A DNA stretch of 64,000 bases, taken from NCBI GenBank assembly GCA_963732005.1, contig CAVSXT010000005.1, forward strand, positions 2,057,315 to 2,121,314, written 5' to 3'. The translations under genes and the position numbers were made by a program. This document shows positions 1 to 64,000 of this stretch, piece after piece. This stretch comes from an uncultured Acidobacteriota bacterium (lineage in GTDB: Bacteria > Acidobacteriota > Thermoanaerobaculia > Multivoradales > UBA5704). How positions within the stretch are numbered: the stretch's first letter is position 1; each line of letters begins with the position of its first letter. The notes under the pieces were generated by a model. It did not search any database. It saw nothing but the letters and a program-made list of their open reading frames with translations, and was not told the DNA's origin.

Positions 1-274
1 CTGACGGCGTGAAGCCCAGCATGCAACGCAGGACGACAAGGCAGATTGGCTGCTGGAGGGCGGCGGCGAGCACCGCCTCGGGGTCGAACTCCCTGAAGCC
101 GTGGGTGGCCATCTTGAGCCGCTCGTAGCCGTTCTCGAAAGCCGGGAACTCGACGAAGCCAGGACCCTTCGGCAGGATGAGGAAGTCCGACTCGAGGCTG
201 TCGATCACCACGGCAGCGAAGGCGTCGAGGTCCGCGGCCACCTCGGCGAAGGGCACTTCAAATGGGAACGTCAT
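1..274 (-). CDS. Hypothetical protein, partial (3' part lies outside the window); the gene immediately downstream of the DUF1156 methyltransferase
   Basis: Minus-strand reading frame from ATG (complement of 272-274), MTFPFEVPFAEVAADLDAFAAVVIDSLESDFLILPKGPGFVEFPAF..., with very high GC3 and no stop before position 1. It is missing from the ORF track because it runs off the edge. Its start overlaps the methylase stop by about 17 nt. Confidence 0.45.
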   Translation of the reverse strand, partial: MTFPFEVPFAEVAADLDAFAAVVIDSLESDFLILPKGPGFVEFPAFENGYERLKMATHGFREFDPEAVLAAALQQPICLVVLRCMLGFTPS

Positions 275-2435
275 CTTGCAAGGGGGCTCCGAGTTTGGTG
301 CCGATCTCGAACAACGGGCCGAGGGAGGGCTCGGCGCGGGCGTGCGCCTCGAGGGCAGCGGCGAGGATCGCTGAGGGATCCCAGCCGGCCACGGCGACCT
401 CAACGGCGGCGAGCTTCTCCGTCACCGGGCGTGTGGCGTCCCAGCTTTTTCGTAGGTTCCAGATCACCAGGCGGACGACGTGGCCGAAGACCACACAGCG
501 GACGTCTCCTGCCGTGACCTGAACGCCCCCCTCTGCGAGGCCGCGGAGGTCTTCGAGGACGAGGCTCACAATCGCCTCGCGAGAGCGGGCCAGCGTCCTT
601 TGGGGTGTTGCACCGGTGACGCGGCAGACGAAGACCGTGTCGACCGTCGAGGAGCCGGTGCCGCTGATGTGGATGGAGGCACCCATCTCGCCTGGGCACG
701 GCAACGCCGCAGTGCAGGCGAAGCGCGCGTCGAGAAGGCCGACCGCCACCGGGAAGTAGGCATCGACTCGATTGTGGTGGTAGGTGAAGACAAGCGGCGC
801 ACCCGACCTGAGTGCCCTGGCCATGCGCTGGAAGACTGCCGAAAGGCCGGCTGTGAAGTGCGGAAGCCCACGCTCGAGCGTCTCGTTGCCGGTCAGCTCA
901 TCGGCGTTGCGGGTCGAGGCGCCGCGGAAGGCCGCGTGTTGCTTGCCGACGAGTTTCCGCAGCCAGACGTAGCAAAAGTCCATCAGTTCGGCGTACTGGA
1001 CGTTCTGGAAGTAGGGCGGGTCGGTGAGGACCGCGTCGAGGCTCCCCGGCCGCAGCCGCGCACTCGTCGCGGTCGCGCAACGCAGGCTGACCTGGCGGCC
1101 GCCGTTGCCGATCGATTCGCCGCGGATCGGGACGACGGTCTTGCGTGAGGACTCGTGAAAAATCTCGAAGGGTTGGACGCAGAAGGACTTCGCGCGGACG
1201 TACTTCTCGACGATGTTCGACCAGCCGCCGCTGCCGACGACCGCTCCGCCGCCGTTGGTGATCCCGAGGAGGTTCGACTCGCAGGCGATGAGGCCCACTG
1301 GGAAGCCGTGGACTGAGAAAATGTCGAGCGACTTTAGGGCCATCGTATCGTAACGGCACAGCAGGTTTTGGTACCGGAGGAGGTCGGACAGGTTGGTGGC
1401 TAGTGCTTCACGTACCAACTTATCCCTCAGTGCCGCAATGCCACGCGCGCTGAGCTCCAGGCCGAGAAGCTGCCTTGCGTTGAACATCTCGCGATAGCGC
1501 CGGTAGCCCCAGCGGTGGAGTCGGTCGGTTTCGTCGCCCGATGGAATCTCGTCGTTTGGCACATAGCGCAACCGCGTGTGTCCGAGGCGAGCCGCTGCCT
1601 CTGTGTAGCGGTATAGATCCTCCGCGTCCGGGCGCTTGAAGAAGCGGCCAGTGTGCTCGCCGCGGCAGGAGTGGCAGTGATACTCGATAGCGAACATGCG
1701 GTGGCCGAGCGGGTTTTTGCCGTCGGGAAACTTCACGACGCTCCCGCAGGCCGGGCAAGCGCACGAGCCGCGGCGCGCCGGCCCACCGACGCGGAGAGCG
1801 GTGTGGCAAGTGCGGCAGGTACCGGGGGTCCTTCGGTCGACGACTTCGTTGAGCTCGCCACACGCGGCGCAGGCGAGAACGTTTCGCGGATGCCGCACGT
1901 TCTCCGCTACGAGATATCCGGGAAAGAGGTCCACCAGCGTAGAGCAGACGGCGCAGGGCGCCTGTTTCACCCAGAGCCAGTACTTCACCTCTGCGAGGCC
2001 CGCGCAGAGGTGACAGCTCGTCTGGTAGAGATGTCCCAGCTCCTGCCTGAGCTTTGCTACCAGCTCGACGCTCGCGGCGCGATAGGCTGCGGGGTTGAGC
2101 GGGGCGAGTTCCTGGCGAACGATCCACCAAGCCATTGGGTTGATGTCGAAGCCGACGACGTCGCACCCGATGCGGTTTGCCTCAAGGAGCGGCGTGCCAC
2201 CGCCCATGAAGGGGTCGGCAACTCGCTTACCGCGGTGATCGTTCGCGCGGTAGAAGGTCTCGCGCAGGGAACCCTCGCCGAATTCCGCGAGGAGGAGGGC
2301 GCGGAAGAGGGTGCCGGGGCGTCGCGCGAACCACTTGTGAACGGCGATGATTGGGCGGTAGCTTTGCTGGATCTGCTTCTCCCGAAGAGCCAGGTTCGCC
2401 ACGAAGGCGACGTCGAAGCGCCGCTCGATAGACAT
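258..2435 (-). CDS. DUF1156-family DNA methyltransferase (N6-adenine/N4-cytosine type, DPPY motif)
   Basis: Motif I-like DPFMGGGTPLLEANRIGCDVVGFDINP and motif IV LTDPPYFQNVQY. The N-terminus MSIERRFDVAFVANLALREKQIQQ...WFARRPGTLF is typical of DUF1156. Start chosen at the internal ATG (complement of 2433-2435); the ORF is open up to 2711 but the extension is Pro/Arg-rich and probably not translated. Confidence 0.8.
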   Translation of the reverse strand: MSIERRFDVAFVANLALREKQIQQSYRPIIAVHKWFARRPGTLFRALLLAEFGEGSLRETFYRANDHRGKRVADPFMGGGTPLLEANRIGCDVVGFDINPMAWWIVRQELAPLNPAAYRAASVELVAKLRQELGHLYQTSCHLCAGLAEVKYWLWVKQAPCAVCSTLVDLFPGYLVAENVRHPRNVLACAACGELNEVVDRRTPGTCRTCHTALRVGGPARRGSCACPACGSVVKFPDGKNPLGHRMFAIEYHCHSCRGEHTGRFFKRPDAEDLYRYTEAAARLGHTRLRYVPNDEIPSGDETDRLHRWGYRRYREMFNARQLLGLELSARGIAALRDKLVREALATNLSDLLRYQNLLCRYDTMALKSLDIFSVHGFPVGLIACESNLLGITNGGGAVVGSGGWSNIVEKYVRAKSFCVQPFEIFHESSRKTVVPIRGESIGNGGRQVSLRCATATSARLRPGSLDAVLTDPPYFQNVQYAELMDFCYVWLRKLVGKQHAAFRGASTRNADELTGNETLERGLPHFTAGLSAVFQRMARALRSGAPLVFTYHHNRVDAYFPVAVGLLDARFACTAALPCPGEMGASIHISGTGSSTVDTVFVCRVTGATPQRTLARSREAIVSLVLEDLRGLAEGGVQVTAGDVRCVVFGHVVRLVIWNLRKSWDATRPVTEKLAAVEVAVAGWDPSAILAAALEAHARAEPSLGPLFEIGTKLGAPLQDDVPI

Positions 2436-2700
2436 GGCAGACCGGGGTTCAGGAGAGCGCTTTGGCATGGCTGCGGCCGATGGCGCAAGTATAGCGTAAG
2501 ATGGGCGCCGCAGGTTGACGCGGGTGCCCGCGGCCGTCAGCAGGGCTGGTACCCGACTCTGCCGAAGCCGTGCAAGCCTAGAGGTGGACGCCGCCGGGTG
2601 GGGAGCCGGCAGCGGACGAGGCGGGCCGGGCGACCATGGGATACTGGAACGCGGCGGCGCGCCATGGCTCCACGGTTGCGAGGGCGCCGCCCACCTCTCC

Positions 2701-3666
2701 ATGAAAGCCATCGTCTACCGCGTCTACGGTCCGCCCGATGTCCTCGAATTGGCGGAGATCGAACAGCCGGCCGCCGGCGCCGACGAGGTCCTGATCGAGG
2801 TGCGCGCCGCCGCCGTCAATCCGCTGGACTGGCACTACATGCGAGGCATCCCGTATTTCATTCGGCTGCTGGCCGGCCTGCGCCGGCCGAAGATCACGCG
2901 ACTGGGCGTCGACGTGGCCGGCCGGGTCGAGGCGGTGGGTGTGAACGTCACGCGATTCAAGCCGGGCGACGAGGTGTTCGGCGGCTGCCGGGGGGCCTTT
3001 GCCGAGTATGCGTGTGCCGCCGAGCGGGCGTTGGCGATGAAGCCGGGGAACCTCACGTTCGAGCAAGCTGCGGCGGCGCCGGTGGCGGCATACACCGCCC
3101 TGCAGGGCCTTCGCAACCACGGACGGTTGCAGCCGGGGCAGCAGGTCCTGATCAACGGCGCGGCGGGAGGGGTGGGCACGTTCGCCGTGCAGATCGCCAA
3201 GTCGTTCGGCGCCTTGGTGACCGGTGTCTGCAGCGCGGGGAATGCCGGCATGGTCCGATCCCTCGGCGCGGACGAGGTGACCGATTATTCGCAGGAGGAT
3301 TTCACCAAGAGCGGCAAGCGTTACGACCTGATCCTCGACGCCGTCGGCAACCATCCGTTGCTGGCCTGCAGGCGCGCCCTGCAGCCCAAGGGGATCTACG
3401 TGATGGTCGGCGGGTCGGGAGGATTGATCGGGACGCTGGCTCGTGCGCTCGCGGCCGTCGTGCTGTCGCGGTTGGTGAGCCAGGACCTGCTCATGATGCT
3501 GACCAAGCCAAGCCAGGAGGACCTGACCATCATCCGCGAGCTGATGGCGGCCGGCAGGGTGACGCCGGTCATCGACCGGCGCTACGGCTTGAGTGAGGTC
3601 CCCGAGGCGATCCGGTATCTGGAAGCAGGACACGCTCGCGGCAAGGTGGTGATCAGCTTGGAATGA
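2701..3666 (+). CDS. Zinc-binding alcohol dehydrogenase / NADPH:quinone oxidoreductase family protein (MDR superfamily)
   Basis: MKAIVYRVYGPPDVLELAEIEQP... and the INGAAGGVGTFAVQIAKSFGA Rossmann motif. ATG at 2701; the long upstream extension in the ORF track is likely non-coding. Confidence 0.85.
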   Translation: MKAIVYRVYGPPDVLELAEIEQPAAGADEVLIEVRAAAVNPLDWHYMRGIPYFIRLLAGLRRPKITRLGVDVAGRVEAVGVNVTRFKPGDEVFGGCRGAFAEYACAAERALAMKPGNLTFEQAAAAPVAAYTALQGLRNHGRLQPGQQVLINGAAGGVGTFAVQIAKSFGALVTGVCSAGNAGMVRSLGADEVTDYSQEDFTKSGKRYDLILDAVGNHPLLACRRALQPKGIYVMVGGSGGLIGTLARALAAVVLSRLVSQDLLMMLTKPSQEDLTIIRELMAAGRVTPVIDRRYGLSEVPEAIRYLEAGHARGKVVISLE

Positions 3667-3691
3667 CGCACGCTGGACGCCGATCGCCAGC

Positions 3692-4354
3692 TCACACCCC
3701 GCCGAGTGCGATGCGGCGAAAGGTTTCCGCCAGGAGGTCGCGGAACCTCTCGAGCTGGCCTGGGGTGAGAGGTTTCAGCATCAAGGGTAAGGGGTGAGTC
3801 GGAAACTGCGCGACGAGCCAGGCCAGGACCCCTGGATCGATGCCGGAGTCTTTGCGTAGCGCCCACTCTAGATCTCGCGCCGGCGGGAAGCCGGCCTGGT
3901 CGAGGAAATAGAGATCGACGAGATCGCGGGGTTCGGAACGCGAGAGAATACAGGTCAACTTGCTCGCGCGCAGGTCGGCAAGCGACTCGATCACGATACC
4001 CTCGACCGGCGCTGGCGGCGGCGCGATGTCCGCGACCGGCTCGTAGACGAGGTCGACCTCGACGCTCTGTCCGTCTTGGGTTTCAAGGTGTGCACGAACA
4101 AGGTGGCCGGCGTCGCGGAGCAGCGAGCAGGAAGCCCCGGCCTCATCGGCGGCAGCAGGGAGCAGGCCGACAAGCGCTCGCATTTCCTCGGCATCATGCA
4201 CAAATAGATCGACGTCGCCGGTAGTTCGGTGACCAAGGTACGCCCCGGAGAGAGCCGCGCCGCCGCCGAGGTGGCAGGAGCTTCGCGTCTGGCAGGCTCG
4301 CACGAAACCGAGGGCGAAGTCCGGGACCACACGCCGATCGAAGGTGTTACGCAT
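3692..4354 (-). CDS. Nucleotidyltransferase, AbiEii/AbiGii-like toxin family (type IV TA-like)
   Basis: GGGAALSGAYLGHRTTGDVDLFVHD nucleotidyltransferase-fold motif in a protein of about 220 aa. Start at the internal ATG (complement of 4352-4354), which overlaps the stop of the upstream small gene. Confidence 0.65.
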   Translation of the reverse strand: MRNTFDRRVVPDFALGFVRACQTRSSCHLGGGAALSGAYLGHRTTGDVDLFVHDAEEMRALVGLLPAAADEAGASCSLLRDAGHLVRAHLETQDGQSVEVDLVYEPVADIAPPPAPVEGIVIESLADLRASKLTCILSRSEPRDLVDLYFLDQAGFPPARDLEWALRKDSGIDPGVLAWLVAQFPTHPLPLMLKPLTPGQLERFRDLLAETFRRIALGGV

Positions 4355-4700
4355 GGCGCACAAGGTCCTGACGCAATGGGGGCCACTGCGGCCGCGGCAG
4401 CTGCAGCAGCCAGGCCCACATCGACCGTGAGCGTCCCAGGTACCGGATGAGGAGCGGCCAGAGCGCGCGAATCTCGTCGGCGTTGACGAAGAGCCAGACG
4501 TCCCGGGTGTTCGCTTCTCGCAGCAGAGCTCCCATCCAATAAGCGCGCGCCTCCGGATCCGGGGAGGCAAGGTGCTCCTTGAGCTGCGCGACCGTGGCGC
4601 CCGTCCACCAGAGAAAGTAGGGCCTGGCTGTATCGTCAAGGAGTGCCGCCGTCGTCGGTGGCAGACGATCGGTGGGCGCTGAGGATTTCGAACTGCTCAT
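4347..4700 (-). CDS. Small protein upstream of, and overlapping, the NTase toxin gene; a putative cognate antitoxin-like partner
   Basis: 118-aa ORF (MSSSKSSAPTDRL...WLFVNADEIRALWPLL) whose stop overlaps the NTase start. No recognisable family; the role is inferred only from position. Confidence 0.4.
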   Translation of the reverse strand: MSSSKSSAPTDRLPPTTAALLDDTARPYFLWWTGATVAQLKEHLASPDPEARAYWMGALLREANTRDVWLFVNADEIRALWPLLIRYLGRSRSMWAWLLQLPRPQWPPLRQDLVRHA

Positions 4701-4772
4701 CGGAAGAATCCTGCCCCGGAAGGACCCTACCACGGCGGCGACTCTACCGGTCGAGCCTCCCGGCGAGCGGCT

Positions 4773-5324
4773 TCAGGTCTGGGCGAGGGCGTTGAGCTTC
4801 AGGATCGTGGTCCAGTTGCGGCTGGTCGCGGCGTCGCGGAGAGCCTTGCCGAAGCTGATCGCCAGCGGGCTGGCGAGGAGTCCCTCGTGGCACCAGAGAT
4901 AAGCCGCGCGCTCGCCGGCCGCCAAACGGTCCGGCGCCCAATCCTGACCGAGCAAGGGCTCCAGGCGCTGTCGGTCCGAGCGGTCGTTGAGGATGGCGAC
5001 GAGCAGGCGCGCGGGGTCGCCGGCGACGTCGAGCAGGGGATTGGCCGCGACGACGGCGGCGAGCTCTGCGGCCGTCAGCACGGTCACCCGAGAAGCGACT
5101 CCGAGACGCGCGACCAGCGATTCCTCGATGCGCGCGGCGACATCCTTGGCGCCGCCCTTGGCGCCGCCCGGCGCGGTGAACACGACGTTGCCGCTGTTGA
5201 GCAGCGTCCGCACGTCGCTGTAGCCCAGGCTCTCCACCGCCGCGCGCAGATCCGCCATCGCGATCCGCTTGGCCTTGCCGACGTTGATGCCGCGCAAGAA
5301 CGCCACGTGTGTGCTCGCCGGCAT
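4773..5324 (-). CDS. DUF1697 family protein
   Basis: N-terminal MPASTHVAFLRGINVGKAKRIAMADLR matches the DUF1697 signature; ATG start verified. Confidence 0.8.
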   Translation of the reverse strand: MPASTHVAFLRGINVGKAKRIAMADLRAAVESLGYSDVRTLLNSGNVVFTAPGGAKGGAKDVAARIEESLVARLGVASRVTVLTAAELAAVVAANPLLDVAGDPARLLVAILNDRSDRQRLEPLLGQDWAPDRLAAGERAAYLWCHEGLLASPLAISFGKALRDAATSRNWTTILKLNALAQT

Positions 5325-5352
5325 GGTCGTCCCATGCTAACACCAGGCGAGA

Positions 5353-6669
5353 TCAGGCGGGACCGCGGAGGCGCGCCAGACCGAAGAAGGGGTCGGGCCG
5401 GCGGCGGCCGAGGACGGTCTCGGCGACCTGCTGTCCCCAGGCGGGCGCGAACTTGAAGCCATGCCCGGAGCCGCCGCCGACCAGCCAGGCGTTGGCGGCC
5501 TCGGGATGGCGGTCGAGCACGAAGTTCTGATCGGGGGTGTTCTCGTACTGGCAGACGCGGGTCTCGACCAGCGGCGCGCCCGCCAGCGCCGGAAAGCGCC
5601 GGTCCAGCAGGGCACGAGCCCGCGCCAGCGCCTCGGGAGCCACGGTGCGCTCGCCGCCGGTCGGATCGAACGCCGGGCCGCGCGTGTCGTCGGCCACCTT
5701 GAAGCCCCGCCGCTCGTTGCCGGGGATGCCGTAGAACAGCCGCTCGCCCACCTCGATCCACACCGGCATCGCCGGCGGCTCGAAGCGCGGATCGCCGGCC
5801 GGGGTGCCGAAGAAGAAAACCTCCTGCTTGGTCGGCGCGATGCTGGCGCCGAGCACGCCGGGGAACAGCGCTCCGAGCCAGGGGCCGCAGGCGAAGACGT
5901 AGGCGTCGGCGCTCACCCGCGAGCCGTCGCTCAGGCGCAACGCCTGCATGCGGCCGGCGGCGACGGCCCCGGGCTCGACCCGCGCCAGCCGCATCTCGCC
6001 GCCGGCGGCGATCAGCGCCTCGACCGCGGCGGCGCACGCCTGCCGCGCCAGCAGGAAGCCCGCCCGCTCCTCCCACAGCGCCCAGCGCACGCCCGCGAAG
6101 GAGATCTGGGGAAAGCGCCGCGCCGCCTCGGCGGTCTCGAGGCGATGGTAGGGAAAACCCACCGCCCGCAGGTTCTCGGCCGCCTTGGCGACGAAGTCGG
6201 AGCCGTCCGCCACCATCCAGAGGGCCCCCGTCGGGTGAAAGAAGGTGCGGCCGGTGAGCCGCTCGAACTCCGCCCAGCGCTCGAAGGCCCTGGCCGCCAG
6301 CTCGACGTAGACCTTGTCGGCATAGACGGCGCGCAGCACCCGGGTCTCGCCCCCCGAGCTGGCGCGCGAGTTCCCCGGACCCCAGGCGTCGAGCAGCGTC
6401 ACCCTGGCTCCCAGCCGCCGCAGCGCCAGCGCGGTGAAAGCGCCAAAGGCGCCGGCGCCGACCACCGCGATCGTCGGCGCCGTCGCGGCGGGCGAGGTGC
6501 TCGCCGCTGGCTCGCCGGCCGCCGCCGGAGCTGCCTCCGGAGTCGCCGCCGGGGCCGCCGGCCGCGCCTTGGTATCCTCGCCACCCGCCGCAAGCCCGGG
6601 CACCAGCGTCGCCGCGGCGAGCCCTCCCAGCAGCGAGCGCCGCGATAGCTCCTGCGATCGGTCAGCCAT
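5353..6669 (-). CDS. FAD-dependent oxidoreductase (DAO family; sarcosine/glycine oxidase-like) with a Tat signal peptide
   Basis: Tat motif SRRSLLGGLAAA, dinucleotide-binding IAVVGAGAFGAFTA, and a DAO-like C-terminus. Start at the internal ATG (complement of 6667-6669). Confidence 0.8.
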   Translation of the reverse strand: MADRSQELSRRSLLGGLAAATLVPGLAAGGEDTKARPAAPAATPEAAPAAAGEPAASTSPAATAPTIAVVGAGAFGAFTALALRRLGARVTLLDAWGPGNSRASSGGETRVLRAVYADKVYVELAARAFERWAEFERLTGRTFFHPTGALWMVADGSDFVAKAAENLRAVGFPYHRLETAEAARRFPQISFAGVRWALWEERAGFLLARQACAAAVEALIAAGGEMRLARVEPGAVAAGRMQALRLSDGSRVSADAYVFACGPWLGALFPGVLGASIAPTKQEVFFFGTPAGDPRFEPPAMPVWIEVGERLFYGIPGNERRGFKVADDTRGPAFDPTGGERTVAPEALARARALLDRRFPALAGAPLVETRVCQYENTPDQNFVLDRHPEAANAWLVGGGSGHGFKFAPAWGQQVAETVLGRRRPDPFFGLARLRGPA

Positions 6670-6894
6670 GGACACACCTCTCAGTGGCGCGAATCGACGG
6701 TGGCATGGTAGCCGCCAGCGGGCGGCACTGTCGACCCGGCCCGGCCATCGACGGAGAGCCAAGGGTGGCGAGATTGCATTCCAACCGGCGGCGCCGCGGA
6801 AATGGCGATAGTCTTAGCCGTCGGCCGGTCGCCGGACGGGCCGGGGAGCCGGTGGCACGAGGCTTGCCGTGCAGTTGCTGGTGGAGGTGTCGCC

Positions 6895-7296
6895 ATGGCA
6901 CAACGGAAGAGCCAGGAAGAAACGCACAGCACCGAGGCCGGAACGGGACGTGCCGAACGCGGAGGCGGGTTCCCGGATGCCGACCAGGACTCCGGCGAGA
7001 CCGCGCCGGTGGCGCCTGATCCGCGGGACACCGGGCTCTTCGACGCCCGTGCGCGGACACCGGCGCGAGGGCTTGGGATCGAGGCCGGCGGTCAGGCCGG
7101 CGACACCGAGGGGGTGTCGCGGGAAGAGCTAGCCGGCCCGGAGAGCGTCGAGGAGCTGCTCGAAGAGGGCCAGGCCTTCGAGGCCGGCGTCATCAGCGGC
7201 GTCGAAAACGCGCCCGACGCCGATCAAGGGGAGGTGAGGACCCGCCAGGTGCCCGAGGACGACGTCCCGGAGGAGTATCTCGACGACGAGCGGTGA
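6895..7296 (+). CDS. Hypothetical highly acidic protein
   Basis: ORF with high GC3 and a Glu/Asp-rich C-terminus (EELLEEGQAFE...PEEYLDDER). No homology recognised. Overlaps the convergent LLM gene 3' end by about 70 nt. Confidence 0.35.
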   Translation: MAQRKSQEETHSTEAGTGRAERGGGFPDADQDSGETAPVAPDPRDTGLFDARARTPARGLGIEAGGQAGDTEGVSREELAGPESVEELLEEGQAFEAGVISGVENAPDADQGEVRTRQVPEDDVPEEYLDDER

Positions 7297-8375
7297 GCCC
7301 GGGTGCCGGTCGCGAGGATGGGGATCACCTCATCCCGGATCAGCTCCATCGAGCGCCGCACCTTGGCGTAGGGCAGGTCGCCGAAATTCAGCCAGGCGAT
7401 GACGTGGCGGACGCCCAGGCCGCGAAGCTCCGCGAGCTCTCGCAGGACGGTCTGCGGCGTGCCGATGCAGCCGCCGGTCACCTCGGGCAGGGGGTGGGGC
7501 TCCGCGCCGCCGGCGAGCCTGGCGGCGGCGCCGTCGTGGTCGTCGCCCCTGGGGTCGGCGTCGCCAGCGTCGCCGGCGTCGCCGTCGCCGTGGACCCGGC
7601 TGCCGACCGTGTTCTCCCAGCGTAGCGCCTGGCGGGCGTCGCTCAGCGCCTCTTCGTCGCTGGGCGCCAGCGCGACGCGGCGGAGGACCCGGAACTCGGC
7701 GACCTCGCGGTCGATCGCGGCCGCGGACAGGCCGAGTGCCGAGCGGCACGCCCGGTAGGCGGCAATGCATTCCGCGATCTGCGCGGCGGGCTTGAGGCCG
7801 AGCAGCAGCGGCACGCCGTCGAGCGCCGCCTGGCGCAGCGACTCCGGGCCCGAGCTGGCGCGCAGGAAGGGCGGAGACGAGCCGCGGAAGGGACGCGGCC
7901 GCAGGGTCACCCGGGGAATGTTCCAGAAGCGTCCCGCGTGGGCGAAGCTGGGCTGCGACAGGGCGGCGCGCAGGATCGCGGTCCCCTCCTCGAGGCGCGC
8001 CTGGCGCTCGTCGAGCGGCACGCCGAAGGCGCCGAGCTCGTAGGGGCTGAAACCAGGGCCCACCCCCACCAGCACCCGGCCCTGGCTCAGGTTGTCCACC
8101 CAGGCGATCTCCTCGGCGAGCCGCAGGGGGTGATGCAGGGGCAGGACGGCGACCGCATAGCCGATTCGCATCCGCCGCGTCCGCTGCGCCACCGCCGCCG
8201 CGTAGACCGACGGCGCGCCGACGAGCCCGAACGACGCCAGATGGTGCTCGGCGATCCAGACGCTGTCATAGCCGCCGGTCTCGGCGCGGTCCACCTCCCA
8301 GAGGGCCTGCTCGATCACCTCGCGGTCGGAGAGCGTGTCGGGCGCCGGCAGGAGCTGAAAGATTCCGATGTCCAC
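7224..8375 (-). CDS. LLM-class (luciferase-like) flavin-dependent oxidoreductase
   Basis: N-terminal VDIGIFQLLPAP...YDSVWIAEHHL luciferase-like monooxygenase signature. GTG start (complement of 8373-8375) with an AAGGAG Shine-Dalgarno sequence 5 nt upstream. Confidence 0.8.
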   Translation of the reverse strand: MDIGIFQLLPAPDTLSDREVIEQALWEVDRAETGGYDSVWIAEHHLASFGLVGAPSVYAAAVAQRTRRMRIGYAVAVLPLHHPLRLAEEIAWVDNLSQGRVLVGVGPGFSPYELGAFGVPLDERQARLEEGTAILRAALSQPSFAHAGRFWNIPRVTLRPRPFRGSSPPFLRASSGPESLRQAALDGVPLLLGLKPAAQIAECIAAYRACRSALGLSAAAIDREVAEFRVLRRVALAPSDEEALSDARQALRWENTVGSRVHGDGDAGDAGDADPRGDDHDGAAARLAGGAEPHPLPEVTGGCIGTPQTVLRELAELRGLGVRHVIAWLNFGDLPYAKVRRSMELIRDEVIPILATGTRAHRSSSRYSSGTSSSGTWRVLTSP

Positions 8376-8459
8376 ATGTTCTCCTTTTCGGTCGGCGCCG
8401 GTGCGGCGGGGCGCGGGTGGGCCAAGCAGAGCGATCAGATCGTGTCTTGCGCGGATTAT

Positions 8460-8529
8460 GGTACCAATGTACCAAAGTAGATGTCAATAGAAATAGAGGC
8501 TCGGCAGTCCTAATGCTGGTACATTGGTA
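8460..8529. promoter_or_regulatory. Perfect 13-bp inverted repeat (TACCAATGTACCA ... TGGTACATTGGTA) separated by 42 bp in the divergent promoter region; a candidate operator
   Basis: Read directly: 8462-8474 TACCAATGTACCA and 8517-8529 TGGTACATTGGTA are exact reverse complements. It lies between the divergent LLM gene (start 8375) and the RHH-like gene (start 8581) and spans an AT-richer TTGACA-like stretch (atgtcaatagaaatag). Confidence 0.5.
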
Positions 8530-8580
8530 GATGCGCACGGACCGAGAAGTCGAGGTCGTTGCCGAGAGGAGGCTCGCGAG

Positions 8581-8877
8581 ATGGCCAGCGCCAGAGGTAA
8601 CGCCGGTAGGGCGACATTCGAGGTGGAGCGCGTGCAGACGGGGGTCCGGATGGAGAAGCGGATCCTCAAGGTGCTCAAGGCGCTGGCGGAGCTGCACGAT
8701 CTCTCGCTCGGCGACCTGCTGGAGGGCATCGTGCTGCACGCCTTCGAGGGCAAGTCGCCGTTCGGGGCCGAGACCCTGCGCCAGGTGGTGGAGCTGAAGC
8801 GCATCTACGGCCTGGACCTCGACGCCGGCGCGAGCCACCGCTTGCGGGAAGCCGCCCGGAGGGGCCGCGGGCGCTGA
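8581..8877 (+). CDS. Small putative DNA-binding protein (ribbon-helix-helix/CopG-like)
   Basis: ATG at 8581 preceded by GAGAGGAGG. The sequence ...MEKRILKVLKALAELHDLSLGDLLEGIVLHAF... resembles RHH regulators. Weak assignment. Confidence 0.45.
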   Translation: MASARGNAGRATFEVERVQTGVRMEKRILKVLKALAELHDLSLGDLLEGIVLHAFEGKSPFGAETLRQVVELKRIYGLDLDAGASHRLREAARRGRGR

Positions 8878-8940
8878 GCGGCTCGCCGTGCACCGTGCGG
8901 TGGCAATGCCGTGCCGGAGGGAACGGAAGGAGTTGAGGCG

Positions 8941-10167
8941 ATGGAGCGGCGGCCGAATGGCCCGCCGGCGCCGGCGGGATATGATTCTGGGCTGGTGACC
9001 CTCTCCATTCTCGACGCTGTGCGCGATCCCACGGGACGGCGGGCGTTCCTGCGCCTGCCGGATGTGGTCTATGCCGGCGATCCCGGCTACTGCGCCTCGC
9101 GTCCCGGCGACGCCGTGGCGAGCCTGGAGCGGCGGGAGTTCGCGGAGCGCCAGCTGGCGATGGTGGCAGTTGCGGCAGGGCGGCCGGCGGCGCGGCTGGT
9201 GGCGCGGCTGTCGCCGACGCTGCGCGACGCATCCGGGCGGCCCTACGGCATGCTGGGGTTCGCCGAGGCGCTGGCCGGCGCGACCGGCGGCGCGGCGGCG
9301 GCGCGGCTGTTCGCCGAGGCGATCGCCTGGCTGCGGGCTGGCGGCGCCGGCGAGATCATCGGTCCGATGGACGGCGACACCTGGCACCGCCACCGCCTGA
9401 ACGTCGGCCCCTGGGACGAGGAGCCCTTCCTGCTCGAGCCCTACAACCCGCCGCACTATCGCGAGCTCTGGGAGGCGCAGGGGTTCGCCGTGCTGGAGCG
9501 CTACGGTTCGCTGCGGGTCGACGATCTGCCGGCCGTCGCCGCGCATCTCGAGCCGCGGCGGCGGCAGGCGCTCGACGCAGGCTACCGCCTGCGGCGGCTG
9601 GACATGGGCCGCTTCCGCGAAGAGCTGGGGGTGCTCTACCGGCTGTCGTGCGCCATCTTCGCCGGCAATTTCCTCTACACCGAGATCCCGGAGGCCGAGT
9701 TCGCAGCCCTCTACGTCGGCGCCCGCGGCCTGGTCGACCCGGATCTGGCGTGGATCGCGGAGGCTCCCGGCGGCGAGCCCGTCGGCTTCCTGTTCGCGTT
9801 TCCGGACCGCTTCCGCGAGGTGGCGGCGCTGCGCGGCGGGCGCGGGCCGGGCGCGTTGCTGCGCTACGGCGCGGCCCGCCTGCGGCGGCGCGGTAGGCTG
9901 CCGGCGGTGAACTTCAAGACCCTCGGCGTGCTCGCCGCGCACCGCCGCGCGGGCATCGCCGCAGCGCTCATGGGCCAGGGCCACCAGGTGGCGGCGGCCA
10001 AGGGCTACGCCATCGCCCACCACTGCCTGTTCCGGGAGGGCAACCCCTCCGGCCGTCTCGACGGCGGTCATGGCCGCGTGCTGCGCCGCTACCTGCTCTA
10101 CCGGCTGGCCACGGCGCCTGACGGCGGGCCGGCGGCGGTGGCGGCAACGGGGGCGGTGGCGGGGTGA
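8941..10167 (+). CDS. GNAT/FemAB-like N-acyltransferase superfamily protein (double-domain, about 408 aa)
   Basis: ATG at 8941 with GGAAGGAG upstream. Acyltransferase-like segments (PYGMLGFAE, GIAAALMGQGHQVAAAKGYAIAHHCLFREGNPS). The stop overlaps the next gene's GTG (GTGA). Confidence 0.6.
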   Translation: MERRPNGPPAPAGYDSGLVTLSILDAVRDPTGRRAFLRLPDVVYAGDPGYCASRPGDAVASLERREFAERQLAMVAVAAGRPAARLVARLSPTLRDASGRPYGMLGFAEALAGATGGAAAARLFAEAIAWLRAGGAGEIIGPMDGDTWHRHRLNVGPWDEEPFLLEPYNPPHYRELWEAQGFAVLERYGSLRVDDLPAVAAHLEPRRRQALDAGYRLRRLDMGRFREELGVLYRLSCAIFAGNFLYTEIPEAEFAALYVGARGLVDPDLAWIAEAPGGEPVGFLFAFPDRFREVAALRGGRGPGALLRYGAARLRRRGRLPAVNFKTLGVLAAHRRAGIAAALMGQGHQVAAAKGYAIAHHCLFREGNPSGRLDGGHGRVLRRYLLYRLATAPDGGPAAVAATGAVAG

Positions 10168-12188
10168 GGGCGGCCGGCGCGGGAGCAGACGGCGAGGGCG
10201 GGGAGCATGCCGCGGGTGCCGCGGGTGCCGGGGGCGCCGCGGGCGGCAGCGCCAACGTCATCGAGCTGCTGGCGGCGGCGGCGCGGCGACATCCCGAGCG
10301 GCCCGCGCTGGTGACCTCTGAGCCGGGCGGCCGGCAGCAGGGAATCACCTATGGCGCCCTGTGGCAGCGTGTCCGGCGGGTGGCGGCCGGCCTGCGGCAG
10401 GCCGGCCTCGCGCCGGGCGAGCGGGCGATCGTCATGATCCCGATGTCGATCGATCTCTACGTCGCCCTGCTGGCGCTGCTCGAGCTGGGCGCGGTGGCGG
10501 TGTTCGTGGATCCCTGGATCGGCTGGCGCCAGGTGGCCGCCTTCGCCGCCTTCGCGTCGCCCGCGGCCTACCTGGGAACGCCGCGCAGCCACCTGCTGCG
10601 CTGGCTCTCGCCGGCGCTGCGGCGGGTGCGGCTGACGGTCACCACCGGCCGGCGCTGGGGGCCGCTGCCGGCCGGCCGCAGCCTGGCGGAGCTGGCGGCG
10701 GCGGGCGCCGCGGCCGGTACGAGCGAGGGTGCCGCGGGCCACGCCGGCAGGGGTGGCGAGGGTGCCGGGAGCGAGGTCGCGGCAGCTGCCCGAGGCGATG
10801 CCGTCAGGAATGCCAGCGGTGAAGCGAGCAGGAGCGCCGACGCCGCCGGGGACGGGGTCGCAGGAGAGATCTTCCGGGCCGCTGCCGGCGACCCGGCGCT
10901 GATCACTTTCACCAGCGGCTCCTCGGGCGAACCCAAAGGAGCCAACCGCACGCATGGCTTCCTGCGCGCCCAGCACCTGGCCCTGGCCGCCGAGTTCCCG
11001 CTGGCGGCCGACGACGTGGACCTGACGATGTTCCCGGTCTTCGCCCTGCGCAACCTGGCGAGCGGCGTCACCTCGGTCGTCCCGGCGATGGACTTCGCCC
11101 GCGTCGACCGCGTCGACGGCGCGGCGCTGCTGGCGCAGATGGAGGCTCACGGCGTGACCACCTGCACGGCGTCGCCGCCGTTCTTCGACCGCCTCGCCGC
11201 GGCGATCGCGGCGGCCGGTGCCGGCGGGGGCGATGCGGGCGGGCGGCCCGACCAGGACCTGCCGCCCCCGGCGCCCTTGCGGCGGCTGCGCCGCCTGCTG
11301 ACTGGCGGCGCGCCGGTCGCCGACGAGCAGCTGGCGCTCTGGCGGCGGGCGCTGCCGGAGACCGAGATCGTGGTGGTGTACGGCTCGACCGAAGCGGAGC
11401 CGGTCGCCCACCTCACCGTCGAGGAGCGATTGGCCCTGTGCAGAGCCTCGGCCCCGGCCGCGGTCTTGCCGGGCGCGGCGCCGGTGGCCGGCTACTGCGT
11501 CGGGCCGCCGTGCGCCGCGGTGCGGGCGCGCGTCATCCGTATCCACGGTGGTGCGGTGACGCTCGACGGCGGTTGGGCGGCTTGGGAGGTGCCGGCCGGC
11601 GAGGTCGGCGAGCTGGTGGTCGCCGGCGACCACGTCTGCCAGGACTATTTTCGCAATCCCGAGGCGGTGGCGGAGAACAAGATCCGTGACGCCGAGGGGG
11701 TGATCTGGCACCGCATGGGGGACACCGGCCGCCTCGACGCGCAGGGCCGCTTCTGGCTCGCCGGCCGGGTGCACTCGACGATCTGGCGCGCCGGCCGGGC
11801 GGTGCACCCCCAGCTCGTGGAGCAGGCGGCGGCGCAGGCGCTGGGCCGCTCCGCGCAGGCCATGGCGGCGGTGGGGCTGCCGGACGAGGCGCTGGGCGAG
11901 CGGGTGGTGCTGGTGATCGAGGGCGAGGAGGACGCCGGCGTGCACGCCGCTCTCGCGGCGCGCCTCGGTGGCGGGACGGAGGCGGGCGGCGCGGAGCCAG
12001 GCGGCGCGGAGCCGGGCGGGGCGGAGCCGGGCGTCGGTATCGCGATCGACGAGGTCGTGTTCAGCCGCCAGCCGTTGCCGCGCGATCCGCGCCACCGCAG
12101 CAAGGTCGACTACGCGCAGCTGCGCCGGCGGCTGCTGCGCGGCGGCGGCGCCGGCGGGCGCCTGCCCGCGGCGGGGAGCGGCCGATGA
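10164..12188 (+). CDS. AMP-dependent synthetase/ligase (acyl-CoA synthetase / fatty-acyl-AMP ligase-like)
   Basis: AMP-binding motif ITFTSGSSGEPKG and the core YGSTEAEP...GDTGRLD. GTG start overlaps the preceding stop; its own stop overlaps the next ATG (ATGA). Confidence 0.85.
   Translation: MRAAGAGADGEGGEHAAGAAGAGGAAGGSANVIELLAAAARRHPERPALVTSEPGGRQQGITYGALWQRVRRVAAGLRQAGLAPGERAIVMIPMSIDLYVALLALLELGAVAVFVDPWIGWRQVAAFAAFASPAAYLGTPRSHLLRWLSPALRRVRLTVTTGRRWGPLPAGRSLAELAAAGAAAGTSEGAAGHAGRGGEGAGSEVAAAARGDAVRNASGEASRSADAAGDGVAGEIFRAAAGDPALITFTSGSSGEPKGANRTHGFLRAQHLALAAEFPLAADDVDLTMFPVFALRNLASGVTSVVPAMDFARVDRVDGAALLAQMEAHGVTTCTASPPFFDRLAAAIAAAGAGGGDAGGRPDQDLPPPAPLRRLRRLLTGGAPVADEQLALWRRALPETEIVVVYGSTEAEPVAHLTVEERLALCRASAPAAVLPGAAPVAGYCVGPPCAAVRARVIRIHGGAVTLDGGWAAWEVPAGEVGELVVAGDHVCQDYFRNPEAVAENKIRDAEGVIWHRMGDTGRLDAQGRFWLAGRVHSTIWRAGRAVHPQLVEQAAAQALGRSAQAMAAVGLPDEALGERVVLVIEGEEDAGVHAALAARLGGGTEAGGAEPGGAEPGGAEPGVGIAIDEVVFSRQPLPRDPRHRSKVDYAQLRRRLLRGGGAGGRLPAAGSGR
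11991..12035. repeat. 3 x 15-bp tandem repeat encoding (GGAEP)3 inside the AMP-ligase C-terminus
   Basis: gcggagccaggcggc / gcggagccgggcggg / gcggagccgggcgtc, read directly. Confidence 0.8.
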
Positions 12189-13150
12189 GCGACGGCGCCG
12201 CCACTCTCAGTCTCGCCTCGCCGTTCCCGCTCCGGCTGCGCGCCTATCTCGCGGAGCGCTTCCCGCTGCTCGGCCATGGCGTGCTCATCGCCGCCTACTA
12301 CTCCTCCAACCAGTTCCTCGCCCGCGTCCTCACCGCGCCCGGGCGGCCGATGCGCTACGACCTCTCGTCGCTGGCCGGCGCCGTCACCCTGTTCTGCTTC
12401 TTCTTCCACCTGCGGGTCTTCGACGAGCACAAGGATTACCGCGACGACTGCCTGCACTACCCCGAGCGGGTGCTGCAGCGGGGCCTCGTCTCGCTGGCGC
12501 AGCTGCGCCTGCTGGGCGGCGGCGCCATCGCCGTCGAGCTGGCGCTGGCCGCCGCCAACGGCCTGCCGGCGCTCATCGCGCTGCTCGCCGCGCTCGCCTT
12601 CTCGCTGCTGATGCTGCGCGAGTTCTTCGCCGGCGCCTGGCTGCGGCGCCACTTCCTGCTCTATGCCGCCTCCCACATGCTGATCATGCCGCTGCTGTCG
12701 CTGATGGTGTTCGCGTTCGCCACCGGCCGCTTCCCGTGGCAGGCGCCGGCCTGGTTCTGGGTTTACAGCTGGGTGGGCTTCTGCGTCACCTCCAACTGGG
12801 AGGTGTCGCGCAAGATCCGCGCGCCGGCCGACGAGATCGAGGGCGTCGAGAGCTACACCCGCGTCTTCGGCACCTACGGCGCCGCCTATGTGGTCCTCGG
12901 CATCCGCGTCCTCGACACCGGCATGGTGGCGCTGGTGGGCCACCACCTGGGCCTGCCGGCCAGCTTCTACGCCGCGCTGGTGGCGCTCTTCGTCCTCTGC
13001 CTCGGTGGCTTCTTCGACTACCGCTTCCGCACCAGCCGCGCCAGCGCCAAGCGCATGGAGCTCTTCGCCGGCATCTACATCATCGCCTTCGATCTCATCC
13101 TCGCCTTCGAGATCGGCCGCCGCTTCGGCATCGCTCCCCCGTGGCGCTGA
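12185..13150 (+). CDS. Polytopic membrane protein, UbiA-prenyltransferase-like (tentative)
   Basis: About 8 predicted hydrophobic helices and an Asp-rich loop, RVFDEHKDYRDD, reminiscent of the UbiA NDxxDxxxD motif. ATGA overlaps on both sides. Confidence 0.5.
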   Translation: MSDGAATLSLASPFPLRLRAYLAERFPLLGHGVLIAAYYSSNQFLARVLTAPGRPMRYDLSSLAGAVTLFCFFFHLRVFDEHKDYRDDCLHYPERVLQRGLVSLAQLRLLGGGAIAVELALAAANGLPALIALLAALAFSLLMLREFFAGAWLRRHFLLYAASHMLIMPLLSLMVFAFATGRFPWQAPAWFWVYSWVGFCVTSNWEVSRKIRAPADEIEGVESYTRVFGTYGAAYVVLGIRVLDTGMVALVGHHLGLPASFYAALVALFVLCLGGFFDYRFRTSRASAKRMELFAGIYIIAFDLILAFEIGRRFGIAPPWR

Positions 13151-16107
13151 TGAACGAGCCCGCAACGCCGAACGCCGCGGCCGCCGGCGACGCCCTGGTG
13201 GTGGCGGACCTGGCGAGCGCGGCCCGCCAGCGCGAGCGGCTGGGCGGCAAGGCCGCCAACCTTGCCCGGCTGGAGGCCCTGGGCCTGCCGGTGCCGCCCT
13301 GGTATGCGGTCACCACCGCGGCCTTCGCGGCGGCGGTCGACCCGGACCTGCGCGGGCGCATCGCGGCGCGGCTGGCGCCGTTCGCAAGGCAGGAGGGAAG
13401 CCCGCCGGGCCAGGTCCCGGTGGCCGCCGCCGGCGCGGCACGCGACCTGGAGGTGTCGACGCGCGAGCTCGACGCGGCGGCGCGCGACGTCCGCTCCTGG
13501 ATCGAGGCGCTGCCGCTGCCCGCGGGCCTGGGGGCAGCGATGGCGGCGGCGCACGCGGCGCGCATCGGCGCCGGCGCCTTCGTCGCGGTGCGCTCCTCGG
13601 CGGCCGGCGAGGACGCCGCCGGCGAGTCGTTCGCCGGACTGCACGACAGCTTCCTCTACGTGCGTGGCGAGACGGAGGTCGAGTCGGCGTTGCGGCGGGT
13701 CTGGTCGTCCGCCTACAGCGAGCGCGCCCTCGCCTACCGGCTGGCTCAGGGGCTGCCGCTGCTGGAGATCGCGGTGGCGGTGGTGGTGCAGGAGATGGTC
13801 ACGGCGCGCGCCAGCGGCGTGCTCTTCACCGCCGACCCGGCGACCGGCAGCGTCCACGACATCGTGATCAGCGCCCTCTACGGCGCCGGCGAAGGGCTGG
13901 TCAGCGCCGGCCTCGACGCCGACACCTTCGTGGTCGACAAGCAGAGCCTCGAGGTCGACCAGCGCCTCGCCGGCAAGCGCGAGCGGCTGGTCTTCGACGC
14001 CGAGGGTGGCAGCGGCTTGCGCCACGAGCCGGTGCCGGCGGCGATGCAGGAGGCGAGCAGCCTGAGCGCCGCCGAGGTCGGCGCCCTGGCGCGGCTCGGC
14101 CTGCTCGTCGAGCGGCACCACGGCTGCCCGCAGGACCTCGAGTTCGCCATCGACGAGGGCGGCCGCGCCTGGCTGCTGCAGGCGCGGCCGGTGACCACCG
14201 TCGCCGAGCTCGGGCCGGCGGCCGGCAACCGCCTGCTGTGGGACAACTCCAACATCATCGAGAGCTACTCCGGCGTCACCTCGCCGATGACCTTCAGCTT
14301 CATCCGGCGCGCCTACGCCATCGTCTATCACTGCTTTGCCGAGGTGATGGGCATCGAGCCGGGAAAGGTGCGCGCCCATCGCGTGGTCTTCGATCACATG
14401 CTCGGCCTGTTCCGCGGCCAGGTCTATTACAACCTCCGCAACTGGTATGCCCTGGTGCGGCTCTTCCCCGGCTACCAGTACAACCAGAAGTTCATGGAGT
14501 CGATGATGGGGGTGCGGGAGCCGGCCGCCGATCCCGCGGATGCCGCGGACACCGCGGGCACGCCGGCGCCAGTTGCCGGTGCGGCTCGCGTCGCCAGGAT
14601 CGCCGCGGCGCCGTCGCGCCTGCACCGCTACACCGTCGAGCTGCCGGCGCTGCTGCGCCTGGTGCTGCGTTCGGCGAGCAACTTCCTGCACATCCGGCGC
14701 ATCGTCGGCGACTTCCAGACGTCGTTCTCGGCGCTCTACGGCGAGTGGTCGGCGCGCGACTTCAGCGCCATGGCGCCGCACGAGCTGCTGGCCCTCTATC
14801 GCGAGATGGAGGACCGGCTGCTGTGGAACTGGAAGGCGCCGATCGTCAACGACTTCTTCGTCATGGTCTTCTACGGCACCCTCAAGCGGCTAGCCACGAG
14901 CTGGTGCGGCGACGCCTCGGGGTCGTTGCAGAACGACCTGATCTGCGGTGAGGGTGGCATCGAGAGCACCGAGCCGACCAAGATGCTGCTGGCGATGGCC
15001 GCGGCGGCGCGCCGGCGGCCGGAGGTGGTGGAGCTGCTGCGCGCGAGCCCTCCCCAGGTGCTGGCCGCGCAGGTGCCTGCGGACCCGCGCTGCGCCGAGC
15101 TGGCCGCGGCGGTGCGGCGCTACCTCGAGCTCTACGGCCTGCGCTGCATGAACGAGCTGAAGCTCGAGGAGCCGTCGCTGCGCGACCGCCCGGCATTCCT
15201 CTACCAGGTGCTGCGCAACTACCTCGCGGCGAGCGATGCCGCGGCCCTCGACGTCGCCGCCCTGGAGGCGCGGGAGGGCCAGATCCGCGCCGCGGCGGAG
15301 CGTCGCGCGGCGGCGGCGCTGGCGGCCCGGCGGGGCCTGCTGCCGCGCCGCGCGGTTTTCCGATGGGTGCTCGGCAACGCGCGCCTGGGGGTCAAGAACC
15401 GCGAGAACCTGCGTTTCGCCCGCACCCGCATCTACGGCCTGCTGCGCGAGCTGCTGCGCGCCGTGGGCCACCGCTTCACCGCGGCGGGGATCCTCGCCGC
15501 GCCGGAGGACGTCTTCTACCTCACGCTCGACGAGGTCTGGGACTACGTCGAGGGCATGGCGGTGACCACCGACCTGCGGGGTCTGGCGGCGCTGCGCCGC
15601 GCCGAGTTCGACCGCTACCGCGAGGTCGAGGCCCGGCCCGAGGACCGCTTCGAGACCTTCGGCATGGCCTACCACCGCAACCTCTTCCGGGGCCGGCCGC
15701 CGCGGCGCGTCGTTGCCGGGAGCGCAGGTGCCACTGCCGGGGGCGACGCGGGCGACGCGGGCGGGGCGGGCGACATGGGCGCCGGCGCGGCAGTCTTGCA
15801 GGGCACTCCCTGCTGTCCGGGGGTGGTGACCGGAGCGGTCAAGGTGATCCGCACGCCGGCCGACGACGCCAGCCTGGCGGGCGAGATCCTGGTCGCCGAG
15901 CGCACCGATCCGGGCTGGGTGCCGCTCTACCCGTCGGTCTCGGGCCTGCTCATCGAGCGCGGCAGCATCCTCTCGCACTCCGCCATCGTCGCCCGCGAGA
16001 TGGGCATCCCGACCATCGTCGGCATCCCGGGGTTGATCGCGGCGATGCGGACCGGCCAAAGGGTCCGCATGGACGGCGCCGCCGGCACCGTCGAGCTGCT
16101 GGACTAG
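13150..16107 (+). CDS. PEP-utilising enzyme (phosphoenolpyruvate synthase / rifampicin-phosphotransferase-like; PPDK N-terminal ATP-grasp plus mobile His domain)
   Basis: N-terminal GGKAANLARLEALGLPVPPWYAV (PPDK_N) and C-terminal GVVTGAVKVIRTP...GEILVAERTDPGW...ILSHSAIVAREMGIPTIVG (PEP-utilising mobile domain). ATG at 13150 overlaps the upstream stop. Confidence 0.8.
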   Translation: MNEPATPNAAAAGDALVVADLASAARQRERLGGKAANLARLEALGLPVPPWYAVTTAAFAAAVDPDLRGRIAARLAPFARQEGSPPGQVPVAAAGAARDLEVSTRELDAAARDVRSWIEALPLPAGLGAAMAAAHAARIGAGAFVAVRSSAAGEDAAGESFAGLHDSFLYVRGETEVESALRRVWSSAYSERALAYRLAQGLPLLEIAVAVVVQEMVTARASGVLFTADPATGSVHDIVISALYGAGEGLVSAGLDADTFVVDKQSLEVDQRLAGKRERLVFDAEGGSGLRHEPVPAAMQEASSLSAAEVGALARLGLLVERHHGCPQDLEFAIDEGGRAWLLQARPVTTVAELGPAAGNRLLWDNSNIIESYSGVTSPMTFSFIRRAYAIVYHCFAEVMGIEPGKVRAHRVVFDHMLGLFRGQVYYNLRNWYALVRLFPGYQYNQKFMESMMGVREPAADPADAADTAGTPAPVAGAARVARIAAAPSRLHRYTVELPALLRLVLRSASNFLHIRRIVGDFQTSFSALYGEWSARDFSAMAPHELLALYREMEDRLLWNWKAPIVNDFFVMVFYGTLKRLATSWCGDASGSLQNDLICGEGGIESTEPTKMLLAMAAAARRRPEVVELLRASPPQVLAAQVPADPRCAELAAAVRRYLELYGLRCMNELKLEEPSLRDRPAFLYQVLRNYLAASDAAALDVAALEAREGQIRAAAERRAAAALAARRGLLPRRAVFRWVLGNARLGVKNRENLRFARTRIYGLLRELLRAVGHRFTAAGILAAPEDVFYLTLDEVWDYVEGMAVTTDLRGLAALRRAEFDRYREVEARPEDRFETFGMAYHRNLFRGRPPRRVVAGSAGATAGGDAGDAGGAGDMGAGAAVLQGTPCCPGVVTGAVKVIRTPADDASLAGEILVAERTDPGWVPLYPSVSGLLIERGSILSHSAIVAREMGIPTIVGIPGLIAAMRTGQRVRMDGAAGTVELLD

Positions 16108-16138
16108 CGAGACGACCGTCGCGCCCCGCCGCGCCGGC

Positions 16139-17614
16139 TCAGGAATGAACCTGCAGCGGCTGGAAGGCGCCCCAGACGGCCAGGTCCGGGCGCCAGGCGG
16201 ATGCCAGGCCGGCCCACTGCAGCGCCAGGACCAGCGCGGCGGCGGCGAAGGCGAGGAGGAAAAGGCGCGCCGGCCAGGGGATGTCGGCCTCCTCCTCGGC
16301 CTCCAGGCCACCCTCGTCGCGGACCAGGGCGGCGTTCGCCAGGGAGACCGCCAGCACCACGGTGCTCACCGCCAGCAGGGGTGAGGGCGGGAGGCCCTGG
16401 ATCAGCCAGGGCGGCACGGCGACCGCCAGCCCGGCCGCGGCGCCGGCGGCGGCGCCCGCGAGCCAGGGCGCTGCCCGCAGGGCCCTCCAGGTGCGCGGGG
16501 TCCGCAGCTCAGGCGGCGACCCGGGCGCCGCGCGGCAACTCGGCCGCCGGCGCAGCAGGATCAGCAGCCCCGGCCGCAGGCAGAATGCGAGCACCGCGCC
16601 GGAGGCGGCCAGGTAGGGGCCGTAGGCAGGGTCGAAGGCCTGGCGGAAGCTGTTGGCGAGGATCAGGATGCAGAACGGCGGCAGCACGGCGCGGGCCAGG
16701 GTCTGCACCCGCGCCCCGCCCGGCCGCCCGCGGCGCCCGAGGTAAACCCAGATGGCAACGTAGGCGGCGAAGCCGATGAAGGCCGGCAGCGCCCACTGCC
16801 AGCTGCCCAGCGACCAGGCGCCGTAGGCGTAGAGGATGAACGCCAGCGTGCCGCCGGCGTTGAGCGCGCGTGTCCGCCAGACCAGCGCCGCCACCACCAG
16901 GCAGATGACCAGCAGCGAGAGGTTCTGGAAGATCACCTCGGCGAGCGGCTGGGCGGTGATCTTGCCCAGCACCACCGCCACCGCCAGCGGCACGAAGAGG
17001 TTGTCCGCCCCCTTCAGCGAGATGGCCTCGAAACCGGTCACCAGCGCCGCCACCAGCAGCGCGGCGAGCACGCAGACCGGGCGCGGCAGGGCGGTGAGCA
17101 GCAACATCGGGAGATGCATGGCGAGGAAGGCGATGACCAGGAAGACCATCGATCCCTCGAGGCTCTTGTACTCGTCCTCGACCTGGTAGCGCACCACGCC
17201 GTAGCGGCTGCCGATGAGCGCGGCGAAGGCGTCGCCGACCGCCAGCACCAGCAGCGCCGAGACATAGATCCAGGGCCGGTCGCGGGCGATGAGGAAGACC
17301 AGGAAGACCGCCAGCGGGTAGTACTCGACGCCGCGGCTGCGGCGGCTGACCCCATGCAGGCTGCGCAGGAAACCGAGGCGGCCGCCGAGCGCGAAGACGG
17401 CGGTGAGCGCCGCCGCCATCGCCAGCACCACCCACGGCGAGCGCACCAGGAACGGGAAGAACAGGCAGGCGATGCCGCCGCCCATGTGGACCAGCTTGCG
17501 CGTCCACTCGGCCTGCGGATTGCCGAAGCGCCGCCAGAGCTCGGCGGCGAGCAGCAGGCCCAGGAACACGCCGGACAGCACCGCCGCCCCCGGCAGGTCC
17601 GCGCGCCAGTCCAT
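16139..17614 (-). CDS. Membrane protein with an N-terminal polyprenol/dolichol-kinase (CTP-dependent, Sec59/VTE5/CdsA-superfamily)-like domain fused to a further multi-TM domain
   Basis: RKLVHMGGGIACLFFPF and VGDAFAALIGSRYG (a GDxxAxxIGxxxG motif). The ATG overlaps the BtaA-like stop (TGATG). Confidence 0.5.
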   Translation of the reverse strand: MDWRADLPGAAVLSGVFLGLLLAAELWRRFGNPQAEWTRKLVHMGGGIACLFFPFLVRSPWVVLAMAAALTAVFALGGRLGFLRSLHGVSRRSRGVEYYPLAVFLVFLIARDRPWIYVSALLVLAVGDAFAALIGSRYGVVRYQVEDEYKSLEGSMVFLVIAFLAMHLPMLLLTALPRPVCVLAALLVAALVTGFEAISLKGADNLFVPLAVAVVLGKITAQPLAEVIFQNLSLLVICLVVAALVWRTRALNAGGTLAFILYAYGAWSLGSWQWALPAFIGFAAYVAIWVYLGRRGRPGGARVQTLARAVLPPFCILILANSFRQAFDPAYGPYLAASGAVLAFCLRPGLLILLRRRPSCRAAPGSPPELRTPRTWRALRAAPWLAGAAAGAAAGLAVAVPPWLIQGLPPSPLLAVSTVVLAVSLANAALVRDEGGLEAEEEADIPWPARLFLLAFAAAALVLALQWAGLASAWRPDLAVWGAFQPLQVHS

Positions 17615-18825
17615 CAGCACACCTCCTCGAGGACGAAGGCGCTGTAAAAGAAAGCGCGGTCGTGCGCGAACAGCTCGGCGGCCTCGGCGTCGAGCGCGCG
17701 CACCCGCGGCACCCGCGGCGCCGCCGCCGCCGCCGGCGACGCAGCGGGCGCCGGCGGCGGGCAGCGGCGCGGCACCAGCATGTTCCAGTAGGCCAGGCGG
17801 GCGCCGGGGTTGGCGGCGGCCAGCAGGCCACGGAAGATGCGGGCGCAGGCCGGCGGATCGAGGTACTCGAAGATGTCCGACAGGTTGAAGCCGTCGAAGC
17901 CGCCGCCGCCGGCCGCGACGATCGCGGCGCCAACCTCGTCGATGGCTCCCAGGTGCAGCGCCAGCGCTTCCGGCCGGCTGTCGAGGCGCGCCCGCAACCG
18001 CGCCCAGACCTCGGGGCGCAGGTAGTGCGGCAGGGCGGTGTCGAAGCCGCCGGTCAGGATGTAGCGCACGTAGGGGTTGTCGGCGATCGGCAGCACGGTG
18101 AGCGCGTAGCGGGCGCGCCCCAGGATGCGCTCGGCCACCGAGCCCTCGACGTAGCGGAAGAACTCCGGATCGCGGCCCAGCCTGCCCATCGCCGCGCGGC
18201 TGAAGAAGAGGCGGAAGAGCAGCCGCCAGCGCCAGGTGTCCCAGCGCCGGCGGTAGAAGTCTGCCCGCCCGGCGGCGTCGCGCGGCGCCAGCAGCTCGCC
18301 GACGGTGCGGCGGCCATGGACGAGCGGCAGGACGCGGCGCCGGAAGAGGCCGAAGTAGTGCTCGAACTTGCCCCAGTGGATGACCCCGCCGGCCACCGCC
18401 GCGGCGTTGCGGTGCCAGTAGTCGCGGGTCTCCGGCGACAGCTCGCCGCCGAGGTCCGCGAGCGTCGCCAGCCGGTCCCGCTCCGGAACCGCCGGCCGCA
18501 CGCCGAGGAAGCCAAGCAGCGCCGCGTAGGGCAGGCGCCGGATCGCGGCGCGCTTGAGCTCGGCGAGCGCCAGCTGCGCCGGCGACAGGTCGACGGCCAC
18601 CACGTCGGCGCCCGCCGCCACCAGCGACAGGCAGTTGTCCCCGGCCGAGGCGATCCCCAGGATGCGCGCGCCCGGCCGCGGTCGCAGGGCGGCCACCAGG
18701 ACGTCCGCGTCCTCCCAGCAGTTGGCGTAGCGGACGAAGTCGAAGCGGGCCCGGTCCGCGATCCGGTCGGCGGGCGGCGCCGGATCGCCGTGAGCCTGGG
18801 CCGGCGCCGGCCGTTCGGGGTTCAT
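17614..18825 (-). CDS. DUF3419 / BtaA-like S-adenosylmethionine:diacylglycerol 3-amino-3-carboxypropyltransferase family protein
   Basis: FDFVRYANCWEDADVL...ILGIASAGDNCLSL is characteristic of DUF3419 (BtaA). ATG verified at the complement of 18823-18825. Confidence 0.7.
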   Translation of the reverse strand: MNPERPAPAQAHGDPAPPADRIADRARFDFVRYANCWEDADVLVAALRPRPGARILGIASAGDNCLSLVAAGADVVAVDLSPAQLALAELKRAAIRRLPYAALLGFLGVRPAVPERDRLATLADLGGELSPETRDYWHRNAAAVAGGVIHWGKFEHYFGLFRRRVLPLVHGRRTVGELLAPRDAAGRADFYRRRWDTWRWRLLFRLFFSRAAMGRLGRDPEFFRYVEGSVAERILGRARYALTVLPIADNPYVRYILTGGFDTALPHYLRPEVWARLRARLDSRPEALALHLGAIDEVGAAIVAAGGGGFDGFNLSDIFEYLDPPACARIFRGLLAAANPGARLAYWNMLVPRRCPPPAPAASPAAAAAPRVPRVRALDAEAAELFAHDRAFFYSAFVLEEVC

Positions 18826-18893
18826 GCCGGCATCATATCGACCCGCCGCTGAAGCCTTGCGCGATATACTTGAGGAAACGAGGAGAACCCTGG

Positions 18894-19526
18894 ATGAGCG
18901 ACCAAGGGCCGCAGGCCGCGGCGGAGCCCGGCAGCCTGCAGCTGGATCACGCCGAGTTCGCCGACGGGCAGCCGCAGCGCTGCGCCGTCTGCGGCCAGGC
19001 GCTGGCCGGCAGCTATTACGAGGTCGCCGGCCGCGTCTGCTGCGCGGCCTGCCACCAGCGGCTGGTCGGGGCCTTCGAGCGGCGGCCGGGACCTGCCGGC
19101 TTCCTGCGCGCGGCGGGCGCCGGACTGGCCGCCGCGGTGGTGGGGGCAGGGGTCTACTTCGGCGTCTCGGCGCTCACCGGGTATCACTTCGGCTTGATCT
19201 CGATCCTGGTGGGCTTCCTGGTCGGCAAGGCGGTGCACTGGGGCTGCGGCGGCCACGGCGGCGGGCTGTACCAGGCGCTGGCCGTCGTCCTCACCTACCT
19301 GGCGATCGTCGGCACCTACGTGCCGGCGGTCTACGCCGCCTACCAGCGCGCCGACGTCCCGAGCGCGGTGCTGGTCGCCGCGACGCTGCCTCTCCGGGGC
19401 GGCGTCGGCATGCTCGGCCTGATCGTCATCGCCGTCGGGCTCTACGAGGCGTGGCAGCTGAACCGCCGGCCCCGGCTGCAGACCTCCGGCCCGCACGCGC
19501 TGACGCCGGCGGCCTGGCGGCGATGA
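18894..19526 (+). CDS. Zinc-ribbon-containing membrane protein
   Basis: AGGAG followed by ATG at 18894. Contains CAVCGQ...CCAAC (CxxC...CxxC) followed by about 4 hydrophobic helices. The stop overlaps the next ATG (ATGA). Confidence 0.55.
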   Translation: MSDQGPQAAAEPGSLQLDHAEFADGQPQRCAVCGQALAGSYYEVAGRVCCAACHQRLVGAFERRPGPAGFLRAAGAGLAAAVVGAGVYFGVSALTGYHFGLISILVGFLVGKAVHWGCGGHGGGLYQALAVVLTYLAIVGTYVPAVYAAYQRADVPSAVLVAATLPLRGGVGMLGLIVIAVGLYEAWQLNRRPRLQTSGPHALTPAAWRR

Positions 19527-20551
19527 CCTGCGCCTGCGGCACCGAGGTGGCGCCGGCGCTGCTCGCCTGCCCCTCCTGCCATGCCCTGGTCCATGCCGCC
19601 GTGCTCAAGGGGCTGGCGTCGTCGGCCGAGGCCGCCGGCCGGAACGGCGATCCCGTCGCGGAGCTCGCCAGCTGGCGGCGGGCGCTGGAGCTGCTGCCTC
19701 CGGGGTCGAGGCAGGCGACACAGGTCGGGGCCAAGGTCGCCGCGCTGAGCGAGGCCGCCGCGATGGGGGGCCGGCCGGCCGCCGGCGCCGGTGCCGGCGC
19801 CGGCGCGCCCGCGGGCGGCGAGGCCGGAGACGGCGCGCGGCGGCGCTCCTGGAGCCTCCGCGGCGGCCTCGCGACCGGCCTCGCCTTCCTGGCGACCAAG
19901 GCCAAGCTGCTGCTGCTCGGGCTCACCAAGGCGGGGACGCTGCTCTCCATGCTGCTGACGGTGGGCGTCTACTGGACCATCTTCGGCTGGTGGTTCGCGG
20001 TGCTGGTGGTGCTGTCGATCTACGTGCACGAGATGGGGCACGTGGCGGCGCTGCGCCGCTTCGGCATCCAGGCCAGCGCGCCGATGTTCGTGCCCGGCCT
20101 GGGGGCGCTGATCCGCCTGCGCCAGCATCCGGCCAACCCGCGCGAGGACGCGCGAATCGGCCTGGCCGGCCCCATCTGGGGCCTCGGCGCCGCGGTCGTC
20201 GCCTACGCCGGCTTCCTGCTCGGCTGGGGACCGCTGTGGGCCGCCGTCGCGCGCTTCGGCGCCTGGGTCAACCTGTTCAACCTGCTGCCGGTCTGGCAGC
20301 TCGACGGCGGCCGGGCTTTCCGCGCGCTGTCGCGCCGGCAGCGCCTGGCGGCGGCGGCGGTGCTGGCCGGGCTGTGGGCGCTGAGCCGCGAGGGCCTGCT
20401 GCTGCTGCTGCTGATCGCGGCCGCGGTCCAGGCCTTCCGCCGCGACGCCCCGGAAACCGAGGACCCCATCGCGCTCGGCCAGTACGCCGGCCTCGCCGCC
20501 GCCCTGACGCTGCTCTGCCAGCTGCACGTCCCCCTCGCCGGCCCAAGGTAG
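19523..20551 (+). CDS. M50 family (site-2 protease-like) zinc metalloprotease with an N-terminal Zn-ribbon
   Basis: HEMGH (HExxH) and the LLPVWQLDGG motif. N-terminal CACG...CPSC. Confidence 0.75.
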   Translation: MTCACGTEVAPALLACPSCHALVHAAVLKGLASSAEAAGRNGDPVAELASWRRALELLPPGSRQATQVGAKVAALSEAAAMGGRPAAGAGAGAGAPAGGEAGDGARRRSWSLRGGLATGLAFLATKAKLLLLGLTKAGTLLSMLLTVGVYWTIFGWWFAVLVVLSIYVHEMGHVAALRRFGIQASAPMFVPGLGALIRLRQHPANPREDARIGLAGPIWGLGAAVVAYAGFLLGWGPLWAAVARFGAWVNLFNLLPVWQLDGGRAFRALSRRQRLAAAAVLAGLWALSREGLLLLLLIAAAVQAFRRDAPETEDPIALGQYAGLAAALTLLCQLHVPLAGPR

Positions 20552-20566
20552 CGCCGCCCGGCGGCC

Positions 20567-20614
20567 GCGGCGCTTCATGGCCGCGGTGCTTCACGGTCGC
20601 GGCGCTTCGCCAAC
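20567..20614. repeat. Three tandem copies of an approximately 16-bp unit (CCGCGGYGCTTCAYGG) between convergent genes
   Basis: ccgcggcgcttcatgg / ccgcggtgcttcacgg / tcgcggcgcttcgcca, read directly. Confidence 0.5.
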
Positions 20615-20618
20615 CTCC

Positions 20619-21695
20619 TCAGCGCGGCGGCGGCGCCAGCCGGGTGCTCTCGTCGCAGCCGCGGTCGTAGCCCAGGGCGCACGCCCGGCGGTACAGGGCG
20701 AGGGCGCGGGCCGGATCCTGGGGCACGCCGCGGCCATCGTCGTAGAGCGCCGCCGCGGCGAAGCAGCTCGGCGCATCGTGCCGCTCGCAGGCCCGGCGGT
20801 AGAGGGCCAGGGCGGCGGCGGGTTCGGCGGCGGGGACGCCGTGGCCCTGCTCGAGCGCCGCGGCGAGGTCGGCGCAGGCCTGAACGGCTCCCAGGTCGCA
20901 GGCCCGGCGGTAGAGCGCGGCGGCGCGCGTGGCGTCCGCGGGCATGCCGGCACCGTCGGCGTAGGCGGTCGCCAGCTGGTGGCAGCCCTGCGGGTCGCCG
21001 CCGTCGCAGGCCCGGGCATAGAGCGCCCGCGCCCGCGGCTCGTCGCGAGGCACTCCTTCCCCCGCCGCACAGAGGTCGCCGAGGTGGCCGCAGGCTCGCG
21101 CCTCGCCGCCGTCGCAAGCGGTGGCGAGGAGACCCGCGGCGCGGACGGGATCGTGCTCAATGTCGGCGTCGGCGTCGGCGTCGGCGCCGACGGCATACAG
21201 GGCGCCCAGCTCGCCGCAGCCGGCCGGGTCGCCGGCGTCGCAGGCCTGGGCGTAGTGCCCGGCGGCGGCCGCCGCATCCCGCGGCACGCCCAGGCCGGTG
21301 GACTCGACGACCGCGAGGTCGAAGCAACCGAGCGCCGAACCGCCGGCACAGGCCCGCCGGTAGAGCGCCGCGGCGGCCACGAGGTCGGCCGGCAGTCCCT
21401 CGCCCGAGCCGGTCATGACGCCCAGCTGGGTGCAGGCCCCGGCGTCGCCGCCGGCGCATGCCGCCCGGTACGCCGCGGCCGCCCGCCGGGGCGACGACTC
21501 GGCCGCCGTCCGGGCCGGCGCCGCCGGCGTGCCGGCGCAGGCCGCTACCGTCGCCAGCAGCGCCACCGTTGCCAACAGCGCCACCGTCGCCAACGTCGCC
21601 ACCAGCGCGGACCGCGCCGCCGGCTGCCGGCGAGCGCCTCGGGGCGAGCGCCGCGCGCGGGCCGGCGGCGCTGCTGAAGACGCTTCCGAGGACAC
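20619..21695 (-). CDS. Sel1-like repeat (SLR/TPR-like) lipoprotein
   Basis: Multiple repeats of A..LYRRAC.GG...GC..LG..Y..G.GVP.D. A hydrophobic segment with a lipobox-like LATVAACAG. The start is uncertain (GTG at the complement of 21693-21695 chosen; the ORF is open up to 22136). Confidence 0.6.
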   Translation of the reverse strand: MSSEASSAAPPARARRSPRGARRQPAARSALVATLATVALLATVALLATVAACAGTPAAPARTAAESSPRRAAAAYRAACAGGDAGACTQLGVMTGSGEGLPADLVAAAALYRRACAGGSALGCFDLAVVESTGLGVPRDAAAAAGHYAQACDAGDPAGCGELGALYAVGADADADADIEHDPVRAAGLLATACDGGEARACGHLGDLCAAGEGVPRDEPRARALYARACDGGDPQGCHQLATAYADGAGMPADATRAAALYRRACDLGAVQACADLAAALEQGHGVPAAEPAAALALYRRACERHDAPSCFAAAALYDDGRGVPQDPARALALYRRACALGYDRGCDESTRLAPPPR

Positions 21696-21733
21696 GCCGG
21701 AGGACCTTCGAGGGCGCCGAGCCGCGGCCGGCC

Positions 21734-23095
21734 TCAGGGGACGAAATGGTTCGCGGCGCAGGCGTCGTCCAGCCGGTAGGCGTCCAGGGCCACCGCGAAA
21801 TGGAGGTTGGAAGATTGGGTGGTGATCACCCATGCCTGCTCGGCCGCCGGGTCGGCCTTCGGATTGCCGCCGGCGCTGGTGCCGTTGAGGTCGATGTAGA
21901 ACCAGCCGAACGCGAACGGGACCGGGAGCTGCGCGCTCGACACCGGGGTCCGCTGCGTCGCCGCCGGGAACGGCAGGAAGGGAGGCACCGGCGGCATCGG
22001 CGATGGCGGACACGGCAGAGGCGGGTTGCAGGTGCCGTTGCCGGTTACCACGGCGTGCTCCTGCTCGTCGAACATGACGAAGCCCTCCTGCCCTAGCGGG
22101 AACCATGCCGGACTCACGCCCGGCTGCGCCGGACACGCGAAGGGCTGCTGCATCACCTTGCTGTCGCGCCAGACCAGGAGGTCCGTGCCGCCGTTGAAGC
22201 CGCCGCCGGTCGCGAACTGCGCCGCGAAGGTCGTCGCCAGGGGCTCGCGGTGGTCGACCGCCGTCCAGCCGTCGAAGCGGCCGTAGAAGGTGTAGCGCCC
22301 CGGAGTGGAGGTCGCCGGGTTGCTGCCGTCGGCTTCGATCGCCACCATGTCGGAGCCTTCGGCGAAGCCCTTGGTAGCGTTGACGATGTACCAGCTGCCC
22401 CAGAGCACGTTCTGGTCCGTCACGACGCCGGCGTTGTTGGGCGCGAAGTAGCCGATGTCGCCAGGGTAGTCGGTGGAGCAGCGGCTCACCGTGTCGACGG
22501 TGACGTAGCCGCGCGCGATGTTGTCGCCGTAGAGCAGGCCCGCGCAGAGATTCGCGAGGACGGGCGAGGGCAGGCCGCTCAGGGCATGCTGCAGGTGGGT
22601 CAGGTAGATGGCGGGCAGGGGAGGGAGCGGCAGGAAGCCGTCGCAGCTGGCGAAGTCGATGTCCTGGGAGAGCCCACCCCGCGGGCTGATGGTGTCGGTC
22701 GGATCCTGGCCGGCGGAGGCGGTGCGCGGCAGGTTGCCGGAGATGACGATGTCGCGGAGATTGATGGTCTGGACGTCGAAACCGGTGAGATAGACGTCGA
22801 AGGCGAGCACCGGCACGTCCAGGTCCGTCCAGAGGACGACATGGGTGAGGACGGCGGCCGCGGCGGCGTTGTTGATCGAGAACAGGGTGGTCAAGCCGTT
22901 CGGGTCGTTGAGGTCCACCTCGAAATAGGGCAGCAGCAGGGTCGCGCCCGGGCTGGTGTCGGTGGCGCAGATCGTGGCCGACGCCGGAGCGAGGGCGCCG
23001 GACAGCAAAGCCAGCGCCGCCGCCGTCGCCAGCCAGGCAACGCGGCGCGACCGGGACGGTAGTGGCGAGACGGGCACTTGCGAGGTGGGCGGCAT
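21734..23095 (-). CDS. Secreted hypothetical protein
   Basis: Signal-peptide-like N-terminus (RRVAWLATAAALALLSGALAPASA). No family recognised. Confidence 0.55.
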   Translation of the reverse strand: MPPTSQVPVSPLPSRSRRVAWLATAAALALLSGALAPASATICATDTSPGATLLLPYFEVDLNDPNGLTTLFSINNAAAAAVLTHVVLWTDLDVPVLAFDVYLTGFDVQTINLRDIVISGNLPRTASAGQDPTDTISPRGGLSQDIDFASCDGFLPLPPLPAIYLTHLQHALSGLPSPVLANLCAGLLYGDNIARGYVTVDTVSRCSTDYPGDIGYFAPNNAGVVTDQNVLWGSWYIVNATKGFAEGSDMVAIEADGSNPATSTPGRYTFYGRFDGWTAVDHREPLATTFAAQFATGGGFNGGTDLLVWRDSKVMQQPFACPAQPGVSPAWFPLGQEGFVMFDEQEHAVVTGNGTCNPPLPCPPSPMPPVPPFLPFPAATQRTPVSSAQLPVPFAFGWFYIDLNGTSAGGNPKADPAAEQAWVITTQSSNLHFAVALDAYRLDDACAANHFVP

Positions 23096-23312
23096 GCGGT
23101 CCTCCAGCGAGTACGATGTCCGACTACACGGAGTGCTGAGCCGCTGTAAATGCTATTACAGCATTGGCGACCGGTCAAGAACGGCGGGCTCGTGGGAATT
23201 TCCGAGGGCGCCACCGGCTCGTGCGTCACCGGGCGCGCCGGCTTGCCGCAACCTGCTATGAAGAGTGCCCCAGGCGCCGGAGCTCGGCGCCGGGCTGGAG
23301 GAGAGAACGCCG

Positions 23313-24365
23313 ATGCCGATCGACCAGCAGCGATTCCCCGTTTCCACCGCCGCCGCCGCCGCCGCCGCTCCCGTCGCCACCGCCACCGCCGGCTGGCGCG
23401 CCGCCGCTCCCGTCGCCACCGCCACCGCCGGCTGGCGCGCCGCCGCCGGCGTGCTGCTGCTGCTGGCGCTGCTGTCGCTCGGCGCCGCACCCGGCGAGAC
23501 CGCCGCTCCGGCCCGGCGCGGCACGGCAGGCGGAGCGGGCAATGCCCCCGCGGGTTTCGAGATCGCGCAAGAGGCCCGCTTCAGCGAGCAGCGCAACGCC
23601 GGCGGCGGCTGGGATCGCCTGGTGGTGGAACCGGGCTTCCAGGTCACGCGCGTGGCGCTGACGCCCAAGCATCCGATCGATCTGCTGGTGATCCAGCGCC
23701 TGCAGAGCCTCTCGCATTCCGACGCCGAGAGCGAGGAATCGACCCTGACGGTGAGTGGCTGGATCGACGGCGCGTCGCGCTTCGATCGTCGCCTGTGGAG
23801 TTTCACCGACGCGGCGGACGAGGGCGGCATCCCGCGCGATCGCGAGCTCTACGAGGCGACCAAGCTGGGGTGCTGCGGCGGCGAGGACGTGCACGACTAC
23901 TACAGCCTGGTCAGCGGCCGGCTGGTGGGCACCGCGACCGCCGAGGCCGCCGCGAACATCGCCATTCCCAACACGCCGACCTGGCGGATCGTGGCCTACC
24001 AGGGGGCCAACGGCCAGCGGCCGCCGCAGACGCCGGCGCCGATCGCCAACCTGCTGGGGGTCCTGACCCTGGGCTCCGACGACGGGGTGCGCCGGCGGGT
24101 CGCGGTCACCGCGCCGGGCATCGATGCCTGGACGCCGCGCCTCGCCCTGCGCCTGACCGGCAAGAGCGAGGAGACCACCCGCCTGGACCTGTGGGCCGCC
24201 AACGCGAACCCGTCGGCGGCCGGCATCAAGGGGTGCGAGGTGCGGCTGGTCTTCGAGGACACCAAGACCCTCGTCGTCCCGATCGCGGCGGACGACTTCG
24301 ATCTCGCCCACGCCGTCCTGCCGGCGGGCTTCCAGCTCGCGCGGCTCGACGGCGCGGGCCGCTGA
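23313..24365 (+). CDS. Secreted hypothetical protein containing a recent 13-aa tandem duplication
   Basis: GGAGGAGAG followed by ATG at 23313. Hydrophobic signal-like segment after an Ala-rich repeat region. No family recognised. Confidence 0.5.
   Translation: MPIDQQRFPVSTAAAAAAAPVATATAGWRAAAPVATATAGWRAAAGVLLLLALLSLGAAPGETAAPARRGTAGGAGNAPAGFEIAQEARFSEQRNAGGGWDRLVVEPGFQVTRVALTPKHPIDLLVIQRLQSLSHSDAESEESTLTVSGWIDGASRFDRRLWSFTDAADEGGIPRDRELYEATKLGCCGGEDVHDYYSLVSGRLVGTATAEAAANIAIPNTPTWRIVAYQGANGQRPPQTPAPIANLLGVLTLGSDDGVRRRVAVTAPGIDAWTPRLALRLTGKSEETTRLDLWAANANPSAAGIKGCEVRLVFEDTKTLVVPIAADDFDLAHAVLPAGFQLARLDGAGR
23367..23444. repeat. Perfect 39-bp tandem duplication (2 copies)
   Basis: gctcccgtcgccaccgccaccgccggctggcgcgccgcc occurs twice back to back, giving AAPVATATAGWRA twice in the protein. 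Confidence 0.9.
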
Positions 24366-24408
24366 CGGCTGCGACGGTCCGCCCGATCGCATCGTACATA
24401 ATGAATGC

Positions 24409-25722
24409 ATGCGCCGGCGCGGCCACTTCGCGCGGCTGCTGGTAGCCGCATTCGGGCTGGCGGGGCTGGCCGGCTGCAGCCATGCGCAGGGCTCGCCGCC
24501 GGCAGCGGCCCCCCAGCCCGCGGACGGCGCGCTGGCGGTGCGGCGCGGCAGCCTGCGCCCGCAGCTGCTGCTCAGCGGCGAGATCCGGGCGGCGGCAGCC
24601 GTGCCGCTGGTGACGCCGGCGACGTCCGACTTCCAGCTGACGCTGACCTGGCTTGCCGAGGACGGCTCGACGGTCGCCGCCGGCCAGCCGGTGGCGCAGT
24701 TCGACAACTCCGCGTGGGTGGCGCAGATCGAGGAGAAGCGTTCCGCCGTCACCGCCGCCGTGGCCGAGCTGGCGCGGCTGCGGGCCGACGGCCTCGCCAA
24801 GCTGGCCGACCTGGCCTTCGCCGTCGAGCAGAAGCGCCACGACCTCGCCAAGGCGCGCACCGCCGCCGCGGTGCCGGCCGAGCTGCTGTCGGCGTTCGAC
24901 TACCAGGATTTGCAGCTGAAGCTAAAGAGCGCCGAGACCGAGCTGGCCAAGGCCGAGAAGGACCTGGCCACCGAGCGCGGCGCCGGCGCCGCCGACCTCG
25001 GCGTGCAGGAGGTGGCGCTGGCCAAGGCGCGCCGTGAGCTGGCAGCCGCCGAGTCCGGCGTCCGCGACCTCACCGTGCGGGCGCCGCAGGCGGGCACCGT
25101 GCTGATCGCCGACCACCCCTGGGAAGGCCGCAAGGTGCAGGTGAGCGACAACCTGTGGCCGGGCATGGCCGTGGCGACGCTGCCGGATCTGTCCTCGACG
25201 CTGGTGGAGGCGGCGCTCTCCGACGTCGACGACGGCCGGGTGACGCCGGGGATGGCGGCGGCCTGCATCGTCGACGCCTTCCCGGACGAGGTCTACGCCG
25301 GGCGCGTGGCCGAGGTCGCGGCGGTGGCCCGCGAGTCGGGCCGCAGCGCGCTGCTGCGCTACTTCCCGGTGCGCATCGCGCTGGCGCCGCTGCCGCTTTC
25401 CCGGCGCAGCCGGTTGCGCCCGGGCATGTCGGTGCGGGTCGAGATCGCCGCGGCGCCGGTGCGCGACGCGCTGCTGGTGCCGCGGGCGGCCCTCGACCTC
25501 GCGTCGCGGCCGCCGCGGGCGCTGCTGGCCGGCGGCGGCGCGGCGGCGGTGCGGCTGGGCCCCTGCGATTCCTTCTGGTGCGTCGCCGAGAGCGGCGTCG
25601 CGGCCGGCCAGGCCCTGCGGCGGCGCGGCGGCGGCGACACCGCCGACACCGCCGACACCGCCGATTCCTCCCATGCCGCCCATGCCTCCCATGCCTCAGA
25701 CACCGCGGGGGAGGGGCGATGA
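24409..25722 (+). CDS. HlyD-family periplasmic adaptor (membrane fusion protein) 1, lipoprotein-type signal
   Basis: LAGC lipobox, coiled-coil and beta-barrel segments typical of HlyD/MacA-like adaptors. C-terminal DTADTADTAD / SHAAHASHAS low-complexity tail. Confidence 0.8.
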   Translation: MRRRGHFARLLVAAFGLAGLAGCSHAQGSPPAAAPQPADGALAVRRGSLRPQLLLSGEIRAAAAVPLVTPATSDFQLTLTWLAEDGSTVAAGQPVAQFDNSAWVAQIEEKRSAVTAAVAELARLRADGLAKLADLAFAVEQKRHDLAKARTAAAVPAELLSAFDYQDLQLKLKSAETELAKAEKDLATERGAGAADLGVQEVALAKARRELAAAESGVRDLTVRAPQAGTVLIADHPWEGRKVQVSDNLWPGMAVATLPDLSSTLVEAALSDVDDGRVTPGMAAACIVDAFPDEVYAGRVAEVAAVARESGRSALLRYFPVRIALAPLPLSRRSRLRPGMSVRVEIAAAPVRDALLVPRAALDLASRPPRALLAGGGAAAVRLGPCDSFWCVAESGVAAGQALRRRGGGDTADTADTADSSHAAHASHASDTAGEGR

Positions 25723-26996
25723 CCGCCTTTGTTCGCGACGCCGCCGGGCGCCCGCGCCGGCCGGCGATGCCGATCGCGCTGGCGGCGGTCGCCGTCCTCG
25801 CCCTGGCCGGCGTCGCCGCCGTCGCGCTCGGCGCCCGCATGCAGCGGACGGCCCTGGCCGTCGGCGGCGAATGGGCCGAGGTGCATCGCGAGGACCTGGT
25901 GATCGCGGTGCCGGTGAGCGGCAGCCTCGCCGCCATCGACGCCGCCCGCCTGGGCCCGCCGGCGATTGGCGGCGACATCTTTCGCGTCAAGATCACCTTC
26001 ATGGCGCCGGAAGGCAGGACGGTGCGCCGCGGCCAGCCGGTGCTGGCGTTCGACCCCGCGGAGCTGCAGAAGAACCTGCAGGTCAAGGAGGCCGAGCGCG
26101 ACTCGGCCGAGGAGAAGCTGAAGCAGCGGCGCGCCACGCTCGACATCTCGCGCCGCGACGACGAGCTGAAGCTGGCCCAGGCGGCGGCCGACGAGCGCAA
26201 GGCGGCGCTGAAGCTCGCCGTGCCGCCCGAGCTCAAGCGGCGGCACGAGCTCGAGGACGCGCGTGCCGACCTCGAGCTGGCGCAGCACGAGAACGCCTAC
26301 TACCGCGAGCGCCTGCGCCTGACCGGCGGCGCCGGCGACGCCGAGCTGCGGGCACTCGCCGAGCAGCGCGACCTGGCGGCGGCGCGGGTCGCCGAGACGC
26401 GGACCGAGATCGCCAGCCTGCAGGTGGCCGCTCCCCGCGACGGCACGGTGGTCTACGTGGCGGACCGCAAGGGGGTGAAGAAGAAGGTGGGAGACTCGGT
26501 CTGGCGCCGGGAGGTGGTGCTCGAGATCCCCGACCTGCGGCGCCTGCAGGCCGAGGGCGAGATCGACGAAGGCGACGCCGGCCGCGTCGCCGCCGGCCAG
26601 GTGGTCACGCTGCGCCTCGACGCGCATCCCGAGACCGCCTTCACCGGCCGGGTGCGCACCCTGCTCGGCGCCGTCGAGGCCCGTTCGCCCGCCGACCCCG
26701 CCAAGGTGGCGAAGCTGAAGATCGGCCTGGACCGCACCGAGCCGCTGCTGATGCGGCCGGGCATGCGCTTCGCCGGCGACGTCGAGGTGCAGCGCGCGCC
26801 CGGGGCCCTGGTGGCGCCGCTCGACGCGGTGGTCAACCGCGCCGACGGACCGCTGGTCTATCGCCGGACCGGCTTCGGCAGCGAGGCGGTGCGGCCGCGG
26901 CTCGGCCGCCACAACGACCGCTGGGTGGAGGTGCTGGCCGGCCTCCGTGCCGGCGACCTGGTGCGGCGCGCCGGCGGGCCGCGGGAGGGCGGATGA
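25719..26996 (+). CDS. HlyD-family periplasmic adaptor 2
   Basis: ATGA overlap with adaptor 1. N-terminal TM anchor, long coiled coil (KNLQVKEAERDSAEEKLKQ...) and a conserved C-terminal beta domain. Confidence 0.8.
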   Translation: MTAFVRDAAGRPRRPAMPIALAAVAVLALAGVAAVALGARMQRTALAVGGEWAEVHREDLVIAVPVSGSLAAIDAARLGPPAIGGDIFRVKITFMAPEGRTVRRGQPVLAFDPAELQKNLQVKEAERDSAEEKLKQRRATLDISRRDDELKLAQAAADERKAALKLAVPPELKRRHELEDARADLELAQHENAYYRERLRLTGGAGDAELRALAEQRDLAAARVAETRTEIASLQVAAPRDGTVVYVADRKGVKKKVGDSVWRREVVLEIPDLRRLQAEGEIDEGDAGRVAAGQVVTLRLDAHPETAFTGRVRTLLGAVEARSPADPAKVAKLKIGLDRTEPLLMRPGMRFAGDVEVQRAPGALVAPLDAVVNRADGPLVYRRTGFGSEAVRPRLGRHNDRWVEVLAGLRAGDLVRRAGGPREGG

Positions 26997-28372
26997 AGCG
27001 TCGCCTCGCCCTGGCGGCGCTCGGGCTGGCGGCCCTGGCGGCGCTCGCTGCCACCCTGCCTTCGGTGGCCCGCCTGGGGCGGGCAGGGGCGCCCGGCGGG
27101 CCCGGCGGGCCGGCGGGAGGGTTGGTGGATGGCGTTGGCGCCGGCGGCGGTGGCGTGCCGGTGGCGGCGGTGGTGCGGCGCGACTTCGTCCATCTGGTGC
27201 CGGCCGAAGGCAACCTGCGGGCCGTACGCTCGACGGCGGTGCTGGTGCCGGCGGCGGCTCCGGGCTCGTTCCGCCTCGCCTGGCTGGCGCCGGACGGCAG
27301 CCGGGTGCGCGCCGGCGAGGTGGTGGCGCGGTTCGATCCCACCGACATCGAGAAGGCGCTCGCCGACGCCGAGGGCGATCTGGCCACCTCGCGGCTCAAG
27401 GCGGGCAAGCAGCGCGCGACCGATCTGGCCGAGATCTACAAGCTCGAGCGCGACGCGGCGATGGCGCGCAGCGAGCTCGAACAGGCCAAGCGCTTCCAGA
27501 AAAAGGACACCCTGATCTTCTCGCGCAACGACATCATCGAGTCGGGGATCGACGAGGAGCTGGCGGCGCAAAAGGAGCAGCATGCGCGCCATGTGCAGGC
27601 CAGCCGGCAGGAGCTGCAGCGGGCGGACGTCGGGTTGCTCGGCGTGGACACCCGCCAGGCCGAGCTCAAGATCCGCCAGGCGCGCGAGGGCCTGCGCGCG
27701 CTGCTGGTGAGGGCGCCCAACAACGGGGTGCTGATCCTCAAGCGCGACCAGCGGCTCGAGGTGCCGCACGTCGGCGACCAGGTGTGGACCGGCAGCACCC
27801 TGGCGGAGGTGCCGGAGCCGGCGGCGATGGAGGCCGAGGTCTACGTGCTGGAAGCCGACGCCGGCGGGCTGGCGGCCGGCCGGCCGGCGACGGTCGCCGT
27901 CGAAAGCGCGCCCGGCGTCGAGCATGCGGCGCGCATCGCGCGCGTCGATGCGCTGGCCAAGCCGCGCCTGCGCGGCTCGCCGGTGCAGTTCTTCGCCGTC
28001 ACCCTGCAGCTCGATCGCACCGATCCGCGGGTGATGAAGCCGGGCCAACGGGTGCAGGCGACGCTGCGGCTCGCCGAGCGGCGCGGTGCGCTGGTGGTGC
28101 CGCGGCAGGCGGTGTTCCAGCGCGATGGCCACGACGTCGTCTATCGCCGGCGCGCCGGCGGCGGCTTCGACGCGGTGCCGGTGACGCTGGGGCCGGCGGA
28201 CCTGGCGACCACCGTCCTGGACTCGGGAGTCGCCGCCGGCGACCTGCTGGCGTTGCGCGATCCGACCGGCGCCGGGCGGTCCACGGGAGCGGCGGCGGCG
28301 GGGGCGGGGGCGGCGGCCGCACCGCGGGTGCCGCGCATCGGGCCGCCGCCGGCGGAGGTCGGGCTGCCATGA
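26993..28372 (+). CDS. HlyD-family periplasmic adaptor 3
   Basis: ATGA overlap with adaptor 2. Same architecture; paralogous to adaptors 1 and 2. Confidence 0.8.
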   Translation: MKRRLALAALGLAALAALAATLPSVARLGRAGAPGGPGGPAGGLVDGVGAGGGGVPVAAVVRRDFVHLVPAEGNLRAVRSTAVLVPAAAPGSFRLAWLAPDGSRVRAGEVVARFDPTDIEKALADAEGDLATSRLKAGKQRATDLAEIYKLERDAAMARSELEQAKRFQKKDTLIFSRNDIIESGIDEELAAQKEQHARHVQASRQELQRADVGLLGVDTRQAELKIRQAREGLRALLVRAPNNGVLILKRDQRLEVPHVGDQVWTGSTLAEVPEPAAMEAEVYVLEADAGGLAAGRPATVAVESAPGVEHAARIARVDALAKPRLRGSPVQFFAVTLQLDRTDPRVMKPGQRVQATLRLAERRGALVVPRQAVFQRDGHDVVYRRRAGGGFDAVPVTLGPADLATTVLDSGVAAGDLLALRDPTGAGRSTGAAAAGAGAAAAPRVPRIGPPPAEVGLP

Positions 28373-28406
28373 GGCGCCGCCGCTGGGCTGGCAGGAGGCG
28401 GCGGCG

Positions 28407-29657
28407 ATGAGCCCGGCCGAAGCGGTGCGCTCGGCGCTCGAGAACCTGGCCGCGCACAAGCTGCGCTCGGTGCTCACCATGCTGGGCATGATCTTCGGCG
28501 TTGGCGCGGTGATCGCCATGCTCTCGATCGGCGCCGGCGCCGAGCGCCAGGCGCTGGCGATGATCGAGCGCCTGGGCCTGCGCAACGTGCTGGTGCGGGC
28601 GAAGGCCTTCAAGGACGACGAGCTGCAGGAGATCCGCCGCAAATCGCCGGGGGTGTCGGCGCGCGATGCCGCCGCCATCGCCGAGGCGGTGCGCGGCGTG
28701 CGCCTGGTGGCGCCGCGCATCCGCATCGAGCCCTATAAGGTGCGGTCGGCGTCCGGCCGGGCGCCGGGGGCCGAGGTGTACGGGGTCAGCGCGGCGCAGG
28801 CCGAGCTCTCGCACCTGGTGGTGGCCGAGGGGCGTTTCCTCGATCCCCTGGACGAGCGGCAGCACGCCCAGGTGGGGGTCATCGGACCGGCGGTGCGGCG
28901 CGAGCTCTTCGGCTTCGGGCCGGCGCTCGGCCAGCGGCTCAAGATCAACGACGTCTGGCTCGAGGTGGTGGGGGTGCTGGCCGGCGACGAGGGGGCCGCG
29001 GGCGCCGCCGGCAGCACGTTCGAGGGCGTCGCGGTCGGCTCGGTGGCGCACGAGATCTACCTGCCTGCCGCCACCGCCGAGCGGAAGTTCGAGCATCCGG
29101 TGCTGCAGTCGCCGCTCGACGAGATCGTGGTCAGCCTGGCGCCGGGCACCGGCGGCGGCGAGGCGGCGTCGCTGATCGACGATCTGCTGGCGCGCCTGCA
29201 CGGCGGCGCCGCCGATTACGAGGTGGTGGTGCCGGAGGCGCTGCTGGCGCAGAGCCGGCGCACCCAGCGGCTGTTCAACCTGGTGATGGGCTGCATCGCC
29301 GGCATCTCGCTGCTGGTGGGCGGCATCGGCATCATGAACATCATGCTGGCGACGGTGCTGGAGCGCACCCGCGAGATCGGCGTCCGCCGGGCGGTCGGCG
29401 CGCGCCGCGGCGACATCCGCTTCCAGTTCGTGGTCGAGTCGTTCGCGATCAGCCTGATCGGCGGCCTCACCGGAGTGACCGCCGGAGTGGTGATCGCCCG
29501 CGTCGTCGCCGCCTTCGCCGGCTGGCAGACGGAGGTGACCGGCGCCTCGATCCTGCTGTCGACCGGCGTCGCCATGACCGTCGGCCTGGTCTCCGGCATC
29601 TATCCCGCCACTCGTGCCGCCGCCCTCGACCCGATCGAAGCCCTGCACTACGAGTAG
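28407..29657 (+). CDS. ABC transporter permease, FtsX/MacB-like (permease only, no fused ATPase)
   Basis: AGGAGG followed by ATG. An N-terminal TM helix, a large periplasmic domain and a C-terminal FtsX 3-TM bundle (LERTREIGVRRAVGARRGDI). Confidence 0.85.
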   Translation: MSPAEAVRSALENLAAHKLRSVLTMLGMIFGVGAVIAMLSIGAGAERQALAMIERLGLRNVLVRAKAFKDDELQEIRRKSPGVSARDAAAIAEAVRGVRLVAPRIRIEPYKVRSASGRAPGAEVYGVSAAQAELSHLVVAEGRFLDPLDERQHAQVGVIGPAVRRELFGFGPALGQRLKINDVWLEVVGVLAGDEGAAGAAGSTFEGVAVGSVAHEIYLPAATAERKFEHPVLQSPLDEIVVSLAPGTGGGEAASLIDDLLARLHGGAADYEVVVPEALLAQSRRTQRLFNLVMGCIAGISLLVGGIGIMNIMLATVLERTREIGVRRAVGARRGDIRFQFVVESFAISLIGGLTGVTAGVVIARVVAAFAGWQTEVTGASILLSTGVAMTVGLVSGIYPATRAAALDPIEALHYE

Positions 29658-29797
29658 GCGGAGCGCGCGAAATCCGGCCTGTGGAGCAGCCCTGCTGCGA
29701 GCGCCTTGAGCACGGCGCGGGTGCGATCGCGCACGCCGAGCTTGGCGAGGATGCTGGAGACCTGGCCGCCGGGCGCCCGTGACATCATCATGCGTGC

Positions 29798-31183
29798 ATG
29801 CGCGAGCCGACTGCGCGACCCTACGACGCCGTGGTGGTGGGGGCCGGAATCTCCGGGCTGGCGGCCGCCTTCCGGCTGGTGCGGGCCGGCCTGCGGGTGG
29901 CGGTGCTCGAGGCGTCGTCGCGACCGGGAGGCGCGCTGCTCACCCACGAGACGAAGGGGTTCCGCTTCGAGCTCGGACCCAACACGGTGCTCGAGAGCGA
30001 TCCGAGCCTGCCGGCGTTGATCCGCGACAGCGGCCTGGAGGGCGAGCGCGTCGTCGCCGCGCCGGCGGCGCGCCGGCGGTGGGTCTGGCACGGGGGCAGG
30101 CTGCGCGAGCTGCCGGGCGGACCGCGCGCCTTCCTGCTCAGCCCGCTGTTTCCGCCGGCCGCCAAGCTGCGGCTGCTGCGCGAGCCCTGGGTGCCGGCGC
30201 CGGCGGTGGGTGGGCAGGACGAGGAGACGATCGCCGCCTTCGTGCGGCGCCGGCTGGGTGAGGCGTTCCTGGAGCGGGCGGTGGGGCCGTTCGTCTCCGG
30301 GGTCTTCGCCGGCGATCCCGAGCGGTTGGCGGTGCGCTGGGCGGCGCCCAGGATCGCGGCGCTGGAAGCCGAGCACGGCAGCCTGATCCGCGGCGCCCTC
30401 GCCCGCCGCAAGGGCGCTCCGCGGGCGCCGCGAGGGGCCATGGTCTCGCTGCGCGGCGGCCTCGAGCAGCTGCCGCGGCACCTGGCGAGAGAGCTCGGCG
30501 TGGTGCGCTATGGGATCGCCTGCCGGGGGGTGCGGCGCGACGGCGAGCGCTTCCTGGTCGAGCACGCCGGCGGTGCCGTCGGCGCGCGGCGGGTGCTGCT
30601 GGCCGTCCCGGCGGACGTAGCGGCGGCGCTGCTCGCGGAGGTGACGGGAGGGCGCAGCCGGCTGCTGGCCGAGATCCCGTATGCCGCGGTGGCGGTGGTG
30701 GCGGCCGGTTACCGCCGCCAGGACGTGGCGCAGCCGCTGGACGGCTTCGGCTTCCTGCGCGCCCTGGGCGGCGGTGGCGCCGGCCTGCGGCTGCTCGGGT
30801 GCCTGTTCACCTCCAGCCTCTTCCCCGACCGCGCGCCGGAAGACTGCGTGGCGCTCACCGCGTTCTTCGGCGGCCGCACCGACCCCGAGGCCGCCGCCTG
30901 GAGCGACGAGCGGCTCGGCGCCGTGGCGCAGGAGGAGCTCGGCCGCGCCCTGGGGGTGCGCGGCCAGCCGCTGGCGAGCGTCGTGCGCCGCTGGCCCCGG
31001 GCCATTCCGCAATACGAGCTGGGACATGGCCGCTTCGTCGCGCTGCAAGCCGAGCTCGAGCGCGACCTGCCGGGCCTGTACCTGGCGGGCAACTACCTGC
31101 ACGGCGTCTCGGTCGCCGATTGCGTGCGCGACGCCACGGCCCTGGCGGCGCGGGTCGCCGCCGGCGGCGCGGGCCGGGCCTGA
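29798..31183 (+). CDS. hemY: Protoporphyrinogen oxidase (HemY/PPOX family, FAD-dependent)
   Basis: N-terminal [16 protein letters not shown] and the family-typical C-terminus ...[16 protein letters not shown]. Confidence 0.8.
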
Positions 31184-31233
31184 GCCTGGACGGAGCGGGG
31201 AACGGGCCGGTTCCGGGCGAACGAGAATCAGGG

Positions 31234-31623
31234 TCAGTCGGTCCAGATCGCTTGGCTATAGTGCCGCCGGATGGCATCGTCCTTGGTGAGGAGCGGCGCC
31301 GGGCGCACGGCCGCCTGACCGACCAAAAGGCGATCGAATGGATCGCGAGTCCACGACTGTTGTATCGCCGCTGCGATCACCTGGGGAAAGGGCAGATCGC
31401 AGATCTTCAGGCCGATCTCCCGGTTCAGGGCCGCGACCACCTCACGGCCAGGCTTGACAGTACGCTGAATCTCGAACAGGTACTCGAGCTCGAGCTCGAC
31501 TGCAGGTGAGATCATGAGCTCGCTGGTGTCGAGCAACCGGCGCACAGCGGCAGGCAAGAGCTCGAGGCGACCCGCGAACAGCCAGGCCACGACGTGCGTG
31601 TCGAGATAGATCAGGGCCGCCAT
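31234..31623 (-). CDS. vapC: PIN-domain toxin (VapC-like)
   Basis: N-terminal MAALIYLDTHVVAWL PIN motif. 129 aa. Overlaps the upstream antitoxin gene. Confidence 0.8.
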   Translation of the reverse strand: MAALIYLDTHVVAWLFAGRLELLPAAVRRLLDTSELMISPAVELELEYLFEIQRTVKPGREVVAALNREIGLKICDLPFPQVIAAAIQQSWTRDPFDRLLVGQAAVRPAPLLTKDDAIRRHYSQAIWTD

Positions 31624-31832
31624 TCGCCGGACCAGTCGAGGTGCACGAGATCCTCAGGGGCAGCACGCAGATAGTCTCGCGGTGTGAGGCGCTCGATCCT
31701 GCTCGGCGGCTCCTCGCAGACGATCTTGAGCAGCTTGCCCCGCCGCTCGATCTCGACCGGCACACCGGTTTCCAGTACCTGGTCCAGGATGCGGTAGATG
31801 TTCTCGCGCAGCTTCGAGGCCTTGAGTCGCAT
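31611..31832 (-). CDS. Phd/YefM-type antitoxin
   Basis: MRLKASKLRENIYRILDQVLETGVPVEIERRGKLLKIV is typical of Phd/YefM. ATG at the complement of 31830-31832. Confidence 0.75.
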   Translation of the reverse strand: MRLKASKLRENIYRILDQVLETGVPVEIERRGKLLKIVCEEPPSRIERLTPRDYLRAAPEDLVHLDWSGEWRP

Positions 31833-31925
31833 GGGTAGCAGGTTATCTTGATCTCGTACGTTTGTCAATCGAAGTACGTACGATTCGCTGGATTAGAGGG
31901 GTGGGCGCGCCCCGCCAGGCCCCGA

Positions 31926-34691
31926 TCAGCGAAGGCGGATTGCTGAAGAGGTGCCGTGGGAATCCGCCGCGCCGCCGGCGAAGGTGCCGGCGAGGCTGGT
32001 GGCGCCGCCGGCCAGGCGCCAATTGAAGGTGCCGCTGACGGTACCGTGTGGTCCGCGCTCGACGAAGCGCAGCCGCACCTCGCGGCCGTCGATCGAGCCG
32101 GTCAGGTCGACCGGCGCGCGGGCGAGGAGCTGGCGGCCGTCCACCGCCCACCGCTCGCCCTCGCCGCTGATGCGGGTACCCTCCTGGCGCAGCGCGATGC
32201 GATAGGTCACCTGCAGGCCGCGATCCTCGCCGAGGCTGGTCGGATCGACGCGGTTGGTGACCTCCCACCAGCCGGCGATGTCGCCGGGAGCGCCGGAGGC
32301 GCCGGCGCTGCCGGCGCCTGGGGCCGGCGCCGGGGGCAGACCCTGGCTGGCGGCGCCTCCTCGCGGGCGGCCGGCGGCTGGCGGCGCGGTGCCTTCGGCG
32401 GCCTGCGGTCGCTGGTCGTCATCGCCGTCCGCCTGGTCGCCCGGTGCCGCGGCGGCCCCGGGCGCCGCAAGGGGCACGGTGGCGGCGGTGGCGGTTCCGG
32501 GTTCGCCGGGAGAGCCTACACCTGACCCCCCGCGCTGGTCGCCGGCCTCGGTGTCGGTGTCGGCCTCGGCCGCCGGCGCCGGTCGCGTCTGGTTCCACTC
32601 CACGGCGGGGGTCGGACCGCCGGCGCCGGGACAGGAGGGGGCGGGACCGAGGCCGGCGAGGAACAGCTCGCGTAGCGGCGGCTCGCCGCCGGCAGGGGCG
32701 CAGCCGTCGTCGAGCGCCAGTCCGGTGGCCGGATCGATCGGCAGGGAGGCGACGCCTGCCGGCGGTTCCCACCAGGCGGGCGCCTGGCGATTGGCGTAGA
32801 GCCGGCTCATCAGGCGCCGGAAGACCGGCGCCGCCAGCCGGCCGCCGGTCGCCTGGTTGGCAATCGGCCGCGGCTCGTCGAAGCCGATCCAGACGCCGGT
32901 CACCACCTCGGTGGTGAAGCCGATGAACCAGACGTCGTTGCCGGCGGTGCTGGTGCCGGTCTTGCCGGCGGCGCGCCCGGCGAATCCCGGCGGCAGGCCA
33001 GGCGCGCCGCTGCCGCGGATCAGCGCCTCGCGCAGGGCGTCGTCGAGGAGGTAGGCGACCGCCGGATCGAGTACCTGCCGGCGGGTGGGCGGCGGCGCGG
33101 TCCACAGCGTGGTGCCATCGGCGCGCTCGACGCGGAGCACCGTCCGCGGCGCGACCTGCCAGCCCAGCGTGGCGAAGGCGGCATAGGCGGCGGTGAGCTC
33201 GAGCGGCGCCACCGAGACCGTTCCCAGCGGCATCGAGGGCTCCCGCGGCACCGGCGCGGTGATGCCGTCGGCGGCGGCAAGCGCGGTGATGCGGTCGTAG
33301 CCGACGGCCTCGGCCAGCCGCACGGTGGGCACGTTCTTGGAGCGCGCCAGCGCCTCGCGCAGGCTCACCCGGCCGTCGAAGGCGCCGTCGTAGTTGCGCG
33401 GCTCCCAGGTGCCGCCGCCGGCGAGCGGCACCACCAGCGGGGTGTCGGCGATCTGCTGGCTCAAGGGGTAGCCGCGGGCCAGGGCGGCGGCATAGACGAA
33501 GGGTTTCCAGGCGCTGCCCGCCTGGCGCCGGGCGTGCGCCACACGGTCGAACTGCGAGGTACGGTAGTCGCGGCCTCCGACCCAGGCGAGCACGTCGCCG
33601 CTGGCCGCCTGGAGGGTCACCACCGCGCCCTCGAGGTCGCGATCCTCGTCGGCCTGGCCGCCGGCGGCAGCCGCGGCGCGCGAGAAGCGTCCGAGCTTGC
33701 CGGACTCGATCGCGTGCAGCTGGCGCTCGAGCTCCTCTTCGGCGGCATGCTGGGCCGCGAGGTCGAGCGTCGTCCAGACCCGCACCGGAGTGGTGTAGAG
33801 ACCCTCGCCGAAGCGCTCCTCGAGCTCGTGCCGCACTTCGTCGACGAAGTAGCGGGCCACCAGCGGTCCCTGCTGCGCGTGCGCCGGCGGCGCATGGACG
33901 CCGAGCGGCTCGCGCGCCGCGGCGGCGGCGAGCTCCGGCGCCACCCTGCCCTGCGCCGCCATGCGCGCCAGCACCAGGTTGCGCCGCGCCAGGGCGCGCT
34001 CCGGATGGCGCCGCGGATCGTAGCGGCTCGGCGCCTTGGGCAGCGCGGCGAGCAGCGCCGCCTGTGCCAGGTCGAGCCGCTCGGCCGGCCGGCCGAAGTA
34101 CTGCCAGGCCGCCGCCTCGATGCCGCGGGCGCCGTTGCCGAAGGAGATGTGATTGAGGTAGAGCTCGAGGATCTCGCGCTTGCTGAAGTGGGCCTCGAGC
34201 TGTTGCGCGACGCGGATCTCGAGCAGCTTCCTGGCCGTCGTCCGCTGCTCGCCGGGGATCTCCTGGGGGTAGAGGTTGCGTGCCAACTGCATGGCAATGG
34301 TGCTGAACCCCTGCGCGAAGCTGCATGCGCGCAGGTCGGCGGCGAGCGCGCCGGCGACGCGGCGCCAATCGACGGCGCCGTGATCGAGGAAGCGCCGGTC
34401 TTCGATCGCCACGAAGGCGGCCGGTAGGTGCGCGGGCAGGGAGGCCAGGCGGACCTCCTGCAGGTCGTCGCGGTCGAGCGTCGCGATCACCTGGCCGTGC
34501 CGGTCGAGCAGCAGCGGCGCGCCGCCGGGCCGGAAGGCGGCGAGACGAGCGGCGTCGGGGCAGCCGGCGAAGTCGCAGGTCTGCCAGGCGGCGCCGCCGG
34601 TCAGCGCCAGCGCGTAGCCGATGGCGAGCGCCACCGCCAGGGTGCGCCGCAGCGCCGGCCGGCGGGCCACCGGTCTCCAGATCGCGTCCAT
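31926..34691 (-). CDS. Class A penicillin-binding protein (PBP1A family transglycosylase/transpeptidase) with a roughly 230-aa C-terminal extension
   Basis: GT51 motifs (FVAIEDRRFLDHGAVD, RKLLEIRVAQQLE) and transpeptidase motifs (SAWKPF, SRN-like, KTGT). The start is ambiguous (ATG at 34691 or the ORF start at 34751). Confidence 0.85.
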   Translation of the reverse strand: MDAIWRPVARRPALRRTLAVALAIGYALALTGGAAWQTCDFAGCPDAARLAAFRPGGAPLLLDRHGQVIATLDRDDLQEVRLASLPAHLPAAFVAIEDRRFLDHGAVDWRRVAGALAADLRACSFAQGFSTIAMQLARNLYPQEIPGEQRTTARKLLEIRVAQQLEAHFSKREILELYLNHISFGNGARGIEAAAWQYFGRPAERLDLAQAALLAALPKAPSRYDPRRHPERALARRNLVLARMAAQGRVAPELAAAAAREPLGVHAPPAHAQQGPLVARYFVDEVRHELEERFGEGLYTTPVRVWTTLDLAAQHAAEEELERQLHAIESGKLGRFSRAAAAAGGQADEDRDLEGAVVTLQAASGDVLAWVGGRDYRTSQFDRVAHARRQAGSAWKPFVYAAALARGYPLSQQIADTPLVVPLAGGGTWEPRNYDGAFDGRVSLREALARSKNVPTVRLAEAVGYDRITALAAADGITAPVPREPSMPLGTVSVAPLELTAAYAAFATLGWQVAPRTVLRVERADGTTLWTAPPPTRRQVLDPAVAYLLDDALREALIRGSGAPGLPPGFAGRAAGKTGTSTAGNDVWFIGFTTEVVTGVWIGFDEPRPIANQATGGRLAAPVFRRLMSRLYANRQAPAWWEPPAGVASLPIDPATGLALDDGCAPAGGEPPLRELFLAGLGPAPSCPGAGGPTPAVEWNQTRPAPAAEADTDTEAGDQRGGSGVGSPGEPGTATAATVPLAAPGAAAAPGDQADGDDDQRPQAAEGTAPPAAGRPRGGAASQGLPPAPAPGAGSAGASGAPGDIAGWWEVTNRVDPTSLGEDRGLQVTYRIALRQEGTRISGEGERWAVDGRQLLARAPVDLTGSIDGREVRLRFVERGPHGTVSGTFNWRLAGGATSLAGTFAGGAADSHGTSSAIRLR

Positions 34692-35020
34692 GAGTACATG
34701 CAGGCGTCGCCCGCTCTCGCGCAGTCGTAGGTCTAGCCATTGCCGGTCCATGAGACGGGGGTAGAAGCAAAGGTTCTGCCAAGCGGGCGCAGCGCACCTC
34801 GGCCGCCTCGCGGTCCGGGTGCCGCGGCGAGCCCGCCGCGCGGCGAAGGCCGGCCCGGACCCGGGTGGCGCGGCGCCGGAGCGGAGAATGGATCAAATTA
34901 CATCCTTGCGGCTTTCAATCGATGCAAGCTTTCTGAGCCGGCTATGGCGGCGCGCCGGCGGCGGGAGCGTCTCGACCGCAACGTGATGGGTGGTACAATC
35001 CGCGCCGCACTCCCGAACCC

Positions 35021-37816
35021 ATGCCAATCGCGAGCTTCGATCCCTCGAGGTATGACTGGAACGCCTGCGCGGTGCCGCCGCTGGTGACCGCGGCAGCGAT
35101 GTTGTTGCTTGGCGCGACGGTGATGGTGCGCGGCCGGGGCGCTCGCGAGGCCCGTCCTTTCGCATGGCTGGCGGCGGCGATTTGCATATGGCTCTTCTGC
35201 TTTTCGTTCATGTACCTAGCTGCGGACGAACGCGTGGCGCTGGTCTGGGCGAAGGCGGCCTATCTCGGGATCACCTTCATTCCGGCCGCGCTCTATCACT
35301 TCACGCTGGCGGTGACGCGCAGCGAGCGCCGGCGTTGGGCCTGGGCCGGTTGGGCGGCGTCGGCGCTGTTTTGCGCGCCGGCGGTCGCCGGCGATGCGCT
35401 GCTGCGCGACCTGTACCATTACTGGTGGGGTTTCTATCCGCGCTTTCGTTGGCTGGGCGCGCCGTTCCTCGCGTACTTCTTCGCCATGCTGGCGCTCGGC
35501 CAGTACGAGCTGTGGAGCGACTACCGGCGGTCCGAGCCGGGGACGACCCGCCGTGTGCGCACCCGGGCGCTGATGATCGGCCTGGCGATCGCGTACCTGG
35601 GGTCGTGCGACTTCCTCGCGGCCTACGGCGTGCCGCTGTATCCGTTCGGCTATCTGCCGGTCCTCGCGTTCATCCTGATCGTCGTGCACGCCATCCGCCG
35701 TCACCGGCTGGTGGATCTCACGCCGGCCTTCGCGGCCGAGCAGATCCTGGCCACCGTCGCCGACCCGGTGATCGTCTGCGATCGCGAGGGGCGCATCCGG
35801 TTCACCAACCAGGCGGCCGCCAACGTCTTCGGCTACAGCGGCGGCGAGCTGGCCGGCGCGCCGATCGATTGCCTGGAGGAGCCGCCGGCGGCGCTGGCGG
35901 AACGCCTGCGGGCGGACGCGGCCCTGGTGGTGCGGGACGAGGAGATGGTCTTTTGCGACCGCGCCGGCGACCGGATCGAGGTCCGGGTGTCGCTGTCGCC
36001 GCTGCTCGACGAGCGGCGGACACCGGTCGGGGTCGTGCTGATCGCTCGCGACGTCCGCGCCCGCAAGCGCGTCGAAGCGGCGTTGCGCGAATCGGAAGAG
36101 CGCTATCGCTTGCTTTTCGAGCGCAACCAGGCCGGGGTCTTCCGCACCTCCGTTGCCGGCGTGATCCTCGATTGCAACGATGCCTTCGCACGCATCCTGG
36201 GTTTTGCCGCCCGCGGCGAGTGCATCGGCAAGAGCATGCTCCATCATTACAAGGACCTGTGGGAACGCACCGAGCTGCTGCAGAAGATGCGTTCCCTGGG
36301 CGGGCTCGCCGACGAGGAAGTGGCCTTGCAGCGGATCGACGGCAGCCCTGCCTGGGTGCTCGCCAACGCCACCCTGCTGGCGCCGCTGGCGCCTGGGGAA
36401 GGTGCCTTCGAGGTGCTGGAAGGGACCGTGATCGATATCACCCAGCGCAAGAACGCCGAGCGGACGATCGTTTATCAGGCCTACCATGATGCGCTGACCG
36501 GCCTGCCCAATCGCATGCTGTTCTACGACCGGCTGGCCGAGGCGCTCACCCTGGCGCGGCGCGAGGAGCGCGGCCTGGCGGTGCTGTTCCTGGACGTCGA
36601 TCAGTTCAAGCTGGTCAACGACACGCTCGGGCACGCCGCCGGCGACCGCCTGCTGGTGGAGATCGCGCGGCGGCTGCAGCAATTGGTGGGGGAGGGCGAT
36701 GCGGTGGCGCGCGTCGGCGGCGACGAGTTCACGCTGCTGCTGCACCTCGTCGAGGCGGGAGACGATGCGGTACGGGCGGCGCGGAAGATCCTGGCAGCGG
36801 TCGCCAGGCCGGTCGAGGTCGACGGCCAGCGGCTGTTCCTCACCGCCAGCATCGGCATCAGCATTTATCCGGCCGACGGCGAGGAGCCGGAAGCCCTGCT
36901 GACCAACGCCGACATCGCCATGTATCGCGCCAAGGAGCTCGGGCGCAACCGCTATCAGCTCTGCACGCCGGCGATGAACGCCAAATCGGTGGCGCGGTTG
37001 ACGCTCGAGCGCGACCTGCGCCTGGCGGTGGAGCGCGGTGAGCTCGCCCTGCTGTACCAGCCGCAGGTGCGCACCGCGACCGGCCGCGTCGTGGGCGTCG
37101 AGGCGCTGTTGCGCTGGAACCACCCGCAACGCGGGCTGGTGGGGCCCGCCGACTTCATCGGCATCGCCGAGGAGACGCGGCTGATCCTGCCGATCGGCGA
37201 GTGGGTGCTGCGCACCGCCTGCGAGCAGGCGCGGCGCTGGCACCTGGACGGCTGTAACGTGCGCATCGCGGTCAACCTGTCGGCGCTGCAATTCCAGCAG
37301 CGCGGTTTGGTGGCGCTGGTGCAGGACGTCCTGGCGGAGACCGATCTGGATCCCGGACGCCTGGTGCTCGAGATCACCGAGAGCGCCGCGATGCACGACG
37401 CCGCGCTGACCGTCGAGGTGCTGTCGATGCTGCGCGCCATGGGGCTGCGCGTCGCCATCGACGATTTCGGCACCGGCCACGCCTCGTTGTCCTACCTGCG
37501 GCAGTTCCCGATCGATGCGCTGAAGATCGATCGCAGCTTCGTCTCGGACCTCGCGGCGCGCCGCGAGGGCTCGGAGATCGTCGATGCCATCATCGGGTTG
37601 GCCCACGGCCTCGACCTCGAGGTGATCGCCGAAGGAGTCGAGACCGAGGACCAGCTGCGCTTCCTGACCGAGCGCGGCTGCGAGGAGTACCAGGGTTTCC
37701 TGATCAGTCAGCCGCTTGCCGCGACCGAGGTGCCGAGGCTGTTGGACCAGGTGCAGACCGCGGTCGCCGCCGGCGGCGCGGTGCTGCGGCCGGCCGAGTC
37801 GGCGCCGCCGATGTAG
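35021..37816 (+). CDS. Membrane sensor with a polytopic N-terminal domain, two PAS domains, a GGDEF diguanylate cyclase domain and an EAL phosphodiesterase domain
   Basis: GGDEF present (RVGGDEF), EAL present (EALLRW...), and DDFGTGHASLSYL. N-terminal hydrophobic helices. Confidence 0.9.
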   Translation: MPIASFDPSRYDWNACAVPPLVTAAAMLLLGATVMVRGRGAREARPFAWLAAAICIWLFCFSFMYLAADERVALVWAKAAYLGITFIPAALYHFTLAVTRSERRRWAWAGWAASALFCAPAVAGDALLRDLYHYWWGFYPRFRWLGAPFLAYFFAMLALGQYELWSDYRRSEPGTTRRVRTRALMIGLAIAYLGSCDFLAAYGVPLYPFGYLPVLAFILIVVHAIRRHRLVDLTPAFAAEQILATVADPVIVCDREGRIRFTNQAAANVFGYSGGELAGAPIDCLEEPPAALAERLRADAALVVRDEEMVFCDRAGDRIEVRVSLSPLLDERRTPVGVVLIARDVRARKRVEAALRESEERYRLLFERNQAGVFRTSVAGVILDCNDAFARILGFAARGECIGKSMLHHYKDLWERTELLQKMRSLGGLADEEVALQRIDGSPAWVLANATLLAPLAPGEGAFEVLEGTVIDITQRKNAERTIVYQAYHDALTGLPNRMLFYDRLAEALTLARREERGLAVLFLDVDQFKLVNDTLGHAAGDRLLVEIARRLQQLVGEGDAVARVGGDEFTLLLHLVEAGDDAVRAARKILAAVARPVEVDGQRLFLTASIGISIYPADGEEPEALLTNADIAMYRAKELGRNRYQLCTPAMNAKSVARLTLERDLRLAVERGELALLYQPQVRTATGRVVGVEALLRWNHPQRGLVGPADFIGIAEETRLILPIGEWVLRTACEQARRWHLDGCNVRIAVNLSALQFQQRGLVALVQDVLAETDLDPGRLVLEITESAAMHDAALTVEVLSMLRAMGLRVAIDDFGTGHASLSYLRQFPIDALKIDRSFVSDLAARREGSEIVDAIIGLAHGLDLEVIAEGVETEDQLRFLTERGCEEYQGFLISQPLAATEVPRLLDQVQTAVAAGGAVLRPAESAPPM

Positions 37817-37904
37817 GCGGTCCGCTGGCCCGCCCGGGGGCCGCGACGCACTGCCGGCCGGGAGTTTGGATTGGGCCTGCTTTCTGGTTCGGGTTGCCTC
37901 CTCC

Positions 37905-37919
37905 TTACCGTGGTAATAT
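37905..37919. promoter_or_regulatory. Palindrome TTACC-GT-GGTAA overlapping a TAATAT -10-like element immediately upstream of vapB; a candidate autoregulatory operator and promoter
   Basis: 37905-37916 ttaccgtggtaa, whose half-sites are reverse complements. TAATAT lies 7 nt before the ATG at 37926, and no Shine-Dalgarno sequence is present, suggesting a leaderless transcript. Confidence 0.4.
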
Positions 37920-37925
37920 ACCCTT

Positions 37926-38186
37926 ATGGCGATTGCTCACTCGAAGCTGACGGCGCAGGGTCAGATCTCCGTGCCGGCCGAGGTCAGGCGGCGGCTCGGC
38001 ATTGGACCGGGCTCGATCCTGGAATGGGAGCAGGAGGACGGGCGAATCGTGGTCCGGCGGGCCGGCCGCTACAGCTCGGAGGAGATCCATCGAGCGCTCT
38101 TCCCCGAGGCACCTCGACCCCGGACGCTCGCAGAGCTCGAGCAGGGTGTGTCGCGGCACGTGAAGAGCCGCCATGCGCGCCGTTGA
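37926..38186 (+). CDS. vapB: AbrB/MazE/SpoVT-family antitoxin (VapB-like)
   Basis: ISVPAEVRRRLGIGPGSILEWEQEDGRIVV swapped-hairpin motif. Confidence 0.75.
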   Translation: MAIAHSKLTAQGQISVPAEVRRRLGIGPGSILEWEQEDGRIVVRRAGRYSSEEIHRALFPEAPRPRTLAELEQGVSRHVKSRHARR

Positions 38187-38559
38187 CACCAACCTGCTGG
38201 TCCGGCTGGCGACGCGGGACGACGTTCGGCAGACCGCCGCCGCCGAGGCCTTCGTGGCCGGCGGCGCCTGGGTCCCTCATCTCGCCCTGATCGAGGCCAT
38301 GTGGGTGCTGGCATCGCTCTACGAGCTTGGTCCCGAGAAGATCGCGACGGCCGTCGCGATGTTCCTGCATCACCGAGATCTCACCATTCAAGACGCCGAG
38401 GTGGTGGCGGCTGCGCTCGAGCAGTTTCGGCAGCGCCCGGGGCTGGGCTTCTCCGATTGCCTGATCCTGGAGACGGCGCGGAAGGCCGGCCATCTGCCGC
38501 TCGGGACGTTCGACCGCGAGCTCGGCAAGCTGGCAGGGGCGCAGCGCCTGGAATCCTGA
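38173..38559 (+). CDS. vapC: PIN-domain toxin (VapC-like)
   Basis: MRAVDTNLLVRL...GFSDCLILETARKAG. Overlaps the vapB stop. Confidence 0.8.
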   Translation: MRAVDTNLLVRLATRDDVRQTAAAEAFVAGGAWVPHLALIEAMWVLASLYELGPEKIATAVAMFLHHRDLTIQDAEVVAAALEQFRQRPGLGFSDCLILETARKAGHLPLGTFDRELGKLAGAQRLES

Positions 38560-38579
38560 ATGGGGCAGGCGGCCCCGCG

Positions 38580-39713
38580 TCAGCCGGCAGCGGTCGCTCC
38601 GTCCAGGGCCGCGAGCGCGAAGGCGTAGGCGCCGAGGGCCACGGCGTGGCTGGTGCCGAGGCGCGACAGGCCGACGCCGGTGCGCTTGAGCGGGTCGTGG
38701 AGGACGCGGCGGGCGGAGCCGGGGACGGCGAGCGTCGTCGTGTTACCGGCGAGGAAGGCGCGGCGCTCGGCCTCGTCCTCGAGGTTCCAGGCGGTCAGCT
38801 CGAGGCGTGGCACGTCGCCGCCGTCGAGGCGCTTCAGGCGGCCGTTCAGTTGGCCGACCAGGGCCGGCAGGAAGTGCGGCGCGGCGGCGGCGAGCCCGCC
38901 GCCGACCACCACCAGCCCGTCGAGCAGGGTGAGGGCGTTGGCGATGGCGTCGCCGGCCACCTCGCCGAGGCGGCGAAAGGCCTCGCGCGCCGCCGGCGCG
39001 TCGCCGGGCGTCTGGCCGCGGGCGATGGCGTCGATCGTCTTCGGCTCGGGCGCGGCGGCGAGCGGCAGGCCGGCTGCCTGGGCGTAGGTCCGGCGCACCG
39101 CGCGAAGGCTGGCGCCTTCCTCGGCGAAGCAATCGCCGTCGAGCTTGTTGCGCATCAGCCAGATCTCGCAGGCGGCGCTGTTGTCGCCGGCGTAGAGCTC
39201 ACCGGCGCGCACGATGCCGCCGCCGAAGCCGGTGCCCAGGGTGACGCCGAGGAGGTTGCGGAAGCGCTTCAGGCTGCCGGCAGCCGCCAGGGCGCGGTTG
39301 ACCTCCGGCAGCAGGCCGTGGAGCGCCTCGCCGTAGGTGAAGAGGTCGCCGTCGTTGTTGATGAAGACCGGCACGCCGAAGCGCTCTTCGAGTAGCGGCC
39401 CGAGCGGGACGCCGCCGCGGAAGCCGGGCAGGTTGGGAAGGTCGCCGATGATCCCCGCGGGGTAGTCCGCGGGCCCGGGAAAGGCAAAGGAGAGCGCCGC
39501 CGCGCCGCCGCCGGCCGCGGTCCAGAGGCGGGAGAAGCCCTCGACGATCTGGCCGAGGCAGCGGTCGAGATCGTCGCCGTGGGCGGGCAGGGTGACCGGT
39601 GCGGCGACCTCGCGGTTGCCGGCGATCGCCGAGAAGGTGAGGTTGGTGCCGCCGGCGTCGAGAGTCAGGACGGTGCGGCGGTCTGCCGCGAAGCGGTTGA
39701 GTGGATCCGCCAC
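38580..39713 (-). CDS. ROK-family sugar kinase (glucokinase / N-acetylglucosamine kinase-like)
   Basis: LTLDAGGTNLTFSAI N-terminal ATP-binding motif and the ROK-like core GVTLGTGFGGGIV. Confidence 0.8.
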   Translation of the reverse strand: MADPLNRFAADRRTVLTLDAGGTNLTFSAIAGNREVAAPVTLPAHGDDLDRCLGQIVEGFSRLWTAAGGGAAALSFAFPGPADYPAGIIGDLPNLPGFRGGVPLGPLLEERFGVPVFINNDGDLFTYGEALHGLLPEVNRALAAAGSLKRFRNLLGVTLGTGFGGGIVRAGELYAGDNSAACEIWLMRNKLDGDCFAEEGASLRAVRRTYAQAAGLPLAAAPEPKTIDAIARGQTPGDAPAAREAFRRLGEVAGDAIANALTLLDGLVVVGGGLAAAAPHFLPALVGQLNGRLKRLDGGDVPRLELTAWNLEDEAERRAFLAGNTTTLAVPGSARRVLHDPLKRTGVGLSRLGTSHAVALGAYAFALAALDGATAAG

Positions 39714-39726
39714 CGGGCTGTCTCTC

Positions 39727-40962
39727 CTAGGCCGGTCCGGCGGCGGGCGAGGCAGTCGGCAGCTCCCCCGGGCGCGGCGGGCGGGGCGGGTGCGGTGGTT
39801 GGGCGCCGGCCCCGCGCTGGGCGGCTAGCGCCAGGATGGTGAGGTAGGCGAAGGCGGCGACGGGCACCAGGAACGCCAGCCGCACACCGTGGTGGTCGGC
39901 GACCAGGCCCATGAGCGCCGGCAGCACCGCTCCGCCGACGATCGCCATGCACATCAGGCCGGAGAGCGCGCCGGTCCGCTCGGGGCGGCTTTCGACGGTG
40001 AGCGCGAAGACCAGCGGCCAGACGTTGGCGAAACCCAGGCCGCAGGCGGCGATGCCGGCGAGCGCCAGCGGCCGCGAACCGAGCAGGAGCAGCCCGAGCC
40101 CGCCGAGGCCCAGCAGCGCCGAGACCAGGAAGAAGCGGCGGGCGCCGATGAAGCTCAGCACCGCCGCGCCCAGGAGGCGTCCGGCGGCGAGCGCGAGGAA
40201 GAACAGGCCGGGGCCGAAGCGGGTTGCCGACGAGGCCAGATCCATGTCGAAGGCGCGGGCGAGCAGGGTGGCGAGCCAGGAGTTGAGCCCCACCTCGGCG
40301 CCGACGTAGAGGAAGATGCCGAGCACGGCAAGCGCCACCGGCGGCTGGGCGAGCAGGGCGAGGCTGCTGGCGACGCCGGCCGGGGTCTCGTCGGCGTGGG
40401 ACTCGGCGACCGGCACGGCTGCGACGAGCAAGAGGGTGAGCAGCGTCACGCCGGCGAACACCGGAAAGATGTGGTACCAGGCAAATCCCAGCACCACCAG
40501 CTGCGCCGTGAGGTAAGGACCGGAGATCGAGCCCAGGCTCTTGACGAACTGGGCGAAGGTGAGATTGCGGGCATAGCGCCCCGGGGCGCTGACGTCGCGC
40601 ATGATCGGGTTGCCGGCCACCTGCAGTGCCGCCATGCCGGCGCCGATGAGGAAGATGGCGCCGAGCAGCAGCCCGTAGTGCGCCACGGACAGGCAGGGGA
40701 TCAGCTGCCCGGCGAGCACCACGGCAAGCGACGCCGTCATGAGGAACTTCCTGCCGCGGCGATCGGCGACCACTCCGGCGGGTACCGAGAACAGCGCGAA
40801 GGCGATGAAGCCGAAGAACGGCAGCAGCCCGGCCTGGGCGCCGCTGAGCTGGAACTCCCGCTCCGCGAAGCCGACCAGGGTGCCGACGGCGTCGACGAAC
40901 CCCATGACGAAGAAGCCCAGGAAGATGGGGAGTGTCCGGAATCGCAGGCGACACCTCCGCAA
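39727..40962 (-). CDS. MFS transporter (FucP / glucose-galactose transporter-like)
   Basis: 12-TM MFS topology; FLGFFVMGFVDAVG N-terminal motif. Probable TTG start (complement of 40960-40962), and the start is uncertain. 13 nt upstream of the ROK kinase gene. Confidence 0.7.
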   Translation of the reverse strand: MRRCRLRFRTLPIFLGFFVMGFVDAVGTLVGFAEREFQLSGAQAGLLPFFGFIAFALFSVPAGVVADRRGRKFLMTASLAVVLAGQLIPCLSVAHYGLLLGAIFLIGAGMAALQVAGNPIMRDVSAPGRYARNLTFAQFVKSLGSISGPYLTAQLVVLGFAWYHIFPVFAGVTLLTLLLVAAVPVAESHADETPAGVASSLALLAQPPVALAVLGIFLYVGAEVGLNSWLATLLARAFDMDLASSATRFGPGLFFLALAAGRLLGAAVLSFIGARRFFLVSALLGLGGLGLLLLGSRPLALAGIAACGLGFANVWPLVFALTVESRPERTGALSGLMCMAIVGGAVLPALMGLVADHHGVRLAFLVPVAAFAYLTILALAAQRGAGAQPPHPPRPPRPGELPTASPAAGPA

Positions 40963-41215
40963 AGGTCCGGCGGGAGAGCAGTCTGGATCATACAGGAGGG
41001 GGGTGGGCTGGGAGGGGTGGCGGGGCGGCGGCGGCCCGGGTGCGGGGCCTCGGGATCTCCGGATGCAGCGCCTCGAGGCAGCGGGTTGAGGCAGCGGGTT
41101 GGTTGTGCGTATACTCGGCTCCGCTCCCGGGGAGGGCAGGAGGAGCGGGGATCGGCCCTTTTCCGGCCGTCGCACCCGCAAAGCCCCCGGCGAGTTCTCT
41201 TTGCAAGCCCCAATT

Positions 41216-41302
41216 GGAGGTGTGGCCGAGTGGACAATGGCAGCAGACTGTAAATCTGCCGGGCTAAGCCCTACCTAGGTTCGAATCCTAGCGCCTCCAC
41301 CA
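41216..41302 (+). tRNA. tRNA-Tyr (anticodon GTA), with encoded CCA
   Basis: GGAGGTG acceptor arm paired with CGCCTCC; anticodon loop CTGTAAA; long variable arm CGGGCTAAGCCCTACC; T-arm CTAGG-TTCGAAT-CCTAG; 3' ACCA. Confidence 0.9.
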
Positions 41303-41630
41303 ATGGAATCAATGAATTAGAGCGAGAAGCTGCCGGCTCCATACGCTGCAGTTGGACCAAATCTGGCCACTTAGGAAATTTTGCCGATGGTCTCGAGCGG
41401 TGCATCGGCCGCGGTGGCAAGGTCACCTGGTGGGGGGCCGCATTCCCTTGATGGATCGGGAAGAGTAAGTCGGCGACCATCGCCGGCAGCACCGATAGCC
41501 GACCTCATCGACCGCCGGGACGCGGTGTGCGCAGTGGCGATGCAGCCGGCACTGGAGGGCGGAGGTACCTTCCTGCACGACAAGGTCGCTTGGCGCGCGC
41601 CGCGGGCAAGCGCCGCGGCGCGCGTGGTGG

Positions 41631-42515
41631 TCAGAAGCGAGCAGGGGGACAATGAGGGATCAGCGTGGTAGCGAGCGGCCCGCAATCAGTGACATCGGGC
41701 CACGGGAGCAACGTGCCAGGCGTCGTGCAGAGCCGGTGGAAGTGAAGGAAGTGCATCTCAGCCTGCGCGGGCCCCCCGGTTGAAGCACCGAGCGTCGAGA
41801 GCGGGATGTTGACGAGCCAGGCCTCGACATCGTTGCCTCCTGTCGTCAAGGTGATGTTGCCTTTGTTGCTCTGGAAGACCACCTGCTGGCCAGCCGAGAT
41901 CGTTATGGTCACCTTGACGACGTCGGCAATAGCCCTCCTGGTAACGACGCTGATGTTCTTGTTCATCATGTCGGCATAGTACCAACGGACGATCAAACCG
42001 CTGCCCGAAGCGAGCTGATCCGTCGACCAGGTGCCGTTCATGACCCACAATCGAGCCGAAGCGAGGCCGGCGGGGAAGGCGTTAGCCGTGACCTCCGGCA
42101 GCAGCGGCTGTCCAGGATTCGCGTCGGCCATGTTGCAGGTCCAGCCGAAATGGGTTTTGGGTTCGGCGGGAGACAGGCACGGTCCTACCACGGGAGCAGG
42201 CAAGGGAGTCGCTGCTGCACTTACCGGCGACACTCCGATGTCCTCCTCATCGAGAGGGAAGGCGATGAGAGCATCCTTGGCGAGATTCTGCGCCGGTGGA
42301 ATGTAGAGCCAGTTCTGGCGTGCAGTGGCAATCTGCCCCGGCGGCAGGGCTGGCAGGCACAGCATGGGGGTGTGGCGGTCCGGCGAGCCGATCGGAAGGG
42401 GTTGGCCGGAGGTGTCGTAATCGTAGGCATTGGGCAAGACGATGACGACGCTCTGGCCGGCGGCTGGCACGCACGCGCAGAGTCCGGTCACGTAGAGGTT
42501 CAGATTAAAGGTCAT
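41631..42515 (-). CDS. Hypothetical protein translationally coupled to the CHAT-domain protein (ATGA overlap)
   Basis: ATG (complement of 42513-42515) preceded by AAGGAGG at 7-nt spacing. The CHAT ORF stop overlaps this start. No family recognised (MTFNLNLYVTGLCACVPAAGQSVVIVLPNAY...). Confidence 0.6.
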   Translation of the reverse strand: MTFNLNLYVTGLCACVPAAGQSVVIVLPNAYDYDTSGQPLPIGSPDRHTPMLCLPALPPGQIATARQNWLYIPPAQNLAKDALIAFPLDEEDIGVSPVSAAATPLPAPVVGPCLSPAEPKTHFGWTCNMADANPGQPLLPEVTANAFPAGLASARLWVMNGTWSTDQLASGSGLIVRWYYADMMNKNISVVTRRAIADVVKVTITISAGQQVVFQSNKGNITLTTGGNDVEAWLVNIPLSTLGASTGGPAQAEMHFLHFHRLCTTPGTLLPWPDVTDCGPLATTLIPHCPPARF

Positions 42516-45500
42516 CGCGAGATCCTCCTTTCGGTGGTGGCCACCTGGAACAATTGAAATCCGCCCCACGCTGCGACCTCGTGCAATACGGGGTCGCGTC
42601 CGTGCAGCAGCTCAAGTTGGGTGTTGCGAAGAGCCGCGGCCGGGCCTTCGGCGGAGCGGAGGCGGCGATAGAAGCGTGCGAAAAACTGCTCGGCGGAGGC
42701 GTCGTCGACGCTTCCCAGCGCCGCCACTACGGCAGGTACGCCGGTGGCTAGAAAGGCCTCGACCAGGCCGCGCGAGCCTTCGGTATCTTGGCTGCCGGCG
42801 GCCCGGCAGGAGGAAAGCACCACGAGTCGCGTGCGGCCGGCCGCAAGGCGTCGAATGTCGCCGGCGCTCAAGGCCACCTTGTCCTCAGTGCTGGCCCGCG
42901 CGAGGGGCAGGAGAGAGAGGTCCGGCTGCTGGTCATCGGCGAGCACATGCGCGGCCAAGTGCACGATTGCAAATCGACCGAAACCGCGGGAGAACGCGGC
43001 GGCGGTTGCGTCCTGGCCGAGGCTGAGAACTGAGTTGGGGCGGTAGAGATCGGCGATCGCAGTGGCCTCTCGCCGGGCGCTGGGGAGCGGTTCCAGAAAG
43101 GAGAAGATCGCTGCGTCCAGACGAGGGTCTCCCAGCACGAAGGCGCTTGCGAGCGCCTGCCCCGAAGTTGCACCCCTCGGATCGGCCAATGCCGCGCTGG
43201 GTACGATCACCACTTCATGGTCGGCGACGAGCGGTTGTCCTGCCGGGCCGGCCAGTGCCGCGAAGGGGACGCGGCGCAGGCTCTTGTCAGGGGAGACGAG
43301 CAATGTGGTGACACCGAAAATGTCAGGAGCGATGGGATCGATCAAGACCGAAGAGAGCTTGCGCAGTGCCTCACGCGCGTCCTGCGGGCCAGAGTCCAGG
43401 AATTGCACCCAGGTTTCTAGGTCCGCGGCCGCGATGGACTCGATGTGGAAGCGAATGCGACCCTTGGTCATCACCCAGATTAGCAGCTGGTGAGGGAGCA
43501 CGGCGAACTCGACGAGAGCCCGTGCGCGATCCAGGCGATGCGTCAGGCCAGCGTCGGCCGCGGGGAGGTGGAGGGTGTCGCGCAGGGCGCGGGCGCGCGC
43601 TTCGTCGGCAATCGCAAAGAGGGCCGCCGGGGTCGCATGGGCCTCGATCGAGGTGGACATCCACTGGTCATAGACGGTGCGCGACTGAGAGAGGAAGGCA
43701 GTGCGAGACTCTCCAGCGTCGAGATGGACGCGTTGCGCCTCGACCTCCAGTAGAGCCTTGTGCAGCGACGCGGCTGCCGCAGCGCTATCGTGATTCGCGG
43801 TTTGGGCGAAGGCGAGCTCGGTCAGAAAATGGATCAGGCGCACCGCATCGTGCAAGGCTTGTGCGACGGCGGTTGCGCGCGCCAGCTCGGTAGCGGCTTT
43901 CACAGGAGCGGTTTTGAGGAGCAGATGCCCGCGCTCGGTCCAGATGTCCGCCAGCCATTGTCGGCGAGAGTCCGGATCGGCAAGCGCCGCGGCGGCGCCT
44001 TCAGCGGCCTTGAGATCCTGTAGAGCGCTCGCCTTACGACCGAGCGCCGCCCGTGCCCGTGCGCGGGTCAAGAGAGCGTACGCAGCTCCCGCCTGCCCGA
44101 GCGAGGGGCCCGATCGCTCAACGAGGCGGTCGGCGAACGCCAGCGCAGCGTGGGGAAGATTTGAGTCCTGCGCTGCCTGGCAAAGAGTCGCATAGGCGAC
44201 GATGAGGCGCCGCGGGTCGCCCGCCTGTACCGCAAGGCGACTACCCTGGTATAGCCAGGGCCATGCTGCAGGCCGTTGACCCAGGAGCCACAGGCTCTCG
44301 TAAAGGTTGAGAGCCACGCCCGCGCGCTCGGCCAGCGCACCCGAGTGCTGCGCAAGCACTTGGGCGTCATGGTAGTCGCGCAAGCAGTCGCCATTGCGTC
44401 CGGAATGGCTGAGGCTGGCACCTCGCAGCCAGAGCAGGCGCAGGCGGAGCGACGGGTATCGCCCGTGTAGGTCGCGATCGAGGGCCGTCAGGATGGTTAT
44501 GGCGCTGCCGAAATGGCCGCTCTGATAGGCGCAGAGGCCGCGGCCATACTCTGCCCACCAGGCGAGTGCCGGGACCGTGCGAGCCAGCTGCCGTGCAGCA
44601 GGCACAAGCAGCGCCTCCCCTCGTTTGCCCTCGTTGACCTGACAGGTTGTCAAGCCTGCCGCCACCTGGCTTACGCTGCGGGCAAGCGAAGGCAGGCGGC
44701 GAGGCTCTGCCTGGCGCAGGAGCGCCGTCGCCTCGACAAGCATGGAATCCGAGCAGCAGGCGGCTACACTCTGGCCGATACGCGTCATGAGGTCGAGGAG
44801 CCTGGCGGCAGCAGCGTCTTGGCCGCGCTGCACGGCTTCGGCCCAGCGGGGCAGCAGCCGCTCCTCGGCGAGCTTGCGCATCTCGCGCGGGAAGCTGGAG
44901 ATGAGGACGTTCGCTTCGGCGCAGGGCAATGGACAGGCCTCGAATCGCGCGAGTGCTGAGGGCCAGGCCGCCGTTGGATCCCCGGCGAGGCCTCGTGCGC
45001 CGACAGCGCCGTCGGTGAGCGAGGGTGACACCGCTTCCGGAGCAGCGAGGAAAGCGGCGTGCAGTGCGAGAGTCCAGTTGACTCTTGCCTCGGGCAGGAG
45101 AGGCGAGAGTTCGAGCGCTGTCTCGATTGCATCGAGCGCTGCAAGGCGCCCGGGGCCGTCCAACGCCGTGAGGTGAGTGAGATAAAACGCTCCGAGGTCA
45201 TTCAGGATGCACGCGTTGCGCGGACTCATGGCTGCGGCGTGTCTGAGAGCTGCCTCGGCCAGACGGTGATGTCCAAGTACCGCGCGCGCGACGCCAAGGT
45301 CGGCTAGCGCGTCCGCGCTTGGCGCTTGTGTCGCCCGCCGCTCGATGGCGTGTAGGGCGGCGATCTCGGAGCCGGTGGCAGGTGCCACGAGCGCGCCGGC
45401 GGCGAGCGGTTCAGCGAGCACCCCGCCAGCGAACCAAGGCCCTGAAGCCAGCGGACGAGCAAGGGCATCTCGGAGTCGTGCCCGCTCGGTGGAGCAGCTC

Positions 45501-45544
45501 GACCAGGGGGCGACAGTGACCTGCCTGCAGGCAGTGCCGGGCAC
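42512..45544 (-). CDS. CHAT-domain (caspase-like peptidase) protein with a long helical/TPR-like N-terminal region
   Basis: C-terminal CHAT domain IVHLAAHVL...LVVLSSCRAAGS...GLVEAFLATGVPAVVAALGSVDD with a His/Cys dyad. GTG start at the ORF track position; the true start is uncertain. Confidence 0.75.
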   Translation of the reverse strand: MPGTACRQVTVAPWSSCSTERARLRDALARPLASGPWFAGGVLAEPLAAGALVAPATGSEIAALHAIERRATQAPSADALADLGVARAVLGHHRLAEAALRHAAAMSPRNACILNDLGAFYLTHLTALDGPGRLAALDAIETALELSPLLPEARVNWTLALHAAFLAAPEAVSPSLTDGAVGARGLAGDPTAAWPSALARFEACPLPCAEANVLISSFPREMRKLAEERLLPRWAEAVQRGQDAAAARLLDLMTRIGQSVAACCSDSMLVEATALLRQAEPRRLPSLARSVSQVAAGLTTCQVNEGKRGEALLVPAARQLARTVPALAWWAEYGRGLCAYQSGHFGSAITILTALDRDLHGRYPSLRLRLLWLRGASLSHSGRNGDCLRDYHDAQVLAQHSGALAERAGVALNLYESLWLLGQRPAAWPWLYQGSRLAVQAGDPRRLIVAYATLCQAAQDSNLPHAALAFADRLVERSGPSLGQAGAAYALLTRARARAALGRKASALQDLKAAEGAAAALADPDSRRQWLADIWTERGHLLLKTAPVKAATELARATAVAQALHDAVRLIHFLTELAFAQTANHDSAAAAASLHKALLEVEAQRVHLDAGESRTAFLSQSRTVYDQWMSTSIEAHATPAALFAIADEARARALRDTLHLPAADAGLTHRLDRARALVEFAVLPHQLLIWVMTKGRIRFHIESIAAADLETWVQFLDSGPQDAREALRKLSSVLIDPIAPDIFGVTTLLVSPDKSLRRVPFAALAGPAGQPLVADHEVVIVPSAALADPRGATSGQALASAFVLGDPRLDAAIFSFLEPLPSARREATAIADLYRPNSVLSLGQDATAAAFSRGFGRFAIVHLAAHVLADDQQPDLSLLPLARASTEDKVALSAGDIRRLAAGRTRLVVLSSCRAAGSQDTEGSRGLVEAFLATGVPAVVAALGSVDDASAEQFFARFYRRLRSAEGPAAALRNTQLELLHGRDPVLHEVAAWGGFQLFQVATTERRISR

Positions 45545-45732
45545 CGCAAATGCCGCAAGCAGACAGACCCAGCGAATGAGACTGGTCAGATCAGCCTCCT
45601 GTAAAACGACAGCCCGAGTCGCTGCGCGGAGCGGAAGGGGCGGAGATGTTTGGCGTCCACCGTTCTTCTCCTCTGACGTGCTTAGACGGCCGTGCCGGCG
45701 TTTTTTCGCGGGTGCGGCGCGCAGACCTCTGA

Positions 45733-47199
45733 CTACGGCTCCCTGACAACGAAAAAGAACGGGTCAATGGATGGCTGCACGGGGTAACCTGCGAGGTCCG
45801 TCAGGACATGCCGTTTCCAGTCGACGTTACGTAAATACCTGACCTTGACGTGCTTGGGGATCTTGGTGGGGTCAGGGTTGTTATAGGCGGAGAAGATGCC
45901 GTAGAAATCCTTCCCGACTGCGATCAGGTGGTCGTAATCGCCGAGCGTGTTGTTGCCTTGGCAGGAGCCTGGAACATCCTGCGTGTTCGCCAGCATTTCG
46001 TGGACGGCTGGCGCGGTAGCGAAGCGGTTGTCCGAGATCTCGATGTGGGTTTCCCAGTAGTGGCTACCAGGAGTGCCGGTAAGCTTCTGGTAGAGGAAGC
46101 CGACCTGCCCCAGGTTGTTGACCGCAAGCGCCGGATTGGTAGCAGCGACGACCTGCCGTAGATCATGACTCCATCGGGCACCGCCGTCATACGAGGAGCG
46201 GAGATGCAGAGTGAAGGTGTCAGCGGTGGTGCCGTCAGCCCAGGCGATGTATAAAATCTTGCTCTTGCCTCGCCGCGGATCGACGGCGAGCGCGAGGTTG
46301 CCGCGGACCCTCTGAGTGCCGAGATACAGGTTGGGGAGCGAGATAGCGACAGCGCAAGCCGCGCAGACGCCGGGGACACCTCCCGCGCTAATTGCCTGAT
46401 AGGGATTCGATGCAGCCCCCCAGGCGTCGTCTCTGACGACGATCACATCGGCGATCGCGGGAGGTATGCACGACCTCGGATGCAAGAAGGCCAGGTACAC
46501 AGTGCCGTTAGGATGAATCGCCGGACGAATGGAAGTGCCGTCCATGCACCCGAGGGTCCGGGCATCGAGAGATAGGGGGCCGACAAAGTTGTCCAGCGGC
46601 GGGGCTTTCGCCGCGTCGAGTGATTGCTCGACGGCCGCTGACCGGTAGTAAGGTGCATCGAGGTTGTTGTAACCTACGTAAACGCGGTCGACGCCAGGGT
46701 TCAGGGCGGTCGCCTCCTCGACGTCGGGCTGGTCGCCGTCTTGGATCTGGATGAGATCGGTCATCGCGCCAGGCGCCAGTAAGTTGACCTGGCGTAGCAG
46801 GTCGACCTTCTTGTTGTCGTTACGCAGGATGCCCGCGTAAAGAACGCCAGAGGTTTGGGAAAATCGCAAGGTGATGTCGCACATGGCGGACCCGCCCGGC
46901 AAGACGCCCGGCAAGACAACGTTGAGAAGCCAGGTCATGCCGCCGTCGGTCGAGACGAAGATCGGCGCCTCGCTCGATTCGAGAGGGTCGGGTGTTAGGG
47001 CAGATGCTGCCATCTGAAGAGGGTTTGCCGGGTTGACCGCGATGCTCGGCTCGGCGTCGCAGTTGGATTCTCCACTTAGAGACCGCGGGATGACGTCGAC
47101 CACCTGGATCGTCGGAAGATGAGCACAGTGCAGCCCGAGCAGACTCAGAAGGAGGAGCAACCAGTTCTGCGGTGCCGCGAGAGGCGAGGGCCTCGTCAT
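45733..47199 (-). CDS. Secreted BNR/Asp-box repeat protein (sialidase-fold-like)
   Basis: Signal peptide MTRPSPLAAPQNWLLLLLSLLGLHCAH and Asp-box motifs STDGGMTW and SYDGGARW. Confidence 0.65.
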   Translation of the reverse strand: MTRPSPLAAPQNWLLLLLSLLGLHCAHLPTIQVVDVIPRSLSGESNCDAEPSIAVNPANPLQMAASALTPDPLESSEAPIFVSTDGGMTWLLNVVLPGVLPGGSAMCDITLRFSQTSGVLYAGILRNDNKKVDLLRQVNLLAPGAMTDLIQIQDGDQPDVEEATALNPGVDRVYVGYNNLDAPYYRSAAVEQSLDAAKAPPLDNFVGPLSLDARTLGCMDGTSIRPAIHPNGTVYLAFLHPRSCIPPAIADVIVVRDDAWGAASNPYQAISAGGVPGVCAACAVAISLPNLYLGTQRVRGNLALAVDPRRGKSKILYIAWADGTTADTFTLHLRSSYDGGARWSHDLRQVVAATNPALAVNNLGQVGFLYQKLTGTPGSHYWETHIEISDNRFATAPAVHEMLANTQDVPGSCQGNNTLGDYDHLIAVGKDFYGIFSAYNNPDPTKIPKHVKVRYLRNVDWKRHVLTDLAGYPVQPSIDPFFFVVREP

Positions 47200-47250
47200 G
47201 ATGATCTCTCGTGTCACGAAAGTGCGTCGGGCAGAAGGCCGGCGTGTCGA

Positions 47251-48078
47251 TCAGTTGGTCTGAACCGCGATGATCGAGCGGATCTGCTCGAGCCGGTCCA
47301 GCGACAGGACATCGAGTTCGTCAAGGGCCGTCAGTCCGAGTAGGTGCAGCACCGGCATCCCTCTCTCCTTTTGGTCGCGCTGCAAGATCAGGATCTGCAC
47401 GGTTCCTGTGCGCAACTTGGGTGAGGCCCGCCACAGCAAGTCCGTGCTGTTGGGAAAGAGGACGTGCAAGGCGGACGGCGGCTCGCCCATAAGGACGGAG
47501 TGGACTTCGATCGTAGCCACCCACCAATCGGGGTCGTGCTCAGCGATGAGGGGCGGGGCGCCGTATGACGACGCGGGGCAGGTCGCCTTGACGGTACCTA
47601 CGACGATAAGCTGGGCGCGGGCGACGCGATCGCGGAGCTGGGCGGCGAACGCCCTGTTCTCGGCATCGCGGATCCGCGCTGGAAGGCTCGCGCCCTCCGT
47701 GGGGTTCATGTGGTATATCTCAACTACGGCCAAGGTGTCGCCGAAGAGCCAGCTGCGAGTCAAGAAGATCGCGGCATCTCCGATTTTGAGGAGCGAGTCG
47801 CCCTTGAGCCTCACGGTGACGCGTTTTCCTTTCAGGGAATAGTATGGCCCCGCCACTGGCCGATAAACTTGGTCTACTTGGATCACCGCTGTACGAGAGT
47901 CGACGGGGAAGGCCGGTTCGGTCGCAGTTCCAATTGCCTTCACGGTGCCTTGGAATATGAACTGCGACCGGCTCAGCAGCGCATCAAGACCTTGGGCGCC
48001 CGCGAGCGCGGAAAGAGAAAGAGCCAAGGTGCCGAGGAGCGAGAGCTGGCGTGCTGTTGAGCAGCGTGACACCGCCAT
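47251..48078 (-). CDS. Secreted hypothetical protein
   Basis: Internal ATG followed by the signal peptide MAVSRCSTARQLSLLGTLALSLSALAGAQG. No family recognised. Confidence 0.5.
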   Translation of the reverse strand: MAVSRCSTARQLSLLGTLALSLSALAGAQGLDALLSRSQFIFQGTVKAIGTATEPAFPVDSRTAVIQVDQVYRPVAGPYYSLKGKRVTVRLKGDSLLKIGDAAIFLTRSWLFGDTLAVVEIYHMNPTEGASLPARIRDAENRAFAAQLRDRVARAQLIVVGTVKATCPASSYGAPPLIAEHDPDWWVATIEVHSVLMGEPPSALHVLFPNSTDLLWRASPKLRTGTVQILILQRDQKERGMPVLHLLGLTALDELDVLSLDRLEQIRSIIAVQTN

Positions 48079-48398
48079 CGTTCGCCCCCGCGCTCGACTC
48101 CTGGATTGTGGGGCACCCATGCGAGTCTCCGATGGCGACGGCCGTGAGTGTCGCGGGGCCGGAGAGGGGCGGATGCTCAGTCTGCCCCGATGGTGGAAGA
48201 GTCTACGAGGCAGTCCGACTGAGGGCAAGCATTTTGATGCATTGCGATATCGACAAATGAGGTGGTTCTTACAGTCCGGATCGGCGGTGGAGCAGGAAGG
48301 CGAGGCTGCCATAGGCGCTCACTTCGATCGCTCAAGGAGGCGATCGATGAAGAAATGCGGCAGCGTGCACGGCGACGCCATTTGCGAGGAAAATAACC

Positions 48399-48782
48399 AT
48401 GCCCGACAGAACCAAGAAGACCCCAAGAGCGAACACCACTGTGAAGAGCGAAGAGCGGAACCTGTTTCGCGAATTGATGTCTGGCGTGAAGGCGATGCAG
48501 CAACACCGCGAAGGGCGACTCACCTTGCGGAGCCACCACGTCCTGCCGATCACGCTTCCTCCCTTGAATCCGCAGCTCGTGCGCGACACGCGTGAAGCGT
48601 TGCACATGTCACGACAGGTGTTTGCGTTGAAGCTGGGCGTGAAGCCCCGCACGCTCGAACGCTGGGAGCAAGGACGTAGCAAACCAAACGAGCAGGCGGC
48701 AGCACTGATCTGGTTGGTGCGGAAATATCCGGACACTCTCGAGCGTATCGAGTCCCTGAGTGTTGGTGAGAGCAAGGCCTGA
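48399..48782 (+). CDS. XRE-family HTH protein, COG2944/HigA-MqsA-like antitoxin-type regulator (no cognate toxin identified)
   Basis: TREALHMSRQVFALKLGVKPRTLERWEQGRSKPNEQAAALIWLVRKYPDTLERI is characteristic of this antitoxin family. The start is uncertain (no Shine-Dalgarno sequence at 48399). Confidence 0.6.
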   Translation: MPDRTKKTPRANTTVKSEERNLFRELMSGVKAMQQHREGRLTLRSHHVLPITLPPLNPQLVRDTREALHMSRQVFALKLGVKPRTLERWEQGRSKPNEQAAALIWLVRKYPDTLERIESLSVGESKA

Positions 48783-48820
48783 ATGAGTGAGGGTTGCGGG
48801 CATGAGCGCGGCCGTGGCCT

Positions 48821-49879
48821 CTACGCCAGGATCTGCTCGATGCAGGCTGCCGCGCCGGGCAGCTGCCGGTACTCGAGGCAGCGTGACCGCTGGCGCTCGC
48901 GCAGCTCTTCCAGGTCTTGACGCAACGCACCGAACGCTGCGGCGGCCGCCTCCGGGTTGGCGCACCGCAGGTGGCGAAACTCGAGGGGCACGGGGTCGGG
49001 CGGCAGGACCGCGCCAGCGGCGACACGCAGCAGATTTCCGGGGACCGGGCCGGGCCTGCCCGGGCGCGGCAGGGCGGCCGGATCCACCAGAGCGAGCGGG
49101 ACGCCCATGGCCGCCGCGCGAGCGGCCAGGACGGAGCGGCAGTTGGCGGTGATCAGGAGGTCGTGGCGCGCGACCTCGGCCTCGAGCTCGCCGTAGGGGA
49201 GGTCCTCTCGGATGACCCGCGCCTGGCGAAGAAACGGCAGGGAGGGGTCGAGCGGGCTCAGCACACTGAGCTCGACGTCGAGCTGGGAAAGACCTTGGAA
49301 GGCCAGGCGCTCGGCGGCCGGAAATTCCGGAAAGGCATGCATCCAGGGCGCGGCCGCCCACAGCCAGCGGTGGTGGCGCCGCGGGCGGCCCGCCCTCGCG
49401 CCGGCCGAGAACACGAGCTGTTCCGCACGGGGCGCCTCGCCGTAGGTGAAGGGCCGCGGCAGGATGACCGCGACGCCGGGCGGGAGCGGGCAGACGAAGG
49501 AATCGCCGCAAGGATCCAGCGCCGCGATGCGGACGCCGGCCGCCTGCCAGAGCGCCAGCAGCGCCTGGGTCAGCTGGGGGAAGATCGGCACCTGGAAGAA
49601 GGCGCGAAAGCTCGCCAGCACGATGAGGTCGGGAGCACGATCCATCGGGCGCACCTCGACGTCGAGGCCGCTCTGCCCGCGCTGCTTTTCGAGCAGGGCA
49701 AACCCGCGCAGGCGGCGCAGCAGACCGTCGACCCGGGGATGCGGGTCCCAGGCGCGGAGCAGCTCCGCATAACGGATCCGAAAACGTTCCCTGGACAAGC
49801 CCCGCGCCAGCCGGATGAGCGCCGTCAGCTCGCCGATGCTCCCCGCCATGAGGTGAGTGCTGGTCGAGGGGAAGACCAT
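48821..49879 (-). CDS. Putative GT-B fold glycosyltransferase (MurG/GT28/MGT-like)
   Basis: Two-lobe pattern: an N-terminal domain (MVFPSTSTHLMAGSIGELTALIRLARGL) and a C-terminal nucleotide-sugar lobe (DLLITANCRSVLAARAAAMGVPLALV). Weak assignment. Confidence 0.45.
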   Translation of the reverse strand: MVFPSTSTHLMAGSIGELTALIRLARGLSRERFRIRYAELLRAWDPHPRVDGLLRRLRGFALLEKQRGQSGLDVEVRPMDRAPDLIVLASFRAFFQVPIFPQLTQALLALWQAAGVRIAALDPCGDSFVCPLPPGVAVILPRPFTYGEAPRAEQLVFSAGARAGRPRRHHRWLWAAAPWMHAFPEFPAAERLAFQGLSQLDVELSVLSPLDPSLPFLRQARVIREDLPYGELEAEVARHDLLITANCRSVLAARAAAMGVPLALVDPAALPRPGRPGPVPGNLLRVAAGAVLPPDPVPLEFRHLRCANPEAAAAAFGALRQDLEELRERQRSRCLEYRQLPGAAACIEQILA

Positions 49880-49907
49880 GAGCACCCACGGACGGCGTCG
49901 CCGGCCC

Positions 49908-50729
49908 TCAGGAGATCGTCGTGACATGCGGTTGGAGCAGACCTGCGATCGTCCCCTCGAGCGCCAGCAGCGGCGGCCGGCCCGCCTCGCGATGCCGCCG
50001 CCGCGCCTCGACCAGCGAGGCCAGCAGCGCATCCTCGGCGGTGTTGAGATTGAGATGGATCTCGCGAAACTCGAGGGCCTCGGCCCGCGCCCCGCGAGCG
50101 AGCAGCCACGACAGCAGATCGCCGAGATGCGGGTGGCGCCGCACCAGGTCGGGCGGCACGCCGTCGAGCAGCCCGGCGCCGAATCCCACGCAACCGCACC
50201 AGCGGGTGCTGCCGGCCAGCTGGCCGGCGGCCGGCTTCTCGCGCACGCTCAGCACGCGGCCGGCAGCGTCGGTCACCACGTTGCACAGGATCCTGTGCGA
50301 CTCCGAGTCGCGCACGACGCCCACCAGCAGATCGGGCGCCGCCGCCCGCCCGGCCAGCGCGCGGAACGGCGACGAGTCTTCGTAGTACTCGTCGCCGAGG
50401 AGCACGAGCGCCGCATCTCCTGCCAGCCACGGCGCCAGCGACAGCAGGCCCAGGATCGGACCGAGGGGCTCGGCTTCGGCCACGCAGGAGATGGTCACTC
50501 CCGTCGGCGGCGTGTAGAGGGCGAGCGCCGAGCGCACGCTGCCGGCGAAGGTCGCCGAGGTCGCAACCAGGATCTCGGCGACGCCCGCCTCGGCACACTG
50601 CTCGATCTGGCGCATCAGGAGCGGCTGGTCGAAGACCGGCAGCAGGCACTTGGGCAGCACCTGGCCCAGGGTGCCGAGGCGGGAGCCCCTGCCCCCGGCC
50701 AGGATGACCGCCCGCGGATACGGGACCAT
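49908..50729 (-). CDS. Sugar-1-phosphate nucleotidylyltransferase (NTP_transferase, RmlA/GlmU-like)
   Basis: RAVILAGGRGSRLGTLGQVLPKCLLPV signature. ATG at the complement of 50727-50729 (the TTG called in the track lies 9 nt upstream). Confidence 0.8.
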   Translation of the reverse strand: MVPYPRAVILAGGRGSRLGTLGQVLPKCLLPVFDQPLLMRQIEQCAEAGVAEILVATSATFAGSVRSALALYTPPTGVTISCVAEAEPLGPILGLLSLAPWLAGDAALVLLGDEYYEDSSPFRALAGRAAAPDLLVGVVRDSESHRILCNVVTDAAGRVLSVREKPAAGQLAGSTRWCGCVGFGAGLLDGVPPDLVRRHPHLGDLLSWLLARGARAEALEFREIHLNLNTAEDALLASLVEARRRHREAGRPPLLALEGTIAGLLQPHVTTIS

Positions 50730-50843
50730 GGGCGCCAACGGTAGCCGCTGCTCGCTCCCGCCGCAAGTCCGGGGAAATGCTAAGGTGCCGGCGTACGCGG
50801 CGATTTCGCGGCGATCCTGCCGCTACCCGCGACGCAATGTTCC

Positions 50844-51773
50844 ATGAGGTCGACGCATGGAGGACGGCGAGCTGGTCGAGGTCGCTGCCGAAGGGCGCCC
50901 GGCTCGCCTGCCCGGCGAGGACCACAGCGGCCATGGCAGCCTGGTCAGCCCGGCTATTTCGCCGCGCTGAAGATCCCGCTGCTCGCCGGCCGGACCTTCA
51001 GCGAGCGCGACGACCGCAAGAGCCTGCCGGTGACCATCCTTGGCCGTTTCGCGGCGGCCCGCCTCTGGCCGGGACAGAATGCGGTCGGCCGGCGCGTCAC
51101 CTTCGGCCGGATCCCGAGCCGGCCGGACGCGCCATGGTGGACGGTGATTGGAGTGGTGGGCGACGTGCGCGACACCGACCTCGCCGTCGCGCCGGAGATG
51201 GAGGTCTACATCCCGCAGCTGCAGCTTCCGGTCGGGACCTCGACGCTGGTCGTGCGCGCCGCGGGCGACCCGCGGAGACTGGTCGGACCGATCCGCCGCG
51301 CCATCCGGAGGCTCGACGCGGACCTGCCGCTCGACAAGGTGCAGACCCTGGCGCGGGTCGTCTCGTCGGCGCTCGCCGGCCGGCGCGTCAGGACCTGCCT
51401 GCTGGGCATCCTTGCCGCCCTGGCGCTGGTGCTGGCGGTCGTCGGGGTCTACGCGCTGGTCAGCGGCTCGGTCGGCGAGCGGGTGCACGAGATCGGCATC
51501 CGCATGGCCCTGGGCGCCAGGGGCGACGAGGTGGTGCGAATGATCGTTCGGCAGGGGATGCGGCTGGTCGCCGCCGGCCTGCTGCTCGGGCTGGCGGGTG
51601 CCTATGCTTTCAGCCGGCTGCTGGCAGGCCAGGTCTACGAGGTCGCGGTCGCGGACCCGTGGACCTACCTCGGCGCGGCGGGGTTTCTCGCGGCCTTTGC
51701 CTTGCTCGCCAACTGGCTGCCGGCGCGGCGGGCGAGCCGCGTCGATGCGCTCGAGGCAATGCGCTGCGAGTGA
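50844..51773 (+). pseudogene. Truncated FtsX/MacB-type ABC permease: only the C-terminal roughly 270 aa; the N-terminal TM helix and most of the periplasmic domain are missing
   Basis: The protein-like sequence starts abruptly at ...PGYFAALKIPLLAGRTFSERDD and continues through the FtsX 3-TM bundle (VHEIGIRMALGARGDEVVRMIV...). The first 37 codons of the ORF are Arg/Gly junk. There is no upstream partner. Confidence 0.55.
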
Positions 51774-51785
51774 AGACAAGCAGCG

Positions 51786-51830
51786 CCGGCCCGCCCTCGA
51801 TCCCGGAGGCGGGAGCGGGAGCGGGCCGGC
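51786..51830. terminator. GC-rich hairpin (GCCGGCCCGC ... GCGGGCCGGC) between convergent transcription units; a possible bidirectional terminator
   Basis: 10-bp perfect inverted repeat read directly. No clear U-tract, so the call is tentative. Confidence 0.3.
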
Positions 51831-51905
51831 GGTCTGCCGTTGCAATGGGCCGTTGCCGCGTCTGCAGGCGGTTCCTTCAACGAAGCCGCTGCGGTACGGT
51901 GCGGG

Positions 51906-52052
51906 TCAGGGCTTGCAGGGTTCGGTGTGCCCCGAGGGCGTGAGGTTGCAGGAGCCCCCGGCGATCTCCGCCAGATCCAGGTCTCTCGCCGGGGTGATCA
52001 GATTCAGCACGGTCTCTTTCGACAGGACCAACTGCTTCTTCCTTTTCTTCAC
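51906..52052 (-). CDS. Small ORF (48 aa) resembling a RiPP/bacteriocin precursor peptide: Lys-rich N-terminus, double-glycine-type leader (DLDLAEIAGG) and a Cys/Ser/Thr/Pro-rich 15-aa core (SCNLTPSGHTEPCKP)
   Basis: Hand translation of the minus strand: GTG(52052) AAG AAA AGG ... TGA(51906-51908) gives MKKRKKQLVLSKETVLNLITPARDLDLAEIAGGSCNLTPSGHTEPCKP. AAAGGGG Shine-Dalgarno sequence 5 nt upstream. An AT-rich promoter-like stretch (TTCAAC...TATAGCATAAG) lies immediately upstream. Not in the ORF track (below 60 aa). Confidence 0.55.
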   Translation of the reverse strand: MKKRKKQLVLSKETVLNLITPARDLDLAEIAGGSCNLTPSGHTEPCKP

Positions 52053-52114
52053 GTTCGCCCCTTTCTTATGCTATACGACTGTTGAACTAGCCTCTTATAC
52101 ATCGTTTCCATGGT

Positions 52115-53482
52115 TCAGGACAAGGGGATCGGCAAGGTGGAGATCAGTAGCGCCCGATCCCAGGCCGGATCGACGTGAGAGACAGCCGCGAGGAGAGCCA
52201 GTCCGATGCCCGTGGCGCCCCTGGCGAACCCGGGCTCGTCCAACCACTCGCCACGATAGGTGATGCGAAAGCCGGCAATGCCGACGCCAGGCGTGCGCTG
52301 GGCGAGCGCCCGGTCGAGCCAGCGGCGCGCGGCCTCGGCGAAGGCCGTCTCGCCGGTCGCCTGATAGAGCCGGTTGAAGACGTGGCCGATACCGGCCGGC
52401 CCGTCGGAGAGCCCGGCGCCGGCGCCGCCGGCCATGCCGGGATGGCCGGGATGGCGGGCGGCCGCGGCGAGCGCCACGCGCCGGCCGGCGGCTTCCCAGG
52501 CCGGCTCGCCGGCGCCACGCGCCGCCAGCAGCAGGCTGGCGGCGATGCCGAGATCCCCGACCCGCCAGGCGAGTGGGCTACCCCGCGCCGCGGCGCCGGG
52601 GAAGTGGAACTGAGGAAAGCGGTAGCCGCTCTCGGGAGGCTGCTCGCGCGCCAGCAACCAGGAGACCGTGGCCGCGAGCAGCGGCCGCGCCGCGGGGGCG
52701 GCGACACCGGCCTGACAGGCGGCACCCAGCAGCGCGATGACGCCCGCGATCCCCTGGCCCATGCCGAGGACATAGGCGCCCTGCGGGAGCTCGCCGCGGA
52801 ATGGAGGAGGCAGGTCGCCCACCGGGCTGAAGAAGGCGGCACCTTCCGGATGGCGCTCGGCGCGGCGCGCCAGCTGGGTGACCACCGCCTCCAAGCATTG
52901 CGCCGCGTTAGGCCGCGGCAGCCGCTCGAGCGCGTAGACGCCCAGCCCCACCAGGCCGGTGAAGAGGTCGTAAGCGCCCTCCCAGGACGAGCGCGAAAGG
53001 CCACGCAGGAGGACCTCGTCCACCTCGCGGTTGCCGTCCTCCTCGTCCGCGAACAGTCGCCCAGCCAGGTGGGCCGCGGCCCAGGCGATCCCCGGAAATC
53101 CGAGGTACAGGCTGGTGCCCAGGCGCAGGCCGGCGGCGGCCTCGGTGGCCTGGTCGAGCAGGTCGATGGCGACGTCGGCATGGGCATCGCCGGCGCCGTG
53201 AAGCGCAAGGTAGGCATGGAGGAGGCACTGCCCCACGCGGCCGCTGCTCAGCGCGTTCTCCCAGATCGGAACGCCCTCGGGCCGGAGGTTGCGGGGAAAG
53301 CAGCTGACGCCGCGGGCGGTGACGGCGGCGATGTCGCCGGCCGCCGCCAGCGCTCGGGTCGCGGCCTCGCCGGCCAGGAGGGGGCTCCAGGGGAGGCTCA
53401 CGCCCGGATCATGTGGGACCCGGCGGAGCGGGTCAATCGTCGCCGCCAGCGCCCTGCTCTCCCCGCGACGGGGGCGGGGCAC
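52115..53482 (-). CDS. LanC-like (lanthionine synthetase C-like, alpha/alpha-toroid with GxxG repeats) protein lacking the canonical Zn-ligand Cys/His motifs
   Basis: Repeated GxxG-containing helices (SLYLGFPGIAWAAAHL, DLFTGLVGLGVYALE, GMGQGIAGVIALLGAA, LSDGPAGIGHVFNRLYQATGE). Where LanC has SWCHG and GLCHG, this protein has GMGQG and LSDGPAG. Start uncertain: GTG at 53482 chosen; the ATG at 53638 would overlap the divergent gene by 110 nt. Confidence 0.55.
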   Translation of the reverse strand: MPRPRRGESRALAATIDPLRRVPHDPGVSLPWSPLLAGEAATRALAAAGDIAAVTARGVSCFPRNLRPEGVPIWENALSSGRVGQCLLHAYLALHGAGDAHADVAIDLLDQATEAAAGLRLGTSLYLGFPGIAWAAAHLAGRLFADEEDGNREVDEVLLRGLSRSSWEGAYDLFTGLVGLGVYALERLPRPNAAQCLEAVVTQLARRAERHPEGAAFFSPVGDLPPPFRGELPQGAYVLGMGQGIAGVIALLGAACQAGVAAPAARPLLAATVSWLLAREQPPESGYRFPQFHFPGAAARGSPLAWRVGDLGIAASLLLAARGAGEPAWEAAGRRVALAAAARHPGHPGMAGGAGAGLSDGPAGIGHVFNRLYQATGETAFAEAARRWLDRALAQRTPGVGIAGFRITYRGEWLDEPGFARGATGIGLALLAAVSHVDPAWDRALLISTLPIPLS

Positions 53483-53527
53483 TCGGGGCAGCAAGTAGAC
53501 TAGAAGCTCCGACTGCGAGGCCAGACC

Positions 53528-54595
53528 ATGGATGAGAAACGGCTGGATTGGAGCACTTCGTACGTGGTTCCCGCGAGCCTTCGCTTCCGGCTGACGCCTG
53601 CCGGAAAGCTCCGCGCGGATGCCGAGTGGGCTCCCCATGTGATGACCGAGCAGGCCGAGGTGGCAGCCGATCAGGTCGAGCTGCTGCTCGGTTTCGCGAG
53701 CCCCCTGGTGGCCGAGGCGGCGTTCGCGCGCGCGGCGGAGACCTGGGACCTCGACCGCGAGACCTACGGCCTGCTGCTCGAGACCTGGATCGCCCGCGGC
53801 CTGCTGCGGCCGGTCGACGCCGGCGCCTACGCGACCACGCGCCTGGCGCTGTTCGCCGAGGCGGTCGCGGAAAAGGCCGCGACTGCATCTCCGGTCTTCC
53901 CGCTGCGCTCGCACTTCGCCATGCAGCAGCCGGTGCTGTTCGTGCCCGGGCTGGGCACCCGCGAGATCCACGACGGCCGGCGCTTTCCCTGGGTCGCCGT
54001 CCTCGAGACCGCCTTCCCGCTCATCCAGGCCGAATTCATCGCGCTTCTCGCCAGCTCCGACTTCTTGCGGGTCAACCCCGACTTCACCCATCAGGGAGAA
54101 TGGGCGGCGGCCTACCTCTGGGCTCACGGCGAGAGAATCGACGCGATCTGCCGCCAGTGTCCGGAAACCACCCGCCTGTTGACCTCGATCCCCGGAGTCT
54201 CGCAATTCGGCCTGGCGATGTTCTCGGCCCTCGCCCCGCACACCCGGATCGCGCCGCACCATGGCGTCACCAACGCGATCCTGCGCTGCCAGCTGCCGCT
54301 AAGGGTGCCGCCCGGCTGCAAGCTGAAGGTCGGAGATCACGAGCTCGAGCAGCAGGAAGGGCGCTGCATCGTCTTCGACGACTCCTTCCTGCATTCGGCC
54401 TGGAACGATAGCGACCAGGCGCGCTTCGTCCTGCTGTTCGACTTCTTCCACCCCGACCTGACCGGCGACGAGATCGAGTATCTGGCGCGGCTGCCGGCGA
54501 AGCAGGCCATGGCCAAGCACCACCTCGCCCAGGCGGTCGGTGGCCCGAAGGCGGAGTGGGCGAAGCAAGGGCCCGCCGGCGGCCCTGCCGGGTGA
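53528..54595 (+). CDS. Aspartyl/asparaginyl beta-hydroxylase family (Fe(II)/2-oxoglutarate oxygenase) protein with a roughly 150-aa N-terminal extension
   Basis: C-terminal KLKVGDHELEQQEGRCIVFDDSFLHSAWNDSDQARFVLLFDFFHP matches Asp/Asn beta-hydroxylase (LpxO/AspH). The N-terminal 150 aa are of unknown function. Confidence 0.75.
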   Translation: MDEKRLDWSTSYVVPASLRFRLTPAGKLRADAEWAPHVMTEQAEVAADQVELLLGFASPLVAEAAFARAAETWDLDRETYGLLLETWIARGLLRPVDAGAYATTRLALFAEAVAEKAATASPVFPLRSHFAMQQPVLFVPGLGTREIHDGRRFPWVAVLETAFPLIQAEFIALLASSDFLRVNPDFTHQGEWAAAYLWAHGERIDAICRQCPETTRLLTSIPGVSQFGLAMFSALAPHTRIAPHHGVTNAILRCQLPLRVPPGCKLKVGDHELEQQEGRCIVFDDSFLHSAWNDSDQARFVLLFDFFHPDLTGDEIEYLARLPAKQAMAKHHLAQAVGGPKAEWAKQGPAGGPAG

Positions 54596-54695
54596 CGGCG
54601 CCCTGAGCAGACCTGAGCAGCCGTCGTCCGGTGCCGCGGCCCCTCCTGCGGCCGCTTCGCCGGACATCTCCTGCAACGGAACGGGACAGGAAGCA

Positions 54696-56282
54696 ATGGA
54701 CAAAGCCACGAACAGATGGATTGCGCGCTCGGCCCTGCCCGCCGTCGTGGCGGCGCCAACCCGAGAGGCCGGCGGGGGGTGGCCGAGGGCCACCGCGGCG
54801 CGGCCGTGGGTCTGGGGGGCCATTGCCTGCTGGGCCGCCGTGGTCGGCTTTCTCGGCTGGCGCTTTCGGGGCCAGGCGCTCGACGACTTCTTCATCACCT
54901 ATCGCTATAGCCTGAACCTCGCCGAAGGACGGGGCTTCGTGTTCAACGCCGGCGAGCGGGTGTTCGCGCTCACCAACCCGGGGCTGGCGCTGGTGCTGGC
55001 CCTGGGCCGGACGCTGACCGGTCTGGAAGTGCCGCTGCTGGCTTCGGCGCTCTCGGGCCTGGCGCTGCTGGCGGTGGCGGTCCTACTGCTGCTCGAGGCG
55101 CGGGCGCTGGGACGGGCGCCGGAAGCGCTGCTCGGCGGCACGCTGCTGGTGACCTCCTCCTTCCTCTGGGTGCTGCAGGGCGGCGAGGGGATGGTGATGC
55201 TCGCCCTGCTGCTGCTGGCCGCGCGGTGGGGAGCCGACCGGCCGGTCCTGGCCGGCCTGCTGGCGGGTTTTGCCGTCTGGTGCCGCCCGGAGGCCGCGAT
55301 CGGCGCCGGCCTGCTGGCGATCCTCTTGTGGCGGGAGCGCAAGCGGTTGCCGTGGCGCCTGGCTGCCACCGCGGCTGCCGTCGTCCTGCTCGGCGTGCTG
55401 CTCGCCTGGCTCTATTTCGGCAACGCCATCCCGAACTCCCTGGCCGCGAAGCGCGCCCTGGCGGCGGGCAGCTCGGGGCTGGGCTTCTGGCCGCAGTCGG
55501 CGGAGCTGGCACGGCGTCATGCGGGGCAACTATGGCCGGCGGTCGTCGGGCTCGGACTGCTGGGGCAGTGGCCCCTGCTGCGCTCCGGGGGCCGCTGCCT
55601 GCGGCTGCTCTCCCTGCTGGCGCTGAGCCTCACGGTGATCTATCCGCTCCTCGGCGTGCCCTATGCGCCGTGGTACGTGCTGCCGATGGCCGTGGCGATG
55701 CTGTACGGGCTCGGTTTCCTGATCGGGTTGCCGGCGCGGCTGAAGGCCACGGCCACCCCGCTTGCCGGCCGGGCGCTCGCCACGGCCGCCGCCGCGCTGG
55801 CCCTCGCGGCGGTGGTGATCTCGCTGGCGCCGGCCGAGGCCCGGCGGCTGCGCCGGTTCACCTGGCCGCCCTACATGCGGGCCTACCAGCGGGCGGCGGA
55901 GTGGCTGAACGCCAACACGGCGCCGGCTGCGGCGGTGTCGTATTTCGAGGTCGGGGCGCTCGGCTATTTCAGCGATCGGACGGTGATCGACATGGTCGGC
56001 ATTGTGACGCCCGAGCTCTTGCCTTACGTGCGGCGTCGCGATTTCGCCGGCGCCTTCCTGGCCCGTCCCGGTGCCTTCGCTCTCGTGGATCCGGACCAGG
56101 GTCCCTTCATGCCGGCCGATAGGCCCTGGTTCAAACGCGCCTACCAGCCCGTGGCCACGTTCGGCGAGCAGGGGAGGCTGGTCCTGTATGAGCGCCGCGT
56201 CGACGTCGGCCTGCCGCGGGCACCGTCGCCCGGCGGCGATCCGGACGCGGGCGGCGGCAGCGGCAGCAACGCAACGCGCTGA
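54696..56282 (+). CDS. GT-C fold membrane glycosyltransferase-like protein (ArnT/PMT-superfamily-like), paralog A
   Basis: About 11 TM helices with a first-loop motif DDFFITYRYSLNL. ATG at 54696. The 3' end overlaps convergent paralog B by about 142 nt. Confidence 0.55.
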   Translation: MDKATNRWIARSALPAVVAAPTREAGGGWPRATAARPWVWGAIACWAAVVGFLGWRFRGQALDDFFITYRYSLNLAEGRGFVFNAGERVFALTNPGLALVLALGRTLTGLEVPLLASALSGLALLAVAVLLLLEARALGRAPEALLGGTLLVTSSFLWVLQGGEGMVMLALLLLAARWGADRPVLAGLLAGFAVWCRPEAAIGAGLLAILLWRERKRLPWRLAATAAAVVLLGVLLAWLYFGNAIPNSLAAKRALAAGSSGLGFWPQSAELARRHAGQLWPAVVGLGLLGQWPLLRSGGRCLRLLSLLALSLTVIYPLLGVPYAPWYVLPMAVAMLYGLGFLIGLPARLKATATPLAGRALATAAAALALAAVVISLAPAEARRLRRFTWPPYMRAYQRAAEWLNANTAPAAAVSYFEVGALGYFSDRTVIDMVGIVTPELLPYVRRRDFAGAFLARPGAFALVDPDQGPFMPADRPWFKRAYQPVATFGEQGRLVLYERRVDVGLPRAPSPGGDPDAGGGSGSNATR

Positions 56283-58048
56283 GGCACGCGCTGCCGCGCG
56301 CTCAGCGGTCGCCGGACCGTGGAAGCGGCAGGCCGCAGCCAGTCACGGCTCTCGCAGGCGCGGATCCGGTCGTCGGTGAGCGGTACCGGGCGCTCGATCA
56401 CCCGCACCTGCTTGCCGCCGCGCAGGTGGACGTTGGGCAGGAAGCATTCCACGTAGCCGGGCGGCGGCTGCCGTTCGTGCGCCATCAGGACGCGCCCGCC
56501 GGCCGCCAGCGGCGCGCGCGCGATCACCCGATCGTTGAGGCCCAGGGTGTCCACCACGGCGACGTGCGGCAGGACCCAGCCGGCGAGGCCGACGCCGCTC
56601 GTCGCCATCACCGGCCGGCCGCTCCAGGAGATGCGGGCGCCGTCCTGCCGCGACGGAAACCGCTCGGTCAGCCAGATCAGGCAGACCGCGTGCTCCTGCC
56701 GGCGCAGGCCGATGGCGTGGCCGATCAGCGTCGCCTGCCAGCCATCCCAGGCCGCGACGATGGGCCGCACCGGCGGCGGGAAGTCCCCGGCCAGCGGCCA
56801 GCGCAGGAAGGAGGTCTGCTCGCGGCTCAGGAGATCCCTGGTGCGCCACCAGTACAGCCATGGCAGCGGCCAGGAGGCGAGCAGGAAGACGCTCAGCGTC
56901 GCGACGGCGGCGGCGCCACCGAGACCGGCGGCGTCGACCAGCGCCAGCGCCGAGAGCAAGAGCAACGGGATCAGGTAGCTAAAGACGCGGTACTCGAAGT
57001 GATCGCCGCCGACGATGAGTGTGTAGTAGGCGACGTGGGTCACCACCACCGCCGGCGCGAGCACTCTCGCCAGCCGCGCCGCCACGGGCCGGGTGCTCGG
57101 GACGCGCCGCGGCGAGAGCAGGCCGCGGCAAGCCGCCGCCACGGCCAGCGCCAGCCAGACCCAGGTGCCGTTCTCGACCACGAAGCTGGCGAGGTAGCGC
57201 CAGCCCATCTCGGGCCACGGCGCCGGCACCTTGGCGTAATAGGTGTTTGGCAGCCAGGAGCCGTAGGTCCAGCGGCGCCACAGCAGGTGAGCGGCGATGG
57301 CCAGCAGCGGGCTCGCCGCGAGGACCGTCGCGCGCACCGGCCTGGCGTGCGACGGGGCGGCGGCGAGCAGGAGCAGCGCCGTGGCCGGCACCGTCAACAG
57401 TCCATCCGGCCGCGCCAGGCAGGAGAGCGCGGCGGCGGTCGACAGCCGCAGGCCCCAGGCCAGGCCGGCCTCGTCGCCGCCCACGAGTCCGAGGGCTTCG
57501 AGCAGCCACCAGGTGAAGCAGAGGTTCCAGAGCTGGGTCTCGAGCCCGGAGCTCAACCAGGTCAGGAAGGTGGTGTTGGTGCAGATACCCAGCAGGACGA
57601 GGGCCGCCAGCAGGGTCCGCCGCCGGTCCAGCCGGGGTGAGAGCCGCAGGCGTCCGCCGGCGCGCCAGACGAGCGCCAGCGTCGCGAGCCCGCAGAGCAG
57701 GCTCAGCCAGCAGGAGGTGCGCGGCGGATCGATCCCCGTCAACCGCCAGGCGGCGCCGAGCAGCAGCGCCCACAGGAGGCTGGTGTAGCCCTCGACCGGC
57801 AGGAACGGCGGCGGGTTCCAGATCAGGCCGTATCCCGCCAGCAGGTTGGAGACATAGCGGAACGTGATGTAGGCGTCGTCGGTCTGGAACCAGAGCAGCT
57901 TCCAGCCGGCGACGGCGACCAGCAGCGCCGCGCCGAGCACCCAGTAGCGCGCGGCTCCGGGGGCCGGCCCGCGACGCCGGCCCGGCAGGTCCCCTGGCGA
58001 GCTCGCTTGCTCCGGTTCCAGGGTTGCCGCCGTCGGGGTCGGGCTCAT
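56141..58048 (-). CDS. GT-C fold membrane glycosyltransferase-like protein, paralog B, translationally coupled to cydB
   Basis: First-loop motif TDDAYITFRYVSNL. Polytopic. Its ATG (complement of 58046-58048) overlaps the cydB stop (ATGA). Confidence 0.6.
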   Translation of the reverse strand: MSPTPTAATLEPEQASSPGDLPGRRRGPAPGAARYWVLGAALLVAVAGWKLLWFQTDDAYITFRYVSNLLAGYGLIWNPPPFLPVEGYTSLLWALLLGAAWRLTGIDPPRTSCWLSLLCGLATLALVWRAGGRLRLSPRLDRRRTLLAALVLLGICTNTTFLTWLSSGLETQLWNLCFTWWLLEALGLVGGDEAGLAWGLRLSTAAALSCLARPDGLLTVPATALLLLAAAPSHARPVRATVLAASPLLAIAAHLLWRRWTYGSWLPNTYYAKVPAPWPEMGWRYLASFVVENGTWVWLALAVAAACRGLLSPRRVPSTRPVAARLARVLAPAVVVTHVAYYTLIVGGDHFEYRVFSYLIPLLLLSALALVDAAGLGGAAAVATLSVFLLASWPLPWLYWWRTRDLLSREQTSFLRWPLAGDFPPPVRPIVAAWDGWQATLIGHAIGLRRQEHAVCLIWLTERFPSRQDGARISWSGRPVMATSGVGLAGWVLPHVAVVDTLGLNDRVIARAPLAAGGRVLMAHERQPPPGYVECFLPNVHLRGGKQVRVIERPVPLTDDRIRACESRDWLRPAASTVRRPLSARQRVPQRVALLPLPPPASGSPPGDGARGRPTSTRRSYRTSLPCSPNVATGW

Positions 58049-59121
58049 CGCCGGGGGCTACTCGCGGCGCGGCGCCGGGAGCCAGGGAGCCGCTCCGGCA
58101 GGCGACCGAAGATGCGATAGAGGTAGAAGAACGCCGGCAGCAGCGCCATGGCGCCGGCGGCCAGCGCGCCGAGCAGGAAGCGCAGGGTCGCGGTGGGCGC
58201 GGCGGCGCCGGCAAGCGTGAGGTCGGGGGGGACCAGGAACGGGTACTGCGCGACGGCCCAGCCGGCGACGATGAGGCTGGCCTGTGCGGCGGCGGCGGCG
58301 CGGGCGAGGCGGTAGCGGCGGCGTGCCAGGGCCGTCAGGGCGGTGACGGCACAGGCGCCGGTTGCCGCGTGCAGGGCCCAGGACCAGGGCGTGCGGGTCA
58401 GCTCGTGCAGCAGGCCGGGGGCCTGCCACCAGGCAGTGGCCAGCACGCCGGCGGCGAGCGGCGCGAGCAGCACGCCGGCGGCCAGGGCGCGCCGGCGGAA
58501 ATCGTCGCTCAGCTCGGCCGCGTCGCCCGGATCCTCGCTGCCGTCCGCAGCGTGGCGAGCGTCGTGCGCCAGATAGACGGCGGCGAGAAAGGCGAACAGC
58601 ACCAGGGTGAAGGCGCCGACGGCGAAGGGGAAGGGGCCGATCCAGGCGGTCAGGTAGTCGGTGGCCGCGGCCGGTGGGCGGAGCCTGCCGGTGGCGATGG
58701 CGCCGACGACGATGCCGAGGAGCAGAGGCGTCGCCAGGCTCGCGGCGGCGAAGAGCCGTCCCCACGATCCGGCGGCGGCCTCGCCCGCGGGGTCGCCGTA
58801 GGAGCGGAAGCTGAACGCGGCGCCGCGGGCGACGATGCCGAGCAGCATGAGCAGCAATGGCACATGCAGGACGGTGGCGAGGCGCGCGAACGCCGGCGGG
58901 AAGGCGGTGAAGAGGACGACGATGGCGAGGATCAACCAGATGTGGTTGGCCTCCCAGATCGGGCCGATGGAGTGGGCGATCAGCCGGCGCTGGCGCGCCG
59001 CCCGCGGCCCGCGCGCCAGCAGGTCCCAGACGCCGCCGCCAAAATCGGCGCCGCCGCTCAGGGCATAGGCGATCAGGGAGATGGCGATCGCGAGGCCGGC
59101 CAGGTCCTCAAGCGCCGGCAT
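58045..59121 (-). CDS. cydB: Cytochrome bd ubiquinol oxidase subunit II
   Basis: ADFGGGVWDL and IGPIWEANHIWLI signatures. Confidence 0.85.
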   Translation of the reverse strand: MPALEDLAGLAIAISLIAYALSGGADFGGGVWDLLARGPRAARQRRLIAHSIGPIWEANHIWLILAIVVLFTAFPPAFARLATVLHVPLLLMLLGIVARGAAFSFRSYGDPAGEAAAGSWGRLFAAASLATPLLLGIVVGAIATGRLRPPAAATDYLTAWIGPFPFAVGAFTLVLFAFLAAVYLAHDARHAADGSEDPGDAAELSDDFRRRALAAGVLLAPLAAGVLATAWWQAPGLLHELTRTPWSWALHAATGACAVTALTALARRRYRLARAAAAAQASLIVAGWAVAQYPFLVPPDLTLAGAAAPTATLRFLLGALAAGAMALLPAFFYLYRIFGRLPERLPGSRRRAASSPRR

Positions 59122-60475
59122 CGCCGGCCTCCCGCCGGTTGGCGCCGTTGCCGGGTAAGCCGAGGTCGGTGCCGCTGGCGGCGCTCATCGTCGACAGCAC
59201 GTGGCGGCGCAGCAGGTGGACGACGATGCCGCCGAGCAGCACGTAGACGACAGTGATGACGGCGAAAGGCGCCGTGAGCCCCGGCATCGGCGTCACCGCG
59301 TCGGCGGTGCGCATCACGCCCTGGATGATCCAGGGCTGCCGGCCCAGCTCGGTGACCGACCAGCCGCTCTCGACGGCGATGACGCCGAGGGGCGCGGCGC
59401 CCACCAGGCAGCGCAGCAGCCAGCGGCGATCGGGTACGCCGCGCCTTCGCCATGCCGTCACGCCCGCCAGCGCCGCCGCCGCGGCCAGCAGGGTGCCGCA
59501 GGCGGCCATGATCTGGAAGGCGGTGTGGACCAGTACGACGTTGGGCCGATCGGCCGGCGGCACCGACTCGAGGCCGGCGACGACGGCATGCCGGTCGTGA
59601 TAGGCGAGCAGCGACAACCCGGCGGGTATCTCGATCGCGCCGCGGGTGGTGCCGGTCGCGGGATCCGGCATGCCGCCGATGCGCAGCGGCGCGCCGGCCT
59701 CGGTTCGCCACTGTCCTTCCATGGCGGCGAGCTTCATCGGCTGGTAGACCCCCAGCATCTGACCCAGCAGGTCGCCCGAGAGCGGCTCGAGCACCGCCGC
59801 CGGACCGCCCACCATCAGGGCGATGCCGAGAGCGGCGCGATGGAAGCGGTCGCCGGGGCGGCGCAGCAGCGCGGCGGCATGGATGCCCGCCACCGCGAAG
59901 CCCACCGCCGCGTAGGCCGCGAGCACCATGTGCAGGGCCTGCGGACCGGCCGCCGGATTGAGCATCGCAGCCAGCGGGTGGAGATGAGTCAGCCGGCCGC
60001 CGGCGAGCTCGAATCCCGCCGGCGTGTTCATCCAGGCGTTGGCGCTGACCACGAACACCGCGGAGAGGGTGCCGGCGACGGCCACCACGACGCCCGCCGC
60101 GAGATGAGCGCGCGGCGACACCCGGTTCCAGCCATAGAGATAGATGCCGAGGAAGATGGCTTCGGCGAAGAAGGCAAAACCCTCGAGCGAGAAGGGCATG
60201 CCGATGACCGCCCCGGCGGCCTGCATGAAGCGCGGCCAGAGCAGTCCGAGCTCGAAGGAGAGCACGGTGCCGGACACCGCGCCGACCGCGAACAGGATGG
60301 CCGTGCCGCGCGCCCAGCGGCGGGTGAGGTCCAGGTAGACGGGATCGCCGGTCCGGCGCCACCACGTCTCGGACGCCACCATCAGAACCGGCATCGCCAT
60401 GCCGGCGATGGCGAAGAGGATGTGAAACATCAGCGACACCGCCATCTGGCTGCGTGCCGCCAGCAGGTCCGACAT
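59108..60475 (-). CDS. cydA: Cytochrome bd ubiquinol oxidase subunit I (short Q-loop / CioA-like length)
   Basis: MFHILFAIAGMAMP...GWNRVSPRAHL...GRQPWIIQGVMRTADA. The 3' end overlaps the cydB start. Confidence 0.85.
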   Translation of the reverse strand: MSDLLAARSQMAVSLMFHILFAIAGMAMPVLMVASETWWRRTGDPVYLDLTRRWARGTAILFAVGAVSGTVLSFELGLLWPRFMQAAGAVIGMPFSLEGFAFFAEAIFLGIYLYGWNRVSPRAHLAAGVVVAVAGTLSAVFVVSANAWMNTPAGFELAGGRLTHLHPLAAMLNPAAGPQALHMVLAAYAAVGFAVAGIHAAALLRRPGDRFHRAALGIALMVGGPAAVLEPLSGDLLGQMLGVYQPMKLAAMEGQWRTEAGAPLRIGGMPDPATGTTRGAIEIPAGLSLLAYHDRHAVVAGLESVPPADRPNVVLVHTAFQIMAACGTLLAAAAALAGVTAWRRRGVPDRRWLLRCLVGAAPLGVIAVESGWSVTELGRQPWIIQGVMRTADAVTPMPGLTAPFAVITVVYVLLGGIVVHLLRRHVLSTMSAASGTDLGLPGNGANRREAGDAGA

Positions 60476-60511
60476 GCGCACAGCCTAGCAAATCGCCGGC
60501 TGCCCGCCAGG

Positions 60512-62455
60512 CTACCCGCAGGGCAGTGCCGAGGTGTCCTGCAGCGGCGGCGCAGCGGTGCCGATCGGGTTGGTGTAGGTCCGCTGGCGGCCGGTCTGGG
60601 TGTCGGTGACCGTCACCGTGAAGCCGACGTTGGTGGCCGCGGCATAAAAGATCCAGAAGCTGTGATTGACCGCGCAGCCGTCCAGCACCTTGATCAACAT
60701 CTCCGGGTTGTCGGCGGCGAAGAACCAGAAGAGCCCGCCCTGGGCGACGCCCAGACTCTGCAGGGGGATCGCCTGGGCGTCTCCCGAATCGCCGCCGCCG
60801 AGGTGGAAGCGCACCGCGACCTGGAAGCGGCCGTCGATGCACACCGCGGTGCCGGTGGATGCGCAGGTGCTCTGGGGCGCCGCGCCGGCGGCAACCCCGG
60901 CGGTGCCGGCAGTGCCCGGCGCCATCATCGGCGAGGGTTCGGCGGGCCAGCTCGCGGTCCAGAACGGCTCGCCGGCGGTGCCGGCGCCAAGGGCGCCGGC
61001 GGCGGCGTCCGGCGTCGGCGGCGGGTCGGCGGGCCAGCTCGCGGTCCAGGTGGGCTCCGGAGCGTCGAGCGCGAGGCCGCCGCCGGGTGGCGGCTCGACC
61101 GGGCCTGACGCCTCGCCCCTGGGGGAAGCATCGCCGTCGATGCAGGCGAAGGCGGAGGTGTCCTCGATCGGCGCGGCGGCGACGCCGTCGCGGTTGGTGT
61201 AGGGCTTGGCGCGGCCGGTGCGGGTGTCGAGCACCGTCACCGTGAAGCCGACGTTGGTGGCGGCGGAGGCAAAGACCCAGAACTCCTGGTTGAGGGGGCA
61301 GCCGTCGAGCACCTTGACCAGCAGCTCGGGGTTGTCGGCGGTGAAGAACCAGAACAGACCGCCGCGCGCGACCCCCAGGCCGGCCAGCGGGATCGCCTGA
61401 CCGTTGCCCGACTTGCCGCCGCTCTGGGCAGTGGCGAACGCCGCGGTGATCTGCCAGCGCCGGTCGCCCGGCTGGTCGTCGAGGCAGAGGGTGGCGCCGG
61501 CGGGCGTGCACTGGAAGGTGGCGCGGCCGATCCGCGCGACGGCGGTCTCGGCGAACCAGAGGTTGCCGTCGGGGCCGGCGGCGATCCCTTGCGGGCCGGC
61601 GTTGGCGGTGGGCACCGCCACCTCGGCGACGACGCCGGCGGTGGAGATGCTGCTGATCTTGTCGGTCTCGGGTTCGGTGAACCAGAGCTTGCCGTCGGGG
61701 CCGGTGGCGATGCCGTAGCCCGGACCGATGCTGGGGAGCTCGGTCACCGTGCCGCTGGTGGCGATCCTGCCGATCCGCTTCGCCAGGCGCTCGGTGAACC
61801 AGAGCGCGCCGTCGGGGCCGACGGTGATGACGAACGGCTGGCTGCTTGCCGTCGGCACCGGATACTCGGTGATCACGCCCTTGGGGGTGATGCGTCCGAT
61901 CTTGTTGGCGGCCGCCGCCGATTCGGTGAACCAGAGCGCGCCGTCCGGCCCGGTGGCGATGAAGGCAGGATCGGTCCCGGCCGGCAGCGTGTATTCCGTG
62001 AACACTCCGCCGGTCGAGATGCGGCCGATCTTGCTGGTGGCGAGCTCGGTGAACCAGAGCGCCCCGTCGGGACCCGCGGCGATGCCCTGCGGTCTGGCGC
62101 CCGGGGTGGGGATGGAGTACTCCGAGAGCGCGCCGGCGGTGGTGATCCTGCCGATCTGGCTGGCCGTGAGCTCGGTGAACCAGAGGGCGCCGTCGGGACC
62201 CGCGGCGATGCCGACGGGTGCGCTGTGGGGAGTCGGGATGGGGAACTCGGTGATGGTCCCGCCGATGGTGATGCGCCCGATCTGGTTGGCGCCTTCCTCG
62301 GTGAACCAGACCGCGCCGTCGGCGCCGGCGACGATCCCGGTGGGGCCGCCGTTGGCCGACGGCAGGACGTATTCGCCGATCGCGACGGCGCGCGCCGCCC
62401 CGCGCAGCCCGACGAAGAGCACGATTGTCAAAGCGAGGCGGCGAGCGGTGCGCAT
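60512..62455 (-). CDS. Secreted Vgb-like (streptogramin-lyase-fold) beta-propeller protein with two tandem copies of an unidentified roughly 110-aa C-terminal domain
   Basis: ATG (complement of 62453-62455) with AGGAGG upstream. Signal peptide MRTARRLALTIVLFVGLRGAARA. Six or more repeats of GPDGxLWFTE...IGRI. Duplicated C-terminal segments containing GGLFWFF.ADNPE.L.KVLDGC...FW.F.AA.TNVGFTVTV.DT.TG. Confidence 0.7.
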   Translation of the reverse strand: MRTARRLALTIVLFVGLRGAARAVAIGEYVLPSANGGPTGIVAGADGAVWFTEEGANQIGRITIGGTITEFPIPTPHSAPVGIAAGPDGALWFTELTASQIGRITTAGALSEYSIPTPGARPQGIAAGPDGALWFTELATSKIGRISTGGVFTEYTLPAGTDPAFIATGPDGALWFTESAAAANKIGRITPKGVITEYPVPTASSQPFVITVGPDGALWFTERLAKRIGRIATSGTVTELPSIGPGYGIATGPDGKLWFTEPETDKISSISTAGVVAEVAVPTANAGPQGIAAGPDGNLWFAETAVARIGRATFQCTPAGATLCLDDQPGDRRWQITAAFATAQSGGKSGNGQAIPLAGLGVARGGLFWFFTADNPELLVKVLDGCPLNQEFWVFASAATNVGFTVTVLDTRTGRAKPYTNRDGVAAAPIEDTSAFACIDGDASPRGEASGPVEPPPGGGLALDAPEPTWTASWPADPPPTPDAAAGALGAGTAGEPFWTASWPAEPSPMMAPGTAGTAGVAAGAAPQSTCASTGTAVCIDGRFQVAVRFHLGGGDSGDAQAIPLQSLGVAQGGLFWFFAADNPEMLIKVLDGCAVNHSFWIFYAAATNVGFTVTVTDTQTGRQRTYTNPIGTAAPPLQDTSALPCG

Positions 62456-62682
62456 GACTTCCACATCCTCCTGCAATGTCAATGATAGGCCAATTGCGGA
62501 CCGGTGGCATCCGCGAAGCGCGGGAGGCGGCTGGGAAGGGGGATGGAGGGGGCGGGCTGGGGGCGGTCCGCGGTGGCGGCAGCGGCCCGCGAGGGGGCGG
62601 CGACTCGTGGCGGTGGCGATCCGGAGCGGCGGCGGTCCGCGCTGGCGTCGGCCCCGCGGCGAGGGCAGCTGGGCGCTACCGG

Positions 62683-64000
62683 CTACTGGAAATAGCCGGT
62701 GACGTCGACGATGACGTGGACGGTGCCGGACAGGGCTGCCAGCACGTCGATGCTGCCCGAGCCCTCGCCGCTCAGCCGCAGGATGGCGTTGTTGGCGCGG
62801 GTCGTGCCGGCGGGGAAGTTGATGGTGCTGGTTCCGCCCGGTTGCTGATCGGCGGCGTAGAGGGTCAGGTATCCGGCGGTTGCCGGTCCGGTGACGGTGA
62901 TATTGGCTGCCAGCGCTTTGGCCGTGCTGGGGATGCCGCAACTGCCGGCCAGGGGAAAGCTGCGGGTCTGGTTCGACTGCAGGCCGGGGCCGCCGGTGGG
63001 TCCGGCGGGTCCGCGGGTGTCGACCGCGCGGCAGGGAGTCACGGTGTAGTAGCGGGTGTTCTGGGGCAGGCCGATGGCGCAGAAACCGCCGGACGCGTTG
63101 ACCCATTCTTCTTGCAGGAGGAAGTCGCGCGCGCCGAGGCGAACGTTTGCGACGGAGCCGTTGGCAGTGGTGTAGACGCTGCCGAACGTGAAGTTGCACA
63201 GGTCGGCGACCTCGTTACCGGCGTTGTCGTACCAGGCGTCGCCGTGGGGGTCGGTGACCGCTTCGTCGAGCTCGTGGGTCATGATCGACGCCATGCCGTC
63301 GGCGCCCTCGTTGCCGTTGGGATCGTTGCCGGGTGAGCCGATGCAGGAGTCCGGGCAGGCCACGGGGTTGCCGACGAAGGCGTACTGGCTGACGACGGTG
63401 CCGAAGGCTGCCGAAGCGTGCCAGCCGCAATAGACCGTGCAGAAGCCGGAGGTCTCGGCGACGTCGGCCGAGGTGAGGACGAAGTAGACGCCGTTGCCGT
63501 CGAGCGGCAGGGAGCCGCCGGCGATCGCCGCCGAGACGATGGTGTAGATATCGCCATCGTCCAGCGAGGTGCCGAGCGAATAGGCGTCGAAGGCCGCGCC
63601 GCCGAAGGTCACCGAGTTGCTGATAGTCCGGTTGGAGCCATCGAAGTAGGTGGTGTTGATGGCGTACAGAGCACTGCCGCCGAGGTTCTTGGCCCAATCC
63701 GGCAAGATCGTCGTGGCGGTGTCCGAGCCCCAGCTGCCATACCAGATGAAATAGACGTGCGTGGTGCCCAGCAGCACCGGACCGCCGTGGTAGAAGATGC
63801 CGTTGCTCGAGACGGTAGGGTTGGGGATCCTGATCCCAGGCACGTTCGGCCGGCGTATGCCGTGGCCCTTGCCGTCGGGTACCAGGCCGGAAGCCTGGCC
63901 GGGTTCCAGGCAGGAAGCCTGGCCGGGATCACCGGCCGGTGGGGTGGGACTGGCGGCGGTATCCGTCGTCACGGTCGCCGCGCGCGCTCCTGCCGGGGCC
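62683..64000 (-). CDS. PHI-1/EXORDIUM-like (phosphate-induced protein 1 family) domain protein with a C-terminal PCRxxDTRG-type domain; the 5' end is outside the window
   Basis: YFVLTSADVAETSGFCTVYCGWHASAAF matches the Phi_1 conserved region. The C-terminal YTVTPCRAVDTRG...LTLYAADQ...VIVDVTGYFQ domain is of a common type with no assigned function. The ORF is open to the window edge. Confidence 0.6.
   Translation of the reverse strand, partial: APAGARAATVTTDTAASPTPPAGDPGQASCLEPGQASGLVPDGKGHGIRRPNVPGIRIPNPTVSSNGIFYHGGPVLLGTTHVYFIWYGSWGSDTATTILPDWAKNLGGSALYAINTTYFDGSNRTISNSVTFGGAAFDAYSLGTSLDDGDIYTIVSAAIAGGSLPLDGNGVYFVLTSADVAETSGFCTVYCGWHASAAFGTVVSQYAFVGNPVACPDSCIGSPGNDPNGNEGADGMASIMTHELDEAVTDPHGDAWYDNAGNEVADLCNFTFGSVYTTANGSVANVRLGARDFLLQEEWVNASGGFCAIGLPQNTRYYTVTPCRAVDTRGPAGPTGGPGLQSNQTRSFPLAGSCGIPSTAKALAANITVTGPATAGYLTLYAADQQPGGTSTINFPAGTTRANNAILRLSGEGSGSIDVLAALSGTVHVIVDVTGYFQ

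Follow-up and report, generated by a model that had tools for sequence, protein, structure and literature searches.

The tRNA-Tyr gene at 41216–41302 of the window (the whole 64,000-nt stretch of DNA analysed here) is followed directly by a run of genes with a lower GC content than their surroundings. The first-pass annotation had described this run as a candidate genomic island without a visible integrase, perhaps an old and degraded one. The locus raises the question of whether the block was acquired and, if so, how it came to lie next to a tRNA gene.

Composition and borders of the block

The segment 41315–48816 has a GC content of 64.3%, compared with 72.8% in the rest of the window, and no 7.5-kb stretch of the 64 kb has a lower GC content than the one that starts at 41251. 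A profile in 1-kb steps gave 0.70–0.79 in the flanks and 0.61–0.69 in the interior of the block, with a sharp right edge at which GC content stays at 0.58–0.65 until about 48.8 kb and then rises to 0.72–0.78. The five genes of the block have a GC3 of 0.73–0.76, while the values of the 35 other ORFs run from 0.76 to 0.95, with a median of 0.89 (Mann-Whitney p = 6e-6). Tetranucleotide distance is also maximal at the block (z up to 3.1). The lower-GC block claimed from the sequence by the first-pass annotation is therefore borne out by windowed GC, GC3 and tetranucleotide profiles, which are not uniform and in which the block stands out. The drop is the strongest compositional anomaly within the window. 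Milder low-GC stretches are found at 1–4.7 kb, 31–32 kb and 35–38.5 kb.

The tRNA-Tyr gene (plus strand, anticodon GTA) was called by ARAGORN and matched Rfam RF00005 at 57.8 bits; an Rfam scan of 40.5–49.5 kb returned nothing else. To its left is a gene for an MFS transporter (39727–41181, minus strand; Pfam MFS_1; GC3 0.90), followed by a ROK gene (38580–39713). The MFS-ROK pair is kept in all Thermoanaerobaculia relatives, and the tRNA-Tyr gene also adjoins the MFS gene in five of them (L003, L012, L081, L092 and L098). The left flank is 93–95% identical at the nucleotide level to those of L092 and L081.

The left junction lies within 41303–41324, as placed by blastn end points and by alignment to relatives. 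The first 12–14 nt past the CCA end of the tRNA (ATGGAATCAAT..) are common to all relatives. In the five tRNA-bearing relatives, homology to the left flank is lost between 41314 and 41324, i.e. 12–22 nt after the tRNA – at 41314 in L092, 41319 in L098, 41320 in L012, and 41324 in both L081 and L003. The non-coding tail of the insert then runs from 41325 to 41630, between the left junction and a 294-aa gene. It contains a terminator-like hairpin on the minus strand, 3' of that gene (41471–41485; not above chance in a consensus scan), and a 96-aa ORF with no Pfam match. Promoter and terminator scans found nothing beyond chance level.

On the right, the junction of the variable segment is between 48808 and 48817. 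Homology to the antitoxin module of L092, described below, stops at 48807, and homology to the flank of L167 begins at 48817. The right core flank starts with a 352-aa conserved hypothetical gene (48821–49879, minus strand; 91% amino acid identity to P0269), continues with a nucleotidyltransferase gene (49908–50738), and then with a truncated MacB/FtsX permease gene; GC3 in this flank is 0.86–0.90. Positions 642–7965 of L167 align with 54613–48817 of the window at ca. 94% nucleotide identity, after which the two sequences diverge. Both flanks are thus kept at core-like identity in close relatives, the left one in L092 and L081 and the right one in L167. The extent first given for the block, 41216–48782, was right to place it beside the tRNA, but the variable segment really runs from about 41315–41325 to about 48808–48816.

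Genome and metagenome scans yielded 160 related loci, which were examined for an empty site. In none of these was the tRNA-Tyr gene joined directly to the right flank, and none of the relative contigs carried both flanks, each of them stopping short of the second one. Because each relative shares a single flank with the window, we infer the same-locus (allelic) relationship of the window, L092 and L167 from one side at a time. The 106 nt of L092 beyond its antitoxin gene do not match the right flank of the window, so a straightforward exchange does not describe the locus in full.

Genes of the block

Four genes of the block are on the minus strand. The largest (42512–45544) encodes a 1010-aa CHAT (caspase-like) protease. 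Residues 725–998 match Pfam PF12770 with an E value of 5.8e-54 and 183.9 bits against a cut-off of 24, and the catalytic His and Cys motifs are intact (IVHLAAHV, H866; VVLSSCRA, C913). The N-terminal region is long, helical and TPR-like. The protein is 66% identical to its homologue in L161 and has no sequence match in the PDB. Its partner, p294 (41631–42515), is a Cys/His-rich beta protein of 294 aa whose gene shares its first 4 nt with the end of the CHAT gene. It matches no Pfam family; its fold is confidently predicted (AF2 with 48 sequences) and has no structural neighbour among the solved structures of the PDB. Searches of plasmid and phage collections returned no copy of p294, and its extreme rarity means that it does not belong to the core genes of the lineage.

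The CHAT-p294 pairing recurs in six contexts, at 27–62% identity, and other genomes have a peptidase gene, C39-like or S8-like, in third place after the two. With these six contexts, no Pfam family and no neighbour among solved structures, CHAT and p294 are a candidate new conflict system. The protease and its translationally coupled partner may act as a pair of the conflict or defence type, in which the protease works with either a substrate/effector or a regulator.

The other two minus-strand genes encode predicted secreted proteins. One, of 488 aa (45733–47199), is a probable BNR/Asp-box beta-propeller protein of a sialidase-like family, judged by family homology and motifs – it has a signal-like hydrophobic N-terminal stretch and two SxDxGxxW motifs. 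There are at least 752 homologues. PF02012 (BNR) was matched by 33 of 40 family members and PF13088 by 7 of 40, and the family profile gave weak matches to sialidase structures (E 0.005–0.02). The two Asp-box motifs and the family favour the earlier label of BNR protein, but the protein itself falls below every Pfam threshold. Its partner p275 (47251–48078) has 275 aa, a signal-peptide-like N-terminus and no family match. Homologues of p275 are found upstream of BNR genes in L161 (56% identity), in L164 (39%, E 2e-58) and on one further contig. Together the two genes may form an extracytoplasmic module of their own, one that is widespread and in this lineage is carried along with the CHAT pair.

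None of the four cassette proteins, the CHAT protein and p294 included, matched a PADLOC model. This, together with the predicted secretion of two of the four, which is atypical for phage defence, may count against a defence role of the cargo.

Between the cassette and the right junction, there is a unique spacer (48079–48328) with no homology to L092 or L161, which presumably holds the putative promoters of the cassette operon and of the antitoxin gene. This gene, on the plus strand at 48399–48782, is an orphan; its 127-aa product is a higA2-type antitoxin in which an HTH_3 domain scores 31.1 bits against a Pfam cut-off of 23. Residues 19–119 match HigA-2 structures in the PDB (5J9I, 5JAA) with an E value of 2e-23. 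The gene had been described as an antitoxin without a toxin partner, and there is no intact toxin gene beside it. There is, however, a trace of one – the last 22 codons of a higB2-type gene at 48331–48396 (plus strand), the rest of which is missing. The remnant reads SLKEAIDEEMRQRARRRHLRGK up to the stop codon, with in-frame stops upstream, and aligns to the end of an intact 132-aa toxin ORF in L092. That ORF matches structures of Vibrio cholerae HigB-2 (E 5e-25).

The higA2 gene (GC3 0.73) is 96% identical to that of L092 at the amino acid level and 94.6% at the nucleotide level. The latter is the same as for core genes, which indicates vertical inheritance of the toxin/antitoxin module; since the toxin gene is intact in L092 and a remnant in the window, the arrangement in the window is the derived one. 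The retained HigA2 is now probably only a DNA-binding repressor or an anti-addiction factor.

The COG2944/MqsA-like assignment made for this antitoxin does not hold, as the protein is a HigA2 homologue that stays below the MqsA cut-offs (PF15731, 23.0 bits against 30; TIGR03830, 36.5 against 61.8) and matches over the HTH part only. Its N-terminal 55 residues have no CxxC pair, the mark of the zinc-binding domain of MqsA.

Origin of the block

The first-pass annotation had named the presence of the block at the same tRNA-Tyr locus in all relatives as evidence against an island. The block is absent from this locus in every relative that can be read past the tRNA. L092, L098 and L012 have unrelated DNA after the tRNA, and in L081 and L003 similarity ends no more than 22 nt past it, giving way to sequence with no counterpart in the window. 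The L092 cargo encodes a PT-HINT/TRADD-like-N/CHAT protein and the intact toxin-higA2 pair; L098 has an IS-like fragment and regulators (60–62% GC), L012 a LysR gene and redox genes, and L167 DNA of 46–52% GC that encodes a bSEFIR protein. These four cargoes are unrelated to the window block and to each other. PADLOC matches in the cargo of relatives were to bSEFIR (E 8e-102), chat (E 5e-22), a NucC-like nuclease and TIR.

In L161, a contig of the MAG that also contains L003, the cassette is found at a different locus, with a MazE/PIN pair on one side and uvrC-uvrB on the other. Window positions 48019–41631 align with 4544–10867 of L161 in the same gene order, with 68% nucleotide and 56–66% amino acid identity. 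Here too, the cassette is atypical in composition, with a GC3 of 0.70–0.76 against 0.91–0.96 in the adjacent core genes. Between these two genomes, it has also diverged further than the core genes, which are 82% identical at the nucleotide level. Judging from these alignments, the four-gene cassette (p275, BNR, CHAT, p294) behaves as a unit.

Composition, absence in relatives and the cassette at another locus all support a candidate genomic island, and we consider it likely that 41315–48816 is acquired, strain-specific cargo in a variable, tRNA-adjacent replacement hotspot of Thermoanaerobaculia (Acidobacteriota). Three other accounts of the block were weighed. The block lies directly beside a tRNA gene, in five independent relatives foreign low-GC DNA starts 12–22 nt past the tRNA as it would at a reused attB, and L098 has a transposase-like HTH fragment by the tRNA; tRNA loci are also frequent landing sites of mobile genetic elements (PMC10121019). 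All of this would fit a prophage remnant or an integrative island of the classical tRNA-targeting type, brought in by site-specific recombination at the tRNA-Tyr 3' end and later deprived of both its integrase and the distal att repeat. Such an origin is nevertheless unlikely. When every ORF of the block was searched with Pfam, NCBIfam and PADLOC, no integrase, recombinase or transposase domain was found. Integrase, recombinase and excisionase domains are missing from the block, from L092 over its whole tRNA-to-higA2 interval, and from the 3.2–4.7 kb past the tRNA in L012 and L098, so that none of these three relatives has a recombinase beside the tRNA. There is no tRNA-derived repeat anywhere in the window – no second copy of the last 25 nt of tRNA-Tyr within 3 mismatches, no 13-mer common to the tRNA and the rest of the window, and no repeat of at least 12 nt linking the two ends of the block; searches for tRNA k-mers of at least 11 nt and for block-end repeats gave only chance-level 9–12-mers. 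Both absences, of a visible integrase and of an obvious direct repeat of the tRNA 3' end, had been noted earlier and are upheld. In addition, the cassette of L161 adjoins uvrC and not a tRNA gene, and the right breakpoint in the window falls within a toxin gene instead of an att site. The earlier suggestion of an old, degraded island is thus retained in so far as the block was acquired, but a replacement-type hotspot fits better, because four relatives have no integrase next to the tRNA.

A block that is ancestral to the lineage, lost or replaced in the relatives and low in GC through constraints on its particular genes, is much less likely again. The truncated higB2 marks the window arrangement as derived, relatives carry different DNA at the junction and never a clean deletion, a related genome has the cassette at a different locus where it is compositionally atypical as well, and the rarity of p294 does not suit a core gene. 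This account does draw on the fact that higA2 is also low in GC3 yet apparently vertical, so that low GC3 alone is no proof of recent transfer, and on the generally poor synteny to the right of the MFS gene across the family. An artefact of assembly or binning, by which a block from another population was joined on at the tRNA, is the most improbable of the three, and extremely so. The contigs of several relatives (L081, L003) do break within ca. 140 nt of the tRNA, which shows that assemblers struggle there. The window, however, lies in a 2.98-Mb contig, and a separate Logan contig runs from inside the tRNA through the block into the right flank with identical gene order; these two assemblies, both of which contain the junctions, may share the same read set. 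The higA2 module within the block is also common to the closest relative at core-like identity.

L082, L083 and other distant relatives have neither the tRNA nor the right-flank genes beside the MFS gene, which counts against a hotspot. General loss of synteny at the site is a partial alternative to it.

In a replacement hotspot, the variable site would sit between two core blocks, with ROK, MFS and tRNA-Tyr on the left and the 352-aa, nucleotidyltransferase and MacB-like permease genes on the right. The higB2-higA2 pair would already have been at the site before the lineages of the window and its closest relative separated. In the window lineage, the four-gene cassette would then have replaced the DNA from the tRNA flank to the middle of higB2, a rearrangement that truncated the toxin gene and left the 22-codon stump and the orphan higA2. 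As the cassette has neither an integrase or transposase nor an att repeat, the simplest route of arrival would be recombination of incoming DNA, anchored in the conserved flank by the tRNA and closed by an illegitimate junction within higB2. There is precedent in core defence hotspots flanked by tRNA or tmRNA genes, in replacement islands, and in transfer through conserved flanks without scars of mobile elements (PMC10250203).

The island itself is ordinary; variable hotspots that lie beside tRNA genes and lack an integrase are already known. To these, it adds an example from an uncultured soil acidobacterium (Thermoanaerobaculia) in which both junctions are resolved to ca. 10 nt and in which the truncated toxin gene is a clear molecular scar of the event. 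The locus also illustrates how an orphan antitoxin can arise through cargo replacement. Its practical value is the cargo, an uncharacterised protease gene set. As these junctions hold recognised defence genes in sister strains, CHAT and p294 are by location a candidate immune or conflict module. It is possible, though somewhat doubtful, that they form an undescribed protease-based conflict or anti-phage system that is one interchangeable allele of the hotspot, alongside the bSEFIR and TRADD-N/CHAT alleles.

Comparison with known systems

Among the toxin/antitoxin systems, the closest likeness is to HigB2-HigA2 of V. cholerae (5J9I, 5JAA, 5JA8, 8A0X). The window antitoxin matches HigA-2, the L092 toxin matches HigB-2, and the order is likewise toxin first, with stop and start 4 nt apart. 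Unlike that system, the window keeps only the last 22 codons of the toxin, which leaves the antitoxin an orphan, and has lost the native promoter upstream of higB2.

Proteases with TPR and CHAT domains are known from bacterial conflict systems, such as Csx29 of the type III-E CRISPR 'Craspase', and CHAT or caspase-like proteases activate bacterial gasdermins. The large window protein resembles these in its helical-repeat N-terminus and its C-terminal CHAT domain with an intact His/Cys dyad, and its gene is likewise beside that of a small partner, a putative substrate. A type III-E Craspase was rejected, as the neighbouring genes encode no Cas7-11/gRAMP or other Cas domains and there is no CRISPR repeat array in 41150–53000. 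An identity of p294 with a gasdermin or with Csx30 was also rejected, as p294 matches neither a PADLOC model nor a PDB structure.

Like the tRNA islands that carry an integrase and attL/attR sites, the block is directly 3' of a tRNA gene, has an atypical composition and is variably present in relatives. It differs from these in having no integrase and no tRNA-derived direct repeat, and in that one of its junctions is within a truncated toxin gene.

The tRNA-Pro-flanked cDHS1 and ssrA-flanked cDHS2 hotspots of Pseudomonas aeruginosa (PMC10250203) differ from the locus described here in being known from hundreds of closed genomes, where the present comparison uses single-flank metagenome contigs of uncultured acidobacteria. 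The window cargo, which includes two predicted secreted proteins, also matches no catalogued defence system. In other respects, the two are alike: conserved core flanks that include a tRNA gene; unrelated short cassettes, with a GC content below that of the core, at the same junctions in sister strains; no consistent mobility genes; and, in the relatives, cargo encoding a bSEFIR protein, a CHAT-type protein, a NucC-like nuclease and a TIR protein.

Composition and gene content of the block beside tRNA-Tyr

The tRNA-Tyr(GTA) gene (41216–41302, + strand; ARAGORN, Rfam) is followed by a block, 41315–48816, with 64.3% GC, compared to 72.8% in the remaining window. Of all 7.5-kb windows in the 64 kb, the one with the lowest GC begins at 41251. 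GC3 is 0.73–0.76 in the five genes of the block against a median of 0.89 in the 35 other ORFs (Mann-Whitney p = 6e-6), tetranucleotide usage departs most from the window average within the block (z up to 3.1), and on the right the composition changes abruptly at about 48.8 kb. The lower-GC stretch of about 7.5 kb after the tRNA that the first-pass annotation had judged by eye is real, and the computed profile is not uniform – GC, GC3 and tetranucleotide usage are all anomalous there.

Milder GC dips are found at 1–4.7 kb, 31–32 kb and 35–38.5 kb. The first of these, 1–4700 and especially 258–2714 (- strand), is a second lower-GC stretch (65–68% GC, GC3 0.77–0.85). It encodes a large DUF1156/HmaB-like DNA methyltransferase (PADLOC HmaB, E 4e-21; DUF1156_MTase, E 1e-18) and may belong to a further defence island that extends past the window's left end. 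A PIN-domain gene (31234–31653, - strand) also lies in a local dip (66% GC, GC3 0.76); it is not strain-specific, because it is conserved at 97% amino acid identity in the related locus L081.

Four of the five block genes form a cassette on the - strand, transcribed toward tRNA-Tyr. These encode p275, of 275 aa, with an N-terminus resembling a signal peptide (47251–48078); a BNR/Asp-box protein of 488 aa whose N-terminus is likewise signal-like (45733–47199); a 1010-aa CHAT protease with intact His and Cys motifs (42512–45544; PF12770, E 5.8e-54); and p294, of 294 aa, the start of which shares 4 nt with the CHAT stop (41631–42515). The fifth gene (48399–48782, + strand) encodes a 127-aa HTH protein. 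A domain scan found no integrase, recombinase or transposase among the ORFs of the block, and a repeat search found neither a copy of the tRNA-Tyr 3' end nor a repeat joining the two ends of the block, the same outcome as the earlier inspection by eye.

Junctions and cargo in related genomes

Relatives were identified via the flanking MFS and ROK genes, and are Thermoanaerobaculia (Acidobacteriota) soil MAGs and metagenome contigs. Five of them (L003, L012, L081, L092 and L098) have the same tRNA-Tyr beside the MFS gene. The left flank has 93–95% nucleotide identity to L092 and L081 (blastn), and in all five relatives identity stops at 41314–41324, 12–22 nt past the CCA end. The DNA past this junction differs between relatives, with L081 and L003 alike. 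L092 has a 591-aa PT-HINT/TRADD-like-N/CHAT protein and then a toxin-antitoxin pair (53–60% GC); L098 has an IS-like HTH fragment, a sigma-54 activator and an AraC regulator (60–62% GC); L012 has a LysR gene and redox genes; and L081 and L003 have in common one further, different sequence, the contigs ending ca. 120–137 nt beyond the tRNA.

The sequence common to L081 (1–141) and L003 (1–158) is an ORF end, ..MASSPPPPPRLLPAGATSCRVGFAPTGNRRLCTAH*, stopping just before the tRNA. These two loci differ in divergence from the window (94% and 82% nucleotide identity, respectively), and what they have in common may be an older state of the locus. In L092, the closest relative, the MFS and ROK genes, neighbours in the window, are separated by a 4.3-kb insert (4880–9226, 47–60% GC). 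Its products are a DUF6602/NucC-like nuclease, an IS1595 transposase, a TIR protein and an RHH protein. The MFS gene of L092 aligns as three separate segments and has probably been disrupted.

The 352-aa gene that follows the block on the right is 91% identical to its homologue on L167, a relative that matches the window at ca. 94% nucleotide identity from 54613 down to 48817. Beyond the equivalent of 48817, L167 has DNA of 46–52% GC encoding a bSEFIR protein (PADLOC E 8e-102). The sole part of the block in common with a close relative is 48329–48807, with 94.6% nucleotide identity to L092, equal to that of core genes. A three-way alignment places the right junction at 48808–48817. Alignment to relatives had been proposed as a test for insertion, and it defines both junctions, each within about 10 nt and each followed by different cargo in relatives; the variable segment is therefore ca. 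7.49 kb, coinciding with the compositional block.

Two features of the right flank were also observed. At 50788–50859 the window is missing ca. 1.5 kb relative to L167 (4405–5918; 94% identical), comprising the start and first ca. 500 codons of an 806-aa duplicated MacB/FtsX permease, so the FtsX ORF at 50844–51773, 2 kb right of the island, is a 5'-truncated remnant. At 52115–54595, genes for a 715-aa LanC-like protein and an Asp/Asn beta-hydroxylase overlap on opposite strands; both are conserved in L167 and in another contig, L168, and could represent a locus for peptide modification.

Over residues 19–119, the 127-aa HTH protein matches the V. cholerae antitoxin HigA-2, the structure of which has been solved (E 2e-23). 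In L092, an intact ORF of 132 aa with a match to HigB-2 (E 5e-25) lies upstream of the HigA2 homologue, and the homology of the window to L092 starts within this toxin gene. The translation of 48331–48396, SLKEAIDEEMRQRARRRHLRGK*, is the toxin's last 22 codons, with stop codons upstream. The antitoxin-like gene that had been described as having no toxin partner does lack an intact toxin, but a remnant of the toxin's 3' end is still present. Since the gene is intact in L092, the window arrangement is the derived one: a rearrangement deleted higB2 from its promoter through the first three-quarters of the gene. The orphan HigA2 probably now serves as a repressor or anti-addiction factor. The protein was not assigned to MqsA, because its scores were below the cut-offs and it has no zinc-finger domain.

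The cassette at another locus and the p294 family

Among 5.8 billion proteins, a word-indexed search retrieved only three of the p294 type. One, 62% identical, is on contig L161, from the same MAG as L003. The region 4544–10867 of L161 aligns with 48019–41631 of the window, with the same four genes in the same order (68% nucleotide identity, proteins 56–66% identical). The cassette is at a different locus in this genome, flanked by a MazE/PIN pair and uvrC-uvrB, away from tRNA-Tyr, and its GC3 is 0.70–0.76 versus 0.91–0.96 in uvrC and uvrB. Divergence of the cassette between the two genomes also exceeds that of their core genes (82% nucleotide identity). The whole low-GC stretch in L161 (2710–11060) also includes a 161-aa unknown gene as well as the MazE/PIN pair, so in both genomes the cassette lies beside a toxin-antitoxin module.

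Parts of the cassette recur separately. The p275 gene precedes BNR homologues in unrelated contigs with no CHAT gene, for example L164 (39% identity, E 2e-58), and the BNR family is large (at least 752 matches, with PF02012 in 33 of 40 members). A profile search gave 147 representatives of the p294 family, which matched no Pfam model and no PDB sequence. A CHAT gene is immediately upstream of the p294 homologue in every context examined – the window, L161, L165, L166, L169/L170 and L171 – at 27–62% identity. Except in the window and L161, a third gene with weak similarity to C39-like or S8-like peptidases comes after the pair (L165 2939–4072, L166 8937–10034, L169 1921–3012, L171 7031–9076). 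The third genes are mutually homologous, 365–377 aa and weakly Peptidase_C39_2-like in three contexts, and S8-like in one; the window has the variant with no third gene. Invariant residues of the p294 family are G11, L12, H48, C113, H255, P271, C278, P287, C289 and P290, with C13 nearly invariant. The CHAT–p294 pair could act in a conflict system, as a protease together with a substrate, an effector or a regulator.

Origin of the block

The candidate genomic island of the first-pass annotation is supported by its anomalous composition, the resolved junctions and the presence of the cassette elsewhere in L161. That the block is instead ancestral and native is improbable, as it is contradicted by both the higB2 scar and the different locus in L161. 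An assembly chimera is less probable still, given that the window's contig is 2.98 Mb and that both junctions are spanned by a second assembly. A degraded integrase-type island at tRNA-Tyr would explain why one point past the tRNA has been used repeatedly, but is unlikely, with no integrase beside the tRNA in four loci and one breakpoint inside a gene.

The block fits a tRNA-adjacent replacement hotspot, into which the cassette would have entered by recombination anchored in one flank and illegitimate at the other end. None of the relatives' contigs includes both flanks, so we infer rather than observe that the relatives' loci are truly allelic with that of the window. The island itself is of a known type. 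More novel is what it carries: an uncharacterised protein family associated with CHAT, at a hotspot where known defence genes occur in relatives. tRNA loci are frequent landing sites of mobile genetic elements in E. coli (PMC10121019). The core defence hotspots of P. aeruginosa are flanked by tRNA-Pro or ssrA and hold unrelated cassettes in different strains, and their movement has been proposed to occur by recombination via conserved flanks, leaving no scars of mobile elements (PMC10250203). Like those hotspots, the block adjoins a tRNA gene, and unrelated cargo lies at its junctions in relatives.

What the first reader, a model, noticed from the sequence alone, without database searches (positions are those of the whole stretch)
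41631..45544. CHAT-domain protease-like protein translationally coupled (ATGA) to a 294-aa partner of unknown function, next to tRNA-Tyr
The 1010-aa protein ends in a complete CHAT (caspase-like) domain with an intact His/Cys dyad (HLAAH ... LSSCRAAG). It follows a long helical repeat region.
- Its stop codon overlaps the ATG of a downstream 294-aa ORF with a strong AAGGAGG ribosome-binding site. I cannot place this partner in any family.
- CHAT proteases are recurrently found in conflict and programmed-cell-death systems, usually with a partner that is an effector or substrate.
- This two-gene cassette lies in a lower-GC block immediately downstream of a tRNA gene.
Basis: partly seen in the sequence, partly recalled or inferred. 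Interest (0 to 1): 0.65.

Follow-up and report, generated by a model that had tools for sequence, protein, structure and literature searches.

The report
CHAT protease with novel-fold partner
A caspase-like (CHAT) protease gene is coupled to a gene for a roughly 300-residue protein from an unannotated family with no recognisable fold; the pair recurs in soil Acidobacteriota, usually with a second protease, and looks like an undescribed multi-protease module of untested function.

Summary
A 1010-aa ORF (42512-45544, minus strand) has a complete CHAT domain with an intact His/Cys dyad. Its TGA overlaps the ATG of a 294-aa ORF (41631-42515) that follows an AAGGAGG site. The pair lies in a low-GC block next to tRNA-Tyr.

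In 33 of 35 informative loci a partner homologue sits directly downstream of a TPR-CHAT gene. It is usually followed by, or fused to, a second peptidase: S8 subtilase, papain-like, DUF6345 or trypsin. The partner tree follows the peptidase class. The window and its closest relative lack the second peptidase. Instead they carry an unrelated, widespread pair of secreted-protein genes upstream.

I read this as the minimal form of a CHAT-gated proteolytic module in which the partner is the protease-coupled substrate or adaptor. A defence or cell-death role is plausible but untested, and no known defence genes or mobile-element hallmarks are present. It is unexplained that the CHAT proteins carry signal-peptide or lipobox-like N-termini while the partner does not.

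The parts
41631..42515 (-). Partner gene, 294 aa. It belongs to an unannotated family of about 300-aa, mostly beta proteins. Conserved residues include C13, H48, C113, W125, H255, C278, C289 and the C-terminal motif IPHCPPARF.
   Evidence: Translation. No Pfam, NCBIfam or PADLOC hit. 147 representative clusters at E<=1e-3. Motifs. AF2 pLDDT 94.6. No PDB or viral fold match.
42512..42530 (-). Coupling junction: AAGGAGG (42530-42524), an 8-nt spacer, then ATGA (42515-42512), where the CHAT stop TGA overlaps the partner ATG.
   Evidence: Sequence read. The same -4 overlap occurs in L001, L003, L005 and L044.
42512..45589 (-). TPR-CHAT protease gene. It is 1010 aa from GTG 45544, and probably 1025 aa from CTG 45589. 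The CTG start adds a signal-peptide or lipobox-like N-terminus (LIRWVCLLAAFAVPGTAC).
   Evidence: ORF and translation. N-terminal conservation with L001 begins at G(T/A)AC. Hydrophobic, Cys-ending N-termini occur in most family members. CTG coordinates.
42551..43372 (-). CHAT (caspase-fold) domain, aa 725-998. Catalytic His866 is encoded at 42949-42947 and Cys913 at 42808-42806.
   Evidence: Pfam PF12770 E=5.8e-54. His and Cys are invariant in 16 homologues. Coordinates.
45595..45600 (-). AGGAGG Shine-Dalgarno-like site, 5 nt upstream of the in-frame CTG at 45589-45587.
   Evidence: Sequence.
45733..47199 (-). Secreted BNR/sialidase-like beta-propeller, 488 aa with a signal peptide. It is part of an independent, widespread two-gene module. 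It is linked to CHAT-partner only here and in L001.
   Evidence: Weak BNR hit. More than 752 homologues, some named sialidase family. 58% identity to the L001 gene. It occurs without CHAT in L004 and in the P0009 contig.
47251..48078 (-). 275-aa secreted protein of unknown family, the constant upstream companion of the propeller gene.
   Evidence: 56% identity to L001 and 51% to L004. Signal-peptide-like N-terminus. No family hit.
48399..48782 (+). XRE-family HTH gene, 127 aa, with a weak MqsA-antitoxin-like hit. It is divergently transcribed from the cassette and lies inside the low-GC block. It is not conserved in L001.
   Evidence: Pfam HTH_3 E=2.5e-7 and MqsA_antitoxin E=9.5e-5. L001 context.
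41216..41302 (+). tRNA-Tyr (GTA), forming one edge of the low-GC block.
   Evidence: ARAGORN. No tRNA-derived repeat at the far edge.
41303..48800 (.). Low-GC block of about 7.5 kb that holds the HTH gene and the four-gene cassette.
   Evidence: Composition profile. Codon-position GC.

Best explanation
The locus encodes the minimal form of a conserved proteolytic module found so far mainly in Acidobacteriota (Thermoanaerobaculia).

**Shown**
- A large TPR-CHAT cysteine protease with an intact His/Cys dyad is always followed, often with overlapping stop and start, by a protein of about 300 aa. This protein belongs to an unannotated family whose confident predicted fold has no solved relative.
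- In most loci this pair is followed by a second peptidase of variable class: S8 subtilase, C39- or C70-like papain fold, caspase-like DUF6345, or a trypsin or S8 domain fused to the partner's C-terminus.
- The partner's phylogeny tracks the class of that peptidase.

**Inferred**
- The partner is the protease-coupled component. It interacts with both CHAT and the second peptidase.
- It most likely acts as the CHAT substrate or latch (a pro-domain or adaptor). CHAT cleavage of it would license the downstream peptidase, or the partner itself. This would be an initiator, adaptor and executioner cascade.
- In the window and its closest relative the second peptidase has been lost. The output must then be the partner itself or CHAT.
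- The conserved Cys and His residues suggest a metal site, or disulfides if the protein is exported.
- A role in conflict or programmed cell death is the most plausible biological setting, but it is not demonstrated.
For: - **Linkage.** CHAT lies directly upstream of the partner in 33 of 35 informative loci. This includes a member at the limit of detection (P0250, E=1.7e-4).
- **Co-divergence.** The closest partners go with the closest CHATs.
- **Fusions.** Partner::trypsin occurs in P0158, P0200, P0225 and L009. Partner::S8 occurs in P0218 (locus L056).
- **Third-gene classes.** S8, papain-like, DUF6345 and trypsin.
- **Partner tree.** It splits into S8, C39, DUF6345, trypsin-fused and C70-like clades. 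The window and L001 nest inside the C39 clade.
- **Active enzymes.** The CHAT dyad is invariant. The fused trypsin domains keep the H/D/S triad, and in two of the three fusions an (I/L)(V/L)GG-like segment follows the linker, as in cleavage-activated zymogens.
- **Core without a peptidase.** Peptidase-less variants also exist elsewhere (L057: CHAT, partner, partner2), so CHAT plus partner can stand as a core.
- **Precedent.** CHAT and other proteases that license adjacent effectors are known (bGSDM, 10.1101/2021.06.07.447441; ten protease-linked modules in PMC12642450).
- **Real gene.** W and L001 partners are 62% identical and full length. The family-wide motifs are retained.
Against: - No cleavage, interaction or toxicity has been tested, and no conserved cleavage motif was identified. 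A candidate Arg before the D-x-H-F helix is absent from the window protein.
- Most family CHAT proteins have a signal-peptide or lipobox-like N-terminus. The partner and the third peptidases have none. If CHAT is exported, a direct cytoplasmic cascade is topologically awkward.
- No PADLOC match, and neighbourhoods are mostly housekeeping.
- The window lacks the second peptidase, so the cascade cannot operate here as drawn.
- The conserved Cys/His set could equally mean that the partner is an enzyme and not a substrate.
Confidence: 0.45

Rival explanations
1. The partner is a sensor or specificity subunit that binds a trigger, or the TPR array, and switches CHAT on. It is not cleaved. The variable peptidases are the interchangeable effectors.
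For: - CHAT plus partner is constant while the third gene varies, which is the usual pattern for a sensor core with swappable effectors.
- The partner has a strongly conserved extreme C-terminal motif (NPxCPPAxF, with or without a short tail). From general knowledge, TPR domains often bind C-terminal peptides.
- N-terminal partner with C-terminal protease fusions resemble sensor-effector fusions.
Against: - The partner tree follows the peptidase class. That argues for a specific partner-peptidase interaction and against free effector swapping.
- The TPR array on CHAT is already a candidate sensor.
- No ligand-binding fold was recognised.
Confidence: 0.2
2. The partner is itself a new metal- or thiol-dependent enzyme or toxin (an effector with catalytic Cys/His). 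CHAT and the other peptidases process or regulate it. This would parallel protease-activated MBL nucleases or alpha/beta-hydrolase zymogens.
For: - H48, C113, H255, C278 and C289 are invariant or nearly so, with C13 as well. A D-x-H-F-x-[H/E] helix motif is present.
- H255 is replaced by Asp in the trypsin-fused clade, as a metal ligand could be.
- Peptidase-less variants remain under selection.
- Precedent for protease-licensed zymogens (PMC12642450).
Against: - No similarity to any known enzyme fold or family.
- If the protein is exported, the four conserved Cys could simply be two disulfides.
Confidence: 0.15
3. This is an envelope protein-processing system and not a conflict system. An exported or lipoprotein TPR-CHAT matures or turns over extracytoplasmic proteins, here perhaps the co-transferred 275-aa and BNR-propeller proteins. 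The partner is an accessory factor.
For: - Signal-peptide or lipobox-like N-termini ending in Cys occur in most family CHAT proteins, including the window protein if it starts at the CTG.
- Three of the four cassette proteins in the window would then be exported.
- The four-gene synteny is conserved between the window and L001 although the flanks differ.
- Even-numbered conserved Cys in the partner are compatible with disulfides.
- No defence context.
Against: - The partner and all third peptidases lack signal peptides.
- The propeller pair is linked to CHAT only in two closely related loci out of about 35.
- The region after the hydrophobic segment is strongly basic in W, L001 and L014. That disfavours Sec export and would fit an N-terminal membrane anchor with a cytoplasmic protease.
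Confidence: 0.15
4. The adjacency is operonic but functionally trivial. The partner is a passenger hypothetical gene, and the window cassette is a decaying remnant of the three-gene system.
For: The window lacks the third peptidase present in the clade it derives from. The CHAT gene has no canonical start codon that includes the conserved N-terminal segment.
Against: - Both ORFs are intact, and 62-68% identical to L001 over their full length, with all family motifs and the catalytic dyad retained.
- Linkage is near universal across a family that has diverged to about 22% identity.
- The strong RBS and ATGA coupling are conserved.
Confidence: 0.05

Closest known systems
Bacterial gasdermin (bGSDM) with CHAT or caspase-like protease operons
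   Same: A TPR/repeat-bearing CHAT protease is encoded next to a beta-rich protein of about 250-300 aa with no enzymatic signature. The family is associated with several protease classes. There is a near-invariant N-terminal Cys and a conserved C-terminal segment ending in an aromatic residue (bGSDM features from 10.1101/2021.06.07.447441).
   Different: - No Pfam or PADLOC gasdermin hit.
- The gene lies downstream of the protease.
- The Cys is at position 13, inside a predicted beta-hairpin turn, not at position 3-4.
- A second peptidase is commonly present or fused.
Craspase (type III-E CRISPR): TPR-CHAT Csx29 cleaving Csx30
   Same: A TPR-CHAT protease is paired with a dedicated, otherwise unannotated protein that is its specific substrate.
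   Different: No cas or gRAMP genes or CRISPR context in any locus. The partner matches no solved chain by sequence or fold; I take it from memory that Csx30 structures are in the PDB. There is no sigma or anti-sigma companion.
SAVED-CHAT to PCaspase cascade (type III-B CRISPR) and other protease-effector modules (MBL, alpha/beta-hydrolase, Pepco, EACC1, CATASP, MPE, CalpT; PMC12642450)
   Same: The logic is an upstream protease licensing a latent downstream protein, including a second protease. The module family associates with trypsin-like, caspase-like and S8 proteases. Module and protease phylogenies are congruent.
   Different: - The partner is none of the ten catalogued modules by size, family or fold.
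- No STAND, SAVED or other known sensor is fused.
- The distribution seen so far is mainly Acidobacteriota.
- An intermediate non-protease component sits between two proteases.
Stand-alone TPR-CHAT proteins (HetF/orthocaspase-like) of cyanobacteria and other bacteria
   Same: The domain architecture is helical repeats plus a C-terminal CHAT domain with a His/Cys dyad.
   Different: This subfamily has an obligate downstream partner gene and commonly a signal-peptide or lipobox-like N-terminus.

Membership tests
CHAT peptidase (Pfam PF12770, clan CD caspase fold) | Profile match above the curated threshold | tested here: met
   183.9 bits against a cutoff of 24, E=5.8e-54, covering profile positions 2-286 of 289.
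CHAT peptidase (Pfam PF12770, clan CD caspase fold) | Catalytic His and Cys dyad present | tested here: met
   His866 and Cys913 occupy the only invariant His and Cys columns in 16 family members.
CHAT peptidase (Pfam PF12770, clan CD caspase fold) | N-terminal TPR array | tested here: inconclusive
   No TPR Pfam hit in the window protein at E<=0.01. Only weak or faint TPR hits in homologues. No structure was predicted for this protein.
Bacterial gasdermin | Gasdermin N-terminal-domain fold or sequence profile | tested here: not met
   [not shown]
Bacterial gasdermin | Encoded next to a caspase-like or CHAT protease | tested here: met
Bacterial gasdermin | Palmitoylated Cys3/4 and a cleavable C-terminal inhibitory peptide of about 20 aa | not testable with these tools
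   The conserved Cys is at position 13. The C-terminus is modelled as part of the fold with high confidence. Lipidation and cleavage need experiments.
Craspase Csx29/Csx30 | Type III-E CRISPR (gRAMP/Cas7-11) context | tested here: not met
   Neighbours are a ROK kinase, an MFS transporter, an NTP-transferase, PIN genes and similar. No cas genes appear among the Pfam-annotated genes of the flanks of any long locus.
Craspase Csx29/Csx30 | Partner homologous to Csx30 | tested here: not met
   The profile of 43 partners finds no PDB chain (best E=0.28, an unrelated dioxygenase). No fold match.
Catalogued protease-associated effector modules (Pepco, EACC1, MBL, alpha/beta-hydrolase, MPE, CATASP, CalpT; PMC12642450) | Sequence or fold membership in one of these families | tested here: not met
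   No Pfam, NCBIfam or PADLOC hit in 43 members. No MBL, hydrolase or MPE fold match. The size (about 300 aa, mostly beta) is unlike Pepco (117 aa) or the small CATASP.
Catalogued protease-associated effector modules (Pepco, EACC1, MBL, alpha/beta-hydrolase, MPE, CATASP, CalpT; PMC12642450) | Association with several protease classes, with congruent phylogeny | tested here: met
   CHAT, trypsin, S8, papain-like and DUF6345. The partner tree follows the peptidase class.
Known anti-phage defence system (PADLOC-DB 2.0) | Any component matches a defence-system model; defence-island context | tested here: not met
   No specific hits for 5 window proteins and 10 proteins from relatives. Only generic trypsin and subtilase similarity. 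Flanks are mostly housekeeping, with occasional TA genes.
tRNA-integrated genomic island | Compositional deviation next to a tRNA gene | tested here: met
   GC 62-69% against 70-79%. GC3 0.73-0.76 against 0.86-0.94.
tRNA-integrated genomic island | Integrase gene and a direct repeat of the tRNA 3' end at the distal border | tested here: not met
   No integrase among the ORFs. No tRNA-derived repeat within 41100-49300.

The most novel reading that the evidence does not exclude
The roughly 300-aa partner defines a new protein fold. It is the licensing component of a previously unrecognised bacterial protease cascade. In this cascade a membrane-associated TPR-CHAT 'initiator' acts through the partner on interchangeable 'executioner' peptidases (S8, papain-like, caspase-like, trypsin). 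Where the executioner is missing, as in this window, the cleaved partner is itself a new kind of death or immune effector.
Probability: 0.22. Interest if true: 0.85.

Novelty: new variant of a known kind. Interest (0 to 1): 0.62.

Why it matters
Protease-gated effectors such as gasdermins, Csx30, PCaspase and Pepco are emerging as a general logic of prokaryotic immunity and cell death.

This finding would add a module built around a protein family with no annotation and no solved structural relative. That family is tightly wired to a CHAT protease and to four further peptidase classes. It therefore offers a compact, testable example of a multi-protease cascade with an intermediate non-protease component. 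It also offers a probable new fold for structural biology.

The family is confined so far mainly to uncultured soil Acidobacteriota. That may explain why it has escaped defence-system catalogues.

If the system proves instead to be an envelope protein-processing system, it would still assign a context to a large set of 'hypothetical' TPR-CHAT lipoproteins.

Tried and rejected
1. **Gasdermin hypothesis.** Rejected: no fold or profile match.
2. **Csx30-like or other solved relative.** Rejected.
3. **Partner as lipoprotein or secreted protein.** The N-terminus has no h-region or lipobox, and AF2 models it as strands beta1-beta2 at pLDDT about 95. Rejected as a classical signal peptide.
4. **First AF2 run with a 3-sequence alignment.** It was uninformative (pLDDT 45). 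It was superseded by the 148-sequence run.
5. **Word-indexed homology search with the 43-sequence profile.** It returned only 3 proteins. The exhaustive HMMER scan was what revealed the family.
6. **The search for related loci with alignments A2 and A3.** I replaced it with a degenerate DNA pattern for FTGLC[AG]FVP. About 4 of 13 genome hits and 8 of 32 metagenome hits were chance matches, and hmmsearch filtered these out.
7. **afdb50 fold library.** Unavailable.
8. **Remnant of a lost C39-like gene in the window or L001.** None found.
9. **att-type repeats or terminators at the island borders.** Nothing convincing.
10. **The 275-aa and BNR-propeller pair as part of the CHAT system.** Rejected as a general feature. 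It is an independent, widespread module, linked to CHAT only in the window and L001.
11. **Literature.** No paper held in the library mentions this family or places DUF6345 in this context. PMC7685563 is not held.

Full report
**1. The observation**

Both ORFs lie on the minus strand.

The junction reads AAGGAGG, then 8 nt, then ATGA. The CHAT stop codon therefore overlaps the partner start.

Pfam places a complete CHAT domain at residues 725-998 (E=5.8e-54). His866 (HLAAH) and Cys913 (LSSC) sit in the only invariant His and Cys columns of an alignment of 16 family members.

tRNA-Tyr lies at 41216-41302 on the plus strand.

The stretch from about 41300 to 48800 is compositionally distinct. It has 62-69% GC against 70-79% around it. 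GC3 is 0.73-0.76 against 0.86-0.94 in the neighbouring genes.

The partner has no hit in Pfam, NCBIfam or PADLOC.

**2. The local unit is four genes**

The only close homologue of the partner is P0002, at 62% identity, from a Thermoanaerobaculia metagenome-assembled genome. It lies in a cassette with the same four genes in the same order:
- a secreted protein of about 275 aa;
- a secreted BNR/sialidase-like propeller of about 480 aa;
- the TPR-CHAT protease;
- the partner.

Identities between the two cassettes are 56, 58, 68 and 62% respectively. The flanks differ: MazE/PIN and UvrC/UvrB there, an XRE-type HTH gene and tRNA-Tyr here.

The two upstream genes are a separate and very widespread pair, with more than 752 homologues. 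The same pair occurs without CHAT in L004 and in the P0009 contig. Among all loci examined, the pair is linked to CHAT only in these two.

I treat the pair as co-travelling cargo of the island, not as part of the core system.

**3. The partner defines a real, unannotated family**

An exhaustive HMMER scan of 1.84 billion representative proteins used a three-sequence profile. It found 147 clusters at E<=1e-3 and 49 at E<=1e-10. Nearly all are 290-360 aa and match end to end.

The family motifs are:
- an N-terminal FTGLCAFVP;
- an invariant His (H48);
- a C-P pair (C113);
- W125, R155 and W178;
- RALAE;
- a D-x-H-F-x-[H/E]-F-Y-x-L helix (H255);
- C278;
- a C-terminal NPxCPPAxF (C289).

None of 43 members hits Pfam or NCBIfam. 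Sources call them 'hypothetical protein'.

With the 148-sequence alignment, AlphaFold2 gives a confident, mostly beta model (pLDDT 94.6, pTM 0.93). A first run with three sequences had given pLDDT 45.

The AFDB library was not available. Fold novelty is therefore shown against the PDB only.

**4. The genomic rule**

I scanned GTDB genomes and JGI metagenomes with a degenerate DNA pattern for the N-terminal motif. I filtered the hits with family HMMs and added exact-protein look-ups.

A partner homologue lies directly downstream of a CHAT gene on the same strand in 33 of 35 informative loci. The gap ranges from -11 to +104 nt.

The two exceptions are:
- L035, where a C39-like gene is upstream instead;
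- L041, which has a short upstream stretch and a CHAT N-terminal region downstream.

The rule holds even for P0250, a member at the edge of detection (E=1.7e-4).

The named genomes are almost all Thermoanaerobaculia or other Acidobacteriota. One fusion locus has only 48% GC.

**5. A third component: a second peptidase**

The gene after the partner, or the domain fused to it, falls into these classes:

| Arrangement | Loci or proteins |
|---|---|
| S8 subtilase gene | 11 loci |
| C39_2-like papain-fold peptidase gene | L005, L007 group, L029, L042 |
| Weakly C70-like papain-fold gene | L043, with homologue L013 |
| DUF6345 gene | L015, L038, L054 |
| Trypsin domain fused to the partner's C-terminus | P0158, P0200, P0225, L009 |
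| S8 domain fused to the partner | P0218 / L056 |

The DUF6345 sequences show HG...C motifs like clan-CD peptidases.

Other arrangements also occur. L016 and L053 have CHAT, partner, S8, partner2. L057 has CHAT, partner, partner2.

A distance tree of partners splits by the class of the associated peptidase. The window and L001 nest within the C39-associated clade but have no third gene and no remnant of one.

Neither the partner nor any third peptidase has a signal peptide.

The fused trypsin domains keep the His/Asp/Ser triad. In two of the three fusions an (I/L)(V/L)GG-like segment follows the linker. In chymotrypsin-fold zymogens that segment becomes the new N-terminus on activation. This last point rests on established knowledge, not on a test here.

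**6. An unexpected feature of the CHAT proteins**

Conservation between the window protein and L001 starts at G(T/A)AC. In L001 this is preceded by a textbook signal sequence (RPRRFILLLLSMAALGAAC).

Most family members have a comparable hydrophobic N-terminus ending in Cys. By my reading against the PROSITE rule, five fit the lipobox pattern.

In the window the equivalent segment (LIRWVCLLAAFAVPGTAC) lies in frame upstream of the first canonical start codon. Only a CTG at 45589-45587 can include it. That CTG follows AGGAGG with a 5-nt spacer.

So the gene probably starts at the CTG, and the protease is membrane-associated or exported.

This conflicts with the apparently cytoplasmic partner and third peptidases. 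The strongly basic region just after the hydrophobic segment in W, L001 and L014 would also fit an N-terminal anchor with a cytoplasmic protease. I cannot resolve this with the tools available (note).

**7. How it most likely works**

Shown:
- the linkage is near universal and often translationally coupled;
- CHAT and partner diverge together;
- the partner is fused to, or tracks, the second peptidase;
- all the enzymes look catalytically competent.

Inferred:
- The partner contacts both CHAT and the second peptidase.
- It is the element through which CHAT acts. It is most simply a substrate or latch whose cleavage licenses the second peptidase, or the partner itself where no peptidase is present, as in this window.

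This follows the logic documented for bGSDM with CHAT (10.1101/2021.06.07.447441). The same logic applies to the protease-effector modules surveyed in PMC12642450.

The rivals are:
- a non-cleaved sensor or specificity subunit;
- a new Cys/His enzyme;
- an envelope protein-processing role;
- a decaying remnant.

They are set out with their evidence in the Rival explanations section. None is excluded.

**8. Comparison with known systems**

The module works most like the protease-gated effector systems, but it fails the membership tests for each of them:
- It has no gasdermin fold or profile.
- It has no Csx30 homology and no CRISPR context.
- It belongs to none of the ten catalogued protease-associated modules.
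- It has no PADLOC model.

Evidence for a mobile or defence island is limited to composition and tRNA adjacency. There is no integrase and no att-like repeat. Neighbourhoods are mostly housekeeping, with occasional toxin-antitoxin genes: PIN genes in the window, MazE/PIN in L001 and HicB in L014.

**9. Verdict**

Its central hunch, that the partner is functionally tied to the CHAT protease, is strongly supported by comparative genomics. The defence or cell-death framing remains a hypothesis.

The result goes beyond the finding in three ways:
- an unannotated protein family with a confident but unmatched fold;
- a conserved CHAT, partner, second-peptidase architecture with fusions and co-varying phylogeny;
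- an unexplained signal-peptide-like N-terminus on the protease.

I rate it a new variant of a known kind (protease-coupled modules). Interest is moderately high. There is a roughly one-in-five chance that it is a new cascade or effector class.

Noticed in passing
window 45587-45600 (minus strand): The CHAT gene probably starts at a non-canonical CTG (45589-45587), 5 nt after AGGAGG. Only this start includes the signal-peptide or lipobox-like segment LIRWVCLLAAFAVPGTAC, which is conserved in relatives. Gene callers use GTG 45544.
   Followed up: partly
window 45733-48078 (minus strand); L004 7048-10502: The 275-aa secreted protein and the BNR/sialidase-like propeller form an independent, very widespread two-gene module of unknown function. 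It has more than 752 homologues, often extended by CARDB, PKD or choice-of-anchor domains.
   Followed up: partly
window 48399-48782 (+): An XRE-family HTH gene with a weak MqsA-antitoxin-like match. It is divergent from the cassette and inside the low-GC block. No cognate toxin gene was identified.
   Followed up: no
window 38164-38559 (+) and 31234-31653 (-): Two PIN-domain (VapC-like) toxin genes lie in the native-GC flank. Cognate antitoxins were not examined.
   Followed up: no
window 48821-50032 (-): A 403-aa ORF with native codon usage (GC3 0.86) and no Pfam or NCBIfam hit, next to an NTP-transferase gene (49908-50738).
   Followed up: no
L015 7147-8000; L038 910-2418; L054 10979-12421: DUF6345 proteins encoded after the partner carry His-Gly ... 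Cys motifs (YYVGHGS / VFDSCS; YFAGHGG / AVFDCC) and a weak Peptidase_C25 hit. This suggests that DUF6345 is a clan-CD, caspase-fold peptidase.
   Followed up: partly
L016, L053, L057: Tandem partner paralogues occur: CHAT, partner, S8, partner2 in L016 and L053, and CHAT, partner, partner2 without any second peptidase in L057.
   Followed up: partly
alignment A2 (partner family), C-terminus: Several partners, mostly from metagenome representative clusters of unknown gene context, end in a short conserved tail after the CPPAxF motif (F-x-[DN]-x-x-[DN]-A-COOH). The window clade stops at the Phe. In the trypsin-fused clade H255 is replaced by Asp and the C-terminal motif becomes Cys-rich (CACPPC / CSCCPPC).
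   Followed up: no
L009 5685-7451; P0158; P0200: Trypsin domains fused to the partner keep the H/D/S triad. In L009 and P0158 an LLGG-x-...-YPECV segment resembles the mature N-terminus of cleavage-activated chymotrypsin-fold proteases; P0200 has a divergent segment. This hints at zymogen activation by the upstream CHAT.
   Followed up: no

Follow-up and report, generated by a model that had tools for sequence, protein, structure and literature searches.

A short precursor gene beside a zinc-less LanC-like protein: a possible reduced RiPP cassette in a Thermoanaerobaculia genome

Lanthipeptide mining rules demand a dehydratase beside the cyclase, and precursors as short as the one considered here are rarely annotated. 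Because an adjacent dehydratase is needed, stand-alone LanC genes are usually discarded as non-RiPP. What, then, is a 48-residue open reading frame (ORF) doing directly downstream of a stand-alone LanC-like gene in a genome of the Thermoanaerobaculia (Acidobacteriota)? A preliminary description of the 64-kb stretch of DNA analysed here (the window) took the ORF for a RiPP/bacteriocin precursor tied to the LanC-like gene and linked to a nearby Asp/Asn hydroxylase. Is the ORF a gene at all, and what might it make together with its neighbours? The ORF and the elements on its 5' side are the following.

51906..52052, minus strand: precursor peptide gene (lanA-type), 48 aa plus stop
52058..52064, minus strand: AAAGGGG ribosome-binding site, with 5 nt between it and the GTG start
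52053..52114, minus strand: AT-rich spacer of 62 nt that separates the LanC-like stop from the peptide start
52115..53401, minus strand: stand-alone LanC-like protein, 428 aa from GTG 53401 (PF05147, 3.4e-21)
53408..53436, minus strand: sigma-70-like promoter TTGACC-17-CATGAT; 6 nt separate its end from the LanC-like GTG

The minus-strand ORF 51906..52052 translates as VKKRKKQLVLSKETVLNLITPARDLDLAEIAGGSCNLTPSGHTEPCKP*, and the GTG start, the AAAGGGG box and the 62-nt gap to the LanC-like stop codon (52115-52117) are all present as first described. An in-frame stop 8 codons upstream leaves the GTG at 52052 as the sole possible start. The start position is the same in the precursor homologues (ATG in some), and an AAAGGAG/AAAGGGG box with equal spacing precedes every homologous peptide copy (7 aligned upstream regions). 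The ORF had also been credited with an AT-rich, promoter-like stretch. The AT dip is real (45-50% GC over 51990-52139 vs 71.8% for the whole window), and comes partly from the Lys-rich leader codons and the ribosome-binding site. The promoter part of the claim did not hold: a sigma-70 scan, which misses non-consensus acidobacterial promoters, finds no promoter in the 62-nt spacer, and we dropped the idea that the peptide has its own. The only match of the scan is a promoter upstream of the LanC-like gene (1 vs 0.0 expected in shuffles). From its position 6 nt before the GTG we infer that it may drive a leaderless lanC-lanA transcript.

Six database homologues of the precursor (P0001-P0006) have E-values of 1e-12 to 1e-23. 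In related Thermoanaerobaculia contigs the precursor is kept, always directly downstream of the same LanC-like gene. Specifically, peptide copies adjoin LanC-like genes in loci L001 and L007-L012, and the peptide lies 60-140 nt 3' of the LanC-like gene in the window, L001, L007-L011, L014-L016 and the L012 fragment. In L007-L012 it is tandemly duplicated. For diverged pairs the precursor dN/dS is 0.10-0.23 at dS 0.66-1.07, and the core (dN/dS 0-0.13) is nearly invariant although synonymous change is saturated. To judge from these substitution patterns, the ORF is almost certainly a real gene under purifying selection. Both the LanC-like gene and the adjacent peptide are under such selection across dS of about 0.5-1, and the comparison of loci indicates that the two are inherited as one unit. 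The conservation next to LanC-like genes that the preliminary description had proposed to look for is thus there.

The leader comprises residues 1-33 (KKRxKxLxLSKETVxNL...AGG). As originally proposed, it is of the double-glycine type: before G32-G33, residues I30, L27, A22 and I19 form the hydrophobic -4, -7, -12, -15 pattern, and GG or GA ends the leader throughout the precursor family. The window peptide matches NF038153 (lant_leader_L1a) weakly (E 0.07; 13.3 bits, cutoff 22). The same model matches 21 of the 26 aligned relatives (best 1.9e-9), and NF038158 matches 10 of them. By sequence, the leader appears to belong, as a divergent member, to the 'L1a' family of class I lanthipeptides, with the window peptide itself below the NF038153 cutoff. 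A leader model of the TIGR01847 type had been suggested earlier as a search tool; TIGR01847 (bacteriocin_sig) gives no match to the window peptide at E<=10 and matches one relative in 26 (E 0.018). The L1a-type leader systems include the pinensin-type clusters of Bacteroidota. A precursor tied to the LanC-like gene is supported by conservation, selection, L1a-family relatives and the 13 related loci in which C39 exporters adjoin leaders of this type, and the ORF product is very probably a RiPP-type precursor.

The core, residues 34-48, is SCNLTPSGHTEPCKP. Its 15 residues include 2 Cys, 2 Ser, 2 Thr, 3 Pro and 1 Asn, exactly the composition given before. Conservation of a hydroxyl residue, with T/S exchanges only, is seen at Ser1, [TS]5, Ser7 and [TS]10. 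Position 3 is more variable: the window and L001 have Asn, L008-L011 and the second paralogue T or Q. Clade members without the hydroxylase have N, T or Q there.

The partner of this peptide is unusual. The LanC domain is the sole domain of the LanC-like protein, whose start codon at 53401 is supported by the N-termini of homologues. Its predicted structure (AF2 pLDDT 89) is matched by Foldseek to MadC (TM 0.80, E 1e-14) and NisC (TM 0.73), and in this model the protein keeps the class I LanC (alpha/alpha)-barrel fold. The active site is a different matter. The alignment to MadC (8BYK) reads GMGQG / AWRVG / LSDG instead of SHG / WCYG / CHG; the catalytic/zinc H/C/C/H residues are replaced by Q209/R273/S325/D326 (421-aa query numbering) and a Pro stands at the position of NisC Arg280, so that all five catalytic positions are replaced. 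HCCH is found in 86 of 99 LanC relatives, and QR[SG]D in the window clade; P0008, a LanC with 76% identity, is zinc-less too. The best partial NCBIfam match is the LanKC C-terminus (1.1e-13, 50.6 bits vs a cutoff of 575), and the protein nests in a family of stand-alone, class I-type LanCs, most of them HCCH; on this placement, the zinc ligands were lost recently and in a clade-specific way. There have been at least three losses of the zinc site (QR[SG]D, EWAL, HPCA), with selection maintained. Pseudogene decay is ruled out by an omega of 0.2-0.35, equal to that of canonical pairs. Losing the zinc triad is no proof of lost cyclase activity, because class III cyclase domains are active although they have no zinc ligands. 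These LanKC domains share with the window protein a LanC fold lacking zinc ligands; unlike them, the window protein is not fused to a lyase or kinase.

Divergent from the LanC-like gene lies the third gene, with two domains.

53528-54595, plus strand: hydroxylase protein, 355 aa
53528..53869, plus strand: N-terminal RRE-like (winged-helix, PqqD-type) domain, residues 1-114
53993..54472, plus strand: AspH-type 2OG/Fe oxygenase domain, residues 156-315 (PF05118, 5.3e-44)

This gene was first placed back-to-back with the small ORF, which is wrong: it lies some 1.5 kb from the ORF, in a head-to-head arrangement with the LanC-like gene. In the alignment to human AspH (5APA; E 1.2e-25), PHHG / FDDSFLHSAW / ARFVLLFD fall on the motifs for Fe and 2OG. 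The His of PHxG, that of FDDSFxH and the Arg further downstream, which we take to be the Fe/2OG ligands, are all kept, and by sequence the protein is an AspH-type oxygenase with intact catalytic motifs. The N-domain matches no Pfam family at E<=10 (PqqD, PF05402, included), and PDB sequence and PDB profile searches give no significant match. Its identity came from structure prediction only: the model has a three-stranded sheet and three helices in a winged-helix fold, and the domain models as a RiPP recognition element (RRE), most like those of LanB dehydratases.

What does this enzyme act on? Its homologues number 160 matches in all; among the matches listed about 95 are near full length, mostly from Thermoanaerobaculia, and the weakest carry the AspH domain only. 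The RRE-like fusion is very rare (18 representatives). Homologues sit in the RiPP clusters L097, L098 and L099, the first with a sulfotransferase translationally coupled to AspH. Near the hydroxylase genes there are precursors in the window, L001, L054 and L097, and candidate small ORFs in L098 and L099; L100, with a 68%-identical AspH homologue, has no LanC or recognisable precursor nearby. In L001 the AspH gene has the same divergent position as in the window. No AspH gene is found within 1-10 kb in L008-L011, nor over at least 8 kb upstream in L007-L009. Since AspH is absent from L007-L011 and Asn3 varies, the hydroxylase is an accessory of the window/L001 sublineage only. An unrelated lipid hydroxylase was considered, given this absence and the fact that the best NCBIfam matches are OlsC/LpxO (far below cutoff), and is ruled out by the RRE and the RiPP-cluster context. 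The proposed link between precursor and Asp/Asn hydroxylase thus gains support from the RRE-like N-domain and from homologues in other RiPP clusters, and we lean slightly towards the view that the hydroxylase acts on the precursor.

Two further features lie on the 3' side of the small ORF.

51784..51831, minus strand: GC-rich hairpin with arms CGCCGGCCCGC / GCGGGCCGGCG, 75 nt after the peptide stop
50844..51773, plus strand: truncated ADOP-family (MacB/FtsX-like) permease remnant, convergent, tail-to-tail with the small ORF

The region 51775-51910 folds at -70.3 kcal/mol (z -3.0 vs shuffles) and the hairpin arms are kept in L001 with one G-U change. No T-run follows the hairpin and the terminator scan made no call; it is likely a transcript end or stabiliser common to the convergent permease gene. 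An Rfam scan of 51400-53700 gives no match at E<=1, which leaves both spacer and hairpin without a known RNA to account for them. The permease remnant covers only positions 520-803 of the TIGR03434 model. Compared with L001, a 1.44-kb deletion takes about 500 N-terminal residues off it; the permease is intact at the same position in L001, L002, L012 and L013. Truncated as it is, it is unlikely to be a dedicated exporter and is probably no working part of the cassette. Glycosylation by neighbours was also considered. The earlier suggestion of hexosylation finds no support, as there is no conserved glycosyltransferase partner and the GT4 of L007-L011 belongs to a polysaccharide cluster. None of the other loci has homologues of the two membrane proteins encoded after AspH.

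Pfam searches of about 45 ORFs bear out the preliminary description in that the 64-kb window has no LanB/LanM/LanKC and no C39 transporter. Searching it by tblastn with two LanBs (PF04738 + PF14028 type) returns only noise (E>=0.01), and with LanT from related loci no C39 (PF03412) transporter. No GG-site exporter or protease is found in the window either. The pattern extends to the lineage: LanB and LanT are found in none of 16 orphan LanC-plus-precursor loci (6-10 kb per side where the contig allows), which group together in the LanC tree and mostly retain HCCH. Relatives with 36-47% LanC identity and the same leader type do adjoin LanB (PF04738 + PF14028) and C39-ABC genes, a PF03412-containing ABC transporter being present in 13 related LanB-type loci, and the Thermoanaerobaculia locus L005 carries LanB. 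These relatives point to an origin of the window pair in canonical lanthipeptide clusters. The predicted non-canonical modification route stands insofar as the window holds no dehydratase; it is unproven, and a LanB elsewhere in the genome is possible.

How do these genes compare with known systems? With class I L1a lanthipeptide systems they share a K-rich N-terminus, an LxLxKETxxxL box, the GG end and relatives matching NF038153, as well as a Ser/Thr/Cys core and a stand-alone LanC fold closest to the MadC and NisC structures. They differ in that the locus, with its 64 kb, has neither LanB nor LanT, in a LanC without the His/Arg/Cys/Cys-His residues, and in a core of 15 aa with 2 Cys vs a median of 31 aa and 7 Cys in the LanB-linked relatives. 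Stand-alone LanC-like genes of Bacteroidales without LanB and C-x-CH motifs puzzled earlier genome miners; located beside CAZymes or rSAM genes, they were judged probably not RiPP-related (PMC10352776). Unlike those, the window gene is directly followed by a conserved, selected precursor. The putative RRE also stands apart from PqqD-like fusion enzymes, since the window N-domain escapes Pfam PqqD and every other Pfam model.

For the hydroxylase there are two points of reference. Human AspH hydroxylates Asx residues inside the Cys-bridged macrocycles of EGF domains. Like it, the window enzyme is a 2OG/Fe oxygenase that would act on Asx in a Cys-bridged loop, the target residue being inferred; the human enzyme has a TPR domain where the bacterial one is predicted to have an RRE. 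The second is Asp hydroxylation in cinnamycin and duramycin by CinX/DurX, CinX belonging to a 2OG family different from that of the window hydroxylase. In the searchable literature we found no AspH-type tailoring enzyme reported for lanthipeptides and no description of an RRE-AspH fusion. The literature searched for the three-gene arrangement, which excluded most subscription journals, holds no description of it.

Taken as a whole, the reading we favour, and hold tentatively, is that the ORF is the precursor gene of a reduced RiPP cassette of about 2.7 kb, in which the RRE-AspH hydroxylase is divergent from the LanC-like gene and the precursor follows the latter. The lanC-like and precursor genes would be co-transcribed from the promoter at 53436-53408, and the precursor translated efficiently from its own strong ribosome-binding site. 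The KKRxKxLxLSKETVxNL leader would dock on the hydroxylase RRE, and the hydroxylase would beta-hydroxylate Asn3, the sole Asx of the core. The LanC-like protein, catalytically dead on this account, would serve as a peptide-binding scaffold or chaperone and not as a zinc-dependent thia-Michael cyclase. Cys2 and Cys13 would close a 12-residue macrocycle, most simply as a disulfide, resembling the Cys-bridged loops that human AspH requires. Lastly, a C39-type exporter encoded elsewhere would cut the leader after Gly33 and release a 15-mer of about 1.5 kDa. Our best reading of the product is therefore the GG-cleaved 15-mer with a Cys2-Cys13 bridge, probably beta-hydroxylated at Asn3; whether it is free of lanthionine is an even call.

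The strongest competitor, possible but clearly less probable, is a true class I lanthipeptide for which LanB and the exporter act in trans. The LanB, encoded elsewhere in the genome, would recognise the L1a-type leader and dehydrate core Ser/Thr residues. (Methyl)lanthionine rings would then form at Cys2 and Cys13, spontaneously or with zinc-independent help from the LanC-like protein (as with class III cyclase domains), and AspH would add a beta-hydroxyl in a role like that of CinX in cinnamycin. The leader family is indeed that of LanB-dependent clusters, LanB is known in Thermoanaerobaculia (L005), hydroxyl residues are conserved at core positions 1, 5, 7 and 10, and the intact HCCH of most orphan-lineage LanCs is sensible only if dehydro residues are available. 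Moreover, zinc-less LanC-fold cyclases are known (PMC7268733), 'B-Unk' cyclases among them (PMC11251773). RiPP genes are normally clustered, however, and LanB is missing from all 16 orphan loci and from the 64-kb window. In the window protein it is all five catalytic positions that are replaced, not the zinc triad alone. In addition, the only Ser/Thr ahead of Cys2 is its direct neighbour Ser1. One of the rings would therefore have to run in the unusual direction, with Cys before the dehydro residue.

Rather doubtful is a double-glycine peptide, for signalling or like the class II bacteriocins, that has no modification beyond a disulfide bond at most. The LanC-like gene would then be a co-opted relic (e.g. 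for immunity, chaperoning or regulation), and RRE-AspH would act on some other, unlinked substrate. The missing catalytic residues would fit, as would the sister clade that keeps the LanC-like gene and two peptides without AspH, the L100 homologue without RiPP context and a leader with the -4/-7/-12/-15 pattern of PCAT substrates. Against this, the LanC-like gene and the peptide remain adjacent and selected across dS of about 0.5-1, RRE-AspH is kept divergent in L001 and has homologues in four other RiPP-like loci, and the RRE model is nearest to LanB RREs, which bind this leader type.

More speculative still, and improbable on present evidence, is that the orphan LanC-plus-precursor lineage (Thermoanaerobaculia/Holophagae) is a LanB-independent RiPP class. 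Proteins of the LanC fold, zinc-bearing or zinc-less, would cooperate with tailoring enzymes that are fused to an RRE and may include the AspH hydroxylase, a PRMT-like methyltransferase and the L097 sulfotransferase coupled to AspH, and crosslinks would arise by new activation chemistry. For example, Asn beta-hydroxylation or Ser/Thr sulfation may be followed by elimination and Cys addition. The outcome may be a Cys-to-Asx or lanthionine-type thioether made without glutamyl-tRNA or phosphorylation. Finally, an untranslated chance ORF or mere LanC-like 3' UTR, which the shortness of the ORF and the scan without a promoter in the spacer might suggest, is so improbable as to need little discussion, being contradicted by homologues down to E 1e-23, the conserved start position and ribosome-binding site, a dN/dS of 0.1-0.2 with a nearly invariant core and the tandem duplication in L007-L012.

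Under the reading that we favour, the product of this stripped-down cluster is probably a new form of lanthipeptide-type peptide. Its chemistry may be that of a disulfide loop with a hydroxyl group, of a lanthipeptide made by a LanB in trans or of a new kind of crosslink, and with three genes in about 2.7 kb the cassette makes that chemistry directly testable by heterologous expression. An unannotated, putative RRE family, as modelled here, would direct hydroxylases of the AspH type and PRMT-like methyltransferases to leaders of the L1a type. In the whole lineage, a selected precursor stays with a LanC-fold protein and no dehydratase is nearby. That the zinc site was lost without selection being lost suggests that peptide binding by the LanC fold is separable from zinc catalysis.

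The candidate precursor ORF encodes VKKRKKQLVLSKETVLNLITPARDLDLAEIAGGSCNLTPSGHTEPCKP. Its only possible start is the GTG at 52052, since an in-frame stop lies eight codons further 5'. The GTG, the AAAGGGG ribosome-binding site and the AT-rich dip named in the preliminary description were all located at 51906-52139 (local GC is 45-50% over 51990-52139 vs 71.8% for the whole window). The promoter that the same description placed in this AT-rich stretch found no support: a consensus scan returned no match in the spacer 5' of the ORF, and its sole hit lies upstream of the LanC-like GTG. The simplest reading is therefore that the precursor is co-transcribed with the LanC-like gene, whose stop codon lies 62 nt away on the upstream side. 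The features discussed here are:

51906-52052, minus strand: precursor ORF
52058-52064, minus strand: ribosome-binding site AAAGGGG, 5 nt ahead of the precursor GTG
51784-51831: GC-rich hairpin 3' of the precursor ORF, kept in the related locus L001
53436-53408, minus strand: promoter-like match TTGACC-17-CATGAT, ending 6 nt short of the LanC-like start codon (GTG, 53401)
53528-54595, plus strand: divergent hydroxylase gene
54540-56282, plus strand, and 56141-58048, minus strand: two large polytopic membrane proteins
42512-45544 and 45733-48312, minus strand: 1010-aa TPR-CHAT protein, then two secreted proteins without family

The LanC-like GTG (53399-53436, minus strand) has no Shine-Dalgarno sequence, and the downstream peptide has a strong ribosome-binding site. 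Given how closely the -10 box precedes the GTG, the sequence implies a putatively leaderless LanC-like mRNA. The fold of 51775-51910 reaches -70.3 kcal/mol (z -3.0), and an Rfam scan of the precursor region matched no family.

Conservation beside LanC-like genes, which the preliminary description had proposed as a check, was found. Six homologues of 48-57 aa came up in a protein search (E 1.5e-23 to 2.1e-12). On their contigs and in a genome scan they immediately follow a LanC-like gene: in L001, a Thermoanaerobaculia MAG (LanC 94% identical), in L007-L011 (73%; two tandem paralogues) and in L012 (two paralogues). Cores follow the pattern S-C-[NTQ]-[LI]-[TS]-P-S-G-[HNP]-[TS]-E-P-(H)-C, and all copies share the ribosome-binding site and the start position. 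In diverged pairs (dS 0.66-1.07) the whole ORF shows a dN/dS of 0.10-0.23 and the core one of 0-0.13. On these grounds we reject a chance ORF or a mere 3'-UTR of the LanC-like gene.

Relatives of the LanC-like protein number over 500, most of them from Thermoanaerobaculia, and 96 loci were collected. Many of these LanC genes are adjoined by small ORFs with the precursor's leader architecture: they begin rich in Lys/Arg, contain an LxLxKETLxxL box and end the leader in GG. The class I lanthipeptide leader model L1a (NF038153) matches 21 of 26 such peptides (best 1.9e-9), and the window peptide only at E 0.07. Where a relative's LanC shares 36-47% identity with the window protein, the genes belong to canonical class I clusters, with a LanB dehydratase (PF04738+PF14028) in 15 loci by clustering or 29 by tblastn. 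Since these clusters also carry a C39-peptidase ABC exporter (12-13 loci), the earlier double-glycine/C39 proposal is right for the family. Further L1a-type precursors lie beyond the ADOP permease in L012 (3373-3531, minus strand; MDKKMAGKKVVLNRETLRQLSTDRLEAVVGGATGRSLCYTCGSVCHTNCHGC) and in L002/L013 (VKKRDKRL...AGGSCTVTGGSTAGGTRHVCCLPDP). The LanC family extends to another phylum, where the leader type differs: L006 (Nitriliruptoraceae, Actinomycetota; 22-450 and 2248-2496) pairs a 41% identical LanC and a LanB with precursors that have very acidic leaders ending DVKGG or DIAGG and short cores (PYVTDPTCGPECRPR).

Loci with a LanC at least 48% identical (L002-L004, L007-L011, L013-L020 and L087) form one group in a neighbour-joining tree, and LanB and LanT are missing from all of them throughout the 6-10 kb that could be inspected per side. 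Across all 64 kb of the window, neither a Pfam search of ~45 ORFs nor tblastn turned up a dehydratase, a kinase/lyase or a C39 exporter, confirming what had been noted of dehydratases and C39 transporters. All that stays constant in this orphan lineage is a LanC with one to three precursors, whose cores are short (median 19 aa, 2-3 Cys; 31 aa and 7 Cys at LanB-linked loci). Amidohydro_1 proteins are encoded in the vicinity of orphan LanC genes in L014 (8670-10004, its stop overlapping the LanC start) and L097 (3694-5142); they may be an additional partner or there by chance.

The His/Cys/Cys-His signature is kept in 86 of 99 LanCs. In the window clade (window, L001, L007-L011, P0008) it is replaced by Gln/Arg/Ser-or-Gly/Asp, and the window protein also has Pro at the NisC Arg280 position; the 70% identical L002/L013 LanC is intermediate (QCCH), and L017 (EWAL) and L087 (HPCA) are independent losses. 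An omega of 0.2-0.35, equal to a canonical pair, rules out a pseudogene, and the AlphaFold model (pLDDT 89) best matches the class I cyclases MadC (TM 0.80) and NisC (0.73). The LanC-like protein is thus a conserved pseudo-cyclase. The main rival to the model given further below is a genuine lanthipeptide with LanB encoded in trans: most orphan-lineage LanCs keep intact zinc sites and hydroxyl residues are conserved in the core, but LanB is consistently missing from 16 loci and the active site of the window protein is completely eroded.

The hydroxylase carries a PF05118 AspH domain (5.3e-44) and keeps the Fe and 2OG motifs of human AspH. No Pfam model matched its first ~140 residues. They share 30% identity (E 7e-9) with the N-terminal part of a PRMT/PrmA-like methyltransferase whose gene comes immediately after LanC in L054 (9139-10371); L055 (1410-1673) repeats this arrangement. 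Because the adjacent L054 precursor core contains Arg, peptide arginine methylation is suggested there. The N-domain models as a RiPP recognition element (RRE) closest to those of LanB dehydratases, with these comparison values: TigE 10.7, MibB 10.3 (18% identity), MadB 10.0, TbtB 9.6, NisB 9.5, MccB 8.4, TbiB1 8.4, TfuB1 8.0, PbtF 8.0 and PqqD 7.9. Only 18 carriers occur among 1.8 billion representative proteins, fused to AspH or methyltransferase domains. About 95 of 160 hits are full-length homologues, mostly from Thermoanaerobaculia, and the weakest match the AspH domain alone. Homologues neighbour a sulfotransferase, an L1a-type precursor and three canonical LanCs (L097), a radical SAM enzyme, a 65-aa ORF and a glycosyltransferase (L098), or two AspH copies, three rSAM genes, PqqD, a carbamoyltransferase and a 59-aa ORF (L099); L100 has no recognisable RiPP context. 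We take the hydroxylase to be a tailoring enzyme of a RiPP pathway that probably acts on the window precursor. The AspH gene holds the same divergent position in L001. L007-L011 lack it and have N, T or Q at core position 3; as an accessory, the hydroxylase is confined to the window/L001 sublineage.

At L097 (8001-14117) the RRE-AspH gene is translationally coupled to the sulfotransferase (PF00685), the pair converging on the precursor (...AAGATTFTAPCTMCTGRCNTPCCP) and the LanC genes, which are in tandem. No LanB lies within 8 kb. Sulfation might offer another way of activating Ser/Thr for elimination.

Elsewhere in the window, 73 nt (50787-50860) stand in place of 1515 nt in the 94% identical L001 locus (4404-5919). 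The ADOP-family permease, whose gene runs towards that of the peptide, is thereby truncated, losing ~500 N-terminal residues of an 806-aa protein. ADOP permeases recur beside L1a-type peptides, L098 and L099 included. The first of the two membrane proteins is encoded after the AspH gene in the same orientation. Both have a (D)D(A/F)(Y/F)ITFRY/ITYRY-type motif in their N-terminal part; they have no Pfam match, only a weak NCBIfam match to the LA_3751 putative glycosyltransferase family, and no homologue in any related locus. Core residues N3-L4-T5 form an N-X-T sequon. CHAT proteins also lie 4-8 kb from LanC in L014; the window TPR-CHAT region is probably unrelated.

The best-supported model joins these gene-level observations to chemistry inferred from them. 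The lanC-like/precursor transcript would be made first, and the precursor leader would dock on the hydroxylase RRE, leading to beta-hydroxylation of Asn3, the sole Asx of the core. The dead LanC-fold protein would serve as a binding scaffold, Cys2 and Cys13 would close a 12-residue loop (a disulfide being the default case), and a C39 exporter encoded elsewhere would cleave after Gly33.

Bacteroidales LanC genes lacking LanB and motif were earlier judged probably unrelated to RiPPs (PMC10352776), and a cyclase-centred survey named a few 'B-Unk' cyclases (PMC11251773). In these papers and the other literature searched, whose coverage is incomplete, neither the orphan LanC-plus-precursor lineage nor the RRE-AspH fusion is described. 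Class III cyclase domains resemble the LanC-like protein only in their missing zinc ligands. Although it lacks the LanB and the LanC zinc-site residues that define class I lanthipeptide systems, the window locus would work like these systems and descends from them.
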